From the IMG/VR virus record IMGVR_UViG_2895778652_000001, positions 1 to 64,000 of that record: a stretch of DNA of 64,000 bases; one strand, 5' to 3'. The stretch is from a virus (taxonomy: Duplodnaviria > Caudoviricetes). Positions 1 through 64,000 of this stretch are shown here, one piece after another. A program made the position numbers and the translations under genes. Position 1 is the first letter of the stretch, and every line of letters starts with the position of its first letter. The notes beneath the pieces are model-generated. The model did no database searches. It was not told the origin of the DNA and worked only from the letters and a program-made list of their open reading frames with translations.

Positions 1-8
1 CTCCTCCC

Positions 9-413
9 TTGACTAAGCGCCCCTTTACGCCCTTGCCCCGCGAGATTGAGGATCTGGAACTGGAGGACGGCACAGTGATTCAGGTGCCCTCGCTGCCCTT
101 GCTTCCCCGGGAGCAGGAACTCAAGCAGCGTGACTACGCCAAAGCTGCGGCCCGTTTCGACAGCGCCGCCTCGAAAGTCCTGGCTGCCCTGACGGCCCTG
201 GATGTGTACAGCATGGATGAAGTGGCGCAGATTGCCCAGAGTCCAGAGGGGAGACAGCTCTACGGCCCGGTGCGCGTGACCCGGATCAAAGAAATGTTGG
301 AGCAGCTTCATCAGAAGTGGGTGGGCGCTCCTGACCAGACCCGCACCATTGATGCCGCGCCGTTGCTGGACGTGAAAGCAAAAAAGGATGAACGGGTGCT
401 GGAGCTGAACTGA
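9..413 (+). CDS. Phage protein upstream of the tape measure, possibly a tail assembly chaperone (may be 5' truncated)
   Basis: 134-aa ORF with GC3-rich codons, in the position typical of tail chaperones. No diagnostic motif. Confidence 0.45.
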   Translation: MTKRPFTPLPREIEDLELEDGTVIQVPSLPLLPREQELKQRDYAKAAARFDSAASKVLAALTALDVYSMDEVAQIAQSPEGRQLYGPVRVTRIKEMLEQLHQKWVGAPDQTRTIDAAPLLDVKAKKDERVLELN

Positions 414-469
414 CGCGCCCACATCCGCACCCGCGCCCTGGCACTCGCTGGGGCGTTTATCTTGGGGGC

Positions 470-874
470 ATGACCCTGGACCCTGAGACAAACGCCCGCA
501 TTGAAGCCGAGGAAGCCTACCGGGCGCAGGTGCGACGCACGGGCCAGCGTAAGGGCTTCTGGGAATGGGCGGCGGTACTGATCGGGGTTCCAATCGCCGT
601 CCTGGCCGCGCTGGCGATCTGGGGTTCTCTTGCTCCCTCCACGCCTGACTACCAAACCAGTTTTCTGGTGGCCTGCCAGCGCGGCGTGCGCGAAAAGCTC
701 AAGGCCCCATCTACCGCAAAGTTTGGGAATGAGATAGGCCGTGACGTGCTGACGGTGACGAGTGGTTACCGTCTGAATGGGACAATAGAGGCGCAAAACA
801 GTTTCGGTGCGTTGATTCAATCCACCTATCAATGCACGGGCAGCAGCACAAATCTAGAAATAGACATTGAATAG
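470..874 (+). CDS. Membrane-anchored moron protein
   Basis: Single TM helix (WAAVLIGVPIAVLAALAIW) and an LKAPSTAKF...NSFGA domain. TATCTT lies 6 nt before the ATG (leaderless-type start), and a terminator follows. Confidence 0.7.
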   Translation: MTLDPETNARIEAEEAYRAQVRRTGQRKGFWEWAAVLIGVPIAVLAALAIWGSLAPSTPDYQTSFLVACQRGVREKLKAPSTAKFGNEIGRDVLTVTSGYRLNGTIEAQNSFGALIQSTYQCTGSSTNLEIDIE

Positions 875-903
875 ATCGCCTCTCAGGTTCATAACCATTC
901 ACG

Positions 904-924
904 CCGCCCTTCCGGGCGGTTTTT
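904..924 (+). terminator. Intrinsic terminator
   Basis: CCGCCC-TTCC-GGGCGG followed by TTTTT. Confidence 0.7.
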
Positions 925-948
925 CGTTGCCCTGGAGGTGACTAAACC

Positions 949-3900
949 ATGACCAAAGGTCAATCTGTGGGCGGCCTCTTTATCGATACGGGCCTAGATT
1001 TGACAGGCATCGAGCGTGATCTTCAGAAGGCCCGTCAGTTTGTTGAGCGTACCAACGGTGTGAAGCTGAACATCGACAACCGCGCGGCAAAGACTGCGAT
1101 TGAGCAGGTTAAGGCTGATCTGGCTGCCCTCAAGGGAATGTCAGAGCGGGACGCTCAGGCCCGCGCGCAAGCTGCCCGACTGCTGGGGACGGCTTACAAA
1201 GAGCAGGCTGGGGCCATCCGGGGCGTGACGGCAGAACTCAAAACCCTGTCAGCCCAGTCGGTCCTGACCGCGCGGCTAGGCGCACAGGCAGACCGCGAGG
1301 CGGCGGCGGCAGTCCGGGCACTCGTGACGGCCCGCAAGGAAGCGGCAACACTGGCGGGACGGGCAGGCAACGCCGCAGACCTCGCACGGGCACAGACGGC
1401 TTTACAGGGCATCATGCAAACGCTGGGCAAACTCCAGAACACTGGAACGGTGCGCCTGAAGTTTGATTTGACCAGCGTCAATGCTGAGCTGGCCCGCCTC
1501 CAGGGCCGCTCGGTGTTGCTGAAAGTCAGCTTCTCGAATTTCGACGCGATCAAGAATGACCTGACCACCCTCAAGGGCATGTTGAACGGCCTCGGCGCGA
1601 ACATGCAATACCGCGTGACCGTGAACACCACGGCGCTGAATGCGGTGTACACGCAAATCAACACCCAGATCACGGCCCTTCAGAGCCTGATCAGCCAGCT
1701 CCGCGCTCTCGGTGGTGGTGGGGGCGGCGGTGGCGGCGGCGGACGCGGTGGGCCGGGCATCTCAGCAGCTAATCGGGCACTCCTGGCCGAGCTGGAAGCC
1801 CTGAACAACCAGTGGAAGCGCGGGGACGTAAACGCCGCGCAGTTCGGTTCCCAGCTCACTGCCCTGCAAGGCCGTCTCCGCACGGCGTCTGCCGGGGCCA
1901 CAGCCGGGACAGCCGACTTCAAGGCGCTGGACGCTGGATTGACCCGCCTGACGGGCAGCCTGCGCTCCATTAACACCGACGCCTTCCAGCGGATCAGGAC
2001 CGAGGCTGGAGCCATGCGGGCGGCGTTCGACACGGCCACGGCGGGCGTGCGGCGCAATTCCACCGAGTTCCGGGCCGCATCTGCCGTCTATGCCGCCGAA
2101 AGTGCGCGGATCACCGCCAGTTTGCAGACGATGGCCCGCAGTGGCAACCTGACCACCACGCAGCTTGGTCAGGTCAACCGCGAGATTCAGCGCCTCGCCC
2201 GTGAGCAGAACACCATCCGGGGCGGCATCAATGCGGGTGGCCTGTCCGGCAACATCGTCAACAGCTTCGGGATGCTGCCCGGTCAACTGGGCATGATGGC
2301 TTCCCAGGGCGGCGCGGCCATCAATGCCTTCCAGGGCATCGCCTCTGCTGCTGGCCCTGCTGGGCTGGCTGTGGGTGGGCTTGCCCTGGTGGTGGGCGGC
2401 GCGGCGCTGGCGGCAACCAAAGCGGTCAACGAGTACGCCAAATTTGAGAAGGGGCTGGCGCAGATCGCTACGCTGACTGACAAGACCACCGCCCAGCTCG
2501 GGGACACTGGACGCGCGATCCTGAAGATGAGCGGCGACGTGGGGGCCACCTACACGGATCTCAACGCGGGTCTGTATGACGTGCTGGGTGCAGGGGTCAA
2601 GGGCACTGAGGACATGACGGCCAGCCTGGCGCTGCTCAAGCAGTCCGCTGAACTGGCGCGCGCTGGAGCCACGGAGACTGCCACTGCCACCGACGTGCTG
2701 ACCAGCGTGTTGAACGCCTACAAACTGGAAGCGTCTGACGCCACAATGGTCAGCGATAAACTCTTTAAGGCCGTCGACGACGGCAAGATGAGCTTCTCGC
2801 AACTCGCCCAGAGTCTCGGTATGGTGCTGCCCACCGCCAAAATGGCCGGCCTGAGTCTGGACGAGGTGCTGGGCAGCGTGGCCGCACTGACCGCGCAGGG
2901 CATCAAGCCGTCCTCCGCCATCGAATACCTGCGCTCGGCGCTGACGAACATCATCAAGCCCAGCATGCAGGCAAAAGAGACCGCCAAAGATCTCGGTATC
3001 CAGTTCAATGCCCAGGCGCTGGCAGCCAAGGGCCTCGTGCCATTCCTGCGCGACGTGATCGAGAAGACCGACGGCAACAGCGAGGCGATGGCCCGGCTGT
3101 TCGGCGACGTGGGCGGTCTGCCCGCCGTGACGGGTCTGGCTAACGGCAATTTCGAGCGCCTGACCGCCACCCTGGAAGGGCAGGCGAACGCGGCAGGTAA
3201 AACGGCGGAAGCCTACGGCAAGGTGGCCGCCACCATCAGCCAGAAATCTGATGAGGTTTCGGCCAAATGGAAGTCGCTGTGGGTGAATGTGGGCGAGCTG
3301 TTTGCGTCTACCAAAACCAGCGTGCTGGACGGTATCAACGACATGCTCACGGGCCTGAACGACGTGTTGAGCAAGTTCAATCAGGCGCGTGACCTGAAAA
3401 ACGGCGTCGGCAAGTCGGATCTGCTCAAGCAGAAGGAGGCCAAGGAAGAGGAACTGGCCACGGCCAGAAGCCAATTGGCGTCTGCGCAGAGCGTGGCGGA
3501 TGCGCAGCAACGCGCGACGGGCAAAGTGTCAGAGCAGTTCCAGCCCCGTCTGGACGCCCAGAAAGCCAAGGTGGCTGCGCTGGAAGCCGCAGTGGCAGAC
3601 CTGAGCTTTCAGGTGCAGCAGGAGGCCCAGGCCAACGGCACCTTCACTGGCCCGCTTCAGACCGGTGGCCCAGCGGGTGTGGCCCTGACGGCGGCGGGAG
3701 CCGACGCCCTGGGCGCAAAGGTGGTCGAGGCCGGGGCGGGCAAGCTGGGACAGGTCAGCGCCGACAGCATCGTGAATTACTGCGCCCAGTGGGTGCGGCT
3801 CGTGCTTGGCAAGGCCACACCAGAAGTGGCAGGCAAGATCAATGCCCTGTTCCAGACCGACAGCAATGGGGACGGCAAAACCGAGGCCACCGATGCCGCC

Positions 3901-6900
3901 CGTAACCTGCTCAAGGCGGGTTTTGCTCAGCGGTATAGCGGCACGAAAGATCTTCAGAAGGGCGATGTGGTGTTCTACACGGAGAATGGCCAGAATCACA
4001 CTGGTATCTACATCGGCGACGGCATGGTGCGTGGCAACAACCGCGTGACCTATGCGGCCAACGGTGGCAAATTCGACAAGTATGGCAACCCCACCAGCCC
4101 CGGCGTGAACCCCGTGGGCGATGTGGCGATTGGTAAACTGGGCACGCCCAACTGGATCGTGCGTCCCGGTGACATGCTGCCCGTGCTGGGGGCCAAGGTG
4201 CCCGAGGTCCGGCCCGATGCAGGAGCAGGCGGAGCCGCGTCTGCTGCGCCGATCAAGGCGTTTGAGACCTACGTTAAGGAGGCCAGACGCATTCTGGATC
4301 AGGTGGAGAAGTACGCACCTGGCGGCACCGCGCCCAATTCGGCCAAATGGAACAAGGCCAAAGATGCCCTCAAATCCTTTGGCGATCAGAGCGACATCAC
4401 GGCCCGAGCGCTGGAATATGCTGGACTGGCCACCAAAAAGGCAGATAAAGCCACCTCCCAGTACGGCCAGACCTTTGACCGTTTGAAGGGCCAGCTCGAC
4501 ATCACGCAGAGCCTGGGCGATCTGGGCCGCCCCTCTGCCGAGATCAGCAAGAATCTCAAAGCCATCAGCACCGATGCCCTGGCTGCCGCCAGTGCCGAGA
4601 AGAAACGCAACGGCGAGACGGCGAAGTATCGCGCACTCCTGGATCTGGCCGGAGACGCAGCCAAGAAACTGAAATCCATCACCGACAAGAAGCCCGATCT
4701 CACCCCCACCCAGCGCGAACAGCAGCAACTGGCCGAGCGGCTTGCTGCCGAGAAAATGGTGGCCGACATGCGGAACGCTGGAACGGGCCGCCTGAGCGAC
4801 ATCATCAAGGGCGGTGTCCAGAAAGAGGGTGATCTGGCCCGCTGGGACGGCGCGAAGGCCGAGCTGAAGCGCCGCGCCGATCTGGACACCGAAGCAGGCA
4901 AGGCGGCGAAAAAGGCGCTGGAGGATAACGCCGCATTGATCGGAAAGTTGGCCGAGGAGACCGCCAAAGCTGCTGTGGAACGCTCCAAAGAGCTGGCCCA
5001 GCTTCGCGCCAAATATGCTGCCGAGCGCCGTGACCTGGACGTGCAGGAGGCTGAGGCAGACCTCGCCCGCACGCAGGAACTGAACAAGAAGGAACTGGCC
5101 GATTTCAAGGGCACCGCAGCCCAGAAGGTGGCCCTGATCAAGCGTCAGGGGCAAGATGAATTCAACGCCAGCGAACAGGTTGCCCGTGCCACCCGCGACA
5201 AGGCCATCCGTGCATTCCAGAACGACATCACCAATCCGAATAAGCAGCGCAACATCGATGCTGCAAACCAGACCTATGCCGACACTGTGGTCAAACTCAG
5301 GAACGCCCAGACCAGCGCGGGAAACCAGGCCCTGGAAGACCAGACCAAGGCCATCCAGGATGCCCGCGACGCCTATAGCAAGCTCGCCGATGGGATGCGC
5401 GAGAAGATCGCCACGGGCAAGGTAGAAATCGCGGATCTGACCGCTTACCGCGTGGGCATGGATCAGGCCGCAGACGCTGCCACTAAAGGTGGTGTGGCTC
5501 AAACCAAATATGTCAAAGGTGCGCGCCAGAGCGCCGAGGCCCTCTATCAGGCGGGCATTGACGCCCAGATCGCTGCCGGAATGTTCGCAGACCTGGGCGA
5601 CGGACAGAGCCGGGCCGCAGAGGCAGGCAAGAGTTATGCGGTCAGCCTGGAAGACGCCGTGGCGGCCATGCCAGGAACCATCGAAGGCAACGCCGAGTAC
5701 CTGAAGCTGCTCCAGGACATGGCAAAAGCTGGACAGGTGGCGGGCGGCACGGTGGCCCATATTTCGGACCTGATGCGGGATCAGGCCATCGACGCCCAGA
5801 TTGCCGCTGGAGCTTACGCGGATGTCGCCGACAGCTATGACCGAGCGCAACGGGCCGCACAGGGCTACGTGGCCACCCAGCAAACCGCGCTAGACCAGAT
5901 TCCTGGCAGCACCGAGGCAAACGCTGCTTACGTAAAGGTGCTTCAGGACCTGGAATCCGCTGGAAAACTCGCCCCTGGCACGGTGGATGCGGTCAGCCAA
6001 GCCATCCGTGATCAGGAGGTCATTCTGGCCAACACCACCGCTTGGATGGAGCGCCTGACCACCGAGGCAGGAAAGACCTCCGACGCCCTGGTGGAGCTGG
6101 GCGACACCTCGGGGGCCATGCAGACCTTGCAGGAGGCCCTGGACGAAGCGTGGGCAGCCTCTAACCGGGGCGAGGACGCCGCTGCCACCATCGGCGATCT
6201 GACCGACAAGATCAATGCGCTGGCGAAATCTACTGCCCTTACAGATGGATTCAACCTGTTCTTTTCTGGCCTCTCGGGCACCATCGAGGATCAGATTTCA
6301 CAGGTGGTGGACCAGCTTGATCACGTGACCGATCCGGCGATGGTGGCGCGACTCAAAGCGCTTCTAACTGAGCTGCGCCAAGGCGTGGCCGCCTACGAAG
6401 ACCCCAGTAAGGCCGGGTACGCCCCCAGCAGCAACGGAGGCGGGTTCACGAACACCCAGCCGGGCGGGGCTGAAACAGCGCGGGCTATCGCTGCTGCTCG
6501 TGACCTGACGCCAGCACTCAACACCGAGTTAGATTCCGCAACTCTGGGCGTCGCCATGACGCAGGCAGCGGACCTGCTCGCCTCGGAGGTGGGTCAGGCC
6601 CTGCCCGCTGCCACCCGCAAGGCGCTGCAAGACGGGATCGAGAACGCGCAGGCGTACCAGGATGCGCTGGCCAGCATCACGGCAGACGGGATTCAGGACG
6701 GCGTGAACCGGACACTGGACGCCCCTGCTGCTCCCACGAATGAATTCACCAAATGGTCCGACACCATCTTCGGGCTGGGCAGCGAGGGCCTGAGCGACAC
6801 CACCACCCTGAATGCCCTGACCGAATCTCTGGACACCGCCCGGAAGGCAGGGCGGCTCACCGAGGATGACCTTCAGAACCTGCTGAACCTCATCCGGGAG

Positions 6901-8172
6901 TTCGGATCGGAACCCGACATCAAGCTGACCGAGAAGCTTGACCTGAAGGACATGCAGGACGGTATCAAGCAGCTCACCGAGGATTTCGATTCCGGGAAGA
7001 TTACAGCCCCCGAATTTGTGCAGGGCCTCCAGCAGGCCGGAACCGAGCTGGAAGGGTTTGCGCAGGCGGCCCGTGAGGCGGGGAACCCTGTGCTGGCCCG
7101 GCAGTTCGACGAGCTGGCCGCCAGTCTGCGGGCCATGAATCCTGCCATCGCGGGGGCGCTCCAGGCCATCGGCAAGTTCCAGGAATACGCCGGGTACGTT
7201 CAGCAACTCGCTGGGGCCTTCGCTGCCCTGGACGACGGGACGAGCGGCACAGACATCATCGCCAACATCACAGGCATCGGGAACGCCGCCGGGAAACTGG
7301 TGGACCTCGCCTCCGATGTGAGCAAGATCCTGCTGAACCCGGCAGACATCGGCGCGTGGGTGGGAGCCATCACGAAGGTGGCCAGTTCCATCGCCGACGC
7401 CATCGCCGGATTCAAGAAGGCGCAGGCCGAGGTCAAGAAGCTCAAGGAGGACTTCCAGAAGGACAACCCGCTCCTGAACGGCGGCGATTACCAGAAGACC
7501 TTCACCCGTTCGCGCGGCTTCTTCGCTGACGTGTTCGGTGGCGGTCCAGAGGTGGTCAACCAGATCGACGAGCTGGGCCTGACCTTCGCCAAGACCATGT
7601 CGGCTGCCTTCACGGATGGCATCAAGGGTGGGTTGAAGGACGCCATCCTCAACAACGACTTCTCCAAGTTCAAGGACAAGCTGCATGAAACGGTGTTCGA
7701 TGGGATGCTCAATGGCGTCATCGACCTGTTCATCAACCAAACGCTGCTCAAGGAAATCATCGCCCCGGCGATCAAGGCGTGGTCCGACGCGCTGAAGACG
7801 CCGGGTACCGAGGACGATGTTGCTGCGCTCGCTGGCATCGACGCCGCCGTGAACCAGGTGGACGGGCTGGCCAGCAAGTTCTATACGGACGTGGCCCCCA
7901 GGCTCCAGGGCTACGCCCAGCAATACGGCATCACGGGCACGCCGGACACGCAGGGGGTCAACACCAGCAACCTCAGCACCCTGCCGGAGCCGATCCAGTT
8001 CGCTATTGCGACTCCGCTGCTGGAAGGCATGCGAGGGATCAAGGAAGCGGCGGACAGCTTCAAGGGGTCTGTGGGCAGCCTCGACGAAACATTCAGACGT
8101 GGAGTAAGGATCGAGGTTTCCGGGCCAGCAGGGACGGGCACCGGCTACGTCAGCACCACCGGGGCACTTTAA
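949..8172 (+). CDS. Tail tape measure protein (TP901-like core) with an internal NlpC/P60/CHAP-like hydrolase domain
   Basis: 2407 aa, Ala-rich and helical. TP901-like core (FEKGLAQIATL...VSDKLFKAVDDGKMSFSQLA...LGIQFNA). Internal NYCAQWV...GDVVFY...HTGIYIGDG motif. GGAGG RBS. Confidence 0.93.
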   Translation: MTKGQSVGGLFIDTGLDLTGIERDLQKARQFVERTNGVKLNIDNRAAKTAIEQVKADLAALKGMSERDAQARAQAARLLGTAYKEQAGAIRGVTAELKTLSAQSVLTARLGAQADREAAAAVRALVTARKEAATLAGRAGNAADLARAQTALQGIMQTLGKLQNTGTVRLKFDLTSVNAELARLQGRSVLLKVSFSNFDAIKNDLTTLKGMLNGLGANMQYRVTVNTTALNAVYTQINTQITALQSLISQLRALGGGGGGGGGGGRGGPGISAANRALLAELEALNNQWKRGDVNAAQFGSQLTALQGRLRTASAGATAGTADFKALDAGLTRLTGSLRSINTDAFQRIRTEAGAMRAAFDTATAGVRRNSTEFRAASAVYAAESARITASLQTMARSGNLTTTQLGQVNREIQRLAREQNTIRGGINAGGLSGNIVNSFGMLPGQLGMMASQGGAAINAFQGIASAAGPAGLAVGGLALVVGGAALAATKAVNEYAKFEKGLAQIATLTDKTTAQLGDTGRAILKMSGDVGATYTDLNAGLYDVLGAGVKGTEDMTASLALLKQSAELARAGATETATATDVLTSVLNAYKLEASDATMVSDKLFKAVDDGKMSFSQLAQSLGMVLPTAKMAGLSLDEVLGSVAALTAQGIKPSSAIEYLRSALTNIIKPSMQAKETAKDLGIQFNAQALAAKGLVPFLRDVIEKTDGNSEAMARLFGDVGGLPAVTGLANGNFERLTATLEGQANAAGKTAEAYGKVAATISQKSDEVSAKWKSLWVNVGELFASTKTSVLDGINDMLTGLNDVLSKFNQARDLKNGVGKSDLLKQKEAKEEELATARSQLASAQSVADAQQRATGKVSEQFQPRLDAQKAKVAALEAAVADLSFQVQQEAQANGTFTGPLQTGGPAGVALTAAGADALGAKVVEAGAGKLGQVSADSIVNYCAQWVRLVLGKATPEVAGKINALFQTDSNGDGKTEATDAARNLLKAGFAQRYSGTKDLQKGDVVFYTENGQNHTGIYIGDGMVRGNNRVTYAANGGKFDKYGNPTSPGVNPVGDVAIGKLGTPNWIVRPGDMLPVLGAKVPEVRPDAGAGGAASAAPIKAFETYVKEARRILDQVEKYAPGGTAPNSAKWNKAKDALKSFGDQSDITARALEYAGLATKKADKATSQYGQTFDRLKGQLDITQSLGDLGRPSAEISKNLKAISTDALAAASAEKKRNGETAKYRALLDLAGDAAKKLKSITDKKPDLTPTQREQQQLAERLAAEKMVADMRNAGTGRLSDIIKGGVQKEGDLARWDGAKAELKRRADLDTEAGKAAKKALEDNAALIGKLAEETAKAAVERSKELAQLRAKYAAERRDLDVQEAEADLARTQELNKKELADFKGTAAQKVALIKRQGQDEFNASEQVARATRDKAIRAFQNDITNPNKQRNIDAANQTYADTVVKLRNAQTSAGNQALEDQTKAIQDARDAYSKLADGMREKIATGKVEIADLTAYRVGMDQAADAATKGGVAQTKYVKGARQSAEALYQAGIDAQIAAGMFADLGDGQSRAAEAGKSYAVSLEDAVAAMPGTIEGNAEYLKLLQDMAKAGQVAGGTVAHISDLMRDQAIDAQIAAGAYADVADSYDRAQRAAQGYVATQQTALDQIPGSTEANAAYVKVLQDLESAGKLAPGTVDAVSQAIRDQEVILANTTAWMERLTTEAGKTSDALVELGDTSGAMQTLQEALDEAWAASNRGEDAAATIGDLTDKINALAKSTALTDGFNLFFSGLSGTIEDQISQVVDQLDHVTDPAMVARLKALLTELRQGVAAYEDPSKAGYAPSSNGGGFTNTQPGGAETARAIAAARDLTPALNTELDSATLGVAMTQAADLLASEVGQALPAATRKALQDGIENAQAYQDALASITADGIQDGVNRTLDAPAAPTNEFTKWSDTIFGLGSEGLSDTTTLNALTESLDTARKAGRLTEDDLQNLLNLIREFGSEPDIKLTEKLDLKDMQDGIKQLTEDFDSGKITAPEFVQGLQQAGTELEGFAQAAREAGNPVLARQFDELAASLRAMNPAIAGALQAIGKFQEYAGYVQQLAGAFAALDDGTSGTDIIANITGIGNAAGKLVDLASDVSKILLNPADIGAWVGAITKVASSIADAIAGFKKAQAEVKKLKEDFQKDNPLLNGGDYQKTFTRSRGFFADVFGGGPEVVNQIDELGLTFAKTMSAAFTDGIKGGLKDAILNNDFSKFKDKLHETVFDGMLNGVIDLFINQTLLKEIIAPAIKAWSDALKTPGTEDDVAALAGIDAAVNQVDGLASKFYTDVAPRLQGYAQQYGITGTPDTQGVNTSNLSTLPEPIQFAIATPLLEGMRGIKEAADSFKGSVGSLDETFRRGVRIEVSGPAGTGTGYVSTTGAL
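5545..6015 (+). repeat. Two tandem ~77-aa (231 bp) repeats in the tape measure
   Basis: IDAQIAAG...PG..E.NA.Y.K.LQD...AG..A.GTV...RDQ occurs twice; GACGCCCAGAT at 5560 and 5791. Confidence 0.8.
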
Positions 8173-8184
8173 GGGAGGTGAACA

Positions 8185-9921
8185 ATGGGCTTAACAGACG
8201 AATACCGCTTGGAGGTGCTTTCCCCAGAAGGCACCTTTCGCTTTTACCGGCAGCTTGAGATGGGGCCGGATGAGCTGCGCCTGGACGGTGGCCCCCGCCG
8301 CATGGAGGTGCGCGGCAACGGCGATTGCCGTGAAGCCACGTTCGAGGGGGATCCAGTGAGCCTCGGCATTGGCCCGCGTGACATCGTGACCGTCCAGTTC
8401 CGCAGCGGCCCAAACGCGATCTGGCGCAACCGCTACGCCGGAGTGGCCGTGGTGAACGGCAGCGCAGACAGCGAGATCGGGCGCTACAAGTTGCAGGGCT
8501 TCCGCATGAAACGCCTGACCGAGGTGGAAGTGCGGGGCACTCTGCCTGAGATGGACCTGGGCGCGCAGGTGCGGGAGTTGTTCTTGCAGCTCAATGCCTC
8601 TGGTCAACTGGGCATCGACGGGCAGATCGGCCCCATCCTGATCCGCCCGGACGAACCGAACATTCCAGACCTGGACATCACCAGCGCGGCGATTGACGGC
8701 AACTTCTGGTCTGTTGCCAAGCTGATCGACGAACGGCTCAAGGGCAGAAGCCGCCGCAGCCAGGTCTACCTGAACGCGGACGGCAGCACCGAGAGCCGGG
8801 ACGAGAACCCCGACTGGGGCGTGAACGCAGACCGCCGCCCCGTGTTCGGGTATCCGACTGGCCTGCTGGAAATCGATGAGGCCGGGGAACTGGTGGAGAT
8901 CGACGGCCTGGACGTGGACAGCACCGCACTGGTGACGGACGTGCGCCTGATCTGGGCGCGGACGCTGCAAGCCGGGGCCGTGTACAGCCTGCTGTCCAGC
9001 ACGGGCAACCTGCGGGACGCCACACGGTACGCAGAGGACCTGGCCCGGGCTGGCCCGCTGACCCGCGAGGTGCCCGTGGCCCCGCATACCTATGGGCAGG
9101 CATGGCGCAGTGTGGCCGTGCCCGCCAATGCTGAGCTGTTCCAGCCGCTGGAAGCTCCAACAGTGGGCGTCTCGGTGGCCACAGCCCTCTACCCGGACGG
9201 CGTGCCCCCTGGTACGCCCAGCGTGACCGGGGACAGTCCTTTGCTGGCTGATGGCAAGCCCGACACGGCTATCGAGATCAGCGCTCCGCCCGGCGCGCTC
9301 GCGGTGACCTACAGCCTGACCCTGGACTACCCCGACACCACCCCGCTTCCCGATGGCTTCGTGCTGGCGGTGGAGGGGGGCAGCGTGGAACGGGTGACCA
9401 TCAGCGGGCAGGCGGGCGACGATCTGGTGCTGCTGACCGTGGAACGCCCGAACACCACGGCAGGCGGGTTGAACCTGTTCCCCTGGAAACTCCGGGACGG
9501 GCGACTCCGAGACCGCTGGAGCGTGGGCAAGCGCCTGTCCTTCACGGTCTCGCAGGCCAGCGTGGCCACGCCCCTGCGCATCAGCGCCGCTGCCCTCATT
9601 CAGGCCGACGCAGAGCTGATGCTGGCGACGGCGGGACCGTTGGCCCGGCTGCCCATCCAGAACCCGGCCACGGTTCGGCTGCCTGGCTGGGACACCGATC
9701 CTGCACCAAAAATCCGCATCCTGCGCCGGGATCTCGCGGGCAACCTGACAGGCACCCGAGAACTGCCGGTGGACCTGTTCGTGTACGACGTGGACGAGGA
9801 CGGCGAGCTGTACACGGAGGTGCGTTGTGGACAGAGTGATGACGCCGAGAAACTCAGCTTTGCGGCGGCCATCACGGCGAAAGACCAGACCGCCACGCTG
9901 GACGCCGTGAGGGCCGTATGA
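8185..9921 (+). CDS. Minor tail / baseplate hub-like protein
   Basis: 578 aa, directly after the tape measure, GGAGG RBS, beta-rich composition. Confidence 0.65.
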   Translation: MGLTDEYRLEVLSPEGTFRFYRQLEMGPDELRLDGGPRRMEVRGNGDCREATFEGDPVSLGIGPRDIVTVQFRSGPNAIWRNRYAGVAVVNGSADSEIGRYKLQGFRMKRLTEVEVRGTLPEMDLGAQVRELFLQLNASGQLGIDGQIGPILIRPDEPNIPDLDITSAAIDGNFWSVAKLIDERLKGRSRRSQVYLNADGSTESRDENPDWGVNADRRPVFGYPTGLLEIDEAGELVEIDGLDVDSTALVTDVRLIWARTLQAGAVYSLLSSTGNLRDATRYAEDLARAGPLTREVPVAPHTYGQAWRSVAVPANAELFQPLEAPTVGVSVATALYPDGVPPGTPSVTGDSPLLADGKPDTAIEISAPPGALAVTYSLTLDYPDTTPLPDGFVLAVEGGSVERVTISGQAGDDLVLLTVERPNTTAGGLNLFPWKLRDGRLRDRWSVGKRLSFTVSQASVATPLRISAAALIQADAELMLATAGPLARLPIQNPATVRLPGWDTDPAPKIRILRRDLAGNLTGTRELPVDLFVYDVDEDGELYTEVRCGQSDDAEKLSFAAAITAKDQTATLDAVRAV

Positions 9922-10589
9922 CGGCGCTGGACCTCCTGAACCGTCTGCCCCGGCTGCTGCCTGACAGCACGCCTTCCGAGGCGCTGCCGCCCGCGCTGAT
10001 TGTCGGGGGGTTGATCTATCTGGCTTCCGAGGGGCCATCCCCTGTATCAGCGCACCGCGATCAGATCAAGGTGCCGCTGAACACCACCGCGCGCCAGACC
10101 GCCAGGGGGGTGACCTGGGCGAGTGGCAGCCGCAAGCCCAAACCCGTTCAGATGCAGGTGCGTTTCCGCGTGGAGGGCATCAACGCTTTCGACGTGGGCA
10201 CGCGGGCTGCGCGCTGGCATGCCCTGGCTCTGGCGGCCACCGGGTTTGCCGAGGGGGCCAGCAGCGTGGCCATCCGGGCCGTGATGGATCACGAAGAACC
10301 TTACGGCGAGGGGAATGCCCGTGCCTTCTCAGTGACCTATCTGCTGGCTGATCCGCTGTGGCGGCTGTATCCAGGCGATCCCTCGCCTCAGCCCAACCCC
10401 ATCGCGGGTGTCGCGGGCAATTACCCACTCGGGCTGCTGCGCGTGACGGCAGTGGAGGACGGGCTTTACGAGGTGGAACCGCTGGCAGGCGTGGGGTTCG
10501 GCGCGGAATCGGGCCGGACGTACAGCTACCCAGACGCCACATTCACTTACAGCCATCTCCTGGAGGTCATCGATGACGAATCCCAGTAA
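9918..10589 (+). CDS. Tail protein, distal tail (Dit)-like
   Basis: ATGA overlap with the previous gene; FSVTYLLADPLW resembles the Dit/Sipho_tail signature. Confidence 0.5.
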   Translation: MTALDLLNRLPRLLPDSTPSEALPPALIVGGLIYLASEGPSPVSAHRDQIKVPLNTTARQTARGVTWASGSRKPKPVQMQVRFRVEGINAFDVGTRAARWHALALAATGFAEGASSVAIRAVMDHEEPYGEGNARAFSVTYLLADPLWRLYPGDPSPQPNPIAGVAGNYPLGLLRVTAVEDGLYEVEPLAGVGFGAESGRTYSYPDATFTYSHLLEVIDDESQ

Positions 10590-13170
10590 CAGAAAGCGTG
10601 TCGTCACCGACGATGATTTACAGGTTCTCGACGCCCATATCGCCTACTCGAAAGCCCAGGCAGACCGGGCGGGGGCTGAAGCCGACAAGATCGGGCAGTT
10701 CGTGGGGGATGCCCAGGTGGTGCTGGGGGAGCTGGCCGATCTTCAGACCGATATCGCGCAGTCGCAGGCCAACGCCCAGGCCGCACTCGCCAGCATCGCC
10801 ATCAGCACCGCCCTGGGCAAAACCGTAGCCAACGCTGCCGCCGTAGGGACGGAGTGGGCCGCTACCCCGGTGGGTAATAACCTTACTGACGCCGAGACGG
10901 GCGACGTTTACCTAAAAATGATGGCGGGCAGCACCCCCAGTCTGCCGATTTTCAACCTGCGGGACAACAGCGTAGGGACCATCGCCGCACTCCGCACCAA
11001 CCCAATCCGCAGGGCTAACGCCACCATCCGAGTGCGTGGCTATTACGCCCCAGGCGACGGCGGCGGCGGCGTCTACATCTGGCAGGAAGGCAGCTACCCG
11101 GCAGATGACGGCGGCATGTATATCCGGCACGCGACGGCCACGAATGGTTATTTCTTGTATCAAGCAGCCAGCCCCGGCGTGATTAGCGTGGGTGTCTACG
11201 GCGCACTCCCGGTCAATGACGCCACGAAAGGCGGCGTGCGGATCAACATGGCCGCGCAGGGCGTCAAGAACCGCTGGGAGCGCGGCACGTTACTGTTTAC
11301 GTCCGCCCTGAACGCCTACTACACCGACACGGCGATCATCTGGATTCCGGGGTTTACCCTGCGCGGATCAAGCTGTGACGCCACCGCAGGCGCACAGATC
11401 AAGCTGGCCCCCGGCGCACCAGCGGGAACAAATACCATCCAATCGAGCAGTTGGGCCAACAAGCTCGGTGGGGACTGGCTGCACTACGCCCGCCTCGAAA
11501 ACCTCGTCATCGACGGCAACAAGAGCCAAAACTCCAGCGGCGGGCATCCGCTGGCCGTGTGGCAGTTGGGCGAAACCTGCGTGATCCAAAACCTGCTGGT
11601 GAAGAACGGGCGAAAATCAAACATTCGCACTGAGGGGGTTCATGCCCCGCACCGCATTGACAACGTGACGAGCAACGGATCAGACGAATACGGATTTGAT
11701 CTGGCAGGCGGCGGCGCGTGCGTGGGTTCCGTCTATGGCCCCAGCGGCGACAACAACCAACTGGGCCTGATGAGATTCAGCGGGACCATGACCTTCTCGG
11801 TCTATGACGCCAAATCCGAGGCCAACCTGGGGGCGCTCTACCAACTGGAGTACACCGGACTCTGCACCCTGAACATTTTCGGCGGCTACACCAACTCCAA
11901 CGGCTCAGACGCCGTGTTCAGGATTGGCGCTGGCTCGATCTGCCCGATCATCAATGTGTTCGGGGCACGGCAAAACGGCGCGGCCTACTGGTTTCGCAAC
12001 CTCCCAGAGCCTTCCAAGGACGTGCTGGGGCCGGGACGCACGCACTACACGGGCAGTTACAACAGCGATGCCTTCCATGTGGGGAACGTGCATTTTAGCG
12101 GCGTGATGACCCAGGGCGGCTCACCCGATGCCCCGGCCATCAGCCGCACAGTGGGAACAGGCAGCCCGGAAGGTGTGATCACCGCCAATCCTGGCAGCGA
12201 GTACACCCGCACAGACGGCGCACTCGGGACGCTCAAGTACCTCAAGGCCACAGGCGTAGGCAAATCCGGCTGGGTGCTCTTGGGGGATGAGGCAGTCGCG
12301 GGCCAGCCGAACCCGGTCTACACCTCCGTCACGGCCAAACCCGTTGCCGCCGTGAACGACATGCCGTACTCCGATGATTTTGTGGCGCAGTGGACCGTGG
12401 ACGGCGGGCAGACCGTGACTGCCAACAGCACAGACCGCAAAGGGCCAAGCGGCGCGTATGACACCACCAAGTTTGTCATCACCTCCGATGCCGGGTCCAC
12501 CACGGGCGCGGGCCGGAATGTGGTCATCAACGCCACGCAGGCTGTGGTGTGGGCGCTGGTCAGCGTGGGAACGCAGATCGGAACCACCCCCTTCCGGTTG
12601 CGCCTGAGCGACGTGACCGCCAGCAACGTTCAGCGCGGCGCAGTGGGATGGACCTATCCCAGTGACGAGACGCCCACACTCAAGCCCCTGGACGGGAACG
12701 TCAACTATGGCAACGCCGCGCAGGGCAGCATCAAGCTGGGAACGATTGACGGTCACGACTGGCACATCCTCTGGATGCTCGTCACGGGGCTGACCTCTGG
12801 CAACACGCACAACCCGAAAATCAACGTGCGGTACACCGGACCTACCTCCATCGGGCAAACGCTGTTCGTGGCCCGCATCGGGATTCAGGCCGGGGCGTCT
12901 GCGCTCTCGATGCCAGGGGTGTTCGTCAAGACGGGTGCGGCAGGTGTCGCCACCACGAGCAGCCCGTTCTCCACGCTGGACGGCAGCCTGTACCCCAAAC
13001 CACTCAAGGCGCTGGCGCTGACCAGCACAGTCCCGCCCAACACCGCAATCGTGGCGGCGGCAGCTTACGATCAGGCGGTCTTGACCTCGTTGATTGCGCG
13101 AGTGGAGGCGTTGCGAGTGCGGGAAGCAGAACTCGAAACCCGCCTGCGGGACGGGGGGCTACTCGCATGA
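10573..13170 (+). CDS. Tail fibre/spike with a pectin-lyase-like beta-helix (possible depolymerase)
   Basis: N-terminal coiled coil, GYYAPGDGGGGVY motif, LENLVIDGNK beta-helix and GTGSPEGVITANPGSEY motif of tailspikes; coiled-coil C-terminus. Confidence 0.8.
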   Translation: MTNPSNRKRVVTDDDLQVLDAHIAYSKAQADRAGAEADKIGQFVGDAQVVLGELADLQTDIAQSQANAQAALASIAISTALGKTVANAAAVGTEWAATPVGNNLTDAETGDVYLKMMAGSTPSLPIFNLRDNSVGTIAALRTNPIRRANATIRVRGYYAPGDGGGGVYIWQEGSYPADDGGMYIRHATATNGYFLYQAASPGVISVGVYGALPVNDATKGGVRINMAAQGVKNRWERGTLLFTSALNAYYTDTAIIWIPGFTLRGSSCDATAGAQIKLAPGAPAGTNTIQSSSWANKLGGDWLHYARLENLVIDGNKSQNSSGGHPLAVWQLGETCVIQNLLVKNGRKSNIRTEGVHAPHRIDNVTSNGSDEYGFDLAGGGACVGSVYGPSGDNNQLGLMRFSGTMTFSVYDAKSEANLGALYQLEYTGLCTLNIFGGYTNSNGSDAVFRIGAGSICPIINVFGARQNGAAYWFRNLPEPSKDVLGPGRTHYTGSYNSDAFHVGNVHFSGVMTQGGSPDAPAISRTVGTGSPEGVITANPGSEYTRTDGALGTLKYLKATGVGKSGWVLLGDEAVAGQPNPVYTSVTAKPVAAVNDMPYSDDFVAQWTVDGGQTVTANSTDRKGPSGAYDTTKFVITSDAGSTTGAGRNVVINATQAVVWALVSVGTQIGTTPFRLRLSDVTASNVQRGAVGWTYPSDETPTLKPLDGNVNYGNAAQGSIKLGTIDGHDWHILWMLVTGLTSGNTHNPKINVRYTGPTSIGQTLFVARIGIQAGASALSMPGVFVKTGAAGVATTSSPFSTLDGSLYPKPLKALALTSTVPPNTAIVAAAAYDQAVLTSLIARVEALRVREAELETRLRDGGLLA

Positions 13171-13187
13171 CGCAGACAGGAGGACGC

Positions 13188-13406
13188 ATGGAACGGTGTA
13201 ATACCTGCCCTCACTGGGGCGCAAAAGACCCTGTGATGAATGATGCTGGCGACGAGGATGTGAAAACCTGCGCCCTAACCACCACATCGTATGCGGGTCC
13301 AGATGGTGATGGTGAAAACGCTTGGGCTTTTGCCGAAAGCGGGGACGAGGCTGTGCTATACACCAATGCCGAGTTTGGCTGTACCGAGCATCCGGGGAAC
13401 CAATAG
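13188..13406 (+). CDS. Small Cys-containing hypothetical protein
   Basis: AGGAGG RBS before ATG 13188; CNTCPHW...FGCTEH motif. Confidence 0.6.
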   Translation: MERCNTCPHWGAKDPVMNDAGDEDVKTCALTTTSYAGPDGDGENAWAFAESGDEAVLYTNAEFGCTEHPGNQ

Positions 13407-13438
13407 CACACAGAATCGGCCAGCAAAACAGCCCCCAG

Positions 13439-13660
13439 ATGATTGGAGACATTTCATATAGGGAGCGCACCTTGATCCTAACCGCGATGACCATCGGCGT
13501 TCTATTTGCGGCCCTGGTCAGTGCCTTGATGATCGGCACCGGCCTCGCAAAAATGCTTCCGCCTCGACCCCTTGCGCTATTTCCCCCCTGGTTTTTGCTG
13601 GGGATGGGAGCCTTCATGCTGTTCTGGAGCTTCCTTCAGATGTTCTTTGAGAAGTTCTGA
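13439..13660 (+). CDS. Small two-TM membrane protein
   Basis: Two hydrophobic helices; overlaps the 3' end of the opposite-strand gene. Confidence 0.4.
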   Translation: MIGDISYRERTLILTAMTIGVLFAALVSALMIGTGLAKMLPPRPLALFPPWFLLGMGAFMLFWSFLQMFFEKF

Positions 13661-14215
13661 CTGCTGTCGCAGCAGATCATTCCTCTCTTGATCAAGTTGG
13701 AATGATCGATCCGAACTTCTCTGAGCTTGCTCTGTCTGCTTCTGGATTGCAGCAGTTTGTTCTCGAATAAGCTGAATGATTTGTTCTCCCTGGACCGAAG
13801 CGCTGTCCGAATTCAATTGATTTTGAAGAAAGGTGAATAACCCAATAATAAAGGCAAGTAGTACAGCCAATTGCCCTTCATTGAGTTTGTTAATTTCAGG
13901 CGCAAGTTCAGGCAAAACTTTAGCGATTGCTTGCTGAGTAGCCTTCTTACTTCGTCCGTTCAACTGGAACGGCGAGAGGACGGAGGTGATAATCGCTAAA
14001 TCAGCTTTCGATATGCCCCCTCGTGGAACAGTCACATTTCCACCTGAAACACTTATTGTCAAACCATCTGCAATTAAGGGGCCGGAACCTCCACAGTTCG
14101 GGCAAGGCCCGAAGACTATATTTGAAACTCTCATATCGTCGCCGTCATCGGGTATTTCCATTACTGACGGGAAAATAGTCCCGCAAGCATTGCAGCGAGC
14201 ATTCATAAAAGGCAT
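13577..14215 (-). CDS. Low-GC moron: Zn-ribbon, TM helix and coiled coil
   Basis: GGAG RBS before ATG 14215; CNAC...CPNC; TM LAVLLAFIIGLFTFL; Gln-rich coil; visibly AT-rich DNA. Confidence 0.65.
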   Translation of the reverse strand: MPFMNARCNACGTIFPSVMEIPDDGDDMRVSNIVFGPCPNCGGSGPLIADGLTISVSGGNVTVPRGGISKADLAIITSVLSPFQLNGRSKKATQQAIAKVLPELAPEINKLNEGQLAVLLAFIIGLFTFLQNQLNSDSASVQGEQIIQLIREQTAAIQKQTEQAQRSSDRSFQLDQERNDLLRQQSELLKEHLKEAPEQHEGSHPQQKPGGK

Positions 14216-14410
14216 AAGGCTCCAACGCAGACCGCATTTGTTTCCGAAGTACACTAAATCACCGCGATCCAGCAGCCTTCGGGCGGCCCAACCACACCCC
14301 CGCATTGGCGTGCGCGGGGTGTTCTGCTGAGGCTACCGCATCCGCTGATTTCTCCCGATACGTTCAGATGTCGGGTTGAAGATCAAGCCGAATATCGGCC
14401 AAAGAAAGCC

Positions 14411-14445
14411 AAAGAAAAGCGCCCAGGAATCATCTCCTGGGCGCT
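14411..14445 (-). terminator. Intrinsic terminator of the recombinase gene
   Basis: AGCGCCCAGGA/TCCTGGGCGCT stem followed by a T-rich tract on the minus strand. Confidence 0.7.
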
Positions 14446-14458
14446 GCTGATGTCGGGG

Positions 14459-15433
14459 TTAGTCCGCTGCGTCCTCTGCCACGTCCCAGCTCTTGAGCGC
14501 ATCGGTGAGCTTCGTGCTGCTCAACTTCGCATAGGTTTCTGTCGTTGAAATGCTGCTGTGCCGCAGATGCCTCGCCACCACGAAGATGTCGCCGCACTGG
14601 TCCAGGAGCAGCGTGGCCGCCGAGTGCCGCAGACCGTGGACGTGGCGCTTCTCGTATTTGACCCCGGTGCGGCTGCACAGACTCCGCAAAACCAGCCGCA
14701 CGGTCTTCTGGTTCTGCCAGGCCAGCACCGGCCCTTCCCTGTCCTCCTCCGGCACCTGGGCCAGCGACTCGGTCAGCGCTGCGGTGAGGTGAACCGTCGC
14801 CGTCTTCCGGCCTTTGCCGGTCACCACCATCACCCGCTTCAGGAGGTCAATGTGCTGCCACCTTAAACCGATCAGCTCAGACATCCTCAGCGCCCCATGC
14901 GCGCCCAGGAGCAAGAACCGCGTTTCGTCCGCGTCCGCTAGGGCGAGCAGGGCATTGATGTCCTCTCGCGAGTACGCCTCCCGCTTCGTCCACTTGTCCT
15001 CAGTGTCATGGGCGCGAGGGGTGTCGGCGAAAGGATCACCTTCCAGCACGTTGGCCCACCGCAGGGCGCGGTACAGGGCGCGGGCGGCGCTGCGCCTGGA
15101 GTTGATGGTGCCGGGCTTCATCCCCTGCCGCTCCAGCCCCCGGATGTAGCCGATGGTCAGGTCCGTATCGTGTTCGGTCAGCCGCTTCCAGCCGAGGGGC
15201 AGCGCGTAGGCGAGATAGGCCCGCACGCCAGTCGTGTACCCGCGCATCGTGTGCGGGCTGGTGTGCGCCCCGCCGCGCCCGTAGGCCAGCAGGTTGTGCA
15301 TGGTCAGGCTGACGAGCAGATCGATATCGCCACTCTTCAGCGCCTTCCTGACCGTCTTCTCCCGTTTCTCGCGGAGCAGGGTGTCCCAGTCATAGGGCAT
15401 GGACTCCGCCGGAGCGGTTGTATTCTCTTTCAT
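14459..15433 (-). CDS. Tyrosine recombinase (XerC/D-like resolvase or integrase)
   Basis: Catalytic residues in GALRMSE, GKGRK, HGLRH and HLRHSSISTTETY; GGGAGG RBS before ATG 15433. Confidence 0.93.
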   Translation of the reverse strand: MKENTTAPAESMPYDWDTLLREKREKTVRKALKSGDIDLLVSLTMHNLLAYGRGGAHTSPHTMRGYTTGVRAYLAYALPLGWKRLTEHDTDLTIGYIRGLERQGMKPGTINSRRSAARALYRALRWANVLEGDPFADTPRAHDTEDKWTKREAYSREDINALLALADADETRFLLLGAHGALRMSELIGLRWQHIDLLKRVMVVTGKGRKTATVHLTAALTESLAQVPEEDREGPVLAWQNQKTVRLVLRSLCSRTGVKYEKRHVHGLRHSAATLLLDQCGDIFVVARHLRHSSISTTETYAKLSSTKLTDALKSWDVAEDAAD

Positions 15434-15500
15434 GCTGTGCCTCCCGTAAGGCGTAGGTGGCCCTGGGTGCTCTAACACCGCGAGGGTCTACTCATTTAGC

Positions 15501-15527
15501 TTGACGACTAACGCATAGCCTTGTCAA
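15501..15527. promoter_or_regulatory. Imperfect palindrome upstream of the recombinase (candidate binding or recombination site)
   Basis: TTGACGA-N13-TTGTCAA. Confidence 0.4.
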
Positions 15528-15547
15528 CGTCCACAACAGAATTTATG

Positions 15548-15580
15548 CAAGCCCCTACAGAAATGTGGGGGCTTTGCTTT
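15548..15580 (+). terminator. Hairpin / terminator
   Basis: AAGCCCCTACA-GAAA-TGTGGGGGCTT followed by TGCTTT. Confidence 0.55.
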
Positions 15581-15596
15581 GGCCATTGGAGGCCCC

Positions 15597-17786
15597 ATGT
15601 CCTCAATCGCACGTCTGCTGGCCCTGCTCGCGGGCATTCGGCCCGGCTCTGGTTCAGCGCCGCCGCCTCGGCCCACCATCCTGTTCACCGGCGCTGCTGG
15701 CCCTGTGACCGCCTCGCCTTATCCGCTCGCTGTCGAGCTGAGTGACAGCAGCAACACGGCGCGGGTGGATTTCTTCAAAGGCACCGTGCAGATCGGCCAG
15801 CGCCTGTCTGCCCCCTATACCTGCCCTGCCGAGCTGACTTTCGTGGACAACGGCGAGGTCCAGTTCCGCGCGGTGGTGGTGGACAAGCAAGGCAATCCCC
15901 GTGAGGTCAGCTTCAAGATCGACGTTGCCATCGGCGTGCCCGACACCACCGCACCCGTCCCCCTCCTGACCGCCAGCTCGCTTAACTTCACTGCCGACGG
16001 CACCCTGACCCTGAACGCCAGCGGGACCGATGCGGGCGGCGCGGTCACGCTGCTGCTCACGCGGGACGGTACGGCAATCACCATCCCCCCCGGCGGCGAG
16101 GTCACCGAGGGCATCACGCGGTCCAGCAACGGCACGCACGTCTACCTGCTCAGGGCCACCGATGCTGCTGGCAACTTTGCCACCACCACGCAAACCGTCA
16201 CCGTCGCCATCCCGCTGCCAGGAGCAACCGTCGGCGTGAGTGCTTCACCCGGCAGCGTGACCACCGCAAGGCCGCTCGCCCTGGGCGCAGTGGCCACCCC
16301 TCCCAGCGGTCTGACCATCAAATGGCTGGATTTCTACCGGGGCAGCGTCAGCCCGGCCAATTTCATCAGCCGCTCCAGCAGTCCGCCTTACACGGCCACC
16401 ACCGATGTGACGGCTGCGGACAACGGCACCCTGACCCTGATCGCCATCGCCACCGACAGCCAGAACCGAACGGCGCAGGGCACAACCAACGTCACTGTCG
16501 CCATCTCGGGAGGCACGCCGCCGCCCACGCCAGACCCTGCCCTGTATGTGGAGCCGGACCCCAGCACGATCACCTGGAGCGCGTTTGTGGTCATCAACGA
16601 TGCCTACCTGGACGGCCTGGGCATTGTGCCGATTGTGGGCGGGCCGGATGCTGGGCGTTCACTGGTGACGGGCCTGACCGCGCGCACGCTGGTCAAGGGC
16701 CAGTGCGCCATCTACGTCAACACCACGCGCCCACTGCTGCTGACGCACAGCACGGCCAGCGCGCCTTCAGGCAACACCACCGGGCAGGCCGCCATCGGCA
16801 ACGCGGCCTACGGCCTGCCACCGGGCAACACCGTCGCGGTGGACGTGGTGATCCGCGATTGCAGCGTCATCACGCCAGGGCTGGATCTCGCAGACGGACA
16901 GCGCGGCGGCGGCATCCTGTTCGAGTACGCGAAAAACATCATCGTCGAGAACTGCAACTTCAACGGCGTGGGCATCAACCTCCAGACGTGCTGCTGGGGC
17001 GGTGGCACCTTCCGGGCCGAGCGCAACCGCTTCCGCAATATCGACGGACGCTTCCGGGACCGCAGCTCGCCCAACGGGTTCTCGCTGGGCGGTGATGGCG
17101 TGGGCTGGTACCGCGTGCAGGCGGTGCAGCTCGACAAGGTGCGCGGCGTGGCAGGCATGTCGATCAAGGACAACTGGGTCACCAATCTGCCCGGAGAATC
17201 CCGCGTCGAGGACAACATCAACACCTACAAATCGGGCGGCACGTCGGCCAGCCCATTGATGATTGACCGCAACCTCATCGACGGCGCGTATGACACGGTG
17301 CCCAGCAATATCTACTCGGGTTCGGCCATCGTCATGGGCGACGAGGGCGGCGAATACACCACGGCGCAGCGCAACACCGCCGTGCGCACCTCCAACACGG
17401 GCATCAGCATGTCGTCCACCAATTTCGGCAAGATCATCAGCAACCGGATCGCGCAGACCGGCTTTGCGCCGGACGGGTCTCGGGTGGACCAGAACGGCGC
17501 GAACATTGACGTGGGCATCTATGCCCGCAATTACGCCAGCAACTTCTTCATGGACAAGACCACGAACATCGTGGACGACAACGATGTGGCCTGGGCTGCG
17601 CCGCTGGCTGGACAGCCAGGGCGCAGGCTGGACTTCGGCTTCAGCGACAACGCCACCGAGGGGCCGATTGGCAACCGTTCGTACACGGCGGGGGCGGTGC
17701 CTGAGTCCCTGATCACCGACTGGATCGCCGATCACCTGGCGGTCTGGGCGGCGGCAGATGTGGTGGTGGGGCGGCGGGTGGCGTGA
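15597..17786 (+). CDS. Ig-like (Big) domains plus right-handed beta-helix protein, probable virion accessory fibre
   Basis: Repeated VDFFKG/LDFYRG...PYT Ig-like modules, a Pro linker, and a beta-helix C-terminal half (IIVENCNF, IKDNWV, IDRNLIDG). GGAGG RBS. Confidence 0.72.
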   Translation: MSSIARLLALLAGIRPGSGSAPPPRPTILFTGAAGPVTASPYPLAVELSDSSNTARVDFFKGTVQIGQRLSAPYTCPAELTFVDNGEVQFRAVVVDKQGNPREVSFKIDVAIGVPDTTAPVPLLTASSLNFTADGTLTLNASGTDAGGAVTLLLTRDGTAITIPPGGEVTEGITRSSNGTHVYLLRATDAAGNFATTTQTVTVAIPLPGATVGVSASPGSVTTARPLALGAVATPPSGLTIKWLDFYRGSVSPANFISRSSSPPYTATTDVTAADNGTLTLIAIATDSQNRTAQGTTNVTVAISGGTPPPTPDPALYVEPDPSTITWSAFVVINDAYLDGLGIVPIVGGPDAGRSLVTGLTARTLVKGQCAIYVNTTRPLLLTHSTASAPSGNTTGQAAIGNAAYGLPPGNTVAVDVVIRDCSVITPGLDLADGQRGGGILFEYAKNIIVENCNFNGVGINLQTCCWGGGTFRAERNRFRNIDGRFRDRSSPNGFSLGGDGVGWYRVQAVQLDKVRGVAGMSIKDNWVTNLPGESRVEDNINTYKSGGTSASPLMIDRNLIDGAYDTVPSNIYSGSAIVMGDEGGEYTTAQRNTAVRTSNTGISMSSTNFGKIISNRIAQTGFAPDGSRVDQNGANIDVGIYARNYASNFFMDKTTNIVDDNDVAWAAPLAGQPGRRLDFGFSDNATEGPIGNRSYTAGAVPESLITDWIADHLAVWAAADVVVGRRVA

Positions 17787-18199
17787 GGTGGCTGCTGGTC
17801 CTCCTGCTGTGCGCTTGCGCGCCAAAACTGCCCCCAGATTCCCCAACGGTCTGGGGGCTTTCCTATACCGCCATCGAGGTTGCACCGGGCAGCCTCGCAC
17901 CCCTGGCCGCCACTGCTGGCCGGGGTGTGATCCGCATCGAATCCGGGCAGGTCAGCACGCGGATGGTGGCCCATGAGGTCACGCACCTGTGGCAGCAGCG
18001 CCATTACCTGATTCCCGCCGCGTTCCTGGGAGCCGCCTGTCTGCGCCAGCCCGCCTGGAACTGCAACGCCCTGGAAGCACACGCGGACGCGGTAGGTGAG
18101 GCAGCGGTCATGGCCGGCTGTTCCCCTGGTGATTTCGGCTGGCCAGGGTGGGCACCCACCGACTGCCCGTTGCCGGACCCGCTGGCCGTCCGTCCCTGA
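17783..18199 (+). CDS. Lipoprotein with an HEXXH zinc motif
   Basis: Lipobox LCAC; HEVTH plus a downstream LEAHA. Confidence 0.65.
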   Translation: MRWLLVLLLCACAPKLPPDSPTVWGLSYTAIEVAPGSLAPLAATAGRGVIRIESGQVSTRMVAHEVTHLWQQRHYLIPAAFLGAACLRQPAWNCNALEAHADAVGEAAVMAGCSPGDFGWPGWAPTDCPLPDPLAVRP

Positions 18200-18232
18200 A
18201 CCCACTCCCCACCTTTCTAGGAGGTGATTCCC

Positions 18233-18658
18233 ATGCGAACTTCTGTGCTGCTGCTGGCCCTGCTGGCTGGGGCAACCCATTCTGGAGCGTTGCTCAACAG
18301 CATTCCGCCCACGCCGCCTCTCTTTGCCTTCGCGGCGGCCTCCGTGCCCGACTGCCACCTGAACGTCTTCCCCGATTACACCCTGGGCTTCGCCTATCAG
18401 GCATTTCTTCAGCCGTCCAGCGACTGCCTGTTCACGGTCAGCCTGCGGGTCCGCAAGACCAGCACCATCAGCCGCAAACGCAACGGTGCGCCGTACCAGC
18501 CCATCATCCCGGACGGCAGCGCCCGCTACGGCGGCGTCTATTCCTGGACCCTGGGCAAGTACGGCGGCACGGTGCCCAGGCGCGAGCTGTGGACCTCCTA
18601 TAGCTGGAAGTGGCAATGGTTGGACGGCGAAGTCTGGCGGGACGGCGTGGAACCGTGA
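18233..18658 (+). CDS. Secreted hypothetical protein
   Basis: AGGAGG RBS; signal peptide MRTSVLLLALLAGATHSGA. Confidence 0.6.
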   Translation: MRTSVLLLALLAGATHSGALLNSIPPTPPLFAFAAASVPDCHLNVFPDYTLGFAYQAFLQPSSDCLFTVSLRVRKTSTISRKRNGAPYQPIIPDGSARYGGVYSWTLGKYGGTVPRRELWTSYSWKWQWLDGEVWRDGVEP

Positions 18659-19161
18659 GGGCGCGCTGGCAACGGCTGCTCTCGGGTCCGGCAGGGATGG
18701 TCCGGGCGATCTGGATGTGGATTCAAACCTTCTTCGGCCATCGCCCCCAGTCCGCCCTGCACTGGGTCACGCTGGCGGTCCACCTCGGCTTCGTGCTGAC
18801 AGTAGTGCTGCGGCCCTACCTGCCCTACATCGTTGGCAGCTTCAACGCCTTTGATGACGTGCTGCCCTGGAAGGTCTGGGGCTGGGTGGCGGGGACCATC
18901 GCGCTCTCTCTTCTGCTGGTCAAGCCAGGAACGGGCTGGTCTCAGACGGCCCACCTGTTCTCCAGCGCGTACTTCTTTCTGGTGGCATCCGTATTCGTGA
19001 CCGGCAGCGGCCTGACCACCAGCTATTTCACGTATTCCTCTCTGGCCATCGGTTCGCTGTGGCTGCTGCTGCGCGACTTCCGGGACTGGTTCCCACGGCA
19101 GCAGTGGGTCAAGCGACTGGTGGACCACCCGCCCGCCTGGATCAAACGGCGGGAGGGCTGA
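18655..19161 (+). CDS. Multi-TM membrane protein in the lysis module (holin or antiholin candidate)
   Basis: About four TM helices; GTGA overlap; upstream of the endolysin. Confidence 0.55.
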   Translation: MRARWQRLLSGPAGMVRAIWMWIQTFFGHRPQSALHWVTLAVHLGFVLTVVLRPYLPYIVGSFNAFDDVLPWKVWGWVAGTIALSLLLVKPGTGWSQTAHLFSSAYFFLVASVFVTGSGLTTSYFTYSSLAIGSLWLLLRDFRDWFPRQQWVKRLVDHPPAWIKRREG

Positions 19162-19493
19162 TGCCAGATCAGGAAGTGATTCTGAACGCGATCAGCAAGT
19201 CCCCGCTGTTCGGTGGTGCCGCCGTGTTGATCTGGGCCATCGGGTACCTGCTCAGCCAGTGGCGGGGCGGCAAGGCCAGCGTGGCCGAGAAGGAAAGTCT
19301 GAGCGAGCGCCTGGAGCTGGTGGAAGGGCGACTGGCGAAGGCCGAGAAGAAGCTGGAGCGCGTGATGAGCCGCTTCTACACCGTGCTGGGCCAGCGCAAC
19401 GACGCGCAGAACTATGCCCGGCTGCTGGAACAGATTTACAGCCACCAGCCGCCGCGACAGTGGCCGGTGGATCCACCTCTGGAGGACGAATAG
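19161..19493 (+). CDS. Single-TM coiled-coil protein (holin-like)
   Basis: N-terminal TM followed by a coiled coil; directly upstream of the endolysin. Confidence 0.55.
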   Translation: MPDQEVILNAISKSPLFGGAAVLIWAIGYLLSQWRGGKASVAEKESLSERLELVEGRLAKAEKKLERVMSRFYTVLGQRNDAQNYARLLEQIYSHQPPRQWPVDPPLEDE

Positions 19494-20237
19494 ATGTACC
19501 TGAACGCAAACATGATCGCCGCCGCCCGTAAATGGGCGGCGTTTTACATCGAGGCCGAGCGGCGCGTCGGTGTGCCCCGTGACCTGCTGGCGGCCCTGCA
19601 TTACCGGGAAACCGCATTCGGGGCCAGCACGGGCCGGGTGGGGGGCATTCTGCAATTTGATCCACCGCTTTCTTCTGCCCGTGTCCGCGAGTACGGAGCT
19701 GCATACGGCATCACCGATTTGACAGACCCTGAGCGAGATCCCCGTACCGCTGTCCTCTGCGCCGCTGCCTTCGTGCAGGCCAAGCTCAAGAGCGCTGGCC
19801 GCCCCGCTCTGACCCCACTCTCCAGTCTGGCCGACTGCGGCTATGCGGCCTTCCTGTACAACGGCACCGGCTACGGCAGCGTGGCGAACAGCCCGTATGC
19901 CAGCAACGATCCGCAGAACGGCGTGCAGATGCGAATTCGGGGCACCGTGCCCAGCCTCGCCAATCCCGCCATCCGCGTTCGGATCGATCAGCCGGACACC
20001 CGGCCCGGCGTGCTGGCGGTGATGCACGAACTGCGAGCGCGGGGCGTGCTGGGCAGCGGTGTGCCCGTCGTACCCCCTGTACTTACGGCCCCCTCTGCCT
20101 TTCCCGGCTTGATGGTGCCGGGTCCCAGCGGGTTCGAGTCTGCCAGTCAGGCGCAATACACCTTCCCCTATCCCACCGTCCTGGGCTTCTCCGGTGGCCG
20201 CTGGTTTGTCCGGCCCGCACGGGCGGACGAACTGTAA
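19494..20237 (+). CDS. Endolysin, lysozyme-like / lytic transglycosylase fold
   Basis: GVPRDLLAALHYRET catalytic-Glu motif, GILQF, AAFLYNGTGY. Confidence 0.75.
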   Translation: MYLNANMIAAARKWAAFYIEAERRVGVPRDLLAALHYRETAFGASTGRVGGILQFDPPLSSARVREYGAAYGITDLTDPERDPRTAVLCAAAFVQAKLKSAGRPALTPLSSLADCGYAAFLYNGTGYGSVANSPYASNDPQNGVQMRIRGTVPSLANPAIRVRIDQPDTRPGVLAVMHELRARGVLGSGVPVVPPVLTAPSAFPGLMVPGPSGFESASQAQYTFPYPTVLGFSGGRWFVRPARADEL

Positions 20238-20347
20238 AGCCAGCGCGCAACAAAGCAGCCGAAATAGATCCAGGACCGCGCAACTGGATTGCCCTCACTG
20301 CTGGCCCGACTGCGCGCGGGCCATTTCTCTTCCCTCTGGAGGGACAC

Positions 20348-21169
20348 ATGCTGAAACGAATCGTCGAACAGGTGATCAACATCCTGCTGTTGCTGCGGGC
20401 TTACGCGCTGTGGGTGCTGGCGCTGGCGCTGCTGGCAGGCGGGTACGCCTTCGCGCAGGGGAGCGACATCCTCCCCACCATTGACCCCATGAGCTGGGGC
20501 ACGTCGCCCTTCAAATTCGGTGGGTTCATCCTGCTGGCCATCGCGGCGATCAAGCGGGCCAGCGAGCAACAGCAGTTCAAGAAGTACGGCCAGATCACTG
20601 GCAACCCCTGGGTGTGGCGCGGGCTGGCCCTGCTGCTGGGGATCGGCGGCGCGTTCGGACTGAGCATCGCCAATTACGGCGCAGAGCTGGTACTGTTCGG
20701 GCTGGTCTCGCCCTGGACCACCGTGCTGTTCGGGGTGGCCTCCGCCCTGGTGGCAATGGGCGGGCGCGATCTGCTCAAGCAGGCCCTGGGCTGGATCGGT
20801 GCCCCAAACCTGCCCGGCGCACCCGTAGACATGACGCCTCCCGCCACCACGGACCCTGCGCCGCCTTCCGGGTTTGAGAACCTGCTGCCCGCCGGATTCA
20901 CGCCAGATGCCGTCCCTGCACAGGCGCTGCCCTTCTTCGGGGGAGCCATTGGCAGCGCAGTGGTGGAAGCCACGCTGGGTTCGCTGCTGGAAGGCGTGTT
21001 GAATCAGCTCCATCTGCCCGCCACGGCAGACAACATCGCCCACCTGGCGCTCAAACTGATCAAGGTCTTCCCTGATCTGGCGGACGGCGACTTTCATCTG
21101 AACTGGCGCAACCGCGCCGACATCCTGGATGCAACACAGGAACTGCTGGCCGCTGGAGGTCTGAAATGA
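20348..21169 (+). CDS. Multi-TM lysis-module protein (holin or spanin candidate)
   Basis: Four or more TM helices, a Pro-rich linker, GGAGG RBS. Confidence 0.55.
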   Translation: MLKRIVEQVINILLLLRAYALWVLALALLAGGYAFAQGSDILPTIDPMSWGTSPFKFGGFILLAIAAIKRASEQQQFKKYGQITGNPWVWRGLALLLGIGGAFGLSIANYGAELVLFGLVSPWTTVLFGVASALVAMGGRDLLKQALGWIGAPNLPGAPVDMTPPATTDPAPPSGFENLLPAGFTPDAVPAQALPFFGGAIGSAVVEATLGSLLEGVLNQLHLPATADNIAHLALKLIKVFPDLADGDFHLNWRNRADILDATQELLAAGGLK

Positions 21170-21594
21170 AGTACCTGGCAATCATCCTGGCCCTGACCCT
21201 CTCCGCCTGCGCGCCTGTCGCCCAGGTTCTGCAACCCGGTGAGAAGGCCACACTGACCCAGCAGGGCCTGTCCCTGGTGGTCACCAATCCTGGCCCGGAC
21301 GCCTTGACTGGCGATCCCTCTGTGGCGGGCGACGGCCCAGCCCTGAACGTGCGTGGGGTGAACATCAAGCCGGACGCTGGTGCCGCTGCGTGGTGCGAGG
21401 AGGTCAAGATCGACGTCGGTATGCGCTGGCGGTGCGGCCTGCCCGAGATTCCCTTTGACGCGGTCCGCCTCACGCCGCTGAGAATCACCTTCGTACCCAA
21501 CGATGCCAGTCTGGCGGCACAGATCACGAGCGCCTCGCTGGCGGCCTACCGGCCCAGCAAAGGCGCGGTCCCCGTGGTGGTGTACGCAAGGTAG
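21166..21594 (+). CDS. Lipoprotein (outer spanin candidate)
   Basis: MKYLAIILALTLSAC lipobox; last gene of the late operon. Confidence 0.6.
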   Translation: MKYLAIILALTLSACAPVAQVLQPGEKATLTQQGLSLVVTNPGPDALTGDPSVAGDGPALNVRGVNIKPDAGAAAWCEEVKIDVGMRWRCGLPEIPFDAVRLTPLRITFVPNDASLAAQITSASLAAYRPSKGAVPVVVYAR

Positions 21595-21616
21595 CGGACA
21601 ACTCAGGCGATCTGAC

Positions 21617-21662
21617 AGCCCCCACCTTCCTGCGCTTCGGCTTGGGCGGGTGGGGGCTTTTT
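21617..21662 (+). terminator. Late-operon terminator
   Basis: AGCCCCCACC...GGTGGGGGCT followed by TTTT. Confidence 0.75.
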
Positions 21663-21791
21663 GCTGGTGTAAGAGTTTTTTAAGAGCCAACCCCGTAATT
21701 TTCCCCGTACAGAACGCTGTGAATCCCAACCACGCCACCTGGCAACTGGATGGGGCAGGCGACTGCTGTCACCCAGTACTGGAGGCTCAGC

Positions 21792-23444
21792 GTGAAATTT
21801 CTCTATCACGGCGACAACTTGACCGTTTTACGTGACGAGATTGCCGCTAGCAGCATTGACCTCGTCTACCTGGATCCCCCCTTTAATTCCCAGGCGGGCT
21901 ATAACATCCTCTTCAAAGACCATAAGGGTGACAGCAGCGACGCCCAGGCCTTCGCCTTCAAAGACACCTGGGTCTGGGGCGAGGAAAGTGAACAGGCCAT
22001 GCAGGACCTCCTAGTCCGGTATGGAGAACTAGCAACGTTCTTAGACGAGACAGTGCGGCGTCTGGGCAAGAACAGCCTCAGCGCCTACCTGGTCATGATG
22101 GCCGTCCGCCTCGTGGAACTGCACCGGGTACTGAAGCCCACTGGCAGTTTCTACCTGCACTGCGATCCAGCCGCCAGCCACTACCTGAAGATCGTGCTGG
22201 ACATCATCTTCGGCGCTCAACAGTTTCGCAATGAGATCATCTGGAAGCGCAGCAGCGCGCACAACGACAGCAAGCGCTGGGGTGACATTCACGACGTCAT
22301 CCTGTACTACGTCAAGGGGAAGAAATTTACCTGGAACGCTGTCCATACCCCCTACGACGAGAAGTACGTCCAGCAGTTCTACCGGCATGACGACGGGGAT
22401 GGGCGCGGGCCATATCGCTTGAGCGACATGCGCAGCCCCTCGCCACGTCCCAACCTGATGTATGAATGGAAGGGCTATCAGCCACACGCCAATGGCTGGG
22501 CGTACAAGCCCGAAACGATGCAGCGTTTGCACGACGAGGGGCGAATCCACTATCCCCCAGACAAAACGAAGCGGCTGGCCTTAAAGCGTTTTTTAAGAGA
22601 GATGCCTGGAGTCTCCATTCAGGACGTCATCACAGACATTGGTCCGCTCTCTTCTCAAGCTCAAGAGCGGCTGGGCTATCCCACCCAGAAGCCCGTGAGT
22701 CTGCTGGAACGCATCATCCAGGCCAGCAGCAATCCTGGCGACGTGGTGCTGGACCCGTTCTGCGGCTGCGGCACCACCATCAGCGCCGCCGAGAAGTTGG
22801 GGCGCGCCTGGGTAGGCATCGATGTCACCCACCTGAGCATCTCCCTGATCAAAGAACGACTCAGGACGGACCACCAGTTGCTGCCAGGCAAGGGATACGA
22901 GGAACTCTCGCTTCCCATCGACAAGGCCGGGGCTAGGTTCCTGGCTGAGAACAATCCCTTCCAGTTCCAGTTTTGGGCCGTCCATGAAATTGGTGGAACC
23001 GCGTTCGGGGCGGTAGGCGATGACCGGCGCGGGAAGAAGGGGCCGGACCGGGGTATCGACGGCCAGATCTTCTTCCGCACGCCTACTGGCGGCAAGATCG
23101 AGAAGGTGATCATCAGCGTCAAGGCGGGTCACAACATTGGACCAGCCATGGTCAGAGATCTTCGCGGCACAGTGGAGCGGGAGGCTGCTGCCATCGGGGT
23201 GCTGCTGCTCGCGCATGAGCCAACAAAAGGCATGATTCAGGAGACCGCTCAGGCAGGCTCTTACGAATGGGAGGGGCGGACCTTCCCGAAACTGCAGATC
23301 TTGACGGCGGCGGATGTGATCGACGGTAAACGCCCGCAACTGCCTGCTGGCTCAGTCAACGTAAGTCTGGAACGCAAACCGGCGCAGAGCCTGACGGGCA
23401 AGAAAGGGAAAGATAAGGGAGCGACGCCGCTGTTTGCTGATTAG
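21792..23444 (+). CDS. N4/N6 (beta-class) DNA methyltransferase with a C-terminal Mrr-like PD-(D/E)xK domain
   Basis: [16 protein letters not shown] and [11 protein letters not shown] motifs; C-terminal DRGIDG...ISVKAG. GGAGG RBS before GTG 21792. Confidence 0.88.
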
Positions 23445-23452
23445 ATACATTT

Positions 23453-24271
23453 TTGCGGCAAGAGAACCGCACAGATATCGAAGGTCGAATAGATCATGAA
23501 TTCTGCTATAAGCAGGCCATGTTGCAGCTTCCCGACGTTCCTTTTGGCGACCTAGAGATATGGCTTTTCGACACTGATGAGGGACGATCCGTTCTATATC
23601 AAGCCATCCCGATATTTCTAGAACAGGTGCAGGGGATCGCTCACACTCCTGCGGGACAGGAATTGTCACGGCTCCAGCAGGAGCCTACTTTGGACGACAA
23701 GATGGCCAAGCAAGCAATGACCCTAATCCAAATGATCCGGCTTGCGTATCACGAAGCTTCCCATGTCGCCGCATCCCATCTCTTTTTAACAGAGGATCAA
23801 TACATAGTGGGTGAAGTATCTCTTCCAGGTGGGCCGGACCTGCTTGAAGATCATGATGCGGCAGCAAATGGATATTTGCGCGATGGCCCTCAGCAATTGG
23901 ATTACGTATTGACCACTTATATAGCCCCCGAAACGATGGAGCCGACACTAGAAGTTTTCCGCAAAGGCAAGCTGCATCGTACTGGTGGAGACATGAGTTC
24001 AGGAGACTTGGAGGCGATGGCAGACGTCAAGAGAAAATTTGAAGTCGCTAGTCAGCAACAAGGTTTTCTGATGGATAGTAATGAAGCAGAAACAGAAGCG
24101 CGATCCCATCTTCAGTTACATCGCACTGTTTTGAAGGATGCGACGGGACTCGTGGCTGGGATTATATTAAACGGCATTGTTGAGGGTGATCTTAAGATAC
24201 TTGCTGAAGATCTTGAAAAGACTTTAAATTCGCGTTTTCGGCGTGGAGAATTAATTTCTTTAGGGGATTAA
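23453..24271 (+). CDS. Low-GC protein with an M41-like HEXXH motif (start uncertain)
   Basis: AYHEASHVAAS...SSGDLE resembles the FtsH/M41 peptidase motif; AT-rich DNA. Confidence 0.55.
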   Translation: MRQENRTDIEGRIDHEFCYKQAMLQLPDVPFGDLEIWLFDTDEGRSVLYQAIPIFLEQVQGIAHTPAGQELSRLQQEPTLDDKMAKQAMTLIQMIRLAYHEASHVAASHLFLTEDQYIVGEVSLPGGPDLLEDHDAAANGYLRDGPQQLDYVLTTYIAPETMEPTLEVFRKGKLHRTGGDMSSGDLEAMADVKRKFEVASQQQGFLMDSNEAETEARSHLQLHRTVLKDATGLVAGIILNGIVEGDLKILAEDLEKTLNSRFRRGELISLGD

Positions 24272-24502
24272 AAAGGTGGTTGAACAAATTAGTCATTTGG
24301 TCAGTCCGATGACCTCCCCTCCCCTGCTGAGCGGACGGCCCTCGCGGATTACCTGGGCTGCCACGAGGAAGCCCGGGCTGCGGCCTGGGCCGCGTGGTGT
24401 GCCGAGTTGAACCCACTGGACTGGGATCAGGCGGAGTACTGGCTGGACGTGGAATTCGTGGAACCTTGCCCGGAGCATCAACTCTGACCCACCAGTAGCC
24501 CA

Positions 24503-24964
24503 TCAGTTCGGAATAGCAGCCTCCCTGCCCCTGGCCGCCTCCACCTGGTTGCTCAGCGTGTTGACCATGATCATCCCGTGCATGCGGGGATAAGGACTCC
24601 GTGCGCCGATCATCAGTCCCGTCAGGAGTGCCCACAGTCGCTGAACGGGTGCCTCGTCATGCAGCATCTCGATGACGCCGATAAGGACAGGGTGATCCCT
24701 GTACGTCTCCAGAAAAGCGGTGGCGACAGGCGTTTCCTCCTGGATTCTCGCCCAGATATGGCACTCCAATTCGTCCAGAAGGGCACCGTCGTCTTCGGCG
24801 GTCCCAAGGGAGAGCTGTCCAGCGGCCAGGCCGCCCGTCACGCACAGGACTTCGGCGCTCCGCCCTTCAAGCATCAGTTCGACGATTCGCTCAAGTGCGC
24901 CGAACTGATGGGCTTTTTGGAGGGCGGGAATGGTGAACGTGGGGGCGGGTGACGTTTCGCTCAT
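24503..24964 (-). CDS. Hypothetical protein
   Basis: 153-aa ORF; TAGAAT lies 6 nt before the ATG (leaderless-type start). Confidence 0.55.
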   Translation of the reverse strand: MSETSPAPTFTIPALQKAHQFGALERIVELMLEGRSAEVLCVTGGLAAGQLSLGTAEDDGALLDELECHIWARIQEETPVATAFLETYRDHPVLIGVIEMLHDEAPVQRLWALLTGLMIGARSPYPRMHGMIMVNTLSNQVEAARGREAAIPN

Positions 24965-25059
24965 TGCGTAATTCTATCAACGGAATAAGGTCAATCCCGC
25001 CCGAAAGCCCTGGCCAGTGCAGCCGCGCCCCCTGGCACCCCGCCTCATTCCTGTATCTA

Positions 25060-26548
25060 GGGTGTCCAGAAGGACAGTAAGCTCCTCCAGTGTCGGAATT
25101 CTGCGTCCTCCAGGCTGATGAGCTACCCACGCTCGCCCTGCCTGGCACGCGGGTCATAGAGGGCCGATACGGCAACGAGCTGGGCCACAGCCTGTACGTC
25201 TTGAAAGTGCAGCACACACCACGCCTGAACGCCTGTCCCAAATGCGGAGTGTTTGGGGACTTGATCCGCTTCAGCCGCATCGAACAGCATCTCGCCGACA
25301 CCCCCATCTACGCCGCACACGTCCGGCTGGTGATCGAGCGGCAACGCTACCGCTGCAAGAGCTGCGGGGCCACCAGCCTCGAACCCCTGGCGTGGGTCCA
25401 CCCGGACCGCCAGGCCACCCGCCGCCTGGTGGAGGCCATCGAGCGCGACTGCCTGACCCTGAGCAACATCCAGACGGCCCATATGTACGGCGTGGACGAC
25501 AAAACCGTCCGCAACATCCAGGACAATCTGGTGCAGCGGCTGGAACGCAACGCGAAGTTCGAGACGCCCGAATGGCTGGGGATTGATGAGCTGTACATCG
25601 GCGACACGCCGCGCGCCGTGTTCACGAATATTGGCGACGAAACCCTGATCGAGATGCTCGAAGACCGCAGCAAGGCCACCATCATTACCTTCCTGCGCAC
25701 CCTGGACGCCCCCACAGTGCAGGCCGTGACCATCGATATGTGGCGGCCCTACCGGGACGCCGTCCGGGAGGTGCTGCCCCACGCGGCGGTGATCGTGGAC
25801 AAATGGCATGTGGTGCGGCTGGCGAACCATGCCCTGGAGCAGATTCGCAAGAGTTACCGCAAAGGTCTGGATCCCGCGCAGCGCCGTCGGATGCGCGGCA
25901 ACCGCTACACACTCCTCAAGCGGCGCAAGACCCTGACCGAAAAGGAGGTCCGGGACATCGAGAACTGGCGCGGGGAGTTCCCGGACCTGATCGCCGCCTA
26001 TGAGCTGAAAGAACGGTTCTATGGCGTGTATGACGCCAGCACGGCGTTGGAGGCCCGGCGCAGATACGCCCGCTGGCTTGCCAGCGTTCCCGAATCCCTG
26101 CGGATCAAGGGCGGGCCGTGGCATGAGCTGGTGACGGCCATGAGCAATTGGGAGGGCGAGATCATGGCGTATTTCGAGTATCGCCTGACGAACGCCTATA
26201 CCGAGAGCATGAACCGGGTCATCCGCGATATTGATCGCAGTGGACGCGGCCATTCCTTCCGCGTGTTGCGGGCGAAGGCGATCTTCGGGCAGGAATTCCG
26301 GGCGAAAAGCAAACTGGCCAGCCAGTCCAAACGGGCGAGGCGGGCCTTTGACGAGGATGCCCACCAGTATCTGGTCCACCTGGGCGAGCTGAGCGAGTGG
26401 GCCACCACCCGGAGGGAGCCGTCCAGCGATCTCATGTATGGAGCGGACCTGCACCTTGTGGCCGCTTATCTTCACGAGCAGGCCAGGCGGGCGCACAACC
26501 GCCACGGCGATTACTGGCAGTGGTAACAACAGGACTTTCCGGAGTCCC
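25060..26548 (+). mobile_element. ISL3-family insertion sequence (minimal extent)
   Basis: Left end GGGTGTCCAGAA; right end TTTCCGGAGTCCC just after the transposase stop. Inverted repeats are imperfect and no target-site duplication is visible. Confidence 0.55.
25090..26526 (+). CDS. ISL3-family transposase
   Basis: CPKC...RYRCKSC zinc finger; DDE motifs GIDE, TIDMW and TNAYTESMN; VDKWHV. Confidence 0.93.
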   Translation: MSEFCVLQADELPTLALPGTRVIEGRYGNELGHSLYVLKVQHTPRLNACPKCGVFGDLIRFSRIEQHLADTPIYAAHVRLVIERQRYRCKSCGATSLEPLAWVHPDRQATRRLVEAIERDCLTLSNIQTAHMYGVDDKTVRNIQDNLVQRLERNAKFETPEWLGIDELYIGDTPRAVFTNIGDETLIEMLEDRSKATIITFLRTLDAPTVQAVTIDMWRPYRDAVREVLPHAAVIVDKWHVVRLANHALEQIRKSYRKGLDPAQRRRMRGNRYTLLKRRKTLTEKEVRDIENWRGEFPDLIAAYELKERFYGVYDASTALEARRRYARWLASVPESLRIKGGPWHELVTAMSNWEGEIMAYFEYRLTNAYTESMNRVIRDIDRSGRGHSFRVLRAKAIFGQEFRAKSKLASQSKRARRAFDEDAHQYLVHLGELSEWATTRREPSSDLMYGADLHLVAAYLHEQARRAHNRHGDYWQW

Positions 26549-26552
26549 AGTA

Positions 26553-26750
26553 TTAGCGCGCTTTAAACTCCGTCCAGCAGGCCCGCAACACGTCCTCGAC
26601 GCTGCCAGAAGTGGCCCGCAGCCGGAACGCACGGATCTGCGCGTCGCTCCATCCGGCGTAACGAGCAGCCATCATGCAGGCGGCCAGCGCGGCGTAGGCG
26701 TTGCGCCCTTGCAGGTGGGCGCGTGGACGGGGATCGGCGGTCAGGGTCAT
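26553..26750 (-). CDS. Small phage protein
   Basis: GRNAYAALAA...AGWS...ATSG pattern seen in small phage proteins; AGGAGG RBS. Confidence 0.6.
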   Translation of the reverse strand: MTLTADPRPRAHLQGRNAYAALAACMMAARYAGWSDAQIRAFRLRATSGSVEDVLRACWTEFKAR

Positions 26751-26813
26751 GGGCAGGGGCCTCCTGATGTCCAGTGTTCAGGAGGCCCGCTCAGCGCACA
26801 TCTGCCAGATGAG

Positions 26814-27203
26814 CTAGGCCACCCGAATCAGCGCGCCGATGCCCGCCTCGTCTGCCGAGCAGAAGCCGCACTCCACCGCGTCCAGCATCCCGAAATAGCG
26901 CCGCTGATGTGCCCGCTCAGCCCGGTTGTCCTGGCCCTGCGGCAGCGGCACCAGCACGACGGGGCCGCGCAGGGGTTCGCAGGCCGTGGGCAGGCCGATC
27001 AGGCGCGAGGCGGCGGGATTGGCTGCCCGTCCATGCCAGTCGTCCAGATGGACCACCTCAAACCCGTCCAGTTCGTGGAATGCCTCGGGGAGATAGTCAA
27101 TGTGCCCGCCCACCGCGCTCTGCAACGTGGCCAGACGATCCTCGCCGAGCGGCACCGCCAGCGGTTCCCCACCTGCCGGGATCACCACGATGAAGCGGGT
27201 CAT
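26814..27203 (-). CDS. DUF3846-like protein
   Basis: LATLQSAVGGHID...NPAASRL...LRGPVVLV. Confidence 0.6.
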   Translation of the reverse strand: MTRFIVVIPAGGEPLAVPLGEDRLATLQSAVGGHIDYLPEAFHELDGFEVVHLDDWHGRAANPAASRLIGLPTACEPLRGPVVLVPLPQGQDNRAERAHQRRYFGMLDAVECGFCSADEAGIGALIRVA

Positions 27204-27718
27204 GCGTGGCCCCGGAAGTCGCTCACAGCTTGAGCGTAGCGGGCCTGGGCATTCAGCATGGCCTGATGCGCCGCCAGCAGCTCCGAGGGGTCCGGCAGGG
27301 CAGGAGCGGCGGGCGGGGTGGGTTCGGGGTATTCATTCACGCTGAAGGCCAGCGCGACGGGGCCGATGCCCTGAATCAGGCGGGTACCGGCAGTGTTTGG
27401 GCCACTCCGGTTGCTGCTGCGGATAGGTGTGCCATCAAAAATGAATTCGGCGGCAACCTGGAAGGCGTGCTGGGGGTCAGGATCGCTCCGCTGGGCCTTG
27501 GTGCTGTCGAAAAAGTACCGGATGATCGTCTGACCGCCCTGGTAGGCCACGCTCTCCGGGTCCCCCAGGTCTTCCCCAGCCACATGCACGCGCAGCGCGT
27601 AGCCCAGGCAGCCGCCCACCTGCGCCACCTCGGCCTCGGTCAGGATGCGGCCCACGCGTACGGTAACGGTATCGAAATCCTCGGCAATGTCGGGGATGCT
27701 GACGGGGAAGCTGCTCAT
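27200..27718 (-). CDS. Hypothetical protein
   Basis: ATGA-coupled to both neighbours; starts MSSFPV at 27718. Confidence 0.6.
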   Translation of the reverse strand: MSSFPVSIPDIAEDFDTVTVRVGRILTEAEVAQVGGCLGYALRVHVAGEDLGDPESVAYQGGQTIIRYFFDSTKAQRSDPDPQHAFQVAAEFIFDGTPIRSSNRSGPNTAGTRLIQGIGPVALAFSVNEYPEPTPPAAPALPDPSELLAAHQAMLNAQARYAQAVSDFRGHA

Positions 27719-28122
27719 GCGGCACGCCCCATCTGGCCGTAAGCGTATGAACGGACCACAGCCGCATCCTCGGCAGTCAGCGCGGCCAGACTGGGCACCG
27801 GCACTCCGAGAACCTCGCTCGCCAGCGCGTAGTGGCTTTTGTAGCCCAGTGCGCCCAGCTCGCGGTGCAAAGCGCAGGCGGTGGCCTTGCCGATGGGGGC
27901 CGCTTCCAGCACCTCGACCACCACTTCCAGGCGATCGGCGGCGCGCAGAACGCGGTCCGCATGCAGCATGTCCACGGGGCGTCCATCCAATTCGGCGATG
28001 AAGCTCGCGCCCGCGCGCGTCATGGTCACGACATGGACGGCCAGGGCGGTCACGACGCTGCACTCGCGGTAGGTGGTGTAGGCGTTCCAGGTGCGGGTGG
28101 TGGCGCGGGTGTTAGAGTTCAT
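27715..28122 (-). CDS. Hypothetical protein, first gene of a small leftward operon
   Basis: AAGGAA RBS; downstream of a TTGACG/TACTAT promoter. Confidence 0.65.
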   Translation of the reverse strand: MNSNTRATTRTWNAYTTYRECSVVTALAVHVVTMTRAGASFIAELDGRPVDMLHADRVLRAADRLEVVVEVLEAAPIGKATACALHRELGALGYKSHYALASEVLGVPVPSLAALTAEDAAVVRSYAYGQMGRAA

Positions 28123-28189
28123 TTCGATTCCTTCGAACGGGGAGTCAGTGGGGCGCTTCTCGTAGTGGGGTTAGCGCCCTTTCTGCTGT

Positions 28190-28272
28190 CCCTATAGTAA
28201 CCTATTGCGGTACGTTACGTCAAGTGTTACTCTACCCATAACGCAACGGGAGGCGTTACGTTATGAGCATGA
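28190..28272. promoter_or_regulatory. Divergent promoter with two RTAAC-N12-GTTAC operators
   Basis: Operators at 28197-28218 and 28238-28259. Leftward promoter TTGACG-N18-TACTAT; rightward -10 TACGTT. Confidence 0.65.
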
Positions 28273-28478
28273 ATCAGGACGTTAGGCAAGCAGTAAAGAC
28301 CGTCATCAAGGAGAAGGGATTGACTCAGGAACAGGTCGCTGAAGCACTCGGCGTAAATAGGGTCTACGTCAACCGAATGCTTTCTGGCAGTACAAGCAAG
28401 ATGCCCGGGCGCTGGAGTGAACTCCTCGAGTACCTCGACCTGCGTCTGACTGTGGAGTCTTCAAAGGAGAAGCCATGA
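28263..28478 (+). CDS. XRE-family HTH regulator
   Basis: KEKGLTQEQVAEALGVNRVYVNRML helix-turn-helix. Confidence 0.88.
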   Translation: MSMNQDVRQAVKTVIKEKGLTQEQVAEALGVNRVYVNRMLSGSTSKMPGRWSELLEYLDLRLTVESSKEKP

Positions 28479-28696
28479 GCATGGCAGACCGTAGAGCCGT
28501 GATGGAGCTGGCCCACCGTGGCGTGACCCAGCGCAGCCTCGTGGGAGCCGAGGCCCTGATGCGCCTGCCCATTGCCGCTGCCAAAGTGTTGGAGGAGATG
28601 ACGGACGGCCCGGTGCGGGCGTACATGGCTGTGGGCGTGGACGAGGTGGCCGCGCTGGAAGCATTCATGGCCGCGCGGCCGAAGGTGGATGGCTGA
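28475..28696 (+). CDS. Hypothetical protein
   Basis: AAGGAG RBS; ATGA overlap. Confidence 0.6.
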   Translation: MSMADRRAVMELAHRGVTQRSLVGAEALMRLPIAAAKVLEEMTDGPVRAYMAVGVDEVAALEAFMAARPKVDG

Positions 28697-29406
28697 TGGG
28701 CGGTATTGACCCCTGCAAGACCAAGTCAGGTGAACGGCGCAAAGTGCCGTATTACGATGTTTACGGAACAAGCGACGCCGCCGCATTTGCCAACGTCCCC
28801 AAGTCAACGGTGTACCGCGCCATCCGTCTGGGGCAACTGACGCCACTTCCCGACAAGTACGGGCCTGCCACGATTGCCCACGCCGAGCTGGTGCGCTGGA
28901 TGGACACCCGCGACTTTCCTGTTCCGCAGAACAAGCAGCCGGACCCGCCCAAGCCCAAGCAGGTGCTGATGCCGCTGACCCCAGTGAAGGCAGCGCGGCT
29001 GATGGACGTGGACGTGAAGACCATCATGGCGGCCATCGACGGCCACGCTCTGGAAGCCACTGGGCCAGATCGGCGCTCGCTGAAGATCGCGCACGCGGCG
29101 CTGGACACCTGGGACCGCAACGGGCGGCCCATGTGGGTGCGCCAGCCGGAGCCAGTGGCTTACGGCGTGCGTCTGCTGGTAGGCGGTCTGGTGGCTGACA
29201 ACGAGTTGTCCGCGAAGGCTGTGGCCGACGCCGCTGAACGGATGGGCCTGCCCCGCACGATCACCCACAGCATGATCCGGGGCGATCTGGCCCACGCCAG
29301 CGTGACCGCCCTGACCTGTCTGGCAGGCGTGCTGGATCAGATGCTCGGACGGACTCTGGGCCTGGAGGAACTGATCGAGGTCTGGAGACCGGAGGGAAGG
29401 CCGTGA
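28696..29406 (+). CDS. Multi-HTH protein with two excisionase-like (HTH_17) domains
   Basis: DAAAFANVPKSTVYRAIRLGQL and KAARLMDVDVKTIMAAIDGHAL; C-terminal HTH-like segment. Confidence 0.7.
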   Translation: MGGIDPCKTKSGERRKVPYYDVYGTSDAAAFANVPKSTVYRAIRLGQLTPLPDKYGPATIAHAELVRWMDTRDFPVPQNKQPDPPKPKQVLMPLTPVKAARLMDVDVKTIMAAIDGHALEATGPDRRSLKIAHAALDTWDRNGRPMWVRQPEPVAYGVRLLVGGLVADNELSAKAVADAAERMGLPRTITHSMIRGDLAHASVTALTCLAGVLDQMLGRTLGLEELIEVWRPEGRP

Positions 29407-29690
29407 CCCGCACTCTAGCCGATGATCTACGCCAGCTTGAGCGCCTGAACGTCATCATCCACCATCAGGCTGCCGACACGGGCCATCTTCAGGAGCTGCT
29501 GGAACTGCCTCAACTTAAGAAAGACAAGCCTGTCCATCTGCCAGGAGACCGCGCTCGTTGGCACTCTGCCCGCCGACGCCTGCGCTGGATGATCGCCAAG
29601 CGAGACCGATTCGAGATCGTTGTCCGGCAAGCTCTGGAAGAAACGCGCAGCCCTTACGTTACTGACGAGGAGGAACCCGGTGGATTTTAA
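29403..29690 (+). CDS. Hypothetical protein
   Basis: Translationally coupled within the operon. Confidence 0.55.
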   Translation: MTRTLADDLRQLERLNVIIHHQAADTGHLQELLELPQLKKDKPVHLPGDRARWHSARRRLRWMIAKRDRFEIVVRQALEETRSPYVTDEEEPGGF

Positions 29691-30060
29691 TGACAAACGC
29701 GCTCAGGAGCTGCAAATCTACTTCGCCTTGATGGTCCCGCAGTGCATTCTTGACTTCCAGCGGCGTGGCATCACCGACGCCCAGGCCGCAGCGAAGGAGC
29801 TATACGCGCAGGAGGGCTTTCAAGACCGCCTCACCTATTGCGAGGACATGCTGCATGGCCCGTTCGATCAGGACCGCCGCCAGAGCAAACTCGCCTATGC
29901 CCAGGTGATCGCCGCTGCCAGCCTGACGCCGGGCGGAGTGGAGGCGTGGGGCCTACACTTTGAAGCGGCGCGCGGGCCGTTCTATTCGAGTCGCACGCCA
30001 GAGGCCAGCGCCACCGTCATGCTGAACTTTGGGCCGCTGTTTGCTGGGATGGGCGCATGA
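29680..30060 (+). CDS. Hypothetical protein
   Basis: GAGGAGG RBS before GTG 29680. Confidence 0.6.
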   Translation: MDFNDKRAQELQIYFALMVPQCILDFQRRGITDAQAAAKELYAQEGFQDRLTYCEDMLHGPFDQDRRQSKLAYAQVIAAASLTPGGVEAWGLHFEAARGPFYSSRTPEASATVMLNFGPLFAGMGA

Positions 30061-30296
30061 ACAGCTTCAAGATTGGCGATCAGGTGGAAGTGCTGAACGG
30101 TGGCAAGAACATCCTGACAGGTACAAGGGGGCACATCACCGAACTCAGCAGGCCAGGTGAGGGCATCTATCAGTCGGATGGCGTAGACATTCCCGCCTGC
30201 CGCGTGGACTGGCCGGAATGCACCCACGTCTACGGCGGGAAACGCGGCATATGGGTGGACGGACCGAGTCTGCGCCGCCTGGACGCAGAGTCATGA
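30057..30296 (+). CDS. Small SH3/KOW-like protein
   Basis: FKIGDQVEVL...TGTRGHI. Confidence 0.5.
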   Translation: MNSFKIGDQVEVLNGGKNILTGTRGHITELSRPGEGIYQSDGVDIPACRVDWPECTHVYGGKRGIWVDGPSLRRLDAES

Positions 30297-30820
30297 CCAC
30301 CATGCAGATCAAGGGCATCACCCTGACCCATCCCTGGGCCTGGGTCATCGCGGAAGGCGGCAAGAACATCGAGAACCGGACCTGGCGGCCAGAGAAGCAG
30401 GGCGGACGGATCGGCATGTATCTGGCAATTCACGGCGGACGGCTGCACGGCCCGAACACGGCGGGGCGTGCGGAAGCGCGGGTATCCCTGGCTTCGGTCA
30501 TCACCACGATGGGCTGGGAAGGCGAGCAAGATCCAAAGACCATGCTCAGACTGCGGTGCGGTCTGGAAGTCGCCAATGAAACGGATTACATGCCCACTGG
30601 CATCATTGCCGTGGCACGGCTGGCCGATGTGCGGGAGGACCACGACAACCCCTGGAGCGTGTTCGGTCAGTACCACTGGCACCTGGCCGACGTGACCCCG
30701 CTCTCTGAATCTGTCCCCCACAAAGGGGCGCAGGGGTTGTGGAGCCTGGAACGGGACGCGCTGGCGCAGGTGCGGACGCTGTATCGGGAGGCACTTAAAG
30801 CCAAAACGGCGGCGGCGTGA
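30293..30820 (+). CDS. ASCH-domain protein
   Basis: GITLTHPWAWVIAEGGKNIENRTW...KGAQGLW. Confidence 0.85.
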   Translation: MTTMQIKGITLTHPWAWVIAEGGKNIENRTWRPEKQGGRIGMYLAIHGGRLHGPNTAGRAEARVSLASVITTMGWEGEQDPKTMLRLRCGLEVANETDYMPTGIIAVARLADVREDHDNPWSVFGQYHWHLADVTPLSESVPHKGAQGLWSLERDALAQVRTLYREALKAKTAAA

Positions 30821-31089
30821 AGGCCGATGTCAGGGCGCAACTGGAGGCGCTGGCCACCCGCCGCCGCGAGGCCGTCGAACTGCTGGGCGCGGGCGCTCAC
30901 AACGATTTCGAGTTGCTGGCCGTCATGGCGGCGTTGTCGGGCTGGATCACGCGCGGGCGGGCAGCAGAGATGATCGGGGTGGACCTTGCGCACTACCGCC
31001 GGGAAGTGGAGCCGTATTTCGTGGTGGTGATTCAGAAGGAATGGCCGGAGAAGTGGGCGCAGGTTCAAGCAAGGGGAGAAGCGATATGA
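30817..31089 (+). CDS. Hypothetical protein (possible HTH)
   Basis: ITRGRAAEMIGVD; GTGA overlap. Confidence 0.5.
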   Translation: MKADVRAQLEALATRRREAVELLGAGAHNDFELLAVMAALSGWITRGRAAEMIGVDLAHYRREVEPYFVVVIQKEWPEKWAQVQARGEAI

Positions 31090-31373
31090 AAGACGCAAAA
31101 GCATCAGAGAAGGCGCGGCGGCTGGCGAATCAGGCCCACGATCACGCTGATTTTGTGGCGGCCATCGCCCATCACGTCACCCATGAGGCAAGCAACAACA
31201 TGCTCCGGCATGCAGCTACGCACCTGCGGCAGATGGCGGGGTTTTTGGAGAGCGAATACGCCCTGGAAGCGCCGCTCTCTGAACAGGCGGCAAGAGAATT
31301 GAGCGAGAACGTGTCACACATGCGCGGCGCAGCCCTCAAGGCCAAGCCAGAGGAGGAAGTAGATGGGGATTAA
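31086..31373 (+). CDS. Hypothetical protein
   Basis: GGAG RBS; ATGA overlap. Confidence 0.55.
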   Translation: MKDAKASEKARRLANQAHDHADFVAAIAHHVTHEASNNMLRHAATHLRQMAGFLESEYALEAPLSEQAARELSENVSHMRGAALKAKPEEEVDGD

Positions 31374-31611
31374 GAGCAAGCGCGTGGCCTTTACGTTCGA
31401 TGACACCAGCCTTCGAACGCTGGAGCAGATGACGGACGAGGGCAGGTATAACAGCCTGGCCGACTGCGTGCGGGAGTCGCTGCAAATCACCCGCGCACTT
31501 TCGCTTCAGGCACGGCGCGGCTATACCGAGCTGGTTGTCCGCAGTCCAGGCACGAACGCTGAGCGGGTGATCGTAATTCCGCGCCTACTGATCTTTGCAG
31601 GAGAGAAATGA
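31363..31611 (+). CDS. Ribbon-helix-helix (CopG-like) protein
   Basis: KRVAFTFDD beta strand followed by two helices (SLADCVRESL). Confidence 0.7.
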   Translation: MGIKSKRVAFTFDDTSLRTLEQMTDEGRYNSLADCVRESLQITRALSLQARRGYTELVVRSPGTNAERVIVIPRLLIFAGEK

Positions 31612-31770
31612 GCGGCATCAGCCCCAGGCACAGGCGGAACAAGAAGGGCACGCCGATCCTCTAGCGTCGCCCCTGCCATCCCCCTCTCAATGTCCTCATG
31701 GAAACGCCAGCAACACCCTTTTCCGGAAACCCTATACACGCGTCGCCTGTCGTCAGGGCGGCGCGGTTCT

Positions 31771-32673
31771 TCATTCCTGTCCCAGCGCCTTCTTGACCGA
31801 GTCCGGCATCTTCCCCATCCACTTGTTTAGCTCGCTCTGCTCCTTGTCATTCAGCCGCCTCAGCCACGTCACGCTGCCCAGCGTGCGCCCCAGCCGGGCC
31901 ACCTCGCGCTCGTTCAGGGCCGTGCGGGTGGGCCGGTCCCGCAGTGCGGCCAGTCGGTCCCTCAGTTCCCGGTGCGTGGCTCCACTCAGGGCCAGGGCCA
32001 GCAGCTCCGCCTGATGCTCTGAGGGCGCAGCCGCCACCACGCCGCCCAGCGTGTACGGCAGTCCGGCGTCCAGCGCGTCCAGCACCGGCTGAGGCCAGCT
32101 CAGGATGCGGAGCTTATTGGTCACGAAGCTCGTCCATTCCCCCAGGGCCAGCCGGGCGAATAGGGCCTCCAGCGCCGCGACATCCTCGCCGCCGTGGCTC
32201 CTGGCCCGGTACAGCCGCCCGCGTGCGCCGTCCGCATCGGTGCCCAGGGCCAGGGCGGCGAGGCGCACGGTGGCCGTGACCTCCTCGTACATGCTCAAAC
32301 CCTCGCGTTGCAGGTTCTCGATCAGCGCGGCGGCCAGGGCGGCAGTGTCATCCAGATCCCGCACGATCACCGGCACCTCGCTCAACCCGGCCAGTTCAGC
32401 GGCCCGCCAGCGCCGTTCACCCGCGATGATCTCAAATCCGTCCTCGGCGGGCCGGACCAGCAGGGGTTGCAGGACGCCCTGCTCCCGGATGCTGCGGGCC
32501 AGTTCGTCTAGGGCGGCCTGGGCAAACATCCGGCGTGGCTGGAAGGAGCCGGGGCGCAGACTCTGAAGGGGCACGCTGCGGGCGTCCAGACCGGGACGGG
32601 CCAGGGCGGAGGCGTCGCCCAACAGGGCTTCGAGGCCCAGACGGGGTTTGGGTTTCTTCGGTCTCGCGGTCAT
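31771..32673 (-). CDS. parB: ParB partition protein
   Basis: [37 protein letters not shown]. Confidence 0.95.
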
Positions 32674-33425
32674 ATCACCACTCCCAGGGCCTGCGCGACT
32701 TCGCGCGTCAGGCGTTTGATGTCCTCGTGAACGGGGCTGCCCGGTGCATACACGCCCACTGGCTCCCCGGCCATCGTGCTGTCCAGCCACACGGCCTCCC
32801 TCTGCGGCATGGGTTCCGAGAGCGGGGACAGGTAGGCGCGCAGCTCGTCCAATACCGTGCGGTCATGCGTGCGGCGGGCGTCGTATAGGGTGGGCACGTA
32901 CAGGGCCACCGTCAGTTCCGGGCGCAGGCGGCGATACAGGGCGGTGGCCCGCTGAAGGCCGGGCAGGGCGTCGAGGCCCTTTTGCCGCGTCGGCACTGGC
33001 ACGATCAGGCGATCAGCCGCAAGCGCGCCGAGGATGGCGAGCTGGCCGAGGCTGGGCGGGCTGTCGATCAGGCACACGTCGTACTGATCCGACACTGTCT
33101 GAAGCGCCTGCCGGAGGAACAGGTGTGCGCCGGGCATGCTGGCGATACCAATCTCGGCCTGAGCGAGATCCACCTGGGCGGGGATGACGGAGAGGCCGTG
33201 GGCCTGCCGGGGAGTGGGGAGGGGCGCGCCCTCGGTGGCAACGGGATAGACTGTTTCCGCAAGATCAACATCCGTTAAACCCATCCAGGACGTAGAATTT
33301 CCCTGTGGGTCGAGATCGGCCAGCAACACCCGCAGGCCCATCCGAGACAGCTCATGCCCCACGTTCAGGGTGATTGAAGTCTTCCCTGCCCCTCCGGCGT
33401 GGTTGAACACTGTGGCTGTAACCAT
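32670..33425 (-). CDS. parA: ParA partition ATPase
   Basis: [11 protein letters not shown] Walker A variant, [15 protein letters not shown]. Confidence 0.95.
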
Positions 33426-33622
33426 GTGCAGGATGCTAGCGCGGAATGTGCGCGGGGCCACATCGGGCGGCGGGCGGATTGATGGGGGGCTGTGGGACAA
33501 CGCCTCAAAGTTAGCGTGTGTGGGACGGGGCTTTCAGAGTGCAGTTTGTGGGGAATGGGGAGGCATTCCAGCAAAGACCCCACCACAACAAAGCGTCGGA
33601 GCGGGGTCAACTTAACGTAAAG

Positions 33623-33991
33623 CTAGAACAGCGGTACCTGTCCCCGCATCTCGCATCCCTCGAAATCCGTGGCCCAAACGTGGCCCTCTCCGTCGCAGAG
33701 TGCGCAGGCCCCTTCCTCGCCCACGCCGCTGCCATCGCAAGCCGGGCAGCGTTCGCGGGCCGGGCCGTCGGTCAGGGGTGGCCCGCCAGAGCCACGCAGG
33801 TAGACCGTCACCTCGTAGACCAGACCGCACGCCTCACAGCCGATCTCGTAATCCGTGCGGGGCATCTCGGCGTCCGACTGGAAGGCCAGAACGGTCTGGC
33901 GGTTGCGGGCGTCATCTTTGCAGGCGGGGCACTTGAACGGGCGGTGTTCAAATCGGCGGTCAATGTGCTGGGTGGGATACTCACAGCTCAT
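33623..33991 (-). CDS. Zn-finger protein (several CxxC / CxxCxGxG motifs)
   Basis: CPAC, CEAC, CPACDGSG, CALCDGEG. Confidence 0.65.
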   Translation of the reverse strand: MSCEYPTQHIDRRFEHRPFKCPACKDDARNRQTVLAFQSDAEMPRTDYEIGCEACGLVYEVTVYLRGSGGPPLTDGPARERCPACDGSGVGEEGACALCDGEGHVWATDFEGCEMRGQVPLF

Positions 33992-34398
33992 GAGTCGGCG
34001 CTCGCCTTCAGCGCGTCCAGCACCACAGCCGCCAGCGCCTCTGCGGGAGAGGGTTCCTCGGATTCAACGTCATCCACGTCCTCGACTTCCGTGGAGTCCT
34101 GGCCAGGGTTGCGGTACAGCGCGGCTCGGTAGGTCTTGCCGGAGCGGTAGATGGCCCACTCCCAGCCGCGCTCGTCGCATTCCTCGCGCAGTGCGCCCTC
34201 CAGGGCTACTCGCTGCTGCCAGCTTTCCCCAGGCTGGTCTAGGGTGTTCATGGTGGACGTGCAACCCAGGTACTCCCGGTTGCCATCCACCCGTCCATGG
34301 AAGCTGGTGACGTGATAGGTCCGTACAGGGATGCTGCGGACGCTGAACCGCTCAGGCAGCAGCTCGGCCAGCTCCATCAGTAGATCGGGCAGGCTCAC
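33988..34398 (-). CDS. Hypothetical phage protein
   Basis: Coupled ORF in the leftward early operon. Confidence 0.6.
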   Translation of the reverse strand: MSLPDLLMELAELLPERFSVRSIPVRTYHVTSFHGRVDGNREYLGCTSTMNTLDQPGESWQQRVALEGALREECDERGWEWAIYRSGKTYRAALYRNPGQDSTEVEDVDDVESEEPSPAEALAAVVLDALKASADS

Positions 34399-34733
34399 GC
34401 TCCTGCCTCCGGGTCCAGGATCCCCAGCCCCACGCCTGCCAGCCTTGCTGCCGCCACGTCGATGCCAAGATCACGGGCTATCTCGGCACTTCTGGCAGAT
34501 TGCCCCACCCGCCGCCCCTCCATGACCACCGTGCCCATCGCCAGCTCTGTGGCCCAGCGCCGCACATCCTGACCCCCCAGCTTCTCCAGCTCACTGAACG
34601 TCCGTAGCACCCGCAGGGCCGCATCGCTCAGCTCAGGTTCCGGTGCGTCAAAGCGCAGGGCGCTCAGGCGCTGATAATCCTGTCGGGCCTCCAGCCAGTC
34701 GGCGAGGGCAGTCAGGGCATAGGAGCCGCTCAC
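34395..34733 (-). CDS. Hypothetical phage protein
   Basis: GTGA-coupled ORF. Confidence 0.55.
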   Translation of the reverse strand: MSGSYALTALADWLEARQDYQRLSALRFDAPEPELSDAALRVLRTFSELEKLGGQDVRRWATELAMGTVVMEGRRVGQSARSAEIARDLGIDVAAARLAGVGLGILDPEAGA

Positions 34734-35407
34734 AGCCCCTGCCCCGGCACGCAGCCCGCTTCCTGGCAGCCCACGAGGGGTGAGATGGTTGCACAGCTCT
34801 CCGATACGGCAGAGGGATTGGCCTGAGACAGATGCGCCAGACGAACCGCCATGCCGAACTGGTTGCCACTTAGCCCCAGCTCGTCCAGCAGAGGCACCCG
34901 CTTGATCTGCTCCTCATAGGTCAGCTCGCGGAACGCCTGAACGCCCTCCCCCACTGCATCGGCAATCGCCACGGCAGCCTGACAGGTGGCCAGCTCATAA
35001 CCCTGATGCGCCCAGGCGGTGTCCGGGGCGTTCTTGAGGAAGCGGGCGAGGCGGGCCTGGAAGGGCGTGGGCAGCAGGGCGATGGCGGCCTCCTGGGCGG
35101 CGCGCCCTTCCAGATATTCGTCGCGGTCTTTCTCGCGGCGTTCGTCGATGTCCCGCTGCCACTCGGCCATGTGCTGGGCCTCGGTCTGATACAGGAACAC
35201 CTGCCCGTCAATCACGATGCCTCGCACGGGATAGCCGGTGCCCTTGCCATACAGGCGGATGGACTGGCCGGGCTGTGGGATGAATGGGCCAGCGGAAATG
35301 CCGAGAGACCAGCCGGTGTCCATTGTGACGGTGCGGCCCTCTTCCCCAACGCTGGCGATGATGGCGTCTTCAAACTGCGTATCGGCGGAGAGATCAGGAT
35401 GCGTCAT
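34730..35407 (-). CDS. Hypothetical phage protein
   Basis: 225 aa, coupled, strong GC3 bias. Confidence 0.65.
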   Translation of the reverse strand: MTHPDLSADTQFEDAIIASVGEEGRTVTMDTGWSLGISAGPFIPQPGQSIRLYGKGTGYPVRGIVIDGQVFLYQTEAQHMAEWQRDIDERREKDRDEYLEGRAAQEAAIALLPTPFQARLARFLKNAPDTAWAHQGYELATCQAAVAIADAVGEGVQAFRELTYEEQIKRVPLLDELGLSGNQFGMAVRLAHLSQANPSAVSESCATISPLVGCQEAGCVPGQGL

Positions 35408-35667
35408 GGGTGTACCTCGATTTGGATGACTTCAAAGCATGTGTCTGCGCCGTTGTACTGGGCGGGGCCGAAGATCGCCATGAACTGCCAGAGCGGCCAG
35501 CTCATCTGCCCGTCCAGGTCCGGTTGCTGGAACACGTAGTCGGTTTTCATGGACTGCGGCAACAGATCTCGCTGGGCGGCCTCGTGCTTCCGCAGGACCA
35601 CCACGCCGCGCCGGGTCAGGCGGACGTAGACGAATTGATTGATGCCAGTGGGCACGCGGTCTTTCAT
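35404..35667 (-). CDS. Hypothetical phage protein
   Basis: GGAGG RBS; INQFVYVRLT...LWQFMAIFG. Confidence 0.6.
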   Translation of the reverse strand: MKDRVPTGINQFVYVRLTRRGVVVLRKHEAAQRDLLPQSMKTDYVFQQPDLDGQMSWPLWQFMAIFGPAQYNGADTCFEVIQIEVHP

Positions 35668-36083
35668 GGATGGACCTCCGGCGTCTGGGCCAGTCGCCAG
35701 TACGCCATCTTTCGTTTCTGCTTTGGGGTCCGCTCGGCCCAGCCGTCGTCCACCGCGCGGCGCAGGGCGGCCTGAAAAATCCCCCACGTCACCTGTCCCT
35801 GAACCGCCTGCCACAGTTCGGTGGTACTCCGCCACTCCGCGTCCAGCAGTGGCAGCAGCACCACATGCGCCGCCTGGACCCGGAGCGAGGGCAACGGCGG
35901 CAGCGTGACCGTCTCTGCGTCCGCATCTGCTGCCAGGGCGCGCAACTCCCGTGCGCAGGTCAGCAGCGTCTCGGCCTCCCCACGCGGTTCGGTGGTCTTC
36001 CAGCCGAATTCGTCGCGGTGAAGCTGGCGGAGGAACGCGGCCCGGTCCTCCCAGGTCTGGGCAAGGGTGTCGGCTGGGGTCAT
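35664..36083 (-). CDS. Hypothetical protein (possible winged HTH)
   Basis: Coupled ORF. Confidence 0.5.
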   Translation of the reverse strand: MTPADTLAQTWEDRAAFLRQLHRDEFGWKTTEPRGEAETLLTCARELRALAADADAETVTLPPLPSLRVQAAHVVLLPLLDAEWRSTTELWQAVQGQVTWGIFQAALRRAVDDGWAERTPKQKRKMAYWRLAQTPEVHP

Positions 36084-36484
36084 GGGGCCGCCTGAGCGTT
36101 AAGAGCGGCGATATACCGTTCAAGAAACATGCGGTCACCATCTTCATAGCCCATGTTCAAAAGAGCGGTTGCCATCCGCTCCGGGGCGTCAAGTAGATGT
36201 CCAATCCTCTTGATCGCCTCTTCAAACCATATTTTTGAGCCAGCCAGTTCGTCAGACATCTGGTGACACGCAATTTCAAATGCTTTGGCCGGGTTCTGGG
36301 CATGGGCTGGCTCAGAAAGGGCGGCGGCAAGTGGCAGAAAGGGGCCATGCCCAGCACGGTCCATCGGGGCGTCCTTGAGTATGCGCGTTCCCCCGCAGCG
36401 ACAGCAGGTTTGCGGGCATTGGGGTGGCATAGAGAGCAGGGCAGGGCCAGTGGTGTGCCAGCAGTGGGTGCATGGTTCATTCAT
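36080..36484 (-). CDS. Hypothetical Cys-rich protein
   Basis: CTHCWH...CCRCG; GAGG RBS. Confidence 0.5.
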   Translation of the reverse strand: MNEPCTHCWHTTGPALLSMPPQCPQTCCRCGGTRILKDAPMDRAGHGPFLPLAAALSEPAHAQNPAKAFEIACHQMSDELAGSKIWFEEAIKRIGHLLDAPERMATALLNMGYEDGDRMFLERYIAALNAQAAP

Positions 36485-36756
36485 GGGCAACCTCGGGCAT
36501 AGAGGCGGCGCTTGAGCAGCGTGTGGGGGCCGCCCCGCTTGTGGCGAAAGCGCTCGCTCACCTGCTGGCCCCGTCGGGCAAGTCGTCGCCCATCCGCTCG
36601 AACAGCGCTTGACCCTCAACGGCAAGCCCGCGCTGCTGCGCCCAGCCACCGATCAGCTCGAACATGCTGTCGTCCATCTCCCGCTGCTGCCTGGCAGTCA
36701 GGGGGTGGCCATCAGTCCGAGTAAATCGGTACTCGGCCAGCATTGCCTTCCACTGG

Positions 36757-37299
36757 TCAGGCATGATCTTCCCCTTCTGAGAATGCGGCCAGCGCCTCCT
36801 GGTTCACTTTGATGACCCGTCCGCAGCCGGGGCAGTACTGGATGATCACCCCGTTCTCGCTGTCCGGGCCGATATGGAAGTAGTGGACGGTGCGGAGGGT
36901 GCCCGTGGCCGTGTTCAGCACCTGGTGGCTGGCGTGCTTGATCACCCCGAGCTTTACGCACTCGTCGAAGCCCTCGCAGGCACAGAAGCCGGAGTCCACC
37001 GGGGCCTTCAGGGCGGTCAACATGGCATGACGGGCAGCCAGGAAGGCGGCATGGTCCCCTTCCGTATCCGTGCCTGCCACCTTCTTGTCCCAGAGCGCGC
37101 CAAGTTCCACCGTGAACGTGTTGAGTGTTGCCTCGGAGTGGCCCGGCTCCGGCGCTGGCAAGAGCAAGCCGTCCAGCGCGGCGTCCAGTTCGTCGATCAG
37201 CTTAGGGTCTGTGATCGTGTCGAACTCCGCGATGCTGGCGGACACGGCGCGACAGGCCCGGTCCAGGCGCTCCAGCTCGGACATGGGGCTACTGGTCAT
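36757..37299 (-). CDS. Hypothetical protein
   Basis: AGGAG RBS; C-terminal YCPGCG. Confidence 0.55.
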   Translation of the reverse strand: MTSSPMSELERLDRACRAVSASIAEFDTITDPKLIDELDAALDGLLLPAPEPGHSEATLNTFTVELGALWDKKVAGTDTEGDHAAFLAARHAMLTALKAPVDSGFCACEGFDECVKLGVIKHASHQVLNTATGTLRTVHYFHIGPDSENGVIIQYCPGCGRVIKVNQEALAAFSEGEDHA

Positions 37300-37900
37300 C
37301 GGGGAGCTCCTGTACCGTGCTGGCGGCGCGGCGCTCCTGCATTTCCTTGAGCTCGGCAGAGGCAACCTCACGCCACTTCATGCCGTGCTGGCGGGCCATC
37401 CCAAGAAAATGACGATTCATGTATCCCAGCTCAGCCTCCATCTTGGGGGCGATGTCATGGCCGCCTGCGCGCCAGAGATGTGCGAACCGGGCCATGTCCA
37501 TAGGATTCCAGCAAAGGATCTCCTGTTCTGCCTCCTGATATTCGGCCAGCGGGACACCGAGGGAGAGGTAGGTGGGCTGATCGGCGCTGAGGGCAGGTAT
37601 AGGCGGCAGCGTGGTCTCCCGCACGCCCATCTCCTCCGGCGTTAGGTCTGGCCAGCGTGCCAGAATGCGGGCAGTCTGGGCAGCATCAGCTTGCGCCCCT
37701 TCATCGTCCCCCTCGAACAACGCATAATTCACGCCGTCCAACAACTCTTGAAGACGCATGATGGCCGCCCGGCGCGGTGTCCCCGGCCACTCGTCCAGCT
37801 CCTGACCGTACTTCTCGCGGCCTTCCTCCATGCGGGCCTGCACGACGGCGTGGAGAGCAGCGGGCAGCAACGCTTTGGCCCGCTCGACGATGCGCGTCAT
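37289..37900 (-). CDS. Hypothetical protein, possibly related to all-alpha NTP pyrophosphatases
   Basis: RMEEGREKYGQEL...QELLDGVNY. Confidence 0.45.
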   Translation of the reverse strand: MTRIVERAKALLPAALHAVVQARMEEGREKYGQELDEWPGTPRRAAIMRLQELLDGVNYALFEGDDEGAQADAAQTARILARWPDLTPEEMGVRETTLPPIPALSADQPTYLSLGVPLAEYQEAEQEILCWNPMDMARFAHLWRAGGHDIAPKMEAELGYMNRHFLGMARQHGMKWREVASAELKEMQERRAASTVQELPDDQ

Positions 37901-38109
37901 GCCTTCACCTCTCCGCCGTAGGGCGCTGCCACTTCCTGGCCGTCCTGGCTCAACACGCACAGCGCGTACCCATCGGCCCCGACACTAAATGCGTTGATCT
38001 TCGCGGCGCAGGTCTGGCAATAGAACGCCCGCGTGCTGGAGTTCCACCACACCGCGCCCGGCTGCTGGCAGGCCGTCCGGTTGCAGTTGCCGCCCCACTT
38101 GCCCTTCAC
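37897..38109 (-). CDS. Small Cys-rich phage protein
   Basis: CNRTACQ...FYCQTCAAKIN. Confidence 0.6.
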   Translation of the reverse strand: MKGKWGGNCNRTACQQPGAVWWNSSTRAFYCQTCAAKINAFSVGADGYALCVLSQDGQEVAAPYGGEVKA

Positions 38110-38390
38110 GCCCGCACTTCCTTCCGTGCCTTGCGGCAGGTGTCGCAGGTGCAGGTCTGCTTCTGGAGGTATTCCGCCGTCCGGGCCAGTCGAGCGAGCA
38201 GATGCACGGCGTCACCCAGCAGCCATGTCGGCACCTGTTCCCCTTTAGGCGCATTCAGGGCCAGCACAACGTCAAAACCAGCGGCGTGCAGCTCCTCGGT
38301 CAACTGTTCGGCCCGCGCCTTCAGTTCTGGCGTCAGGCGGGGCGTGACGATCCCTGCTGGAATGACCTCCCCATGCGCGAAGGTCTTCAC
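38106..38390 (-). CDS. Hypothetical protein
   Basis: Coupled ORF; CTCDTC. Confidence 0.5.
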   Translation of the reverse strand: MKTFAHGEVIPAGIVTPRLTPELKARAEQLTEELHAAGFDVVLALNAPKGEQVPTWLLGDAVHLLARLARTAEYLQKQTCTCDTCRKARKEVRA

Positions 38391-39361
38391 GCGGCCACCC
38401 GCCCCAGCATCGGCAACACCACAGCCCGCAGTTGGGCCAGCATGGCTTCAGGGGTGGGATAGGCGGCTCGCCATTCAAGGACAAATGGATGGGATTCCGG
38501 TAGCAGCATGAGACGCTGGTTCTCCTTCCAGGTCAGCCCTGGCGCGTTCTGCTTCTTCCGCAGGAACAGGCACAGACTCGCGCTCTCCAGGGCATTCTTG
38601 GGCTGATCACTGGGCATAGGCACTTCCTCCACAGCGATAGGCGCGGCCACCTGGGCTTCCAGGCGTTCGCATTCGGCGTTGAGACTGGCGATCACGGTGC
38701 GGCTGGAGGCAAGGTCCTGCCGCAGTTGGTGGGCTTCATTGCGGGCGTCGCGTTCCCGGTTGTTGTTGGCGCTGCGTTCGGAGTCCAGCAGGCGGGTCAG
38801 GCGGGCAATCTCCCGCGCTGACGCCTCGCGCTCGCGGGTCAACTGGGCGGAGGCGGCATCCAGCGCCCGCCGCGCCTCTGTCGCCTCACGGGCAGCCGCA
38901 TCGGCCCCGGCAGTCATCTGCTCGCGCTCGGCAGCCAGGGTGGCCTGACTCTGCCCCTCGATCTCGGTGCGGTACACCTCGATGCCCTCCGAGATGCTGG
39001 CCTTGATGCCGTCCCAGATCACCGCCAGCGCCTCATCCGTCCGGTCCCGGATGCGGCGGCGCGGATCGGCAGAGGCCCCGGCAAACTCGGTCAGGGCAAA
39101 CGAGGTCAGGTCCAGCGTGCGGTCCAGCAGGTACGCGGCGATCTCGCTCCCGTCCTCCCGTTTGCGCGCCGCCGTGGTGTGGACCGTCAGCACGTCCATC
39201 GCGCTGATCCAGGCCCTGCGCCACTCCCGGTCCGTCAGGCGGGCAGCGCGGGCAAAGGACAGGGCGCAGTCCTCTGGGGGAACAAGGTCTGCCGTGGGGG
39301 CGCGGCGCGGCTGGGCTTTGATGGCGGCGATGTCGGCAGGATTGATCATTGAGGCGGTCAC
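38387..39361 (-). CDS. Coiled-coil protein
   Basis: AAGGAG RBS before GTG 39361; long heptad region. Confidence 0.6.
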   Translation of the reverse strand: MTASMINPADIAAIKAQPRRAPTADLVPPEDCALSFARAARLTDREWRRAWISAMDVLTVHTTAARKREDGSEIAAYLLDRTLDLTSFALTEFAGASADPRRRIRDRTDEALAVIWDGIKASISEGIEVYRTEIEGQSQATLAAEREQMTAGADAAAREATEARRALDAASAQLTREREASAREIARLTRLLDSERSANNNRERDARNEAHQLRQDLASSRTVIASLNAECERLEAQVAAPIAVEEVPMPSDQPKNALESASLCLFLRKKQNAPGLTWKENQRLMLLPESHPFVLEWRAAYPTPEAMLAQLRAVVLPMLGRVAA

Positions 39362-39587
39362 GGTTGGCTCCTTGCGCCGAACAGGCTCGGCATTTTGGGT
39401 TGGGTGGGTTTGGGAACTGACAGGGGTGCAGATGGGGGTGTGATGACACTCAGTTCCCAGGTCTTCTCGATGACATGGATCTCCTCGCCGGTGGTGGTCT
39501 GGATGGCCCAGCAGGTGCCGATGCCTGGCACGTACCAGCAATGACGCAGGACGGTGCCGAATCGTTCTCCAGCGGCGTAGTACTCGT

Positions 39588-39899
39588 TCAGGTGGGGGTT
39601 TGCAAAGATCGGCACGACAAACCGGACCTGCACTCCTTCGTCAATGGACTGGGACACCAGAGGTCCTCCAGGAACGTCTCGCCCCTGGCGGTGAGCGCGT
39701 AGCTGCCCTCGTCCCGCCGGGCGTACCCGAGAACGCACAGCTCGCTCAGGCGGTGGCCCAGGCGGGTGATCTCCTGACTGCGCCGCGCCAGCCGCGCGAG
39801 AATCTCCTCACGGGCACACGGCTCAGCGCTCAGGACCGACAGCACCGCGTGACGGTCCCCCATCTGGCAGGGAGAGACGCGGTGGGCGGGCCAGGTCAT
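39588..39899 (-). CDS. Winged-helix protein
   Basis: LSELCVLGYARRDEGSYALTARG. Confidence 0.55.
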   Translation of the reverse strand: MTWPAHRVSPCQMGDRHAVLSVLSAEPCAREEILARLARRSQEITRLGHRLSELCVLGYARRDEGSYALTARGETFLEDLWCPSPLTKECRSGLSCRSLQTPT

Positions 39900-40570
39900 G
39901 CCTCCACCCGCTTGAATGTGATGGCCCAGACCCAGACCCACGGCTCAGCCTCGAAACTGCCTGCCCCGTGGATCTGATTCCAGAGACTCCTGAAGCCATT
40001 GCGGTGGGTGGACTCGGGGAGCGCCTGCCCCTGCACAAAACTGGCAGCGTCCATCAGGAATTCAGCGGGTGCACCCTCGGCCCGTGCGTCGGCCTCGGTG
40101 ATCGCCTGCACGGGCTGGGCGCTGACTGCCGTGACTTCCAGGGTGATGCGGCTGGCCCAGTGGGGCATGAAGATCGGAGACTTCCACTGCCACTCCGGCT
40201 CCTGCTGATCGGCGGCATACAGCACGTTCTCCCGGATACGCAGCGCCTGCGGCAGATCGGCGGTTCGGCGTTCACCCCCGTCCCACTCAAAAAAGCTCAG
40301 CCGGGCGTCGTCGTCGAACCAGGCATCGTCATCTGCGCTGGGGTCAAGCAGAAACCGTTCGCGCACCCATAAGCGGTCCCCCTCGGCGTACTTCCACTTG
40401 ACCTGCCGCCCGTGGCCGTCCTCCAGACCGCTGGGGACGAACGGAGAGGCGCGCAGGCCCGCGTGGGGCTGGGGCTTGATGATTCGGCGGGTTTGCGTCT
40501 TGCTGCCGTCCAGCAGGCCGGGAATCATAGGGGCGCTGAAGATGATGGGCTTCTCTCTGTGGTTAGGCAT
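39896..40570 (-). CDS. ASCH/PUA-like phage protein
   Basis: EKPIIFSAPMI...GSKTQTRR...WKSPIFMPHWASRITLEVT...PWVWVW. Confidence 0.8.
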   Translation of the reverse strand: MPNHREKPIIFSAPMIPGLLDGSKTQTRRIIKPQPHAGLRASPFVPSGLEDGHGRQVKWKYAEGDRLWVRERFLLDPSADDDAWFDDDARLSFFEWDGGERRTADLPQALRIRENVLYAADQQEPEWQWKSPIFMPHWASRITLEVTAVSAQPVQAITEADARAEGAPAEFLMDAASFVQGQALPESTHRNGFRSLWNQIHGAGSFEAEPWVWVWAITFKRVEA

Positions 40571-40895
40571 CGGTGACCCTCCCGGACTTCAGGTCTACAA
40601 CGGTGTGCCGGTGGCCGCCCAGGTCTATAGCCAGGGCGACGGCCACGCCCAGCAGCAGGCCCTGAACCTCCTCACTGCTGGGAACGCGCCCGTGTTGCCC
40701 GTTGGCCTCCACCAACTGGAAGCGGTCCGTGAACGTGACGCGCAGGTTGGTGGGCGCGTCGATGGCATGCCCGAACGCCACCGCTAGGGCCGCGCCGAAG
40801 ACCGGGCCGACACGCTCACGGTGGACAGTGAACAGGGGGATGTAGCTCTGGGGGGCCTCGATCATGAACTGAGCAGTGACGTCATGGTCTGGCAT
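40563..40895 (-). CDS. Hypothetical protein
   Basis: Coupled ORF. Confidence 0.5.
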   Translation of the reverse strand: MPDHDVTAQFMIEAPQSYIPLFTVHRERVGPVFGAALAVAFGHAIDAPTNLRVTFTDRFQLVEANGQHGRVPSSEEVQGLLLGVAVALAIDLGGHRHTVVDLKSGRVTDA

Positions 40896-40896
40896 T

Positions 40897-42966
40897 TCAG
40901 TCCGCCGCCTCGGCCACCACGGCGCTGAGCTGGGCATGGGTCAGCACCTGCGCCAGTTGTGGGCAGACGCTGTTGCCGATGCCACGCACCTGGCGGGCCT
41001 TGCTGATCGACTTGCCCTCAGCATCCCGCTCCAGCACGAACGAGTCTGGGAACCCCTGGCAGCGCGCCAGCTCACGCGGGCTGAGCATCCGCATCCCGAT
41101 GTCCGCCAGCACGTACCACTCGCCCCGGATGTTCAGGACCACCAGGCCGTCGCGGCTGTAAGGGGCCAGCGCGCCTTCTCCGAGATACGCCAGCAGGAAG
41201 GCATGGACCTCGCGCGCCCGATCCAGCTCCGCGCTGGTCAGGGCAGGCCAGCAGGTGACGGTGATCACACCCGTTTTCCCCCCGCTGCCCTGGGTCATCA
41301 CCGTGGGGGCAGGGGCCGTGATGTCCGCGCCGTTGCTGGTGCCGAGCTGGCGCATGAGGGTGGCTGCCGAGACGCCGAAACGGTCACGGGTGGGGATGGT
41401 CCGCAGCGGCACGTCCGCTTCCTGGCCTGGATCGCCCTCGCCGTTGCTGCCGTAGTACGCGGTCAGGCAGGCGGTGGTCAGGCCGTAGCTGTTCTTGCTG
41501 ACCACGGTGGGGAGCTGGGCCGTGACGGGGTAAACGCACTGGCTCCAACTGCGCTGGTTATCCGTCTTGAGCAGCGCGCCGGTCACCAGTGCCTGCGGAC
41601 CACCCTGGGCCAGCACGGTGCGCGCCGGGCGGTCAGCGGAATAGCTGGCGTCTTCGGGCGGGAGGCTGCCGCCGTTGTGCTGGACAAAGTGGGCGGTGGA
41701 GATCCCGAGTGGGGCCGCTGCGCCCGTGCCGCCGGTGGTCACGGTATACATCGGCTTGTCGGCACTCTGGCCCACGCTGCCCGTGTTGAACTTCAGCACC
41801 TGGCCCACCACCAGCCGCGCCCCGTTCGCCGTGGTGGTCACGGTGGCGGCTGGCATGTTCACGTCCACCGCGCGGGCCTGCTGACCGGGCGCTTCACCGT
41901 TGCGAGGGACAAAGTACGCGCCCAGCAGTTCGTTCTTGTTGTGGTTGGTGGTCACGGTGGAGAGCGGCGCATCCGGCGAGCGCGCAGGATTGCTGTGCTG
42001 TTTGTTGACCACATACGGGGCCAGCAGCGGGCGCGTCAGGCCGTGCGCTTCGTGGGCGGCGGTGATGGTGTTGAACGGCTGATCCAGGCCCTGACCTCTG
42101 AACCCTGCCCCACTGTGGTTGCAGGTCACGATGAACGGCTGGGCAGCCTCCAGAACGAAGCGACGCAGGCCCTGGGCCACGCGGTTCATGGTGTTCGTCA
42201 CCAGCGGCTTCTTCCGGTCAAAGATGGAGGGGCAGGGGATGTCCCAGTCGATGCAGGACGCGGCGGATTTGTAGGATTCCAGCAGGCCAGCTTTCACGCA
42301 GGGGTCTGTCGGGGCGGCGTGCGTGGGCGCGGGCCAGACGATGGGCAGGCCATCCCGGCGGGCGATCAGGAACAGGCGCTTCCTGATGGTGGGTGTGCCG
42401 TAATCGCAAGCCCGCAGCTCGCGGTGTTCCACCTGGTAGCCCTGATAGCGTAGTGCGTTCACGAAGCTGTTGAAGGTGCGGCCCTTCTGCGCGGGGTCCG
42501 GTCTGCCGTCGGGCAACAACGGGCACCAGTCGCGGAACTCCTCGACGTTCTCCAAGATGATCACGCGGGGTTTAACCAGCGCCGCCCAGCGGACCGCCAC
42601 CCAGGCCAGGCCACGAATGCCCCGATCCAGCAGCGCCGCACCTTTGGCTTTGCTGAAGTGCGTGCATGTGGGAGAGAACCAGCACAGCGCCACCGGCTGA
42701 CCGCGCGTGACCTCCAGTGGGTCCACATGCCACACGTCTTCCACGCTGTGGTGGCTGTGAGGGTGGTTGACGCGGTGCAGGCTGACGGCCACCGGATCGT
42801 GGTTGATGGCATGGTCCACTGGACGGCCCAATGCGGCCTCTATCCCAGAGCTGGCCCCGCCGATGCCAGCAAAGTTGTCGATTACGAGTTCACCCTCGGC
42901 CAGCAGCCCAGCGTTCAGGCGGACAGCGAGGTACGGGAACAGTGGGGCGTAGGTGGGTGACTTCAC
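40897..42966 (-). CDS. C5-cytosine DNA methyltransferase with a long repetitive variable region
   Basis: DNFAGIGGAS (motif I), SPTC (IV), ENV (VI), RKRLF (VIII), RMLSPRELARCQGFP (IX), GNSV (X). Confidence 0.92.
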   Translation of the reverse strand: MKSPTYAPLFPYLAVRLNAGLLAEGELVIDNFAGIGGASSGIEAALGRPVDHAINHDPVAVSLHRVNHPHSHHSVEDVWHVDPLEVTRGQPVALCWFSPTCTHFSKAKGAALLDRGIRGLAWVAVRWAALVKPRVIILENVEEFRDWCPLLPDGRPDPAQKGRTFNSFVNALRYQGYQVEHRELRACDYGTPTIRKRLFLIARRDGLPIVWPAPTHAAPTDPCVKAGLLESYKSAASCIDWDIPCPSIFDRKKPLVTNTMNRVAQGLRRFVLEAAQPFIVTCNHSGAGFRGQGLDQPFNTITAAHEAHGLTRPLLAPYVVNKQHSNPARSPDAPLSTVTTNHNKNELLGAYFVPRNGEAPGQQARAVDVNMPAATVTTTANGARLVVGQVLKFNTGSVGQSADKPMYTVTTGGTGAAAPLGISTAHFVQHNGGSLPPEDASYSADRPARTVLAQGGPQALVTGALLKTDNQRSWSQCVYPVTAQLPTVVSKNSYGLTTACLTAYYGSNGEGDPGQEADVPLRTIPTRDRFGVSAATLMRQLGTSNGADITAPAPTVMTQGSGGKTGVITVTCWPALTSAELDRAREVHAFLLAYLGEGALAPYSRDGLVVLNIRGEWYVLADIGMRMLSPRELARCQGFPDSFVLERDAEGKSISKARQVRGIGNSVCPQLAQVLTHAQLSAVVAEAAD

Positions 42967-43787
42967 AGGGGGCCTCCAAACAGCGGACCAAACTCCGGCT
43001 GCGGGTGAGTGGGTGGAGGCGAGTTGAGGAAACCGCGCATGGCGTCCACCACGCGGGCGAACTGGGCGTCCTCTTCGGGGAGGGGTGCATTGAGGTTGTG
43101 ATACGGCATCGCCAGATCCCAGAAGCGGTTGCGCCACGTCCAGCGGTTCTCCAGGGCCAGCGTGTTGCCGCAGACCACCTGCGCGGGCAGGCCCCAGAGG
43201 GTCAGGTTCAGGAAGGTGGCCCAGCAGGAGCGGGCGCTCAGGTCCTGGGCGGTCCAGCAGACGTTGAGCGGGTGGCCGCCGCGCTCGATCAGCACCTCAG
43301 TGAAGGCCAGGATCATGCCGCCCGTGCCGCAGGCGGGTTCGTTGCAGTGCAGCACCTCACCGGGGGTCAGATCGGCGCTCAGGGTCATCTGGGCCATCAG
43401 GCGGCAGATGCTGCGCGGGGTGTAAAACTCCGCCCCAGCAGCACGGTCCAGCCGATGCCCAATCTCCATGTAGACCGGACCCAGCAGATCGGTATAGGGC
43501 CGGTCATCCATGTCGGTGATCAACTGGTGGAACGCCCGCACGATTACGCCGAGGTCATGCTCGTCCAGACCCCGCACGGCGTCCAGATACGTCTCTTCCT
43601 GCTGGCTCAGCGTCAGGGCAGCGGCCCCGGCCTGGACAAGACGGCGGTAAGCCTCGGACACACGGACGCGCCGGACCTCCTCCAGAATGCGGAAGAACGG
43701 CAGGCGCAGCGGATCACCGATGAAGCCCTTCTCGCGGTCCGCCTCGGCAGACTGGCGCTGATAGGCGCGGGCCATCTTAGACGTCAT
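42963..43787 (-). CDS. Short HsdM/N6-methyltransferase-like SAM-binding protein
   Basis: DLLGPVY, EFYTP, EPACGTGGM, GNTL; no NPPY/F motif is visible. Confidence 0.75.
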   Translation of the reverse strand: MTSKMARAYQRQSAEADREKGFIGDPLRLPFFRILEEVRRVRVSEAYRRLVQAGAAALTLSQQEETYLDAVRGLDEHDLGVIVRAFHQLITDMDDRPYTDLLGPVYMEIGHRLDRAAGAEFYTPRSICRLMAQMTLSADLTPGEVLHCNEPACGTGGMILAFTEVLIERGGHPLNVCWTAQDLSARSCWATFLNLTLWGLPAQVVCGNTLALENRWTWRNRFWDLAMPYHNLNAPLPEEDAQFARVVDAMRGFLNSPPPTHPQPEFGPLFGGPL

Positions 43788-44637
43788 TTAAGCCGCCGTC
43801 CTGGCCCAACCAATCCAAGCTGCCGTGCGTGCCACGCAGCCGTCTCCAGCCCACCGGATTGATCCACAGGCATTCCTGACGGTGCCCGTTGCTCTGGGCG
43901 CGTGCGGTGGTGCTGACCAGGTGCCAGCCCGCGAGCTGCTCGGAGTACTGCGCGCTCGGGTAGCCGCTCATGACCACTGGGCCGACGTGCCCGAGTACCG
44001 CATCGATCAGCGCCTGATGTTCAGCAGGCGTCTTCAATTCATGGTCATACAGCCGCCCAGCCTTGTGGGTTTCTCCGAGGTAGGGCGGATCGATGTACAG
44101 CAGCGTCTCTGAGTTGTTGACCCGTTGGATCAGCGCCAGAGCGTCCAGGTTGCTGATCTGGGCATTCATCAGGCGGTCAGCCGCGAAGGCGATCCGCTCA
44201 GGCAGGTTGCGCCAGGCTGTGAGGGGCGTCTGCTGATCGACACCCCGGAAGCGCCAGCCGGTCTTGCGCTGCATGGCCCGTTTGCCGTACTGCTGCCAGG
44301 TGATCGTGATCATGCAGCGGGCGCGTTCCAGATCCGGCAATTCGTCCGGGGCCAGCAGGGCCGCGCAACATGCCTCGTACTCGTCCAGCGCCCAGGGCGT
44401 CAGGGAAACCTGCTCCGCCAGTGCCTGTGGCTGGGTTCGCAGCACCCGGAAGACCGCCACCACGTTGCCGTCCAGATCGTTGATGATCTCGGTGGCGGCC
44501 TCGGGCTTGAGGAAGAACACGCCGCCAGAACCGAAGAACGGCTCGCAATACACCTTGTGGGGCGGCAGGTGCCCGATGACCCACTCGGCAATGCGCCACT
44601 TGCTGCCAGGCCAGCGCAGGACCGGGGCAGCCGTCAC
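43777..44637 (-). CDS. Dam-like (D12 class) adenine methyltransferase
   Basis: LRWPGSK, EPFFGSGGV, NDLD, YIDPPY. Confidence 0.92.
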   Translation of the reverse strand: MTAAPVLRWPGSKWRIAEWVIGHLPPHKVYCEPFFGSGGVFFLKPEAATEIINDLDGNVVAVFRVLRTQPQALAEQVSLTPWALDEYEACCAALLAPDELPDLERARCMITITWQQYGKRAMQRKTGWRFRGVDQQTPLTAWRNLPERIAFAADRLMNAQISNLDALALIQRVNNSETLLYIDPPYLGETHKAGRLYDHELKTPAEHQALIDAVLGHVGPVVMSGYPSAQYSEQLAGWHLVSTTARAQSNGHRQECLWINPVGWRRLRGTHGSLDWLGQDGGLNDV

Positions 44638-44861
44638 AGCAGCTCCCCCACCCAGTGTTCCAGCGTCTGGCCATTGCGCTGATCACTGGGGCGAGACTGG
44701 GCCAGCCCGCGCTTCCGCAGGGTCCACATGTAGCCGCTGCACTGCTTGAGCGGTAGGCCAGTCTCGTCCACCAGCTCGCGCGTGGTCATCGGCACGCCAA
44801 GGAACTCGCTCAGCGCCACGAGGACCTTGTGGATGTCGCTCCCAGGGACGACGACACTCAC
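44634..44861 (-). CDS. Small HTH protein
   Basis: MTTRELVDETGLPLKQCSGYMWTLRKRGL. Confidence 0.6.
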   Translation of the reverse strand: MSVVVPGSDIHKVLVALSEFLGVPMTTRELVDETGLPLKQCSGYMWTLRKRGLAQSRPSDQRNGQTLEHWVGELL

Positions 44862-45217
44862 GCCGCCCCCGCCTTCGCCGTGGCCTGCCGGGCGAGCAGC
44901 ACCAGGGCCTCGAAACACACCGGATCGTTGTGCATGGGCCGCACCGTCCAACGCGGCATCAGGGCCAGCACCTCACCCTCGCTGACCGACTCCGGCAACC
45001 CCTCCAGAATCTGCTGCACCAGACTCCGCAACACGCCGATCCGCACCGGGTCCGCGCCCGCGCAGTAATTGACGGCATACACGCCACCGCCCACGCGGTT
45101 CGCCACCACGCGAACGCCAAACAGCACGCGGTGACAGCCGAACTCCCACTGGGCCGTCTCAGAAGTCAGGCGCAGCACGTCATAGGACTCGGTGGTGGGA
45201 GCGAGAGAGAAGATCAC
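44858..45217 (-). CDS. Hypothetical protein
   Basis: Coupled ORF. Confidence 0.55.
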   Translation of the reverse strand: MIFSLAPTTESYDVLRLTSETAQWEFGCHRVLFGVRVVANRVGGGVYAVNYCAGADPVRIGVLRSLVQQILEGLPESVSEGEVLALMPRWTVRPMHNDPVCFEALVLLARQATAKAGAA

Positions 45218-45843
45218 AGCCAGCCCCGCGCGCCCAGTCTTTCCATGAGGACCGTCTGCTGCATCGCTGCCGCATCCCGCAGGAAATCCAGTGTCACCAG
45301 AAAGCGGCGCTCAATGGTGAACGTCGCGTGGTAGCCGTACAGGATGTTGCGCGCCCGCTGACTCAGGGCTTCCGTTTCGTCCTCTCCGGCCCAGCCGTAT
45401 ATCGGCCCACCCAGGAGGTGCGCGTGCGCTTCCAGGCGGCAGGCGTGCCAGTCCATCGCCTTGACGGCGGGGTCCAGCTCCACGGGCACGCCGTAGTGGG
45501 CCGCGCACGCTGCCCAGACGCGCGCCTCGACTTTCTGGTAGTCCGGCAACAGGCGCTTGAGCGGGGCCGACACGTCCCCCACGTAACATTCTGCGGCGTC
45601 GTGGACCAGGCCCTGGAGCAGCAGCCCGGCGTCCCGGTGGCCACGCTCGGCCAGCAGTTCCACCACCAGTAGGCTGTGCTGCGCCACCGAGAAGGCGCGA
45701 TTGAGATGGCCGGTGAAGCGGTTGATGTGGGCCAGCGCGTGCGCCACATCAGCGTCCTTGATGTGGGCGGGCGTGGGGCTGAGGAAATCGAAGGCAACGT
45801 GCCCATGGGTCTGATTCCAGGCAGGATGGGTGGGGGCAGTCAC
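45214..45843 (-). CDS. HD-domain phosphohydrolase (YfbR-like 5'-deoxynucleotidase)
   Basis: INRFTGH...FSVAQHS...LVHDAAECYVGD..PLK. Confidence 0.85.
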   Translation of the reverse strand: MTAPTHPAWNQTHGHVAFDFLSPTPAHIKDADVAHALAHINRFTGHLNRAFSVAQHSLLVVELLAERGHRDAGLLLQGLVHDAAECYVGDVSAPLKRLLPDYQKVEARVWAACAAHYGVPVELDPAVKAMDWHACRLEAHAHLLGGPIYGWAGEDETEALSQRARNILYGYHATFTIERRFLVTLDFLRDAAAMQQTVLMERLGARGWL

Positions 45844-46024
45844 GACAGCACCTCGCTCCAGACGAACTTGACTTCCACGGTCAGCTCCTGGCGGCAGTTT
45901 GGGCAGGCGAGATACAGCACGCCGTCACTCAGGTGGCCGAAGGCGTTCTCCAGAATGTCCTCGGGAAACAGGTGCTGGCACCTGGGGCAACCCCCACGCG
46001 CTTCGTGGTCCTGAACGACAGCCA

Positions 46025-46273
46025 CTAAAACCACTCCAGTGGTCCGACATCCACCCATGCGCTGATCGGCTGCCCGCTCCAGCGCACGCCCAGGCAAGCC
46101 AGAGCCGCGCCCAGCAGAAACGCGGGGAGCGAGAAAGACTGGACCGCCAGCAGGCAAATCAGCAAGGCCAGCGCCATCACTGGCCCACTCAAACGGCGGC
46201 GCAGGTTCGCGCGGCGCAGCCGGGCACGCAGGGCAGTCGGGGCAGGAGCGGTGGAATAGATCGGGTAATTCAT
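46025..46273 (-). CDS. Small membrane protein
   Basis: Two hydrophobic segments; GGAGG RBS. Confidence 0.5.
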   Translation of the reverse strand: MNYPIYSTAPAPTALRARLRRANLRRRLSGPVMALALLICLLAVQSFSLPAFLLGAALACLGVRWSGQPISAWVDVGPLEWF

Positions 46274-46695
46274 CGGCAGTCCTCCAGGAGCTGATCGAAA
46301 GGGCTGAGCTGGGATGGCGGCGTGGGCTGGGCGTATTGCTCGATCAAAGCGCGGCGTTCCTCCCGGCGGCGGCGCACGTCGGCCAGCAACACGTCACGGG
46401 CAGGCACGTCCGGGTGGATGGAGTCCTGCACCTGACGCAGCTCGGCAGTCACCGGGCAGGCCGCAGCGGTCAGGCGGTAGCCCAGAACGGGCATGCCCTC
46501 CTCGAACTGGCGGCGGGATTCCACGCGCTTCCGGCGTTTCAGACACAGCAGCAATGAACTCACGCCTGCCGGGTCCAGTGGGGCGCGGATGGGGCGGGGC
46601 AATTCCTCGGCGATCACGCGCACAGAGGCCCACGGGTGGGAGGCTAGATACGTTTCGATGCGGGCCAGCAGGCCGGGCCGGGTGGAGTCCATCAT
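46270..46695 (-). CDS. Hypothetical protein (possible winged HTH)
   Basis: Coupled ORF. Confidence 0.5.
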   Translation of the reverse strand: MMDSTRPGLLARIETYLASHPWASVRVIAEELPRPIRAPLDPAGVSSLLLCLKRRKRVESRRQFEEGMPVLGYRLTAAACPVTAELRQVQDSIHPDVPARDVLLADVRRRREERRALIEQYAQPTPPSQLSPFDQLLEDCR

Positions 46696-46945
46696 GCCCG
46701 CGCCGCCAGTTCCTGCCAGTTGTCGAGGGCCAGTTCAACCACCTGCGCGTTGCTGTATTCCTGCGCTGAGGCGTAGGCGTTCCGCATGGCCTGAGCCGGG
46801 GTTGCGCCGTCCACCTCGATGGTGTCGCCCTCCGGGGAGAACAGACGCACGCTGCCGCCCTGCGTCCACCAAACCCGCCAGCCACGCGCCTTCAGGTCCG
46901 CTTCCAGGCGCTTGGTGCTGCTGGTGGTGGGGAGCCAGGGGAGGT

Positions 46946-47344
46946 TCACTGCTGATCCTTGCGGGCCACGCGGGTGAGCTGCCCGGCCCGGCACTCGTAA
47001 GGGCGGTTCTCGCCCTGCAAGAACACCTTGAAATCTGGCCCGCCTTTCTCCGGGTAATCGTCCACGATCAGGCCCGGCTCATCCTCCAGGGTGTCCACGT
47101 CCATGCTGACGGCCTGTTCGCAGGTGCCGTTCACGCGCACCCAGTCGCCTATCTGGAGATCGCCATTGCAGCGGATCAGCTCGGTACGCTTCATATGGAG
47201 AATCAACCCAGCCGCGCTACCGCCCTCGGCAGCCAGTGTGTAGGTTCCGTATTCGTCCATCGAAACGACGCATGCCTGCTGGGCACTCCAGCTGTCGCGG
47301 GTGATCACCACTTCGTCACCAGCGTCCAGAATCTGCTTGCTCAT
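46946..47344 (-). CDS. Hypothetical protein with tandem SH3-like barrels
   Basis: AGDEVVIT and IGDWVRV repeats. Confidence 0.5.
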   Translation of the reverse strand: MSKQILDAGDEVVITRDSWSAQQACVVSMDEYGTYTLAAEGGSAAGLILHMKRTELIRCNGDLQIGDWVRVNGTCEQAVSMDVDTLEDEPGLIVDDYPEKGGPDFKVFLQGENRPYECRAGQLTRVARKDQQ

Positions 47345-47513
47345 GCCGCCGCCATGCGGTTCAGTTCCATCCGGCAGGCCCGCGCGATCCGGTCACTGCG
47401 GCGGGCGCGGGTGCGGCGCTCAGGGGTGCAGGGATCGGCAGACAGCTCGGAGAACAGCGCCAGCGCATGCAGGCGGCGCAGGCGGGCGAGGCGAGAGCGG
47501 GCGGGACGGCGGA

Positions 47514-47924
47514 TCACGCCGCCACCTGTCCTTCCAGCCCGCTGGCCGCCTTCAGATCCCGCTCGAACTCAGCGCGCACTTTCTTCCAGCTCTTGACCAC
47601 GTCGTTCAGGCGGCGGGTGCGGCGCGCGACGTGGAATGTGCCGCCGTCGGTGCTGACCTCAAAACCAAGCACGCGTAGGCCGGTGATGACGCGGCTGGCG
47701 CTGAAGTTGAACTCGCGGCTGGCGGTGGTGGTGATCGCGCGTCCCTCAATGAACTTCAGTACTTCAGCGAACGCGACGAACTTCAGGACGCACTTGGGGC
47801 CGACAACACCGATGAAGGGCACGTCGTAGCCGCCCTTGCTCAGCGCCAGGCCGCAGCACGCGCACTGGGCGGCGTCCGCGTGGGGGAAGGTGTGGGGCTT
47901 GCTTTCGGGGGCGGTGTGCGTCAT
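47514..47924 (-). CDS. First gene of the leftward early operon (Cys motif)
   Basis: GGAG RBS; CACCG...VGPKC. Confidence 0.65.
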   Translation of the reverse strand: MTHTAPESKPHTFPHADAAQCACCGLALSKGGYDVPFIGVVGPKCVLKFVAFAEVLKFIEGRAITTTASREFNFSASRVITGLRVLGFEVSTDGGTFHVARRTRRLNDVVKSWKKVRAEFERDLKAASGLEGQVAA

Positions 47925-47998
47925 GCTTTCTCCGTTACTCCCTCGCCTGGATTTGCTTAGCGGCATTCGGCGGGGGAGTGCCTTTTTGGCTTGAAACA

Positions 47999-48051
47999 AT
48001 CTTACCATCTACTGGGGATATTATGCAACAATATCTCCAGTAGATAGGAAG
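47999..48051. promoter_or_regulatory. Left early promoter/operator (O_L-like) with a 39-bp inverted repeat
   Basis: ATCTACTGGGGATATT-N7-AATATCTCCAGTAGAT (15/16 match); leftward promoter TTGCAT-N18-TAAGAT. Confidence 0.75.
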
Positions 48052-48109
48052 GTCGGCAACGCCCACCTGAACTTGATTTGTCTGCTACCGTAATTCACAC
48101 AGGAGACAT

Positions 48110-49486
48110 ATGCCCGGAACATCCAATTGGGGGCCAGAAGAGGTTGACGCCGCTTTGAAGAAACGAGGCGCTGACGCCATTCTTGCCGTGCCACCGGGGC
48201 CAGGGCTGAAGCAAACCGCCGTCTGGGCGCGTGCGGCGCTAACTGCAAACCATCTACGCAAAATGCAGGAGGCCTGCCAGCGACTGGCTGTTTTCCAGAC
48301 CCCCCTCGCCATGGGCCTGTCCGTTGCCATTACCAGCCAGGTGGGTGAACACGATGAGGCTCTGGACATGCCCATGCCCCGCGCCAGTTCTGCGCGCACC
48401 GATCAGGACGGGCTGGCATGGTTCTACTTGGGGCGCAGCTCCTCTCTGGCCGCTCTGGGCCGTCCTGGGGAAGCGCTGGTGGAACTTGGGCGCGGCATTG
48501 CCGCCGCAGAGGCCGCAGGGCTGCCAGAGCGCGCCCAGCTCCTGCGGTTCCACGCGCGGGTGATTGAGGTGCGGCTCGGAATCGCGGTCCCTGAGATCAT
48601 CCACCAGGACCTTGCTGAACCGATGGCCGAAGGCCGCAGGAGCTGGCACAGCGGAAATTACGCGGCTGCACTGTTGCAGCGGGGGGAGTACCGCCGCGCC
48701 TCACTGGCCTCAGAGGCTGGGAACATGTACCACACTGCCGCGCTGGCCTTGCAGGGCATCGACGGCGGCGATCATCTCCGCAGCGCTTCCCAGATCGCCG
48801 CCCGAACCTGGGCCAAAGCCTGGGCCGGGCAGACCGTCCCCCGCGTCTCTGATCTGGGCCACTCGCTGGTCGGCAGTTACGCCGTCCTGGCGCTGGCTCT
48901 TGATTACTCGCGCACGGTGACAGGGGCCAGGCTGGTGGGCGATCTGATCGGGGCGACACCTCCCCGGCAGGCGGACATGGCCGCGCTCTGGGCTGGAATC
49001 GGTCTTCAGGCCCTTGCGCGCGGCGGCACTGTCGCAGACCCCCTCAACACTGTCGCCACACTGTCTGACGCGCTGAGGCGACTGGGCAGCACAGATGACG
49101 TGCTGAGCATCATGACGCGGCTGATGCCAGAGGCGGTGGTGATTGCCAGCGTGGGACCAGGGGCACACCGGGAGATCGCGCTGGCTGCGAACACGCTGAT
49201 GACGCGTTCAGGCTCCCCCACCACGGCGCAGGTGCTGGCTGCTTATGCCCAGCAGAACGTCCAGACGCGGCCAGGACGCGCACCCAACTTTGGGGCCATC
49301 CTGGTGGCCCTGGAACACCTGATTGAGACCGCCGCAGATCAGGAGCGGGTGGGCCTGGAACACCAGTGGAGAATGGCGCGGGAGGCCGTCCTGTTTGAGC
49401 ATGGGGGCCGGTGGGCGCTGCCAGGGGCAATCACAGGAACTTACCATTGCGGACAGCCCTCCAGTGGCCGCACACTGGAGGCATGA
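48110..49486 (+). CDS. All-alpha TPR-like protein, candidate peptide receptor
   Basis: AGGAG RBS; TPR-like helices (AWFYLGRSSSLAALGRPGEALVELGRG; NYAAALLQRGEYRRA); ATGA-coupled to a small secreted peptide. Confidence 0.65.
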   Translation: MPGTSNWGPEEVDAALKKRGADAILAVPPGPGLKQTAVWARAALTANHLRKMQEACQRLAVFQTPLAMGLSVAITSQVGEHDEALDMPMPRASSARTDQDGLAWFYLGRSSSLAALGRPGEALVELGRGIAAAEAAGLPERAQLLRFHARVIEVRLGIAVPEIIHQDLAEPMAEGRRSWHSGNYAAALLQRGEYRRASLASEAGNMYHTAALALQGIDGGDHLRSASQIAARTWAKAWAGQTVPRVSDLGHSLVGSYAVLALALDYSRTVTGARLVGDLIGATPPRQADMAALWAGIGLQALARGGTVADPLNTVATLSDALRRLGSTDDVLSIMTRLMPEAVVIASVGPGAHREIALAANTLMTRSGSPTTAQVLAAYAQQNVQTRPGRAPNFGAILVALEHLIETAADQERVGLEHQWRMAREAVLFEHGGRWALPGAITGTYHCGQPSSGRTLEA

Positions 49487-49617
49487 AAAAATTACTGCTA
49501 ACGGTCCTCTGTCTGATCCTGGCGACTGCTCCTGCTGGTGCAATCAAACTGAAGGGCAGTGATGGGTCACAGGGCAGCCCTTCCAGGATCGGCAACGATC
49601 CCTGCCACGGCTGCTGA
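49483..49617 (+). CDS. 44-aa secreted propeptide (candidate signalling peptide)
   Basis: GGAGG precedes the ATG. Sec signal MKKLLLTVLCLILATAPAGA (A-x-A site) followed by IKLKGSDGSQGSPSRIGNDPCHGC. Confidence 0.75.
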   Translation: MKKLLLTVLCLILATAPAGAIKLKGSDGSQGSPSRIGNDPCHGC

Positions 49618-49620
49618 GTC

Positions 49621-50184
49621 TTACTTTTCTTTGAACGCGGCCAGCGCGCCGACCAACTGACCCATAACCCGGCCCCGGCCAGCAGCAAGCTGCGCGGGCA
49701 GTGCGAACAATCTGCCGTCGTCCAGTTCGGTGATGACGATTCCTTCCAGAGTGCTGTCTGGGTCAATTTGGACAATATGCCCGGCAGGAACTGTCCACTC
49801 TCCGTGGAGAGGACTTTTTAATTCCAACTCGATGAGGTTACGAGAATCCTCACCGTGCCCCCAGGGCTTTGGCCGGAACGTCCTGAAAGACCGCTGCTGC
49901 GGCAGAGGGATGTGGAACAACTTCCACGCCTCTTTGTCGGTAATTCCGAGCGTGCCTATGAAACGCTCAGCGGTGGCCTGCCGCATGCGGGCAATGTCCA
50001 GCTCCCCGGTGATGTACATGCCGAGGGTGCTGAGCGCGATATTGGATTTCTTTGCGAAGTCCTCTAGGAAAATCTCTCTGGAATCCAGAATGTGCTGAAA
50101 CACTTGCCCGCGATGCTGAGCCGTCTCAACACTCTCTGGGAGTGGAGTTGCGCGGCGTCGCGTGTAGCGTTTTGTGTCAGTCAT
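49621..50184 (-). CDS. CI-like phage repressor
   Basis: N-terminal XRE-like HTH (LEDFAKKSNIALSTLGMYITG) and a C-terminal S24-like beta domain; divergent from a cro-like gene. Confidence 0.75.
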   Translation of the reverse strand: MTDTKRYTRRRATPLPESVETAQHRGQVFQHILDSREIFLEDFAKKSNIALSTLGMYITGELDIARMRQATAERFIGTLGITDKEAWKLFHIPLPQQRSFRTFRPKPWGHGEDSRNLIELELKSPLHGEWTVPAGHIVQIDPDSTLEGIVITELDDGRLFALPAQLAAGRGRVMGQLVGALAAFKEK

Positions 50185-50396
50185 AGCACTTCCTATCTGC
50201 AAGTTTACCAGTAGCTGGGAGAATTATACAAGGGTCCATGTGAAGTAAACCCCGTTGCCAGCGCAAAAATACGCGGCAAGCTAAGTGTTCTGATCGGTAT
50301 TAGCCACAAGCTGATTAAGTGGTGGCGCGTTTCACCGTCTTCCAAAAATCCCCAGTTAGTGGTATTTTGTTGTCATGATTTCAGTAGCTGGTGAAA
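50185..50396. promoter_or_regulatory. cI/cro divergent control region with three operator-like sites
   Basis: (C)CAG-N4-TGGT sites at 50205-50224, 50348-50365 and 50378-50395. Promoters TTGTAT/TAAACT (leftward) and TTCCAA/TATTTT (rightward). Confidence 0.7.
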
Positions 50397-50695
50397 AGGT
50401 ACGCGCTGCCCGCTTGGCGGCGGGTATCCGATCTGTCCAGGCAGCAGCCCGCGCAGCGCACTTGAACTACAAGACGATTGAGGCATTTGAGGGGCGTGGC
50501 GACGCCAAGGTACCCACCAATCCAAAAATGGAAACCCTGCTCGCGCTGGCTGCTGCCTACGGCTGTAGCCCACGCGATTTTACCGAGAACCCCGAGGAGT
50601 GGGATCGTGCAGCCCAAGCACTGGGGCTGCCAGCCACTCTTGGCGCAGTCGTAGGAGGTCAGTACATAGAACCCGCCCTCAACCCCACGTCCTAA
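50375..50695 (+). CDS. Cro-like XRE HTH regulator
   Basis: GEKVRAARLAAG...YKTIEAFEGRG...NPKMETLLALAAAYGC. Confidence 0.82.
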   Translation: MISVAGEKVRAARLAAGIRSVQAAARAAHLNYKTIEAFEGRGDAKVPTNPKMETLLALAAAYGCSPRDFTENPEEWDRAAQALGLPATLGAVVGGQYIEPALNPTS

Positions 50696-50705
50696 AAAAG
50701 AAGTT

Positions 50706-50730
50706 GCCCCAGGGGTCAGATCCCAGGGGC
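50706..50730 (+). promoter_or_regulatory. Conserved leader hairpin, copy 1
   Basis: GCCCCAGGGGTCAGATCCCAGGGGC; 24/25 identical to 58081-58105. Confidence 0.6.
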
Positions 50731-50747
50731 GTTTTGGAGGTTCTCGT

Positions 50748-51455
50748 ATGACCAGCATTGTAGCAGTTCAAGAATTCCAGGGCGAGGCACGGGCGGACAG
50801 CCGCCATCTCGCTGCCCGCATGGAAAACAAGCACAAAAGCCTGATGAGTCTCATTGATGATTATGCCGAGGATTTTAGTCGCCTTGGACACCTGCGATTT
50901 GAAATGGAGACTGTTAAAAACAGCGTTGGAGCCGCAAATAAATCCCGTCATGCCCTCCTGAACGAAGACCAGTGCTACTTCCTCCTGACTCTGGTTCGCA
51001 ACAGCGACGCCACCGTCCCCATGAAGCGCGAGCTGGTCCAGGCGTTCGGGGAGTACCGCCGCCGCGTCGCCCTGGCCCCTGCGCCGATCCTGCCCACCGA
51101 TCCTCTGGAACTGCTGGAGCTGAGCCTGCGCGGCATGAAGCAGACCCGTGAGGAGGTCCGGGTGTTGCAGGCCACCACCGCCGCGCTGGAGGTCCGACTG
51201 GACAATACGCCCATTGCCATGCACCCCGAGATGGAGGCCACCATCTACGCGCTGTGTCAGGAGCTGGCCCGCGTCATCCCCGGCGGGTACAGCGCCGCGT
51301 ACCGGGCGTTCAAGAGCAAATTCGGGGAAGCGGGCCTGCCTCTGGCGAAATACACCAGTCTGCCCGCCCGCCGCTTCCCAGAGGGCTGTGGCTATCTGCG
51401 TGGCCTGATCGCGCAGCACAGCCAGGATGGCCGCTTGATTGAGGCGAGGGCATGA
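50748..51455 (+). CDS. rha: Rha-family regulator / antirepressor with an ORF6C-like C-terminus
   Basis: ADSRHLAARMENKHKS...LLNEDQCYFLLTLVRNS...KRELVQAF. Confidence 0.85.
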   Translation: MTSIVAVQEFQGEARADSRHLAARMENKHKSLMSLIDDYAEDFSRLGHLRFEMETVKNSVGAANKSRHALLNEDQCYFLLTLVRNSDATVPMKRELVQAFGEYRRRVALAPAPILPTDPLELLELSLRGMKQTREEVRVLQATTAALEVRLDNTPIAMHPEMEATIYALCQELARVIPGGYSAAYRAFKSKFGEAGLPLAKYTSLPARRFPEGCGYLRGLIAQHSQDGRLIEARA

Positions 51456-51799
51456 GCCGCAACATTCCGGCTCCACATGGCCTGTTCCCAGACGCCGATC
51501 CCAGTCGCACCTACCCGCCTGAGCTGCTCGCCGCTGCCCAGCGCCCCATGTCGCCCCGCCCCTATCAGCCGCCCACGCTGGAAGAAGTGCAGGACGACGC
51601 GCAGCTCGAAGAACTGCGCCAGCTCCTGACCAAACTCCTGGCCTGCCGCGAACGGGTGGACCCGGCGGTGTTTGAGGCCGGATTTATGGGCCTGGCCGTC
51701 AAGAACCTCGCGTATCACGCCCATGAACTGCTGGCCAAGTGGCTGGCCAGCAGCGCGCAGGCGGATGACCCGATGACGTTGGACGCGGCCAGCGCATGA
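51452..51799 (+). CDS. Hypothetical protein
   Basis: ATGA overlap with rha. Confidence 0.6.
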   Translation: MSRNIPAPHGLFPDADPSRTYPPELLAAAQRPMSPRPYQPPTLEEVQDDAQLEELRQLLTKLLACRERVDPAVFEAGFMGLAVKNLAYHAHELLAKWLASSAQADDPMTLDAASA

Positions 51800-51800
51800 G

Positions 51801-52316
51801 CTACATCCCTTTGATCAGCAGCTCGGCCAGCATGCCGCCAGTTTCCGTGCAGGTCATGCCCGCCTTGGCACCGCCTTCCTGCGCCGTGGCGAGCTGCCGC
51901 ATCACGTCGGGTAGCGGCATATCGCGGCCTGATTCCCTGCGCACCATCTGCTGCAAGTTGACCACCAGGTCCGCGACGCTGACGTTCGCGGGTGGACACA
52001 GCGTCTGGAGGCGGGCGTACTGGCGGGTCAACTCGGGATCGTTCTCGCTGACGCCCGCCACGATGGCGAGGTTCTGGATATCCGTGCGCGCAGGTGGGGC
52101 AGCTCGCCACGGCGCAGGCGCTGCGGTGCGCCGGTCTGCCCCACTGGGCAACACCCCCAGGATGCCCAATCCCACAACAAACACGAGTGCGCCCACCACC
52201 ACGCTCCTGAAGGTGCTGGCCATCGGTGGACGTGGCGTGCTGCGGCGGGCATGGACGGCGGCATACACCAGGGCCGCGCCCACGATCAGGAACACGGCAG
52301 CCAAAAGAGTGGACAT
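51801..52316 (-). CDS. Membrane moron protein (two TM helices plus an extracellular domain)
   Basis: Two TM helices; oriented opposite to the surrounding operon. Confidence 0.6.
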   Translation of the reverse strand: MSTLLAAVFLIVGAALVYAAVHARRSTPRPPMASTFRSVVVGALVFVVGLGILGVLPSGADRRTAAPAPWRAAPPARTDIQNLAIVAGVSENDPELTRQYARLQTLCPPANVSVADLVVNLQQMVRRESGRDMPLPDVMRQLATAQEGGAKAGMTCTETGGMLAELLIKGM

Positions 52317-52400
52317 GGGCCATTACACCACAGCCCCGCGCACTCGCTTTACGTAAACGACAGGCATCACTTCCCTCACCCACTCCCGGAGGTTCCGCCG

Positions 52401-52688
52401 ATGCAAGAGCTGATGAAAGGCCAGAAGTACACCATCACCGCCAACTCCGCCTGCGGAGACCGCAGTTACACCTGCGGCGTCCATATCGTCACGGCGTTCA
52501 ACGGCACCCACGTCCAGACCACCTACCACGACGACAATTTCGCGCCGCGCACGGTGATCCTCAACCGCCGTGAACACGTCTTCAGCCCCGCCGACGACTT
52601 TGCCCTGCCCACTGGCACGTTCAACCTCAAGGGCCTGGGCGATCTGCCCCTGCTTGATCCCGACACCACCACCGACGCCCTCAACTGA
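52401..52688 (+). CDS. Hypothetical protein
   Basis: GGAGG RBS before ATG 52401. Confidence 0.55.
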   Translation: MQELMKGQKYTITANSACGDRSYTCGVHIVTAFNGTHVQTTYHDDNFAPRTVILNRREHVFSPADDFALPTGTFNLKGLGDLPLLDPDTTTDALN

Positions 52689-52706
52689 CCCCAGGAGGTC
52701 CAAGCC

Positions 52707-52994
52707 ATGCGCACCCGAACTGAACGCCGAGCCACCGCCAACGCCCGCCACATCGCCCCCGCTGGAGCCATGAGCATGGCCACCGAACGCCTGATCGAGC
52801 GCACGCCCGCCAAGCACCTCGCCGTGTACGCCAACCCCGGCACCAAACGCCCGCAGAACTTCCTGAACCACAGCGGCGCATTCAGCGTGGCGGGCCGCTC
52901 CGAGCAGATCGCGGCCTACGCAGGCGGGGCCATCATCGCCCACCTGCCCAGAAGCCAAGCCCACCGCCACCTTCCGCACATGAAGCGCCGCTGA
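52707..52994 (+). CDS. Basic hypothetical protein
   Basis: AGGAGG RBS. Confidence 0.55.
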   Translation: MRTRTERRATANARHIAPAGAMSMATERLIERTPAKHLAVYANPGTKRPQNFLNHSGAFSVAGRSEQIAAYAGGAIIAHLPRSQAHRHLPHMKRR

Positions 52995-53235
52995 TGGACG
53001 CCCGCCTGCGCATGGGCGAACACGCCCGAGGGGATGACCTGCTTTTCCCGGCCCGCCAGACCACCGACACCGCCGATGTGCGCCCCACCTTCACCGCCCA
53101 GCGGGCCAGCACTGCCCAGGTCAAGGCCCAGGCCAAAACCCGCCGCAAGGCCAAGAAGGAAGCCCGCAAGAAGCAGCGCCGCTAAACACCCTCTCCACCT
53201 CCCCTCACGCCGCAGCCCGGCCCACTGGAGTCCTT

Positions 53236-53598
53236 ATGTCCGAGAAAGCCCCGCCCCTCACGCACGACACCATCGGAGAGCTGGAAGCTGGCGGTATCGG
53301 CTACGCGATCAACGCCGCCATTGAGGAAATGATGGCCGACTGCTCGCGCCGCCCCGGCCTGGAAAAGGCCCGCACGGTCACCATCACCCTGAAGTTCAAA
53401 CCCCGCGCCAGCACCCTGGATCAGGGCCGCGCCGGGCTGAACAGCGTGGGCGTCCTGGCCGACGTCAAGACCAGCTCGCCGCCACGCGCCAGCAGCGGTG
53501 AATTCCTGAACGTCGCCGAGAGCATTGGCGCAGACGGCAAGCCCGTGATTCAGGCCACCTTCGCCCAGATGCCGCTGCTGCGTGCCGGGAGCAACTGA
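53236..53598 (+). CDS. YfdP-like prophage protein
   Basis: KARTVTITLKFKP; paired with the downstream DUF2303-like gene. Confidence 0.55.
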   Translation: MSEKAPPLTHDTIGELEAGGIGYAINAAIEEMMADCSRRPGLEKARTVTITLKFKPRASTLDQGRAGLNSVGVLADVKTSSPPRASSGEFLNVAESIGADGKPVIQATFAQMPLLRAGSN

Positions 53599-54383
53599 TG
53601 AGCCACCTCGACAGCACCGCCATTCAAGACGTTGAACGCCTGACCAAGGAAGCCAACGGCATCCTGATCGAAGATGCCCGCCCCGGCAGCACCCACCTGA
53701 TCCGCAATCAAGAAGGGGAGCCTTACCTGTTCGTGGTGGAACTGGACCACCACAACACCACCGTGTTTGACCTGCCCAGCCTGAAAATCACTGCCGAGGC
53801 CAGCCACGAGGCCGGGGTGCTGGAGGCGATTTACGTCTCGGACGGCCAGATCGTGGCGCTATGCGAGGACGACGACATCGATCAGCGCTTTACCGCCGTG
53901 CTGAACCTGCCCCTGCACCCGGCCTTCGTGCGGGTGGCCTCGTGGAAGCAGCTCACCGCACTGACCCAGAAGGAACTGACCCGCCTGCTGCGCACCGAGT
54001 TGCGGGACCACGTGGATCCCACGGTGATCGACACATTCAGCGCCCTGAAGTTCACGAACAACCGGGAGCAGACCAGCGAGGTGCGCCCGGCCAGCAACGC
54101 CCTGGACAGCAGCATCCGCCAGAGCGTGGCAGACCGCAACGGGGGCAGCGCCCCGGAGGTCATCAAGCTCAACGTGCCCGTCTACGACATCCCTGACGCG
54201 CGCGGTGACCTGTACGAGGTCAACGTCTACGTCGAATTCGATCACGACGCGGGCAAGTTCCTGCTGCTGACCGTCCACGGTGACCTGCGTGCGGCCCAGG
54301 AAGAGGCCGTCTCGGCCCTGATCGCGGATCTGAAGGACCACGCCCAGGCCCGCTGGCCCGTGTTGTACGGCAAGCCTTCCTAA
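53598..54383 (+). CDS. YfdQ/DUF2303-like prophage protein
   Basis: LTQKEL, PEVIKLNVPVY and a C-terminal PVLYGKP. Confidence 0.55.
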   Translation: MSHLDSTAIQDVERLTKEANGILIEDARPGSTHLIRNQEGEPYLFVVELDHHNTTVFDLPSLKITAEASHEAGVLEAIYVSDGQIVALCEDDDIDQRFTAVLNLPLHPAFVRVASWKQLTALTQKELTRLLRTELRDHVDPTVIDTFSALKFTNNREQTSEVRPASNALDSSIRQSVADRNGGSAPEVIKLNVPVYDIPDARGDLYEVNVYVEFDHDAGKFLLLTVHGDLRAAQEEAVSALIADLKDHAQARWPVLYGKPS

Positions 54384-54809
54384 CACCTTCCCCGTGGATG
54401 GCCGTCCCACGTTAATCCCGGCCACCAAAGGTCCCACCGAGGACCGGGCAGCATGACAACATGAGCTTCAAGGCGTCCCAGCAGGATAGGGACGCTGTGC
54501 AGGCCCCACCGGCTCAGCCGGAGCGGCGCGTGAAGACGGAAACCACTGCCCCGTGGCAGCAGGTCCGGCGAGACACGGCCAAAGGTCCCTGCACCCCTGA
54601 GAACCCGCGAACTCCCAGCCTCTTCCTCGGCGCTGGCCCGCGCGGGGCGTTTCCCTTGACGCGAGACAAGGAGGCCGCCAATCCCAGCCAGGGCGGTCGT
54701 CGCGGACTCTGCCGAGTTGACGGCATAGGCAGGCCCGCCGCACGGCCCACATGCCCGATTCCACGAAGACGCAATACCCACGCCTCAGCCTTTGCGCTGG
54801 GGCGGTGTC

Positions 54810-54885
54810 GGGAGCGAAACCCCAATGGATGGGGATAGGTCCGAGTGAAGACCGAAAACAGCGGGTTCGACTCCCGCCGCTCCCG
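54810..54885 (+). tRNA. tRNA-like element with a non-canonical anticodon arm
   Basis: Acceptor GGGAGCG/CGCTCCC; D arm CCCC-AATGGAT-GGGG; T arm GCGGG-TTCGACT-CCCGC; 8-nt loop CGAGTGAA. Confidence 0.6.
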
Positions 54886-55596
54886 AATTCCAGCGCTGCG
54901 GAATTGACCGCAGGGCACCCGCCTCTGACAGAGTGACTGCTGAGGCACCACGCCCCTTACGGGGGGCGCACGCGCGTAGCAGGTCCGGCAGGCATTCCCG
55001 ATCAGGAGGGCTTGAACCACCGGACTGGACGACAGGGAATTTCACGCCCTACCCCGTGACTGTGAGGCGCGTCATCCGGCGTTCGTGGAGGGCCACCGTC
55101 CGCCATTGGCTGCCCTGTTCCAAGTAGCGTCAGGGCGCTTCTTTCCGCTGCGCTGGATGTCCCTGGGCGTCCACTGCGGCTTTTCCCCACCCTCGGCCAG
55201 AACATCCGGCCATCAACCGCCAGCGTCAATTAAGACACTGGCTTAAAGGCGCAATGCGCCGCGCGTCCCGCGCTCGCCACACACCGCGACAGGGAGGCCC
55301 ACCCGGCCAGCAGGGTGACGTTCGGCTCCGTTTGAGAGAAAACGGGCGACAGTCGGCATTCTCTGCCAGAGGCCAGGGCCGCGCGCCCCATGCGCGCACA
55401 GACCCTGCATTGCGTAGCAGCAAGCCCGGACAGGACAACACAGGTGGCCCTCTGCGCTGGACCTGTCCGGGCCTTACCGGCAGTCCCTGGTTGAGCCAGG
55501 AGCCGCCGAACCTCAGCCTCACCGGGAGGTCAAGCCCGGCCCGCCGCCGCAGTCTTTTGCACGGCGAAAGGAGATCCCATGAAGTAGTCCAGCGCT

Positions 55597-55682
55597 TGCG
55601 GGTGTGCCAGCAGAACGGCTAGCTGCTGGCCAATCACGGCGGACCCAGGTCCTTGCTGGTTCGAGTCCAGCGCCCGCCGCCA
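55597..55682 (+). tRNA. tRNA-like element (T arm, acceptor and encoded CCA; atypical 5' half)
   Basis: GCTGG-TTCGAGT-CCAGC-GCCCGCC-G-CCA; 5' TGCGGGT; 8-bp GCCAGCAG/CTGCTGGC arm. Confidence 0.5.
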
Positions 55683-55696
55683 ACAAAGGAGTGTTC

Positions 55697-55999
55697 ATGC
55701 CAACAACCCCCCAAACTGTCCGCAACGCCAGAGACGCCGCCGCCATCACCCACGCGGCGCTGCGGGCTGAACCCGTCGCGGACGAACTCACCCACGTCCT
55801 CCACGCCATCACCGTCCAGGCCGCTGACAAGAAGACGTGCCTGACCGATTACCTCATTCCGGCCCGCGTGCGCGTCCGGCTGGTGGAGGAGCTGCACGCG
55901 CTGCGGTTCGAGGCGTGGGCCAGCCTGCCCTTCCCCGAGGCCACCAAGGCGCGGCTGAACGTCAACTGGCCGGAAAACCCGGAGGCCCTGGATGTCTGA
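55697..55999 (+). CDS. Hypothetical protein (paralog of the next gene)
   Basis: AAGGAG RBS; RLNVNWPENP. Confidence 0.6.
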   Translation: MPTTPQTVRNARDAAAITHAALRAEPVADELTHVLHAITVQAADKKTCLTDYLIPARVRVRLVEELHALRFEAWASLPFPEATKARLNVNWPENPEALDV

Positions 56000-56417
56000 C
56001 CATCAGGAACGCGGCACGATCACGGGTCAGGATCTGGCCCGCCGTGCCTTCGCGGCCCGCAGGCTGCGCAAAGAGGAGCTGGCCGCAGATGCGCTGGTTC
56101 ATCAACTTGGATTCGTGGCGTTTCCGGTAGCGTGCCTCGGCCAGACGAGCTGCGACATTCACGTGCCGCCCGCCCTGGCCATAAAGGTGGCGAGTCAAGC
56201 CAACAGTCTCGGCTGCGAGGTCATTTACTGGCACCGAGGCTTTGCCGAAACGCCCACCGGACGCCTGACCCTGAGCTGGCCGGATGAACCGTACGACGGC
56301 GGCCCCCGGAACCGCCCACCCCCACCCGCCGGGCCGTTCTATGGCCAGTCCGAGGGCGGCAGAGCATTCTGGGACGCCCTACGGGACACCTTTGGTTTGA
56401 GGAAGCGCCCCGTATAA
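55992..56417 (+). CDS. Hypothetical protein (paralog of the previous gene)
   Basis: GGAGG RBS; RLTLSWPDEP. Confidence 0.6.
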   Translation: MSDHQERGTITGQDLARRAFAARRLRKEELAADALVHQLGFVAFPVACLGQTSCDIHVPPALAIKVASQANSLGCEVIYWHRGFAETPTGRLTLSWPDEPYDGGPRNRPPPPAGPFYGQSEGGRAFWDALRDTFGLRKRPV

Positions 56418-56474
56418 CTTTCTGCCGGAATTGCACCGTTCGGTATAACCGTGCAAAAGCCGTTTTCCTCGGTT

Positions 56475-57443
56475 TCACCAGTCCAGATTCACAGCCCGGT
56501 CCTGCTGCCTCGCATGATTGACGTACAGCGAACTCGTCTCCACCGAGGCGTGGCGCAGGTGGTCACGCACCTCCAGCAGATCGCGTGTCTGGCGATAGAC
56601 CTCGGTGCCTGCTGTGTGGCGCAGGCCGTGAACCTCGCGCCCCACATACCGCACGCCAGTCACCTTGCACAGCTCGCGCAGGCTGTCGCTGATGCCTTTT
56701 CGGGTCTCCCAATTCAGGACGCGCGGCCCGAGCTTCGGCGTCATCTCTACCCAGCGCGAGAGTGCCACGCCGCACCTCCGCGACACCGGCACCTCCTGAC
56801 GCTTCTGCCGCTTGCCGGTCACGGTCAGGTAAGGCCGCTCCGCCGTCAGGTGTAGGTCTGCCCGCATCAAACCCGCCATCTCCCCCACCCTCAGCCCACA
56901 GTGCGCACCCAGCAACACCATGACCTTCTGTTGTGGATCCGCCTGTCTCAGTAGCAACTCAATGTCCGCCTTGCTGTAGGGCTGGCGCTTCTGCCACGCC
57001 GGAACCGGATCGGGGGCGGCCCGCACGTCCGTCAGCGGGGCCGCGTCGCTCGCTCCTGACCACCGGAGCGCTGCGAAGAGCGCCCGCGCTGCCGCCAGTC
57101 GCACCCGCACGCTGCCTGGGGCCAGCCCGGAGGCTTCCAGATGGCGGGCGTACCCGTACCCGTCATTCGGACGGGGCCGCAGCAGGCTCATTCCGCCAGG
57201 GCCAGCCCAGTTCAGGAAGGCGGACAGTCCGGCGCGGTAGCTCATCAGGGTGTTCTGGCTGACCCGCGCGCCTGCACTTCCCCTGGTGACCAGAAATGCC
57301 TCGGTCAGATCCCACAGGCCCGCCTCGTCCCGCTCGGCAGCCCAGCGCAGGGCCTCTCGCCTCAGCGCGTCGGGTTCCAGCCGGGCAAGCCGTTCCGAGC
57401 GGGCGGCAAGGTCCAGTCGGGCGGCCATCAGATCAAGAGACAT
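56475..57443 (-). CDS. Tyrosine recombinase, paralog of 14459-15433
   Basis: GLRVGE, GKRQK, HGLRH, HLRHASVETSSLY. Confidence 0.93.
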   Translation of the reverse strand: MSLDLMAARLDLAARSERLARLEPDALRREALRWAAERDEAGLWDLTEAFLVTRGSAGARVSQNTLMSYRAGLSAFLNWAGPGGMSLLRPRPNDGYGYARHLEASGLAPGSVRVRLAAARALFAALRWSGASDAAPLTDVRAAPDPVPAWQKRQPYSKADIELLLRQADPQQKVMVLLGAHCGLRVGEMAGLMRADLHLTAERPYLTVTGKRQKRQEVPVSRRCGVALSRWVEMTPKLGPRVLNWETRKGISDSLRELCKVTGVRYVGREVHGLRHTAGTEVYRQTRDLLEVRDHLRHASVETSSLYVNHARQQDRAVNLDW

Positions 57444-57497
57444 GACCCAGCTTAAGCCGTGGCGGATGCTGGGTCAGAAGAGTCACAAGGCAGCCGA

Positions 57498-57514
57498 TTA
57501 CATCAGTTATGTAA
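57498..57514. promoter_or_regulatory. Palindrome upstream of the recombinase (candidate binding site)
   Basis: TTACAT-CAGTT-ATGTAA. Confidence 0.5.
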
Positions 57515-57542
57515 CCCCAACTAACTCAACGAGGTTTTACCC

Positions 57543-58043
57543 ATGACTGAACCCACTCCACCCGACAACCGCCTCTGGTGCTGGAGCCGTCACCCCAGCG
57601 GCCCCTTCCATGGACCAGACCCCGATCAAGGCACTTCAGCACTGGACTCGCTCAGCGATCCCACCACCCCAGCCATCCCAGAGAGCGATCAGCCATGGGT
57701 ATACATCGGGCGCTGTGCTCCAGGACTCGCCAGCAGCTTCCTGCCGGATCTGGACGGACTGATCGGCGACGCCCGCATCACGGCCTACGACATGCACCGG
57801 GACAGGCCGCTCAGCGCCCGCCGCCCGTCGGACTGGCTGGGCAACCTCAGTCCCGCCGAACACCAGGACCTGCTGGACCGCGTGGGCCGGGCCTTCGACG
57901 ATTGGGCCTCGCAGCACCACCGGCAGCCGGAGTTCTTCCAGGTGCAGGACGTGCAGGCGCTGACCTGGGCTGAAGCAGACGCGGTGGCCCGGGACTATGC
58001 GAAAGAGCTGCTCGCGGTCATGGCCAGCGGGGCAAGCCAGTAA
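57543..58043 (+). CDS. Hypothetical phage protein
   Basis: GAGG RBS; WASQHHRQPEFFQV. Confidence 0.6.
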   Translation: MTEPTPPDNRLWCWSRHPSGPFHGPDPDQGTSALDSLSDPTTPAIPESDQPWVYIGRCAPGLASSFLPDLDGLIGDARITAYDMHRDRPLSARRPSDWLGNLSPAEHQDLLDRVGRAFDDWASQHHRQPEFFQVQDVQALTWAEADAVARDYAKELLAVMASGASQ

Positions 58044-58080
58044 GGACGGCGGAGGCCAACAAGCCACCGCAATAGAAAAG

Positions 58081-58105
58081 GCCCCAGGGGTGAGATCCCA
58101 GGGGC
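58081..58105 (+). promoter_or_regulatory. Conserved leader hairpin, copy 2
   Basis: GCCCCAGGGGTGAGATCCCAGGGGC. Confidence 0.6.
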
Positions 58106-58126
58106 CGCCTACTTGGAGGACTTTCA

Positions 58127-58936
58127 ATGCAAAGCATACAGGAACGGATCACCCAGATTAAAAGCCAGATCGAGGGCGAACGGCAGTTTGACGAGAATGG
58201 TCAGGAGTTCTGGAGCGCACGCGGCCTCGCCCCCATCCTCGGGTACCGGAACTGGGAGCAGATTCCGGGCTTGATCGAACGCGCGAGCGCAGCCGCAGAA
58301 AACGCGGGTGCAAGCGCCCAGAACCATTTTCGACCCGCCTCGAAAATGGTCGCCATCGGCTCCAAGAGCGCCCGCGATCTGCTCGACTTCCGAATGAGCC
58401 GGTATGGCTGTTACCTCTTCGCCATGAACGGCGATCCGCGCAAGCCGGAGATCAGTTGCGCCCAGTCTTACTTCGTCGTCAAGACCCACCAGATGGAGAC
58501 GGTGGAACGCCAGGCCCTGGAGGATCAGCAGGCCCGCGCGCTTCCCGCCGCCGCCCCCACTCTACCCGCGCCTGTCGGCATGGATTTTCTGCAACAGTTC
58601 GCCGGGAACGTGCTGGTGGCCATTCAGCAACAAGCCCACACCACCAAAGAGGAGGTCAAGGCGGAGATCCGCACTGAGATCACTCAGACGCTGGGCGAGT
58701 GGCCCATCAGTGGCAGTCAGCCCCGCGAGATTCATAGCCGCGTCGGCAAGCTCGCCAAGCTCATGGGTGGGCAACGCGCCCACTTCAGTGATGCCTGGAG
58801 GCGTCTGAAGGACCGCTATGAAGTCATCGGGTACCGGGACCTGACTGTAGGCCAGTTCGATGACGCCGTGAAGTTCCTGGATCTTCAAATCGCCTCCTAT
58901 CAGACGGACGGCGGACTCTTCAGGGGTGAGTTGTGA
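58127..58936 (+). CDS. DinD/BRO-family antirepressor with an ORF6C-like C-terminus
   Basis: EFWSARGLAPILGY...SRYGCYLFAMNGDPRKPEI..AQSYF; C-terminal YRDLTVGQFDDAVKFL. Confidence 0.85.
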   Translation: MQSIQERITQIKSQIEGERQFDENGQEFWSARGLAPILGYRNWEQIPGLIERASAAAENAGASAQNHFRPASKMVAIGSKSARDLLDFRMSRYGCYLFAMNGDPRKPEISCAQSYFVVKTHQMETVERQALEDQQARALPAAAPTLPAPVGMDFLQQFAGNVLVAIQQQAHTTKEEVKAEIRTEITQTLGEWPISGSQPREIHSRVGKLAKLMGGQRAHFSDAWRRLKDRYEVIGYRDLTVGQFDDAVKFLDLQIASYQTDGGLFRGEL

Positions 58937-59574
58937 ATCCGAAGGAGCGTCTGCGCCGCTTAGGCAGCTTGCTCAAAGCTGGGCGGGCACAACAGGCCCT
59001 GCCACCCTACGAGAAGCTTTACGACGTCATGGTGCGAGACATCCTCGCCAGAGCGCTGGAGTACGGTTATCCACTGGAAATCCCAGGAGAGGACTATCTG
59101 GACCTCTACCTCGGCCACTCAGAACATCTGGGGGCATACAAGATCGGGATCGGTAAGGATGCTCTGAACCGAGCCAAGTCAATCAAAAGCGTGAATGCCG
59201 CACACGGTCATGGCGACGACTTCAGATTGATCAGGTTTGTACGCGGCCCAAATCGACTGGTCAGGGCCGCCGAAAAGCGGATCAAGGTGCGCTTTGCTCA
59301 CTTGGTGGTTATGGGACGCGAATGGTTCTCGGATATCGAGAGCGATTTTCTAACTGTCTGCGCTGAAGAACAGCGTCAGCTTGCTGAGGACCGACAAACC
59401 TATCTGCTGAATCACGGTCCTATGGAGGACTTGAACCGCACGCGCAGGCTCTTTGAGATTTTCGGCCCGATGGATGCGGCAGCCCGCGTGACCCATCTGG
59501 GGGCGCGAGTCAAGCAATGGGACGACGTCTTCGCCGAGATGGACGAGTGTTGCAGACAGCAGGTGTCAGCGTGA
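58933..59574 (+). CDS. T5orf172 / GIY-YIG-like nuclease-domain protein
   Basis: YKIGIG...R...AEKRI...GREWF. Confidence 0.72.
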   Translation: MNPKERLRRLGSLLKAGRAQQALPPYEKLYDVMVRDILARALEYGYPLEIPGEDYLDLYLGHSEHLGAYKIGIGKDALNRAKSIKSVNAAHGHGDDFRLIRFVRGPNRLVRAAEKRIKVRFAHLVVMGREWFSDIESDFLTVCAEEQRQLAEDRQTYLLNHGPMEDLNRTRRLFEIFGPMDAAARVTHLGARVKQWDDVFAEMDECCRQQVSA

Positions 59575-59936
59575 ATGCCCACCTCCCCACCCTCCTGGCC
59601 GCCGTCAGCCTGGGCCTCAGCGGACTGAACGGCGGGCCTCCCCTGCCGCCCCCACTGGACCGTCCCAATCTGCTGCGCCTGCGCGACGTGCTGGAGACGG
59701 CCAGCATCCTCCCGGAAACGCCCCTGATCCTGACGCCCAGCGATCACGAGGCCCTGCTGGTCTGCGTGCTGACCACCGACGCCTACCTGGACAGTGGGCG
59801 CACCATTGACGGCCCACCGGACCTCCTGCGCGCCCTGGAGGAAGAGCAGCGGCAGGGGGCACGCGAGGCCCTGATGAATGAACTGGATGTCTGGAAGACC
59901 CTGAAATGCTACGGGACCGCCCATGCCCAGCTCTGA
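59571..59936 (+). CDS. Hypothetical protein
   Basis: GTGA overlap. Confidence 0.5.
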   Translation: MNAHLPTLLAAVSLGLSGLNGGPPLPPPLDRPNLLRLRDVLETASILPETPLILTPSDHEALLVCVLTTDAYLDSGRTIDGPPDLLRALEEEQRQGAREALMNELDVWKTLKCYGTAHAQL

Positions 59937-60459
59937 CCCCGGCCAGCTCGCCCTGACCCTCTCCTCCCTCTTCACCGCCAGCCGTACGGACGGACGCCAG
60001 CGGGCGCACACGCTGGGGCATGGCTTACAGCTCACCGTCGGGACAGCAGACGGCGATTTCGTGGCTTTGAGCCGCAAGGCAGGCGAGCCGGACATGCTGG
60101 AGGCCGCAGTGGTGGCCGAGAAGGCAGGCTGGATCAGCTACTCCACAGACTGGCAGGACATCGCCGGATCGCGCTACCTGGTGATCCGCCCCGACTCGCC
60201 CACCGAAGACCCACCGGATGAAGGCGACACCGATCCACCCTCCCCCGAGATCGTCGCCCTGCTGACGGACCCACAAGCCCCCTGGCGACACCGCACCTTC
60301 ACTGCCCAGGCCCATGAGGCCAGGGACGACGCGGTGCGCCGGATGTCGCGGGCGGAGCTGCACGAGGAGATGGCGTGGCTCCGCACGAAATGGGGGCCGC
60401 AGCTCCGGGCATGGCAGCAGGGGCGGCTGCGGGAGGTCTTGGCAGGACCAGCACCGTGA
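59923..60459 (+). CDS. Hypothetical protein
   Basis: Coupled ORF with GC3 bias. Confidence 0.55.
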   Translation: MPSSDPGQLALTLSSLFTASRTDGRQRAHTLGHGLQLTVGTADGDFVALSRKAGEPDMLEAAVVAEKAGWISYSTDWQDIAGSRYLVIRPDSPTEDPPDEGDTDPPSPEIVALLTDPQAPWRHRTFTAQAHEARDDAVRRMSRAELHEEMAWLRTKWGPQLRAWQQGRLREVLAGPAP

Positions 60460-60575
60460 ACGGCAGTGGGTTTCAGGCCACCATTGCCAGCCATTCGCGC
60501 TATGTTGTAAGCACCCCGGCGGTCACCGAGCAACAGACCAAAAGGGAAAAACCCCAGTGGGAGCCGGCCAGCTCG

Positions 60576-60597
60576 TAATCCACAGAGGTTATCCACA
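60576..60597 (+). promoter_or_regulatory. Tandem DnaA boxes
   Basis: TAATCCACA (60576, one mismatch) and a perfect TTATCCACA (60589). Confidence 0.6.
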
Positions 60598-60655
60598 CCG
60601 TTTTAGTTGCCGCCTTTACGCGGTGGCTTTCGCCTACCCATAGGATACGCGCCCT

Positions 60656-62185
60656 ATGGGGTTCGGTCAACCGAGACCGAATGGCCCCGAGAGAAGGGCC
60701 AGGAGCGTTAGGAGTTCCACCTTGAATTCAGCCGAGTTTTTACGCTGGGAAAGAGACAGCCGCGACACCCTCGATTTCAAAAAAGTTTACGTCGATATGA
60801 CAGGCGATCTCGCCGCTGGCCTGCTGTTGAGTCAGATCGTGTACTGGCATCTCCCGAACAGGGAAGGGAACGTCAAGCTGCGCGTCCAGAAGGACGGCCA
60901 CCTGTGGATCGCCAAGCAATGGACGCAGTGGTGGGCCGAGGTGCGCCTGACCGAGAAGCAGGCCATCCGTGCAGGCGAGATTCTGGCCAGCAAGGGCATC
61001 GTCATCAAACAGGTCTACAAATTCGCCGGGGACCGCACCACGCACCTGCGTCTGGACTGGGACGTGTTCCTGACTCTCTGGAACGAGACCTCAAAGAAGT
61101 CTGAGGAGGAGCGCAATGCCGAGCCGGGTACCCGGACCAAACGCCCCGATCTGACCCGTCGCCCAAAGGCTAAGGACGGAGAAGCCAAACCTCGGTCAAA
61201 GGCGAAAGCGGAAGCGGGTGAGGGGGATTTGCAAAACGCCGAAAGGGAGTTTTCCAAAACGCCGAATGGGAGTTTTGCAAAACACCCAAAGGGGGCGACC
61301 GAAAACGCCGAAACGGGGTTACCTATAACAGAGAACACCACAAAGACTTTTCCAGAGACTTTACAGAGAGGTGGTGAATACAACGTTACTGGTAACGCAC
61401 CCGCGCCCGAGGGTCCAGAGGCGCAGGTAAGCCAGATCAACAACGCACCGATCACCACCACAATCGCTTCGCGCCCAGAAGATGAAGGCGAGGCAGACAG
61501 CCCATCCGCAAGCGTGGCCGTGCTGCCGCCTGACGGCGGGGACGCTGACGCGTCCATCACAGACGACGAACTGAGCTTCCTATTTGGAGATCAGGGTCAG
61601 GCGAACGAAAAATCGGCAACGATGACTGCTCCTGAAAATGTTCCGCCCGCCGCGCCGCCTGTCGTGGTTGCGCCTGTCCCGGCCTCTGACGAGCCGCATG
61701 ACCCGGAGGAAACCCGCGCCCTGCTGGTCCCAGCTCTGGGTGGCCAGAAGAAGCTCAACGACCTGATGGACGAAACCCCGCCGGGCCTGCGCTATGGGCA
61801 GCGGCGGGGCTGGATCACCCAGATCAACCCCGAGCGGGCCGTCGAGGTGATCGCCGAGGCCCGCAAGACCGCCGGTTCGGACAACCCCTGGACGTACATC
61901 ATCCGGGCGCTGGACAAGGAAGTCGGGGGTCAGATCAAGGGTGGGAAAGGTGGCACCATGACTGCCGTGACCCCGATGCCCGGGGCGTACCTGACCCCGG
62001 AGGAACAGGCCACCCGCGAAGCCGCCCTGCCTCCGGTGGCCGAGGGAGAAACCTGGTACGGCAGACGCTCTGGCAAGGCTTACCAGATTGCGGAAGTCAG
62101 CAGCCGCAGCGCCTTCGTCGAGGGCCTGGGCGAATACCAGTTCCAGAAATTCCACAGCGAATTCACCAACGAGAAGCGCGGATGA
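60656..62185 (+). CDS. Phage replication initiator (lambda O-like architecture); real start may be TTG 60722
   Basis: N-terminal wHTH (AAGLLLSQIVYW...WIAK...W..EVRLT), internal iterons, ITENTT linker motif. Confidence 0.82.
   Translation: MGFGQPRPNGPERRARSVRSSTLNSAEFLRWERDSRDTLDFKKVYVDMTGDLAAGLLLSQIVYWHLPNREGNVKLRVQKDGHLWIAKQWTQWWAEVRLTEKQAIRAGEILASKGIVIKQVYKFAGDRTTHLRLDWDVFLTLWNETSKKSEEERNAEPGTRTKRPDLTRRPKAKDGEAKPRSKAKAEAGEGDLQNAEREFSKTPNGSFAKHPKGATENAETGLPITENTTKTFPETLQRGGEYNVTGNAPAPEGPEAQVSQINNAPITTTIASRPEDEGEADSPSASVAVLPPDGGDADASITDDELSFLFGDQGQANEKSATMTAPENVPPAAPPVVVAPVPASDEPHDPEETRALLVPALGGQKKLNDLMDETPPGLRYGQRRGWITQINPERAVEVIAEARKTAGSDNPWTYIIRALDKEVGGQIKGGKGGTMTAVTPMPGAYLTPEEQATREAALPPVAEGETWYGRRSGKAYQIAEVSSRSAFVEGLGEYQFQKFHSEFTNEKRG
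61222..61316 (+). repeat. Four 23-bp iterons (replication origin candidate)
   Basis: CAAAACGCCGAA-type cores at 61232, 61255, 61278 and 61301. Confidence 0.85.
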
Positions 62186-62285
62186 ACCGCCAGGAATTTG
62201 ACGCCCAACTGCGGGCCTCCCCCGACGCGGCTTCCACTGACCTGCTGGTGGCTGGCCTGTTGACCCCGCCCAAAAGGAGCCTCTG

Positions 62286-62714
62286 GTGACCGTCCCCACC
62301 CGCCCCAGTCCCCACCCGTACACCCGCATGCTCTCCGGCCCGGACCTGGATCACGCCTGGACGGTTACCAATGGCATGATTGCCATCCTCGGCGAACACG
62401 AGACCCTGACCTTCCCCGTGGGGGCCACCTGGCCGGGCCTGGACGCCCTGCCGTCCGACTGGCTCGACGAACTGCGCCCCGCTGAGACTGTGTCCGTCTC
62501 GGGCAGCCTGACGCGCAAAGCACTGCCCAGCGAACTGGAGTCCGGGCTGGCGCTGGTGCATGCCCAGATGCTGCGCACCGGGTCGCTGGCGCTGCGGCTG
62601 ACCCGGCTGGACCGCTTGACCTCGGGCACGCTGAACCAGTCCACCCAGGCGGCGCTGGTGGGCGCGCGGCGCGAGTCGGTCACGAAAGTCCGCACGGAGA
62701 TGGGGCAGGCGTGA
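62286..62714 (+). CDS. Short Crp/Fnr-family HTH protein
   Basis: C-terminal QSTQAALVGARRESVTKV matches the CRP-type recognition helix; AAGGAG RBS. Confidence 0.7.
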   Translation: MTVPTRPSPHPYTRMLSGPDLDHAWTVTNGMIAILGEHETLTFPVGATWPGLDALPSDWLDELRPAETVSVSGSLTRKALPSELESGLALVHAQMLRTGSLALRLTRLDRLTSGTLNQSTQAALVGARRESVTKVRTEMGQA

Positions 62715-63655
62715 CCCTTCCCGTCCACCGCGAGATCCCGGACGGCCTGAACCACAAGACCGGTCTGAAGCGGCTGGGCCTGTCCCCCACGGGGGACGTT
62801 TTGGCCCTGTACGAGTACCGCACCCGGAAAGGGTACGAGCGCTGCAACCTGTACGCCGTGGCGGCAGCAGCCCCGATAGACCGCGCGGGCGAGGCCCAGG
62901 CCAGGAAGACCCGCAAGCTGGCCCGCGACGCCCGCCGCCTGGAACTCCAGGCCCACTTCGCCGAGGAGGTGGCCACCCTGGAAGCCGAAGCCCTGTCAGC
63001 AGCACAGGCCCATTGGCGCAAGGGGCTGAAGAAACTCCAGCGCTGGGCCGCCGCGCCGAACATGCTGATCCTCGACACGGAAACCACTGGCCTGGCCGGG
63101 CAGATCATCGAGATCGCGGTGGTCCGGCTGGACGGCACGCCGCTGGTGAACACCCTCGTGCGCCCCACGGTGGCCATCGAGGAGGGCGCGCACCGCGTTC
63201 ACGGGTTGACCGAGGCGGACCTGCGTGACGCGCCGTCATGGCCGGAGGTGCTGGCGCTGCTCAGCCCGGTCATGCAGGGCCATTGGTGCGTCGCATTCAG
63301 TGCCGACTTTGACCGGCGCGCCTGCGCCACCAGCAATGCCGCACACGGCCTGAGCAATCCCCTGACCGACGCGCAGTTCTGGCGCTGCGCCATGAACGCC
63401 TACGCCCCGATCGGCTGGCACTGGAGCGACTACCACGGCGAGTGGCGCTGGACCTCCCTTCGCAACGCCTGTCTCCAGCAGGATGTCCCTCCCGAGGCCG
63501 AGACCCACCGCGCCCTCGGCGGCGCACAGGCCCTGGCCGCGTTGATGACCCGGCTGAGCAGCGCGCCGCCTGAACTGCCCACGACACTGCCGGACGGCAT
63601 GACCGTGACCGAGGAGGATGTGGGCTGGTCCCCGGAAGAACACCCGGACTGGTAA
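62711..63655 (+). CDS. DEDDh 3'-5' exonuclease (DnaQ-like)
   Basis: ILDTETTG, VHGLT, FSADFD, HRALG. Confidence 0.88.
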   Translation: MTLPVHREIPDGLNHKTGLKRLGLSPTGDVLALYEYRTRKGYERCNLYAVAAAAPIDRAGEAQARKTRKLARDARRLELQAHFAEEVATLEAEALSAAQAHWRKGLKKLQRWAAAPNMLILDTETTGLAGQIIEIAVVRLDGTPLVNTLVRPTVAIEEGAHRVHGLTEADLRDAPSWPEVLALLSPVMQGHWCVAFSADFDRRACATSNAAHGLSNPLTDAQFWRCAMNAYAPIGWHWSDYHGEWRWTSLRNACLQQDVPPEAETHRALGGAQALAALMTRLSSAPPELPTTLPDGMTVTEEDVGWSPEEHPDW

Positions 63656-63912
63656 ACGGCCATCTGGCGGAATTCTTCGTGCCCGTTACCAGGCGTTCAA
63701 TCCACGGCATGGCAACCCACCAGACCGCCCCCGTCCTCCGCCTCCCCACCGCCCTGCCCGTCGGCTCCTGGGTGTTCCACGCGGGCCGTGACCGCCGCGT
63801 CCTGAGCGTGCGGTACTCGCCCAGCCGGGATGACTACCAGCACGTCCTGAGCTAGTCCGTCCCTCTCCCCCGCCCTGGCCTCCCGGCTGGGGCGCGTCCT
63901 TTGGAGGCCCAC

Positions 63913-64000
63913 ATGTTCACCCGCATCATCAACCGCTTCCGACTCCGGCGAATCCCGGCAGAGACCCGCGTGCTGCATGCCCTGCTCACCGGCCACCAGT
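63913..64000 (+). CDS. Hypothetical protein, truncated by the window end
   Basis: GGAGG RBS before ATG 63913; open to the window end. Confidence 0.5.
   Translation, partial: MFTRIINRFRLRRIPAETRVLHALLTGHQ

What the first reader, a model, noticed from the sequence alone, without database searches (positions are those of the whole stretch)
48110..49617. Candidate arbitrium-like peptide communication cassette (TPR-like receptor plus secreted propeptide) in the immunity region
Seen: a 458-aa all-helical protein with TPR-like repeats overlaps by ATGA a 44-codon ORF that the ORF track mis-starts (true ATG 49483, preceded by GGAGG). That ORF encodes a classic Sec signal (MKK, hydrophobic core, AGA) and a 24-aa mature part, IKLKGSDGSQGSPSRIGNDPCHGC. 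The pair lies between the left early operator and the cI-like gene. Known: an adjacent TPR receptor and small exported propeptide is the RRNPPA architecture (Rap-Phr, NprR-NprX, AimR-AimP), and arbitrium controls lysis-lysogeny in Bacillus phages. Inference: this is an analogous density-sensing system in a probable Deinococcus phage, outside Firmicutes. No N-terminal HTH is evident, so the receptor may act through protein contacts (Rap-like), for example on CI or an antirepressor.
Basis: partly seen in the sequence, partly recalled or inferred. Interest (0 to 1): 0.92.

Follow-up and report, generated by a model that had tools for sequence, protein, structure and literature searches.

The report
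Phage peptide signal and TPR sensor
A Deinococcus-type prophage carries, inside its lysis-lysogeny switch, a helical-repeat sensor-like protein followed by a gene for a tiny secreted peptide ending in Pro-Cys-x-x-Cys, and because this pair recurs in every close relative it is a strong but untested candidate for virus peptide signalling outside the Gram-positive bacteria.

Summary
Window 48110-49486(+) encodes a 458-aa protein whose stop overlaps (ATGA) the start of a 44-codon ORF (49483-49617).

- **Receptor-like protein:** the AlphaFold2 model (pLDDT 90) is an all-helical TPR-like superhelix without an HTH. It has no Pfam, PHROG or PDB sequence match.
- **Fold matches:** the best are MalT domain III (Z 16) and the RRNPPA receptors RapI, NprR, PlcR and AimR (Z 12-13). 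That range is generic for helical repeats.
- **Conserved pair:** all 24 full-length strong homologue places in the family Deinococcaceae have, just downstream, a 34-82-codon ORF with a signal-like N-terminus, a variable linker and a C-terminal (P/W)CxxC. One has CxxxC instead.
- **Co-variation:** the peptide tails track receptor clades (Mantel r 0.62, 0 of 5000 permutations).
- **Distant relatives:** signal-peptidase cleavage alone would leave a 6-7-residue peptide.
- **Context:** the pair sits between an operator-like inverted repeat and a convergent lambda-CI-like repressor, in a tailed-phage genome.

Best reading, at 0.6: a Rap/arbitrium-like peptide-sensing module of a new receptor family. 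Export, processing, binding and effect are all untested. I found nothing in print. This scan flagged the same kind of cassette earlier on other DNA.

The parts
47514..48008 (-). 164-aa conserved early gene, divergent from the receptor. It has Cys pairs and no known family.
   Evidence: ORF. No Pfam, PHROG or PDB match. tblastn finds homologues divergent upstream of the receptor in 7 of 26 other loci.
48001..48051 (.). Operator-like inverted repeat (22-nt arms, 86% complementary, 7 nt apart) in the intergenic region between the divergent 164-aa gene and the receptor gene.
   Evidence: I1. The core CTACTGGNGATATT occurs twice here and nowhere else in the window without a mismatch. Related half-sites lie in the cI/cro intergenic region (I3 and I10).
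48110..49486 (+). Receptor-like protein of 458 aa. It is a predicted cytoplasmic all-helical TPR-like superhelix with no HTH and a disordered tail (residues 441-458).
   Evidence: The family has 25 representatives among 1.84 billion proteins.
49458..49481 (+). Perfect 9-bp inverted repeat (CCTCCAGTG / CACTGGAGG) at the end of the receptor gene. As RNA its 3' arm holds the GGAGG that lies just before the peptide ATG.
   Evidence: Sequence. The RNA fold gives MFE -20.2 kcal/mol and z -2.98, and 2 of 200 shuffles fold as well.
49483..49617 (+). Propeptide gene of 44 codons plus stop. Signal-like residues 1-20 are at 49483-49542, the variable linker follows, and the conserved tail DPCHGC is at 49597-49614.
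   Evidence: Equivalent ORFs sit at all strong homologue places. Position profile: both Cys 27 of 27, Pro at -4 in 21 of 27.
49621..50202 (-). Lambda-CI-like repressor, convergent with the peptide gene (stops 3 nt apart). It has an XRE-type HTH (residues ~18-95) and a beta domain like the lambda cI C-terminal domain. The likely start is ATG 50184.
   Evidence: AF2 pLDDT 89. Foldseek best match is the lambda-186 hybrid repressor, E 2.7e-4, then lambda repressor 3bdn. VIA gives HTH Z 8.1-8.7 and lambda cI CTD 1kca Z 6.4 over residues 113-187. No Ser or Lys column is conserved at 90% or more. Homologues are convergent downstream in 15 of 26 loci.
50208..50364 (.). cI/cro intergenic region with two half-sites related to the 48001-48051 repeat (50208-50225 and 50345-50364).
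   Evidence: I3 at 80% and I10 at 78% complementary to the 48-kb arm.
50375..50695 (+). Cro-like small HTH protein, divergent from the CI-like gene.
   Evidence: Pfam HTH_31 at E 1.6e-5 (just below the curated cut-off) and a PHROG repressor family.
50748..51455 (+). Rha-family regulator or antirepressor-like protein.
   Evidence: Pfam Phage_pRha at E 2e-11 (above the cut-off). PHROG 2657, 373 and 518.

Best explanation
This is a two-gene peptide-sensing module that works like Rap-Phr or arbitrium, carried in the lysis-lysogeny switch of a tailed prophage of a Deinococcus-type host.

**Shown by the sequence and by comparison**
- A cytoplasmic TPR-like protein without an HTH and a small ORF lie in one orientation and overlap by ATGA.
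- The same pair recurs at every strong homologue place.
- Only the last 5-7 residues of the small ORF, (D/G/E)-P-C-x-x-C, are conserved. The linker is free to vary in length and sequence.
- The variable tail positions track receptor clades.

**Inferred**
1. The 44-aa product is exported by Sec and cut by signal peptidase I after an AxA-type site.
2. The remaining 24-28 residues are trimmed outside the cell to a C-terminal peptide of about six residues (..DPCHGC). Its two cysteines may form a disulfide loop or bind a metal.
3. The peptide accumulates with the number of infected or lysogenic cells and is taken back up by an Opp-type permease.
4. It binds the concave face of the TPR superhelix.
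5. Lacking a DNA-binding domain, the receptor acts by protein contact. The most likely partner is the convergent CI-like repressor, which has no conserved Ser/Lys self-cleavage pair. Another possible partner is the Rha-type antirepressor.

The sign of the response is not known. By analogy with arbitrium, peptide would favour lysogeny.

In this window, peptide synthesis is probably coupled to receptor translation through the ATGA overlap and the GGAGG buried in a 9-bp hairpin. In most relatives the peptide gene has its own -10-like TAnnnT box 6 nt before the start codon, which is the leaderless geometry.
For: - **Fold.** AF2 pLDDT 90.1 and pTM 0.88, all helical. VIA against 48,161 chains: MalT domain III Z 16.0 (303 aligned), RapI 13.1, NprR 12.9, PlcR 12.1, AimR SPbeta 12.0 (291 aligned), phi105 Rap with peptide 11.9, phAimR 11.8, ComR 9.6. 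Foldseek's best rows are all TPR proteins.
- **Predicted cytoplasmic.** None of the 27 receptors has an N-terminal hydrophobic segment.
- **Conserved pair.** All 24 full-length places with E below 1e-40 to profile A1, plus one broken copy, carry a downstream ORF 34-82 codons long, starting between -4 and +85 nt from the receptor stop. These ORFs have a basic N-terminus, a hydrophobic run and an AxA-type site. The tail is CxxC in 23 of the 24 and CxxxC in 1.
- **Background.** The same criteria pick 2 ORFs in the 64-kb window on both strands.
- **Tail profile.** Both Cys 27 of 27, Pro at -4 in 21 of 27, Gly at -1 in 14 of 27, and 21 of 27 end at the second Cys.
- **Tail more conserved than linker.** Among the 11 locus pairs with 35% or more receptor identity, tail identity exceeds identity of the 12 residues before it in all 11. 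One example is NDPCAEC, identical at 51% receptor identity.
- **Co-variation.** Mantel r 0.615, with 0 of 5000 permutations reaching it. Clades are shown.
- **Distant relatives in another family.** The tail follows the AxA site directly (..ALA|QWCTRC..AYA|AWCPRC..AFA|GWCANCF), so signal-peptidase cleavage alone would give a 6-7-mer.
- **Own promoter geometry.** TAnnnT lies 5-8 nt before the peptide start in 19 of 27 loci, against 179 of 7998 for all ATG/GTG in the same loci. Leaderless expression is common in Deinococcus (PMC4007540, abstract and one passage; PMC12340547, abstract in the listing).
- **Context.** A CI-like repressor is convergent, and its homologue is in the same place in 15 of 26 loci. 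Operator-like repeats are shared with the cI/cro region. Terminase, portal, head protease and major head genes lie on the same contig.
- **Uptake is plausible.** The host genome has 27 matches to the OppA/DppA family PF00496.
Against: - No experiment and no co-fold: binding, export, processing and phenotype are all untested.
- The fold matches to RRNPPA receptors (Z 12-13) lie in the range the tool calls common for helical repeats. The top match is MalT domain III, a sugar-sensing domain. Foldseek gave no match at E 0.001 or better in PDB or BFVD.
- There is no sequence similarity to any RRNPPA protein or any solved structure.
- With no HTH, the output is a guess.
- The GGAGG is only 1 nt from the ATG. 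The window's -10-like box is CACACT, not TAnnnT.
- The window lacks the third small ORF that many relatives carry between the peptide gene and the repressor gene, so no AimX-like output is present here.
- The Mantel result shows co-inheritance. Linked genes would show that to some degree without any binding.
- Deinococcus has an outer membrane, and no route for the peptide across it is known.
- Paired cysteines are not a feature of characterised RRNPPA pheromones (recalled, not from a call).
Confidence: 0.6

Rival explanations
1. The pair is functionally linked but is not a communication system. The exported CxxC peptide acts outside the cytoplasm, for example as a redox-active or metal-binding factor, a superinfection-exclusion factor or a bacteriocin-like peptide. 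The TPR protein would be its cytoplasmic regulator, chaperone or immunity partner.
For: A CxxC pair at the end of an exported peptide recalls thiol-disulfide and metal-binding motifs (recalled, not from a call). The pair is conserved. No HTH or other output domain ties the TPR protein to transcription. Prophages often carry exclusion genes next to the repressor (general knowledge).
Against: Only the last 5-7 residues are conserved, while linker length ranges from 0 to about 55 residues. That is the pattern of a pro-peptide, not of a folded or membrane-acting product. In distant relatives the whole mature product would be 6-7 residues. The tail co-varies with a cytoplasmic protein, which is hard to explain if the two never meet.
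Confidence: 0.2
2. The TPR protein is a sensor or adaptor for something else, such as a small molecule (as in MalT domain III) or a host protein. The small ORF would then be an independent secreted product that is merely co-inherited.
For: The best structural match is MalT domain III, Z 16.0 over 303 residues. Atlas structure neighbours are MalT/LuxR-type STAND regulators and CHAT-TPR proteins. The peptide gene has its own -10-like box in 19 of 27 loci.
Against: The peptide gene is present at 24 of 24 strong places, and at a broken receptor copy, across receptors that share only 17-29% identity with the window's. In five loci the two genes overlap by 4 nt. The tail tracks receptor clades. No ATPase or STAND domain is present.
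Confidence: 0.1
3. The small ORF is a precursor of a modified peptide (RiPP-like), and the TPR protein is a recognition or scaffold protein for its modification.
For: The layout resembles RiPP precursors: a conserved Cys pair at the C-terminus behind a variable leader (recalled). Helical repeat proteins can act as scaffolds.
Against: No modifying enzyme is adjacent. The neighbours are phage regulators and a CI-like repressor. The N-terminus is a Sec-type signal, not a RiPP leader. No catalytic motif is conserved: near-invariant positions in 27 receptors are G157, G192, Y257, P340, P350 and W420.
Confidence: 0.05
4. The 44-codon ORF is not a gene but a chance frame in G+C-rich DNA.
For: It is short and absent from the ORF track's first choice of start. 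No RNA run was available.
Against: It recurs at all strong homologue places with the same three-part layout, although the DNA is unalignable. The background is 2 candidates in 128 kb of strand. The start-proximal TAnnnT box is enriched about 30-fold.
Confidence: 0.02

Closest known systems
Rap-Phr cassettes of Bacillus, including phage-borne Rap (phi3T, phi105)
   Same: - A TPR-type cytoplasmic receptor without an HTH would act on a partner protein.
- The small propeptide gene directly follows and can overlap the receptor gene.
- The propeptide has a Sec-type signal, and its conserved part is at the C-terminus.
- The peptide gene often has its own promoter.
- The cassette is carried on mobile elements and prophages.
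- Fold matches: RapI Z 13.1 and phi105 Rap with peptide Z 11.9.
   Different: - No sequence similarity.
- The host phylum is Deinococcota, not Bacillota.
- The peptide tail has two invariant cysteines (CxxC).
- An N-terminal three-helix effector domain was not identified.
- The target is unknown.
Arbitrium (AimR-AimP-AimX) of SPbeta-like and other Bacillus phages
   Same: - The cassette sits in the phage lysis-lysogeny control region.
- The propeptide is about 40-50 aa and its functional part would be the C-terminal hexapeptide.
- Peptide tails diversify with receptor clades.
- Many relatives, though not this window, have a third small ORF in the aimX position.
- Fold matches to AimR: Z 12.0 and 11.8 over about 290 residues.
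   Different: - AimR has an N-terminal HTH and binds DNA. This family has none in 0 of 27 members, and the AimR alignment starts at AimR residue 43.
- There is no aimX here: the peptide stop is 3 nt from the stop of the convergent repressor gene.
- No sequence homology.
- The peptide is a CxxC peptide.
NprR-NprX and PlcR-PapR (RRNPPA transcription factors)
   Same: A TPR superhelix pairs with an adjacent exported propeptide whose C-terminal 5-8 residues are the signal. Fold matches are Z 12.9 and 12.1.
   Different: These regulators have an HTH and are chromosomal regulators of Bacillus. The alignments cover only the first ~200 residues of the model.
MalT domain III (SUPR/TPR-like sensor domain of STAND regulators)
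   Same: This is the best structural match, Z 16.0 with 303 of 366 residues aligned. The Atlas structure neighbours are MalT/LuxR-type regulators.
   Different: MalT domain III is one domain of a large ATPase regulator with a LuxR-type HTH, and it senses maltotriose. Here the repeat domain stands alone and is paired with a peptide gene.

Membership tests
RRNPPA receptors (Rap, Rgg, NprR, PlcR, PrgX, AimR) | Cytoplasmic receptor built of TPR-type repeats forming a peptide-binding superhelix | tested here: met
   The AF2 model has pLDDT 90.1 and is all-helical. TPR proteins fill the fold lists, and RapI, NprR, PlcR and AimR score Z 12-13. No N-terminal hydrophobic segment is present. A peptide-binding groove as such was not examined.
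RRNPPA receptors (Rap, Rgg, NprR, PlcR, PrgX, AimR) | Sequence homology to the family | tested here: not met
   The window protein has no Pfam or PHROG match. Generic TPR families match at most 2 of 27 members. A profile search of all PDB sequences gave nothing better than E 0.2.
RRNPPA receptors (Rap, Rgg, NprR, PlcR, PrgX, AimR) | N-terminal HTH DNA-binding domain (all members except Rap) | tested here: not met
   0 of 27 members have an HTH family in Pfam. Structural alignments to PlcR, NprR, ComR and AimR start after their HTH domains.
RRNPPA receptors (Rap, Rgg, NprR, PlcR, PrgX, AimR) | Adjacent gene for a small exported propeptide whose C-terminal part is the signal | tested here: met
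   Such a gene is present at all 24 strong full-length places and at the broken copy. Only the tail is conserved. Export itself was not tested.
RRNPPA receptors (Rap, Rgg, NprR, PlcR, PrgX, AimR) | Mature peptide is re-imported by Opp and binds the receptor | not testable with these tools
The host has 27 PF00496 matches, which shows only that uptake is plausible.
Arbitrium (AimR-AimP-AimX) | A downstream output gene (aimX) controlled by the receptor | tested here: not met
   In the window the peptide stop (49617) is 3 nt from the stop of the convergent gene (49621). No homologue of the relatives' third small ORF was found on the contig.
Arbitrium (AimR-AimP-AimX) | Located in the lysis-lysogeny control region of a temperate phage | tested here: met
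   CI-like, Cro-like and Rha-like genes are adjacent. An integrase lies at 56475-57443. Head and packaging genes are on the same contig.
Rap-Phr | HTH-less receptor that acts on a partner protein through an N-terminal helical domain | tested here: inconclusive
   No HTH is present. RapI aligns over model residues 31-202 with chain residues 14-210. No distinct effector domain or partner was identified.
STAND / MalT-type regulators | NTPase (AAA/NACHT) domain and DNA-binding domain joined to the repeat sensor | tested here: not met
   No ATPase or LuxR family appears in Pfam for any of the 27 members. The model is one continuous helical repeat.

The most novel reading that the evidence does not exclude
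This would be the first peptide-based phage (and host) communication family outside Bacillota. It would be a Deinococcota-wide system in which a Sec-exported propeptide yields a hexapeptide with a CxxC pair. That pair may form a disulfide loop and so be sensitive to redox state. The peptide would be read by a new, HTH-less TPR receptor that controls a CI-type repressor unable to cleave itself, so cell-density or redox information would replace the RecA route to induction. Chromosomal, non-phage versions in another family of the same order, with 6-7-residue peptides released by signal peptidase alone and in one case two tandem peptide genes, would mean that the host lineage also uses this language.
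Probability: 0.4. Interest if true: 0.92.

Novelty: new variant of a known kind. Interest (0 to 1): 0.84.

Why it matters
Quorum sensing that pairs a cytoplasmic TPR receptor with an exported propeptide is described as a trait of Bacillota, and phage arbitrium as a trait of Bacillus-group phages. I base that on the abstract in the listing and searched passages for PMC9765709, on passages of PMC10075063 and on passages of the 2026 review PMC13389391.

A conserved and diversifying receptor-peptide pair in the immunity region of Deinococcus-type phages would extend this logic to a distant phylum that has an outer membrane. It rests on an unrelated receptor sequence family and a new class of cysteine-pair peptides.

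The system is easy to test. The peptide is short and can be synthesised, the receptor model is confident, and Deinococcus genetics exist. It also offers an explanation for how a prophage could be induced when its CI-like repressor lacks the self-cleavage residues.

Tried and rejected
I therefore could not see the DNA around the closest relatives, P0002-P0007 (43-60% identical, apart from P0007 at 33%). Whether those carry the peptide is inferred only from their conserved terminal Ala (7 of 7), which the [A/G]TGA overlap needs.

**Searches that found nothing**
- The search for related loci found no relative in genome contigs, metagenome contigs or viral contigs.
- tblastn of the receptor against plasmids and phages gave no match.
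- Foldseek against PDB and BFVD gave no match at E 0.001 or better.
- A PDB sequence profile search found nothing.
- The search for homologous proteins with profile A3 gave only 4 hits. The Atlas gave only generic TPR or MalT-like neighbours.
- No RNA holder was listed. There was one DNA run with a small share of words, and I did not lay it.
- The sigma-70 promoter scan found 0 sites. No terminator lies between the peptide gene and the repressor gene.

**Weak profile matches outside the family Deinococcaceae**
- I fetched 11 places. Four have a signal-peptide CxxC ORF downstream (L038, L039, L048, L042). Seven do not (L040, L041, L043, L044, L046, L047, L049), and I take those as unrelated TPR proteins.
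- Nine further weak places were not fetched.

**Caveats on my own counts**
- Those four loci are included in the 27-locus set used for the tail profile, Mantel, TAnnnT and Pfam counts. I kept them because they had the peptide. They are not part of the 24-of-24 count, which uses only places with E below 1e-40.
- L036 was left out of the tail profile and the Mantel test because it has CxxxC.
- The second peptide of L039 was added to the profile only, so its 27 peptides come from 26 loci.
- My first-AxA rule for the cleavage site is crude and often picks an early site. I do not rely on the exact sites.
- The third small ORF of relatives has no Pfam family.

**Literature searches**
- Deinococcus + arbitrium: 4 papers.
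- RRNPP* + Deinococcus: 1 paper.
- arbitrium + Thermus: 6 papers.
- AimR + non-Firmicutes: 0 papers.
- Deinococcus + prophage + quorum sensing + peptide: 25 papers, of which 20 were listed.
- By title and abstract start, none describes such a system.
- Supplements are closed, so taxon tables of the RRNPP surveys could not be checked.
Full report
**What is there.** Window 48110-49486(+) is a 458-codon ORF with AGGAG 5 nt before its ATG. Its TGA overlaps the ATG (49483) of a 44-codon ORF that ends at 49617. The ORF lister starts that frame at GTG 49411. Relatives show that the ATG is the real start, because every equivalent ORF begins with Met, a basic or polar residue and a hydrophobic run. GGAGG (49477-49481) lies 1 nt before the ATG. 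It forms the 3' arm of a perfect 9-bp hairpin (49458-49481) with MFE -20.2 kcal/mol and z -2.98, and 2 of 200 shuffles fold as well. The peptide stop is 3 nt from the stop of a convergent gene, 49621-50202(-).

**The large protein.** It has no Pfam or PHROG family and no sequence relative among solved structures (best E 0.2). A search of 1.84 billion representatives found 25 relatives at E 0.001 or better, 436-546 aa long. The two that carry names are a Deinococcus peraridilitoris hypothetical protein (UniRef calls it a tetratricopeptide repeat protein) and a hypothetical protein of a Deinococcus sp. plasmid.

With these as alignment, AlphaFold2 gives a confident model: pLDDT 90.1, pTM 0.88, 26 helices and a disordered tail from residue 441. 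Foldseek finds only weak, generic TPR matches. The exhaustive aligner ranks MalT domain III first (Z 16.0, 303 residues). Next come RapI (13.1), NprR (12.9), PlcR (12.1), AimR of SPbeta (12.0, 291 residues), phi105 Rap with its peptide (11.9) and phAimR (11.8).

The tool warns that Z below about 13 is common for helical repeats. I therefore take this as 'TPR-like sensor-type superhelix', not as proof of kinship. The alignments to the HTH-bearing receptors begin after their HTH. Pfam finds no HTH in any of 27 family members, and none has an N-terminal hydrophobic segment.

**The comparative result.** A profile of the family found it in 18 of 111 genomes of the same genus and in 36 of 364 genomes of the phylum. 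Strong matches (E below 1e-40) occur only in the window's own family, in three genera. There are 24 full-length strong places, two of them identical copies in one genome, plus one copy broken into three pieces.

At every one of them, between -4 and +85 nt from the receptor stop and on the same strand, lies an ORF of 34-82 codons. Each has a basic N-terminus, a hydrophobic run, an AxA-type site, a linker rich in Pro, Ala, Ser and Thr, and a C-terminal Cys pair. Twenty-three have CxxC. One (L036) has CxxxC right after the signal, followed by 14 more residues.

Over 27 peptides anchored at the second Cys, both Cys are invariant. Pro is at -4 in 21, Gly at -1 in 14, and Asp, Gly or Glu at -5 in 18. 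Positions further upstream are unconserved, and 21 peptides end exactly at the second Cys. The same search criteria pick only 2 ORFs in the whole 64-kb window on both strands, so chance is excluded.

**Tail versus receptor.** On a receptor tree the tails cluster by clade:
- GVGPC[G/S]GC in three loci.
- NDPCAEC in two loci whose receptors are 51% identical.
- PCPKC in two loci at 37% identity.
- DPC[L/M]GC in two loci at 51% identity.

Identity at the six variable tail positions correlates with receptor identity (Mantel r 0.615, 0 of 5000 permutations, 26 loci). In all 11 locus pairs with 35% or more receptor identity, the tail is better conserved than the 12 residues before it. Linked genes share history, so this shows co-inheritance with selection on the tail, not binding.

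**Distant relatives.** Among 11 weak profile matches that I fetched from other families of the order, four also have such an ORF and seven do not. In three of the four the tail follows the AxA site directly (..ALA|QWCTRC..AYA|AWCPRC and its tandem paralogue ..AYA|EICVRC..AFA|GWCANCF). Signal-peptidase cleavage alone would then release 6-7 residues. Of these three, the two whose flanks I scanned (L038 and L039) sit next to ordinary chromosomal genes: an aminotransferase, a metallophosphoesterase and DUF1175. I chose these four because they had the peptide, so they illustrate the pattern and are not part of the 24-of-24 count.

**Expression signals.** In 19 of 27 loci a TAnnnT hexamer lies 5-8 nt before the peptide start (6 nt in 17 of them). 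The background is 179 of 7998 for every ATG or GTG in the same loci. This is the geometry of leaderless transcripts, which are common in Deinococcus. For PMC4007540 I saw the abstract in the listing and one passage. For PMC12340547 I saw the abstract in the listing.

The window itself and its nearest relative in the genome set (L014) lack a perfect box; the window has CACACT. Instead they have the 4-nt overlap and a GGAGG or GAAGG, which suggests translational coupling. All seven close homologues end in Ala, as the overlap requires.

**Context.** The convergent gene's model (pLDDT 89) has an XRE-type HTH and a beta domain. The best Foldseek match is a lambda-186 hybrid repressor (E 2.7e-4), followed among repressors by the full lambda repressor (rank 5). 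The C-terminal domain aligns to the lambda cI C-terminal domain (Z 6.4, 74 residues). No Ser or Lys column is conserved at 90% or more in the alignment of 16 homologues, four of which I had cut short at the C-terminus by mistake. Self-cleavage therefore looks unlikely.

Homologues of this repressor are convergent downstream of the pair in 15 of 26 other loci. Homologues of the divergent 164-aa gene are upstream in 7 of 26. An inverted repeat at 48001-48051 has related half-sites in the cI/cro intergenic region. Cro-like and Rha-like genes follow. An integrase, replication genes and, beyond the window, terminase, portal, head protease and major head genes lie on the same contig.

Many relatives have a third small ORF (about 55-85 aa, no Pfam family) between the peptide and repressor genes. 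The window has no room for one, and its contig has no homologue.

**Reading.** The anatomy matches the RRNPPA logic point by point: a cytoplasmic TPR receptor, an adjacent exported propeptide with a conserved C-terminal tail, diversification into 'dialects', and carriage on mobile elements. Its place in the switch matches arbitrium, and the lack of an HTH matches Rap.

Membership of those families is not supported. There is no sequence homology, no HTH and, in this window, no aimX. I therefore file it as a new variant of a known kind of system, with confidence 0.6 that it senses its own peptide. The steps from export to output are inferred. The host has 27 OppA/DppA-family matches, so uptake is plausible.

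**Known or new.** Five literature searches found no description of such a system in Deinococcus or Thermus. The passages I read in two RRNPP(A) surveys and in a 2026 review place these systems in Bacillota and in Bacillales phages. Supplements were closed. Earlier notes of this scan describe the same kind of cassette, with a PCxxC peptide, on other genomes. They are AI notes, not independent evidence. I reproduced the core claim here on a different set of genomes.

Noticed in passing
L011:1051-1248(-), L015:1032-1211(-), L017:3262-3462(+), L021:1015-1254(-), L031:960-1160(-), L037:3243-3464(+) and others: Many relatives have a third small ORF (about 55-85 aa) between the peptide gene and the CI-like gene, on the receptor strand, in the position of aimX. 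It has a shared core pattern and often runs antisense into the 3' end of the repressor gene. It has no Pfam family and is absent from the window and its contig.
   Followed up: partly
L039, downstream of the 602-aa receptor-like gene: Two tandem paralogous propeptide genes lie behind one receptor-like gene. Their mature parts would be EICVRC and AWCPRC, each directly after an AYA site.
   Followed up: partly
L038, L039 (another family of the same order): Distant receptor-peptide pairs sit in ordinary chromosomal surroundings (aminotransferase, metallophosphoesterase, DUF1175), not in phage regions. The host lineage may therefore have its own versions.
   Followed up: partly
G010:C7:578-2006 (L024, L033, L035): A receptor homologue is broken into three pieces (one in-frame TGA and frame changes) but is still followed by an intact propeptide ORF ending MDPCPWC.
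   Followed up: no
G117:C8:3311-4765 and 97727-99181 (L011, L028): Two identical copies of the whole cassette lie near both ends of one contig. This may be a terminal repeat or a circular element assembled with an overlap.
   Followed up: no
window 49621-50202(-): The CI-like repressor has a lambda-cI-like C-terminal domain, but no Ser or Lys is conserved across 16 homologues. RecA-type self-cleavage looks unlikely, so induction may need another input.
   Followed up: partly
window 48110-48367: The public gene call for the receptor (P0001, 372 aa) starts at an internal Met. Relatives align from residue 1 of the 458-aa frame, so the call is 86 residues too short.
   Followed up: yes
window 21750-23444, 40897-43137, 43777-44637: Three DNA methyltransferase genes lie in one phage region, together with a dNMP phosphatase-like gene at 45214-45843.
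   Followed up: no
window 25090-26526(+): A transposase gene (PHROG 5749, E 1e-107) lies within the element.
   Followed up: no

Follow-up and report, generated by a model that had tools for sequence, protein, structure and literature searches.

Positions 54384–55696 of the window, i.e., the 64,000-nucleotide stretch of viral DNA analyzed here, form a non-coding interval of about 1.3 kb, located on the early strand of a circular, phage-like replicon of 88 kb. This cassette is best read as a series of short modules and not as one large RNA, and it belongs to a family of gaps in circular Deinococcus replicons that are phage-like and measure roughly 90 kb. With slightly less than even confidence, we read the interval as an array of RNA modules in which non-decoding tRNA mimics may serve as punctuation for cuts by tRNA-processing enzymes.

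A Gene-Free Interval on the Early Strand

The interval lies on the plus strand between a phrog_210 gene (53598–54383) and the next gene, the ATG of which starts at 55697, and is present as a single copy in the genome. GC content by codon position is flat over 54384–55696 (0.54–0.80 at all three positions), whereas the flanking genes show 0.86–0.96 at the third and 0.3–0.5 at the second position, and this coding signal returns from 55700. Likewise, searches of Pfam and PHROG with the ten longest internal ORFs of both strands gave no match at E≤0.1, and the initial annotation was right to see no convincing ORF. The contig of the window carries phage genes and forms a circle of 88,364 bp, bases 1–4621 being the same as 88365–92985. 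Its phage early, replication and structural-size genes share the strand of the interval, which confirms the early operon setting proposed before. A tyrosine recombinase gene on the other strand (56475–57443; PF00589, 4.9e-13; PF02899, 8.3e-12), about 0.8 kb downstream of the interval, as well as the circularity of the replicon had been missed in the first reading. A search of 53500–56500 found no promoter or terminator consensus, and there was no RNA record among the listed sequencing runs with interval sequence, one run of low share being guessed to be RNA.

The interval had been described as densely structured, which goes too far: the named hairpins are all present, but folding beats that of shuffled sequence in a few islands only. 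The mean MFE z-score on the plus strand (120-nt windows) was −0.78 in 20 non-coding windows versus +0.20 in 56 flanking coding windows. In comparison with shuffles, strong folding in such windows is limited to 54760–54940, 55180–55300 and 55360–55540, and 54520–54700 even folds worse than shuffles (positive z). The scan of the full 64 kb with 4227 Rfam models, a check proposed with the initial annotation, gave no match at the gathering score; at E≤10, two sub-threshold matches of the tRNA clan and chance-level sRNA matches were the only ones within 54200–55800.

Two tRNA-Shaped Elements

The two tRNA-like elements noticed before are real near-threshold tRNA shapes according to their tRNA-clan scores in Rfam and to ARAGORN at 95% of its threshold, where they make up two of just three matches in 64 kb. 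Under default settings, ARAGORN found no tRNA gene and no tmRNA in the window, and at a threshold of 70% it gave two overlapping, unconvincing tmRNA calls ("Tag not identified"). Both elements feature an acceptor stem stacked on a T-arm with a loop of the GGTTCGANTCC type, and they are not ordinary phage tRNAs. Judged from their sequences, they are divergent members of the types B (element 1) and A (element 2) that occur in related replicons. Bacterial Y RNAs of the YrlA type, for which Rfam includes a model, combine a tRNA-like domain with a Ro-binding helix; taking a match to that model as the test, no such family appeared at E≤10 in 54200–55800.

Element 1 (54809–54885, plus strand), the cloverleaf form of type B, was recognized by Rfam tRNA, by ARAGORN at a relaxed threshold and by our model R2 of type B, and is preceded by a 9-bp leader hairpin (54781–54804, plus strand), which R2 aligned to the leader hairpin of the type B relatives. 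It is composed of an acceptor stem of 7–8 bp, a D stem CCCC/GGGG, a T-arm GCGGG-TTCGACT-CCCGC and an anticodon arm with a 4-bp stem and an 8-nt loop, CGAGUGAA, which has no U33; CCA is not encoded. The cloverleaf is the MFE fold (frequency 0.67, z −4.15), and the MFE fold of leader and element together (54777–54886) reached a z of −3.71, which none of 200 shuffles equaled. Scores amounted to 24.1 bits against Rfam tRNA (RF00005, 54811–54884; gathering cut-off 29) and 26.9 bits against R2 (54785–54888), and ARAGORN calls the element only at ≤95% of threshold and with a 4-base "anticodon." Acceptor, D-loop and T-arm resemble a genuine viral tRNA-Arg(CCT). The T-arm plus acceptor word was found in eight viral contigs, none of them homologous past the word; four of these carry an ARAGORN tRNA, which is an ordinary decoder in three cases and has a 4-base anticodon in the fourth.

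Element 2 (55638–55682, plus strand), a mini-tRNA of type A recognized by our model R1, by ARAGORN at a relaxed threshold and by Rfam tRNA-Sec, follows an MFE-predicted leader hairpin of 8 bp with a 9-nt loop (55606–55630, plus strand). It is made up of the acceptor GGCGG(A)/(C)CCGCC, an 11-nt linker, the T-arm GCTGG-TTCGAGT-CCAGC and a G-CCA tail. This GCCA end is situated 14 nt upstream of the start codon of the next gene, and the SD sequence AAGGAG of that gene, which together with the ATG spans 55686–55699 (plus strand), begins 4 nt past the CCA. R1 scored 26.1 bits at 55632–55685 (E 5e-4 in 261 kb, 3e-6 in 1.45 kb), and tRNA-Sec 20.9 bits at 55598–55677 with a cut-off of 47. By itself, the element barely beats shuffles (z −1.25 to −1.63), and its T-arm plus acceptor word had no match in viral contigs.

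At the relaxed threshold, ARAGORN reads 55601–55682 as a mismatched tRNA-Val(CAC), and in this register element 2 displays U33, CAC, G37 and an encoded GCCA as host tRNA genes do. Element 1, in turn, is an otherwise clean cloverleaf. Both could accordingly be taken for unusual working decoders, element 2 for valine and element 1 as a four-base decoder, yet this is highly improbable: in element 2, two of the five anticodon-stem pairs and one acceptor pair are mismatched, the variable region has 10 nt and the R1 register contains no anticodon arm at all, as is true of its relatives throughout; the anticodon loop of element 1 is abnormal in length and at position 33, and the host already owns a tRNA-Val(CAC).

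Conservation in Related Deinococcus Replicons

Homologues of the recombinase (E≤1e-70) were found in 33 of 111 Deinococcus genomes, and non-coding stretches similar to the interval adjoin such homologues in other Deinococcus genomes. Each of these stretches has one tRNA-shaped element or two, in the same strand orientation as in the window; every element consists of acceptor stem and T-arm, with no working anticodon arm and with a hairpin ahead of it; the short spacer after this leader often ends in TCAY. Hairpins like the leader of element 2 precede the type A elements of the genomes G015, G072, G085, G025 and G095b. Every element-bearing locus lies 0.5–2.5 kb from the recombinase homologue in fixed orientation. 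In a survey of 39 stretches that flank recombinase homologues on the 3′ side and measure up to 5.2 kb, the T-loop word GGTTCRANYCC occurred 23 times on the strand equivalent to plus versus 3 times on the other, the genome-wide rate predicting about 1.4 per strand, and 15 of the 39 stretches contained it. Next to the closest recombinase homologue (G092, 78% identity), the same place is mostly coding and has no T-loop word. Type A elements stand immediately ahead of an SD sequence and start codon in all eight loci read, the genes behind them belonging to differing families. Past the discriminator, the encoded tail is CCA in the window, G085 and G025, CCC in G015 and G072, TCA in G095b and CCT in G106.

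Plain MAFFT alignments of five species for each type showed pairing and compensatory change in the predicted stems. In type A, 55 of 55 cells were paired with both-side changes at three pairs (slid controls ≤60%), and in type B 96% of cells were paired with both-side changes at four pairs, a result equaled by 2 of 500 shuffles; both figures are based on five related sequences per type, and kinship inflates such tests. The tRNA-shaped elements of relatives display compensatory changes in the acceptor stem as well as in the T stem. R1 and R2 were built with the window sequence left out, and both find the elements of the window with their leader hairpins in register. In the 111 Deinococcus genomes, R1 gave six matches at E≤1e-4, exclusively at recombinase-adjacent loci, and none in G000; the window elements themselves score so weakly (26–27 bits) that they are not significant in a whole-genome search. 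As far as alignments can tell, the tRNA-shaped elements are a conserved, covarying feature of the related replicons.

This conservation bears on the possibility that the interval is the remnant of a tRNA cluster, mosaic junk with no present function. Both elements fall narrowly below tRNA thresholds, element 1 resembles a viral tRNA-Arg(CCT), the majority of the interval has no homologue and portions fold no better than shuffles; moreover, decay is plain to see in the locus copy of G034, where stops interrupt the upstream gene. Decay is nevertheless quite unlikely, as at least ten other replicons carry the same reduced shapes at homologous positions, with compensatory changes and a strong strand bias. 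The non-coding stretch of relatives is conserved at least like the neighboring gene: when G015 is compared with G085, the non-coding part enclosed by the two elements shares 72.4% identity over 942 nt, with only 7 of 25 gaps being multiples of three, and the recombinase gene 67.9% over 938 nt. Besides, a canonical decoder tRNA is absent from the relatives' loci read, the "tRNA-Ser(CGA)" called by ARAGORN in G010 and G025 having C33 and no long arm.

The constant vicinity of a recombinase gene in turn raises the question of a DNA-level function, in which the elements and the repeated word AGGTCC would be recombination or maintenance sites of the neighboring tyrosine recombinase, be it as an attP copying a tRNA 3′ end, as a multimer-resolution site or as a folded single-strand site like the attC of integrons. 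The T-arm has the kind of dyad symmetry that is used by tRNA-targeting integrases, element 2 has 20 identical bases in common with a coding gene on C50, and an attP would be intact because the replicon is circular. AGGTCC, the common core of the repeats described below, is present six times as a direct repeat on the plus strand where 0.55 would be expected (p 2.4e-5 prior to correction for 976 hexamers). Still, such a role is unlikely. None of 51 host tRNA genes resembles either element, and the type A T-arm plus acceptor word is single-copy in the searched portion of G085, G015, G072 and G025, so that an attB, attL or attR twin is missing; an origin of the elements as att scars derived from host tRNAs was rejected. 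One or two genes separate the elements from the recombinase gene, and a canonical tRNA lies within 1.5 kb at only 2 of 29 recombinase loci. As the acceptor strands are 30–60 nt apart and covary, a duplex protein-binding site does not fit, whereas a folded single-strand site does.

Further Modules of the Interval

Each hairpin and repeat named in the initial annotation was located at its place. Read from the sequence, these include GCGTCCC/GGGACGC at 54473–54495, part of the plus-strand hairpin GGCGTCCC / GGGACGC (9-nt loop, 54472–54496), in which both listed differences of metagenome contigs (54484, 54488) fall into the loop, as well as CTGCGG/CCGCAG (54896–54914) and CCGTTT/AAACGG (55320–55337). 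The perfect 11-bp inverted repeat GCCCGGACAGG/CCTGTCCGGGC with a 27-nt spacer (55424–55472) is not assigned to a strand; the longer hairpin forms on the minus strand (z −5.63, versus −2.82 on plus). Repeated words are AGCAGGTCCGGC at 54558 and 54978, CCAAAGGTCCC at 54425 and 54579, and TCCAGCGC at 54889 and 55588, the latter being common in general (28 copies per 64 kb versus 5.75 expected). An island of small G+C-rich hairpins at 55180–55299 (plus strand) reached a z of −4.73 on the plus and −3.06 on the minus strand as a 120-nt window, its inner 71 nt by themselves only −1.11. The hairpin CCGGG-AGGTCAAG-CCCGG (55522–55539, plus strand) occurs in G015 and G085 too and shows no covariation because its stem is invariant. 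It is followed on the plus strand by an SD sequence AAGGAG with the mini-ORF ATG-AAG-TAG (55568–55587), read from the sequence. With G085, the interval shares the 12-nt word CCCATGAAGTAG, which lies behind a GGGAGG. A possible degenerate third module at 55050–55106 (plus strand) comprises the leader word GGCGCGTCAT and a poor stem, and R2 matched it weakly (9.0 bits, E 0.1 over 1.45 kb).

At the 5′ boundary, a hairpin and possible H-type pseudoknot (54392–54423, plus strand) contains a word that recurs in a few family genomes. Stem 1 pairs 54392–54396 with 54406–54410 and stem 2 54398–54403 with 54418–54423. GATGGCCNNCCNNNGNNAATCCCGGCCACC was detected in 3 of 125 family genomes (G000, G034 and, twice, G119) and not in a reversed control. 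Stem 1 is paired in all three sequences with both-side changes at two of five pairs, and stem 2 is uninformative because it is invariant. Metagenome relatives which do not have the two upstream genes join straight to 54389/54391. Its pattern had no match in viral contigs and five in genome contigs, the single Deinococcus one being G034; the four metagenome matches look chance-like, e.g., the end of a groES-like gene, and were discarded. Further on, the word CATGACA (54452–54458, plus strand) recurs in non-coding elements of G119, G036 and G034.

A block of 80 nt, CAGCCAGGG..GCCGAG..GGCATAGGCAG..CATGCC (54674–54755, plus strand), was found by local alignment with G036 and recurs in non-coding elements of both G036 and G119. 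Part of it is the hairpin TGCCG-AGTTGA-CGGCA, and the copies of the block in G119 and G036 differ by a 1-nt indel that shifts the reading frame. Its pattern occurs in 3 of 364 Deinococcota genomes and not in a reversed control, and the pattern of its core had no match in viral contigs. The consensus fold is weak, with compensatory changes at 1 of 22 pairs, and a consensus structure from four sequences was dismissed as not convincing.

Wider searches yielded little. Distant blastn of the 1313 nt against a phage database gave no match, viral-contig scans seeded with the recombinase and with the proteins of the genes upstream and downstream confirmed nothing, and family-wide blastn of the interval returned short G+C-rich, chance-like matches that were set aside, the 5′ motif excepted. 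Metagenome contigs match portions of the interval at 80–100% likeness; the joints 54448>54757, 54804>55370 and 54884>55370 seen there were left unused, one side comprising just 27–28 letters. As most of the 1.3 kb is without a homologue in the 125 family genomes, the evidence is silent on about 70% of the interval.

The initial annotation had offered two explanations, an undescribed large RNA or an array of RNAs, and the array fits these modules better than a GOLLD- or ROOL-like RNA. GOLLD and ROOL are likewise candidates for phage non-coding RNAs near tRNA-like sequences, and a single structured RNA of ~1.3 kb of this kind would agree with the length of the gene-free stretch and its place on the operon strand, with its numerous G+C-rich hairpins, with long-range complementary words (e.g., 54889–54903 with 55143–55157) and with a patchy conservation of the whole stretch in relatives, as between G015 and G085. 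Nevertheless, it is very unlikely. No large-RNA model of Rfam matched even at E≤10, and the loci of G119 and G034 gave nothing in Rfam at E≤1. The interval is modular instead of one ornate fold, with few homologues and patchy z-scores that turn positive over 54520–54700. The distance between the two elements varies from about 370 to 985 nt in relatives, a gene interrupts the non-coding region of G119, and the pieces held in common are short and separable.

A Possible Role in RNA Processing

Acceptor stem and T-arm are the part of a tRNA that is recognized by RNase P, RNase Z and the CCA-adding enzyme. The tRNA-like domain of tmRNA and the mascRNA/MALAT1 3′ end are acceptor/T-arm mimics that serve as a handle for tRNA enzymes, and a "tRNA punctuation" model exists for mitochondria. 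The conserved, covarying elements fit the earlier suggestion of an array of RNAs released by tRNA-processing enzymes. An early transcript would run through the interval, RNase P would cut 5′ of each mimic and thereby leave a protective 3′ hairpin on the upstream RNA, and a 3′ tRNA-processing activity would trim after each mimic. The cuts would release the RNA between the mimics, of about 750 nt here, and a separate mRNA of the next gene. We infer transcription, cuts and any role of the released RNAs from the strand, position and conserved shape of the elements. In a variant that appears possible but somewhat unlikely, the mini-tRNAs, often with an encoded CCA, and their leader hairpins would bracket a conserved RNA of 0.4–1 kb in a locus dedicated to non-coding RNA. 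Beyond marking cuts, the mimics themselves would be functional, for instance as decoys or sponges that engage tRNA enzymes or tRNA-targeting defenses of the host, and RNase P would free the bracketed RNA as a large phage RNA of a new kind.

Several known systems resemble the elements in part. Like tmRNA and mascRNA/MALAT1, they would mimic acceptor and T-arm with a CCA end but without an anticodon arm; they differ in having no sequence relation to these RNAs, and no tmRNA was called by default. With phage tRNA genes and clusters (RF00005), they share the phage genome, the T-loop word GGTTCGANTCC and a cloverleaf, complete in element 1 and partial otherwise. They differ from these in staying under the family cut-off and the ARAGORN default, in an abnormal or absent anticodon loop and in relatives reduced to acceptor and T-arm. 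The closest likeness in kind may be to the t-elements of plant mitochondria (Forner et al. 2007, PMC1920247), non-decoding tRNA-like folds between or next to coding regions that are thought to set RNA ends via RNase P and RNase Z. Here, too, the comparison of sequences points to a non-decoding, structurally conserved fold beside coding regions, with acceptor stem and T-arm retained. In contrast to the organellar t-elements, whose cuts were mapped experimentally, the elements described here belong to a bacterial phage-like replicon and are known from sequence; a further difference is that every element comes with a leader hairpin of its own, and many encode a CCA-like tail. A literature search brought up no publication about tRNA-like elements of prophages or phage-plasmids in Deinococcus.

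Significance

The interval represents a conserved non-coding locus, contained in no RNA library, in little-studied large circular phage-like elements. For annotation, this means that a "pseudo-tRNA" called just below threshold in a phage gap can be a structure under selection and not a product of decay. Punctuation by tRNA shapes is documented mainly in organelles; if the favored reading is true, bacteria-borne phage replicons, too, would punctuate long transcripts with reduced tRNA shapes. The elements would then be compact, portable RNA-processing signals for Deinococcus genetics, and the RNAs set free could be considered candidate regulators or counter-defense RNAs.

The replicon and its recombinases

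The source of the window belongs to the genus Deinococcus. Bases 1-4621 of its contig (G000:C161) repeat exactly at 88365-92985, and the replicon is thus a circle of 88,364 bp, which carries phage early, replication and structural-gene-sized open reading frames (ORFs) as well as two tyrosine recombinases. A 2407-aa ORF lies at 949-8172. The early-operon setting proposed in the initial annotation was borne out by a Rha-type regulator, Bro-N/ORF6C, a replication initiator/helicase-loader-like gene and an exonuclease on the same strand. Inside this plus-strand early region, a tyrosine recombinase with an N-terminal SAM-like domain is encoded on the minus strand at 56475-57443, overlapped by a spurious plus-strand ORF (56451-56855); the gene and the circularity of the replicon had both been overlooked before. 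The second recombinase (~14459-15478, minus strand) is 38% identical to the first. Of 111 Deinococcus genomes, 33 encode homologues of the recombinase (E<=1e-70), in many cases on contigs of 88-96 kb, and in the related genome G119 a contig of 188,830 bp contains two assembled copies of the homologous element at a distance of 94,414 bp. These contigs seem to represent a family of large circular phage-like replicons, which may be phage-plasmids or excised phages. G+C falls to 0.51-0.56 at 49600-50900, between a minus-strand ORF of 193 aa (49621-50202) and the first plus-strand early genes, which is likely the divergent regulatory region of the replicon.

Coding status and structure of the interval

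The interval 54384-55696 follows a 261-aa gene of PHROG family 210 (53598-54383) and precedes a gene of 100 aa, whose start at 55697 has a strong AAGGAG in front of it. Its proposed non-coding nature is supported by a flat codon-position GC, the flanking genes featuring the high-GC3, low-GC2 pattern of the genome, and by a search of its ten longest ORFs on both strands against Pfam and PHROGs, which gave no matches. The hairpins and repeats listed earlier all lie where they had been placed. The description as densely structured was overstated. The mean z-score is -0.78 (20 windows of 120 nt against dinucleotide shuffles; flanking genes +0.20, 56 windows), with three prominent folding islands, and 54520-54700 folds worse than the shuffles. 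An Rfam scan of the 64 kb, suggested for the candidate large RNA, gave no match at the gathering score, and at E<=10 across 54200-55800 only two sub-threshold matches of the tRNA clan (54811-54884 and 55598-55677) besides sRNA hits at chance level. Both sites were missed by ARAGORN at default and represent two of its three matches in the 64 kb at the 95% threshold. Tested for membership, the interval and its elements fell into neither the tRNA nor the tmRNA nor any other Rfam family. That the interval forms one large RNA is improbable, being unsupported by Rfam and z-scores and at odds with the variable, interrupted architecture in relatives.

Further features were recognized in the interval. 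On the minus strand, G-U pairs lengthen the 11-bp inverted repeat to about 21 pairs (55419-55477), with a z-score of -5.63 versus -2.82 on the plus strand, which may point to an RNA from the minus strand or to a role at the DNA level. At 55568-55587, the two-codon mini-ORF ATG-AAG-TAG comes after a strong Shine-Dalgarno (SD) sequence. A GGGAGG followed by the 12-nt word CCCATGAAGTAG is also found at the matching place in G085 (locus L113), where the flanks have diverged.

A DNA-level search with the 1313 nt against the phage collection and 125 family genomes revealed no close relative; near-identical pieces of the interval are present in metagenome contigs. Directly 3' of the upstream gene, a 32-nt hairpin (54392-54423) is shared by three of the 125 genomes (G034, G119 and the window's own), with two of five pairs of the first stem changed on both sides. 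Its loop can pair with a conserved downstream word; this second stem, which is invariant, would make it a candidate H-type pseudoknot. An 80-nt block (54674-54755) is shared with G036 and G119, and its pattern occurs in 3 of 364 genomes searched across the phylum (control 0). A frame-shifting indel separating the relatives argues against coding, and a consensus fold sought for the block from the relatives gave nothing convincing. At locus L024 (G034:C20:26000-33000), the family 210 gene is broken by one TGA and one TAG, matching only over residues 112-260, and about 2 kb downstream lack codon periodicity; L024 is thus regarded as a decayed copy of the locus.

Two conserved types of tRNA-like elements

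With the recombinase gene as anchor, up to 5.2 kb of its 3' side were taken from 39 loci, many of which feature 0.7-1.5 kb without codon periodicity. The T-loop word GGTTCRANYCC was found 23 times in the orientation of the window's plus strand versus 3 times in the opposite one (15 of 39 loci), about 1.4 per strand being expected from the genome-wide rate. The surrounding sequences fall into two types. Type A elements immediately precede the SD sequence and start codon of the following gene. Their parts are, in order, a leader hairpin, a short spacer, one strand of the 6-bp acceptor stem, a linker of ~12-15 nt, the T-arm, the second acceptor strand, a discriminator and finally a CCA-like triplet. 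Type B is located upstream and comprises a leader hairpin (CGCGCCC..GGGCGCG), TCAY, a 7-bp acceptor stem, a middle part formed by either a single small hairpin or a complete D arm with an anticodon-like arm, and then the T-arm. In plain MAFFT alignments of five species per type, 55 of 55 cells of type A and 96% of those of type B were paired, with three and four pairs, respectively, changed on both sides; slid controls dropped to 18-67%.

This covariation of distant acceptor strands speaks against a recombination or maintenance site acting at the DNA level, as does the fact that no host tRNA and no second copy matches the elements. Such a site is nevertheless suggested by the constantly nearby recombinase and by six direct copies of AGGTCC, all on the plus strand (54429, 54561, 54583, 54837, 54981 and 55647; 0.55 expected), two of them inside the tRNA-like elements. 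The hexamer could be a protein-binding word. A DNA-level site is rather unlikely overall.

Upstream of the type A elements of G010 (L110:3868-3941) and G025 (L112), ARAGORN at default calls a 'tRNA-Ser(CGA)' of 74-75 nt, which has C at position 33 and lacks a long variable arm. It appears to be a cloverleaf mimic belonging to the family of element 1, and annotation pipelines would mis-call it as a tRNA. The two elements bracket a non-coding stretch that is 72.4% identical between G015 and G085 over 942 nt, most gaps not being multiples of three, compared to 67.9% for the adjoining recombinase gene; the stretch is therefore constrained in this clade. The window holds only small pieces of it, namely the hairpin 55522-55539 and the word CCCATGAAGTAG.

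Elements 1 and 2 of the window

Covariance models built solely from relatives recovered both elements with the leader hairpin in register: the type A model scored 26.1 bits at 55632-55685 and the type B model 26.9 bits at 54785-54888. Across 111 genomes, matches of the type A model were confined to recombinase-adjacent loci. Thus, elements 1 and 2 are divergent members of a conserved pair and not freshly decayed tRNA genes; the decay of a tRNA cluster, contradicted by this conservation in relatives, is unlikely. Element 1 (54809-54885) is a type B element in cloverleaf form, its minimum free energy fold being a cloverleaf (z -4.15), with an 8-nt anticodon loop without U33. Element 2 (55638-55682) is a type A mini-tRNA whose tail G-CCA ends 14 nt ahead of the next start codon. 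Given the unusual anticodon loops and the armless relatives, a function as decoding tRNAs is highly improbable. Over 20 bases of its T-arm and acceptor (55659-55678), element 2 is identical to a protein-coding gene (G000:C50:79637-79656), the translation of which presumably resembles ATP phosphoribosyltransferase. The match lies near a recombinase and probably arose by chance in this G+C-rich genome.

Possible processing and role

What is conserved in each element is the acceptor/T-arm helix, which, as work on tRNA minihelices established, is recognized by RNase P, RNase Z and the CCA-adding enzyme. The leader hairpin just upstream would be expected to shield the 3' end that an RNase P cut leaves on the upstream RNA. 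Based on the conservation of the helix, the leader hairpin and the placement of type A, we tentatively interpret the interval as a series of RNA modules that tRNA-processing enzymes might cut out of the early transcript, a reading drawn from sequence comparison. It would imply early transcription, cleavage and a function of the released RNAs. Literature on such tRNA-like elements in Deinococcus or prophages was searched for and none was found. The nearest known devices are tRNA punctuation in general and the t-element of plant mitochondria (PMC1920247). As type A abuts the ribosome-binding site in all eight loci examined and the genes behind belong to different families, a general punctuation role is favored over a gene-specific riboregulator.
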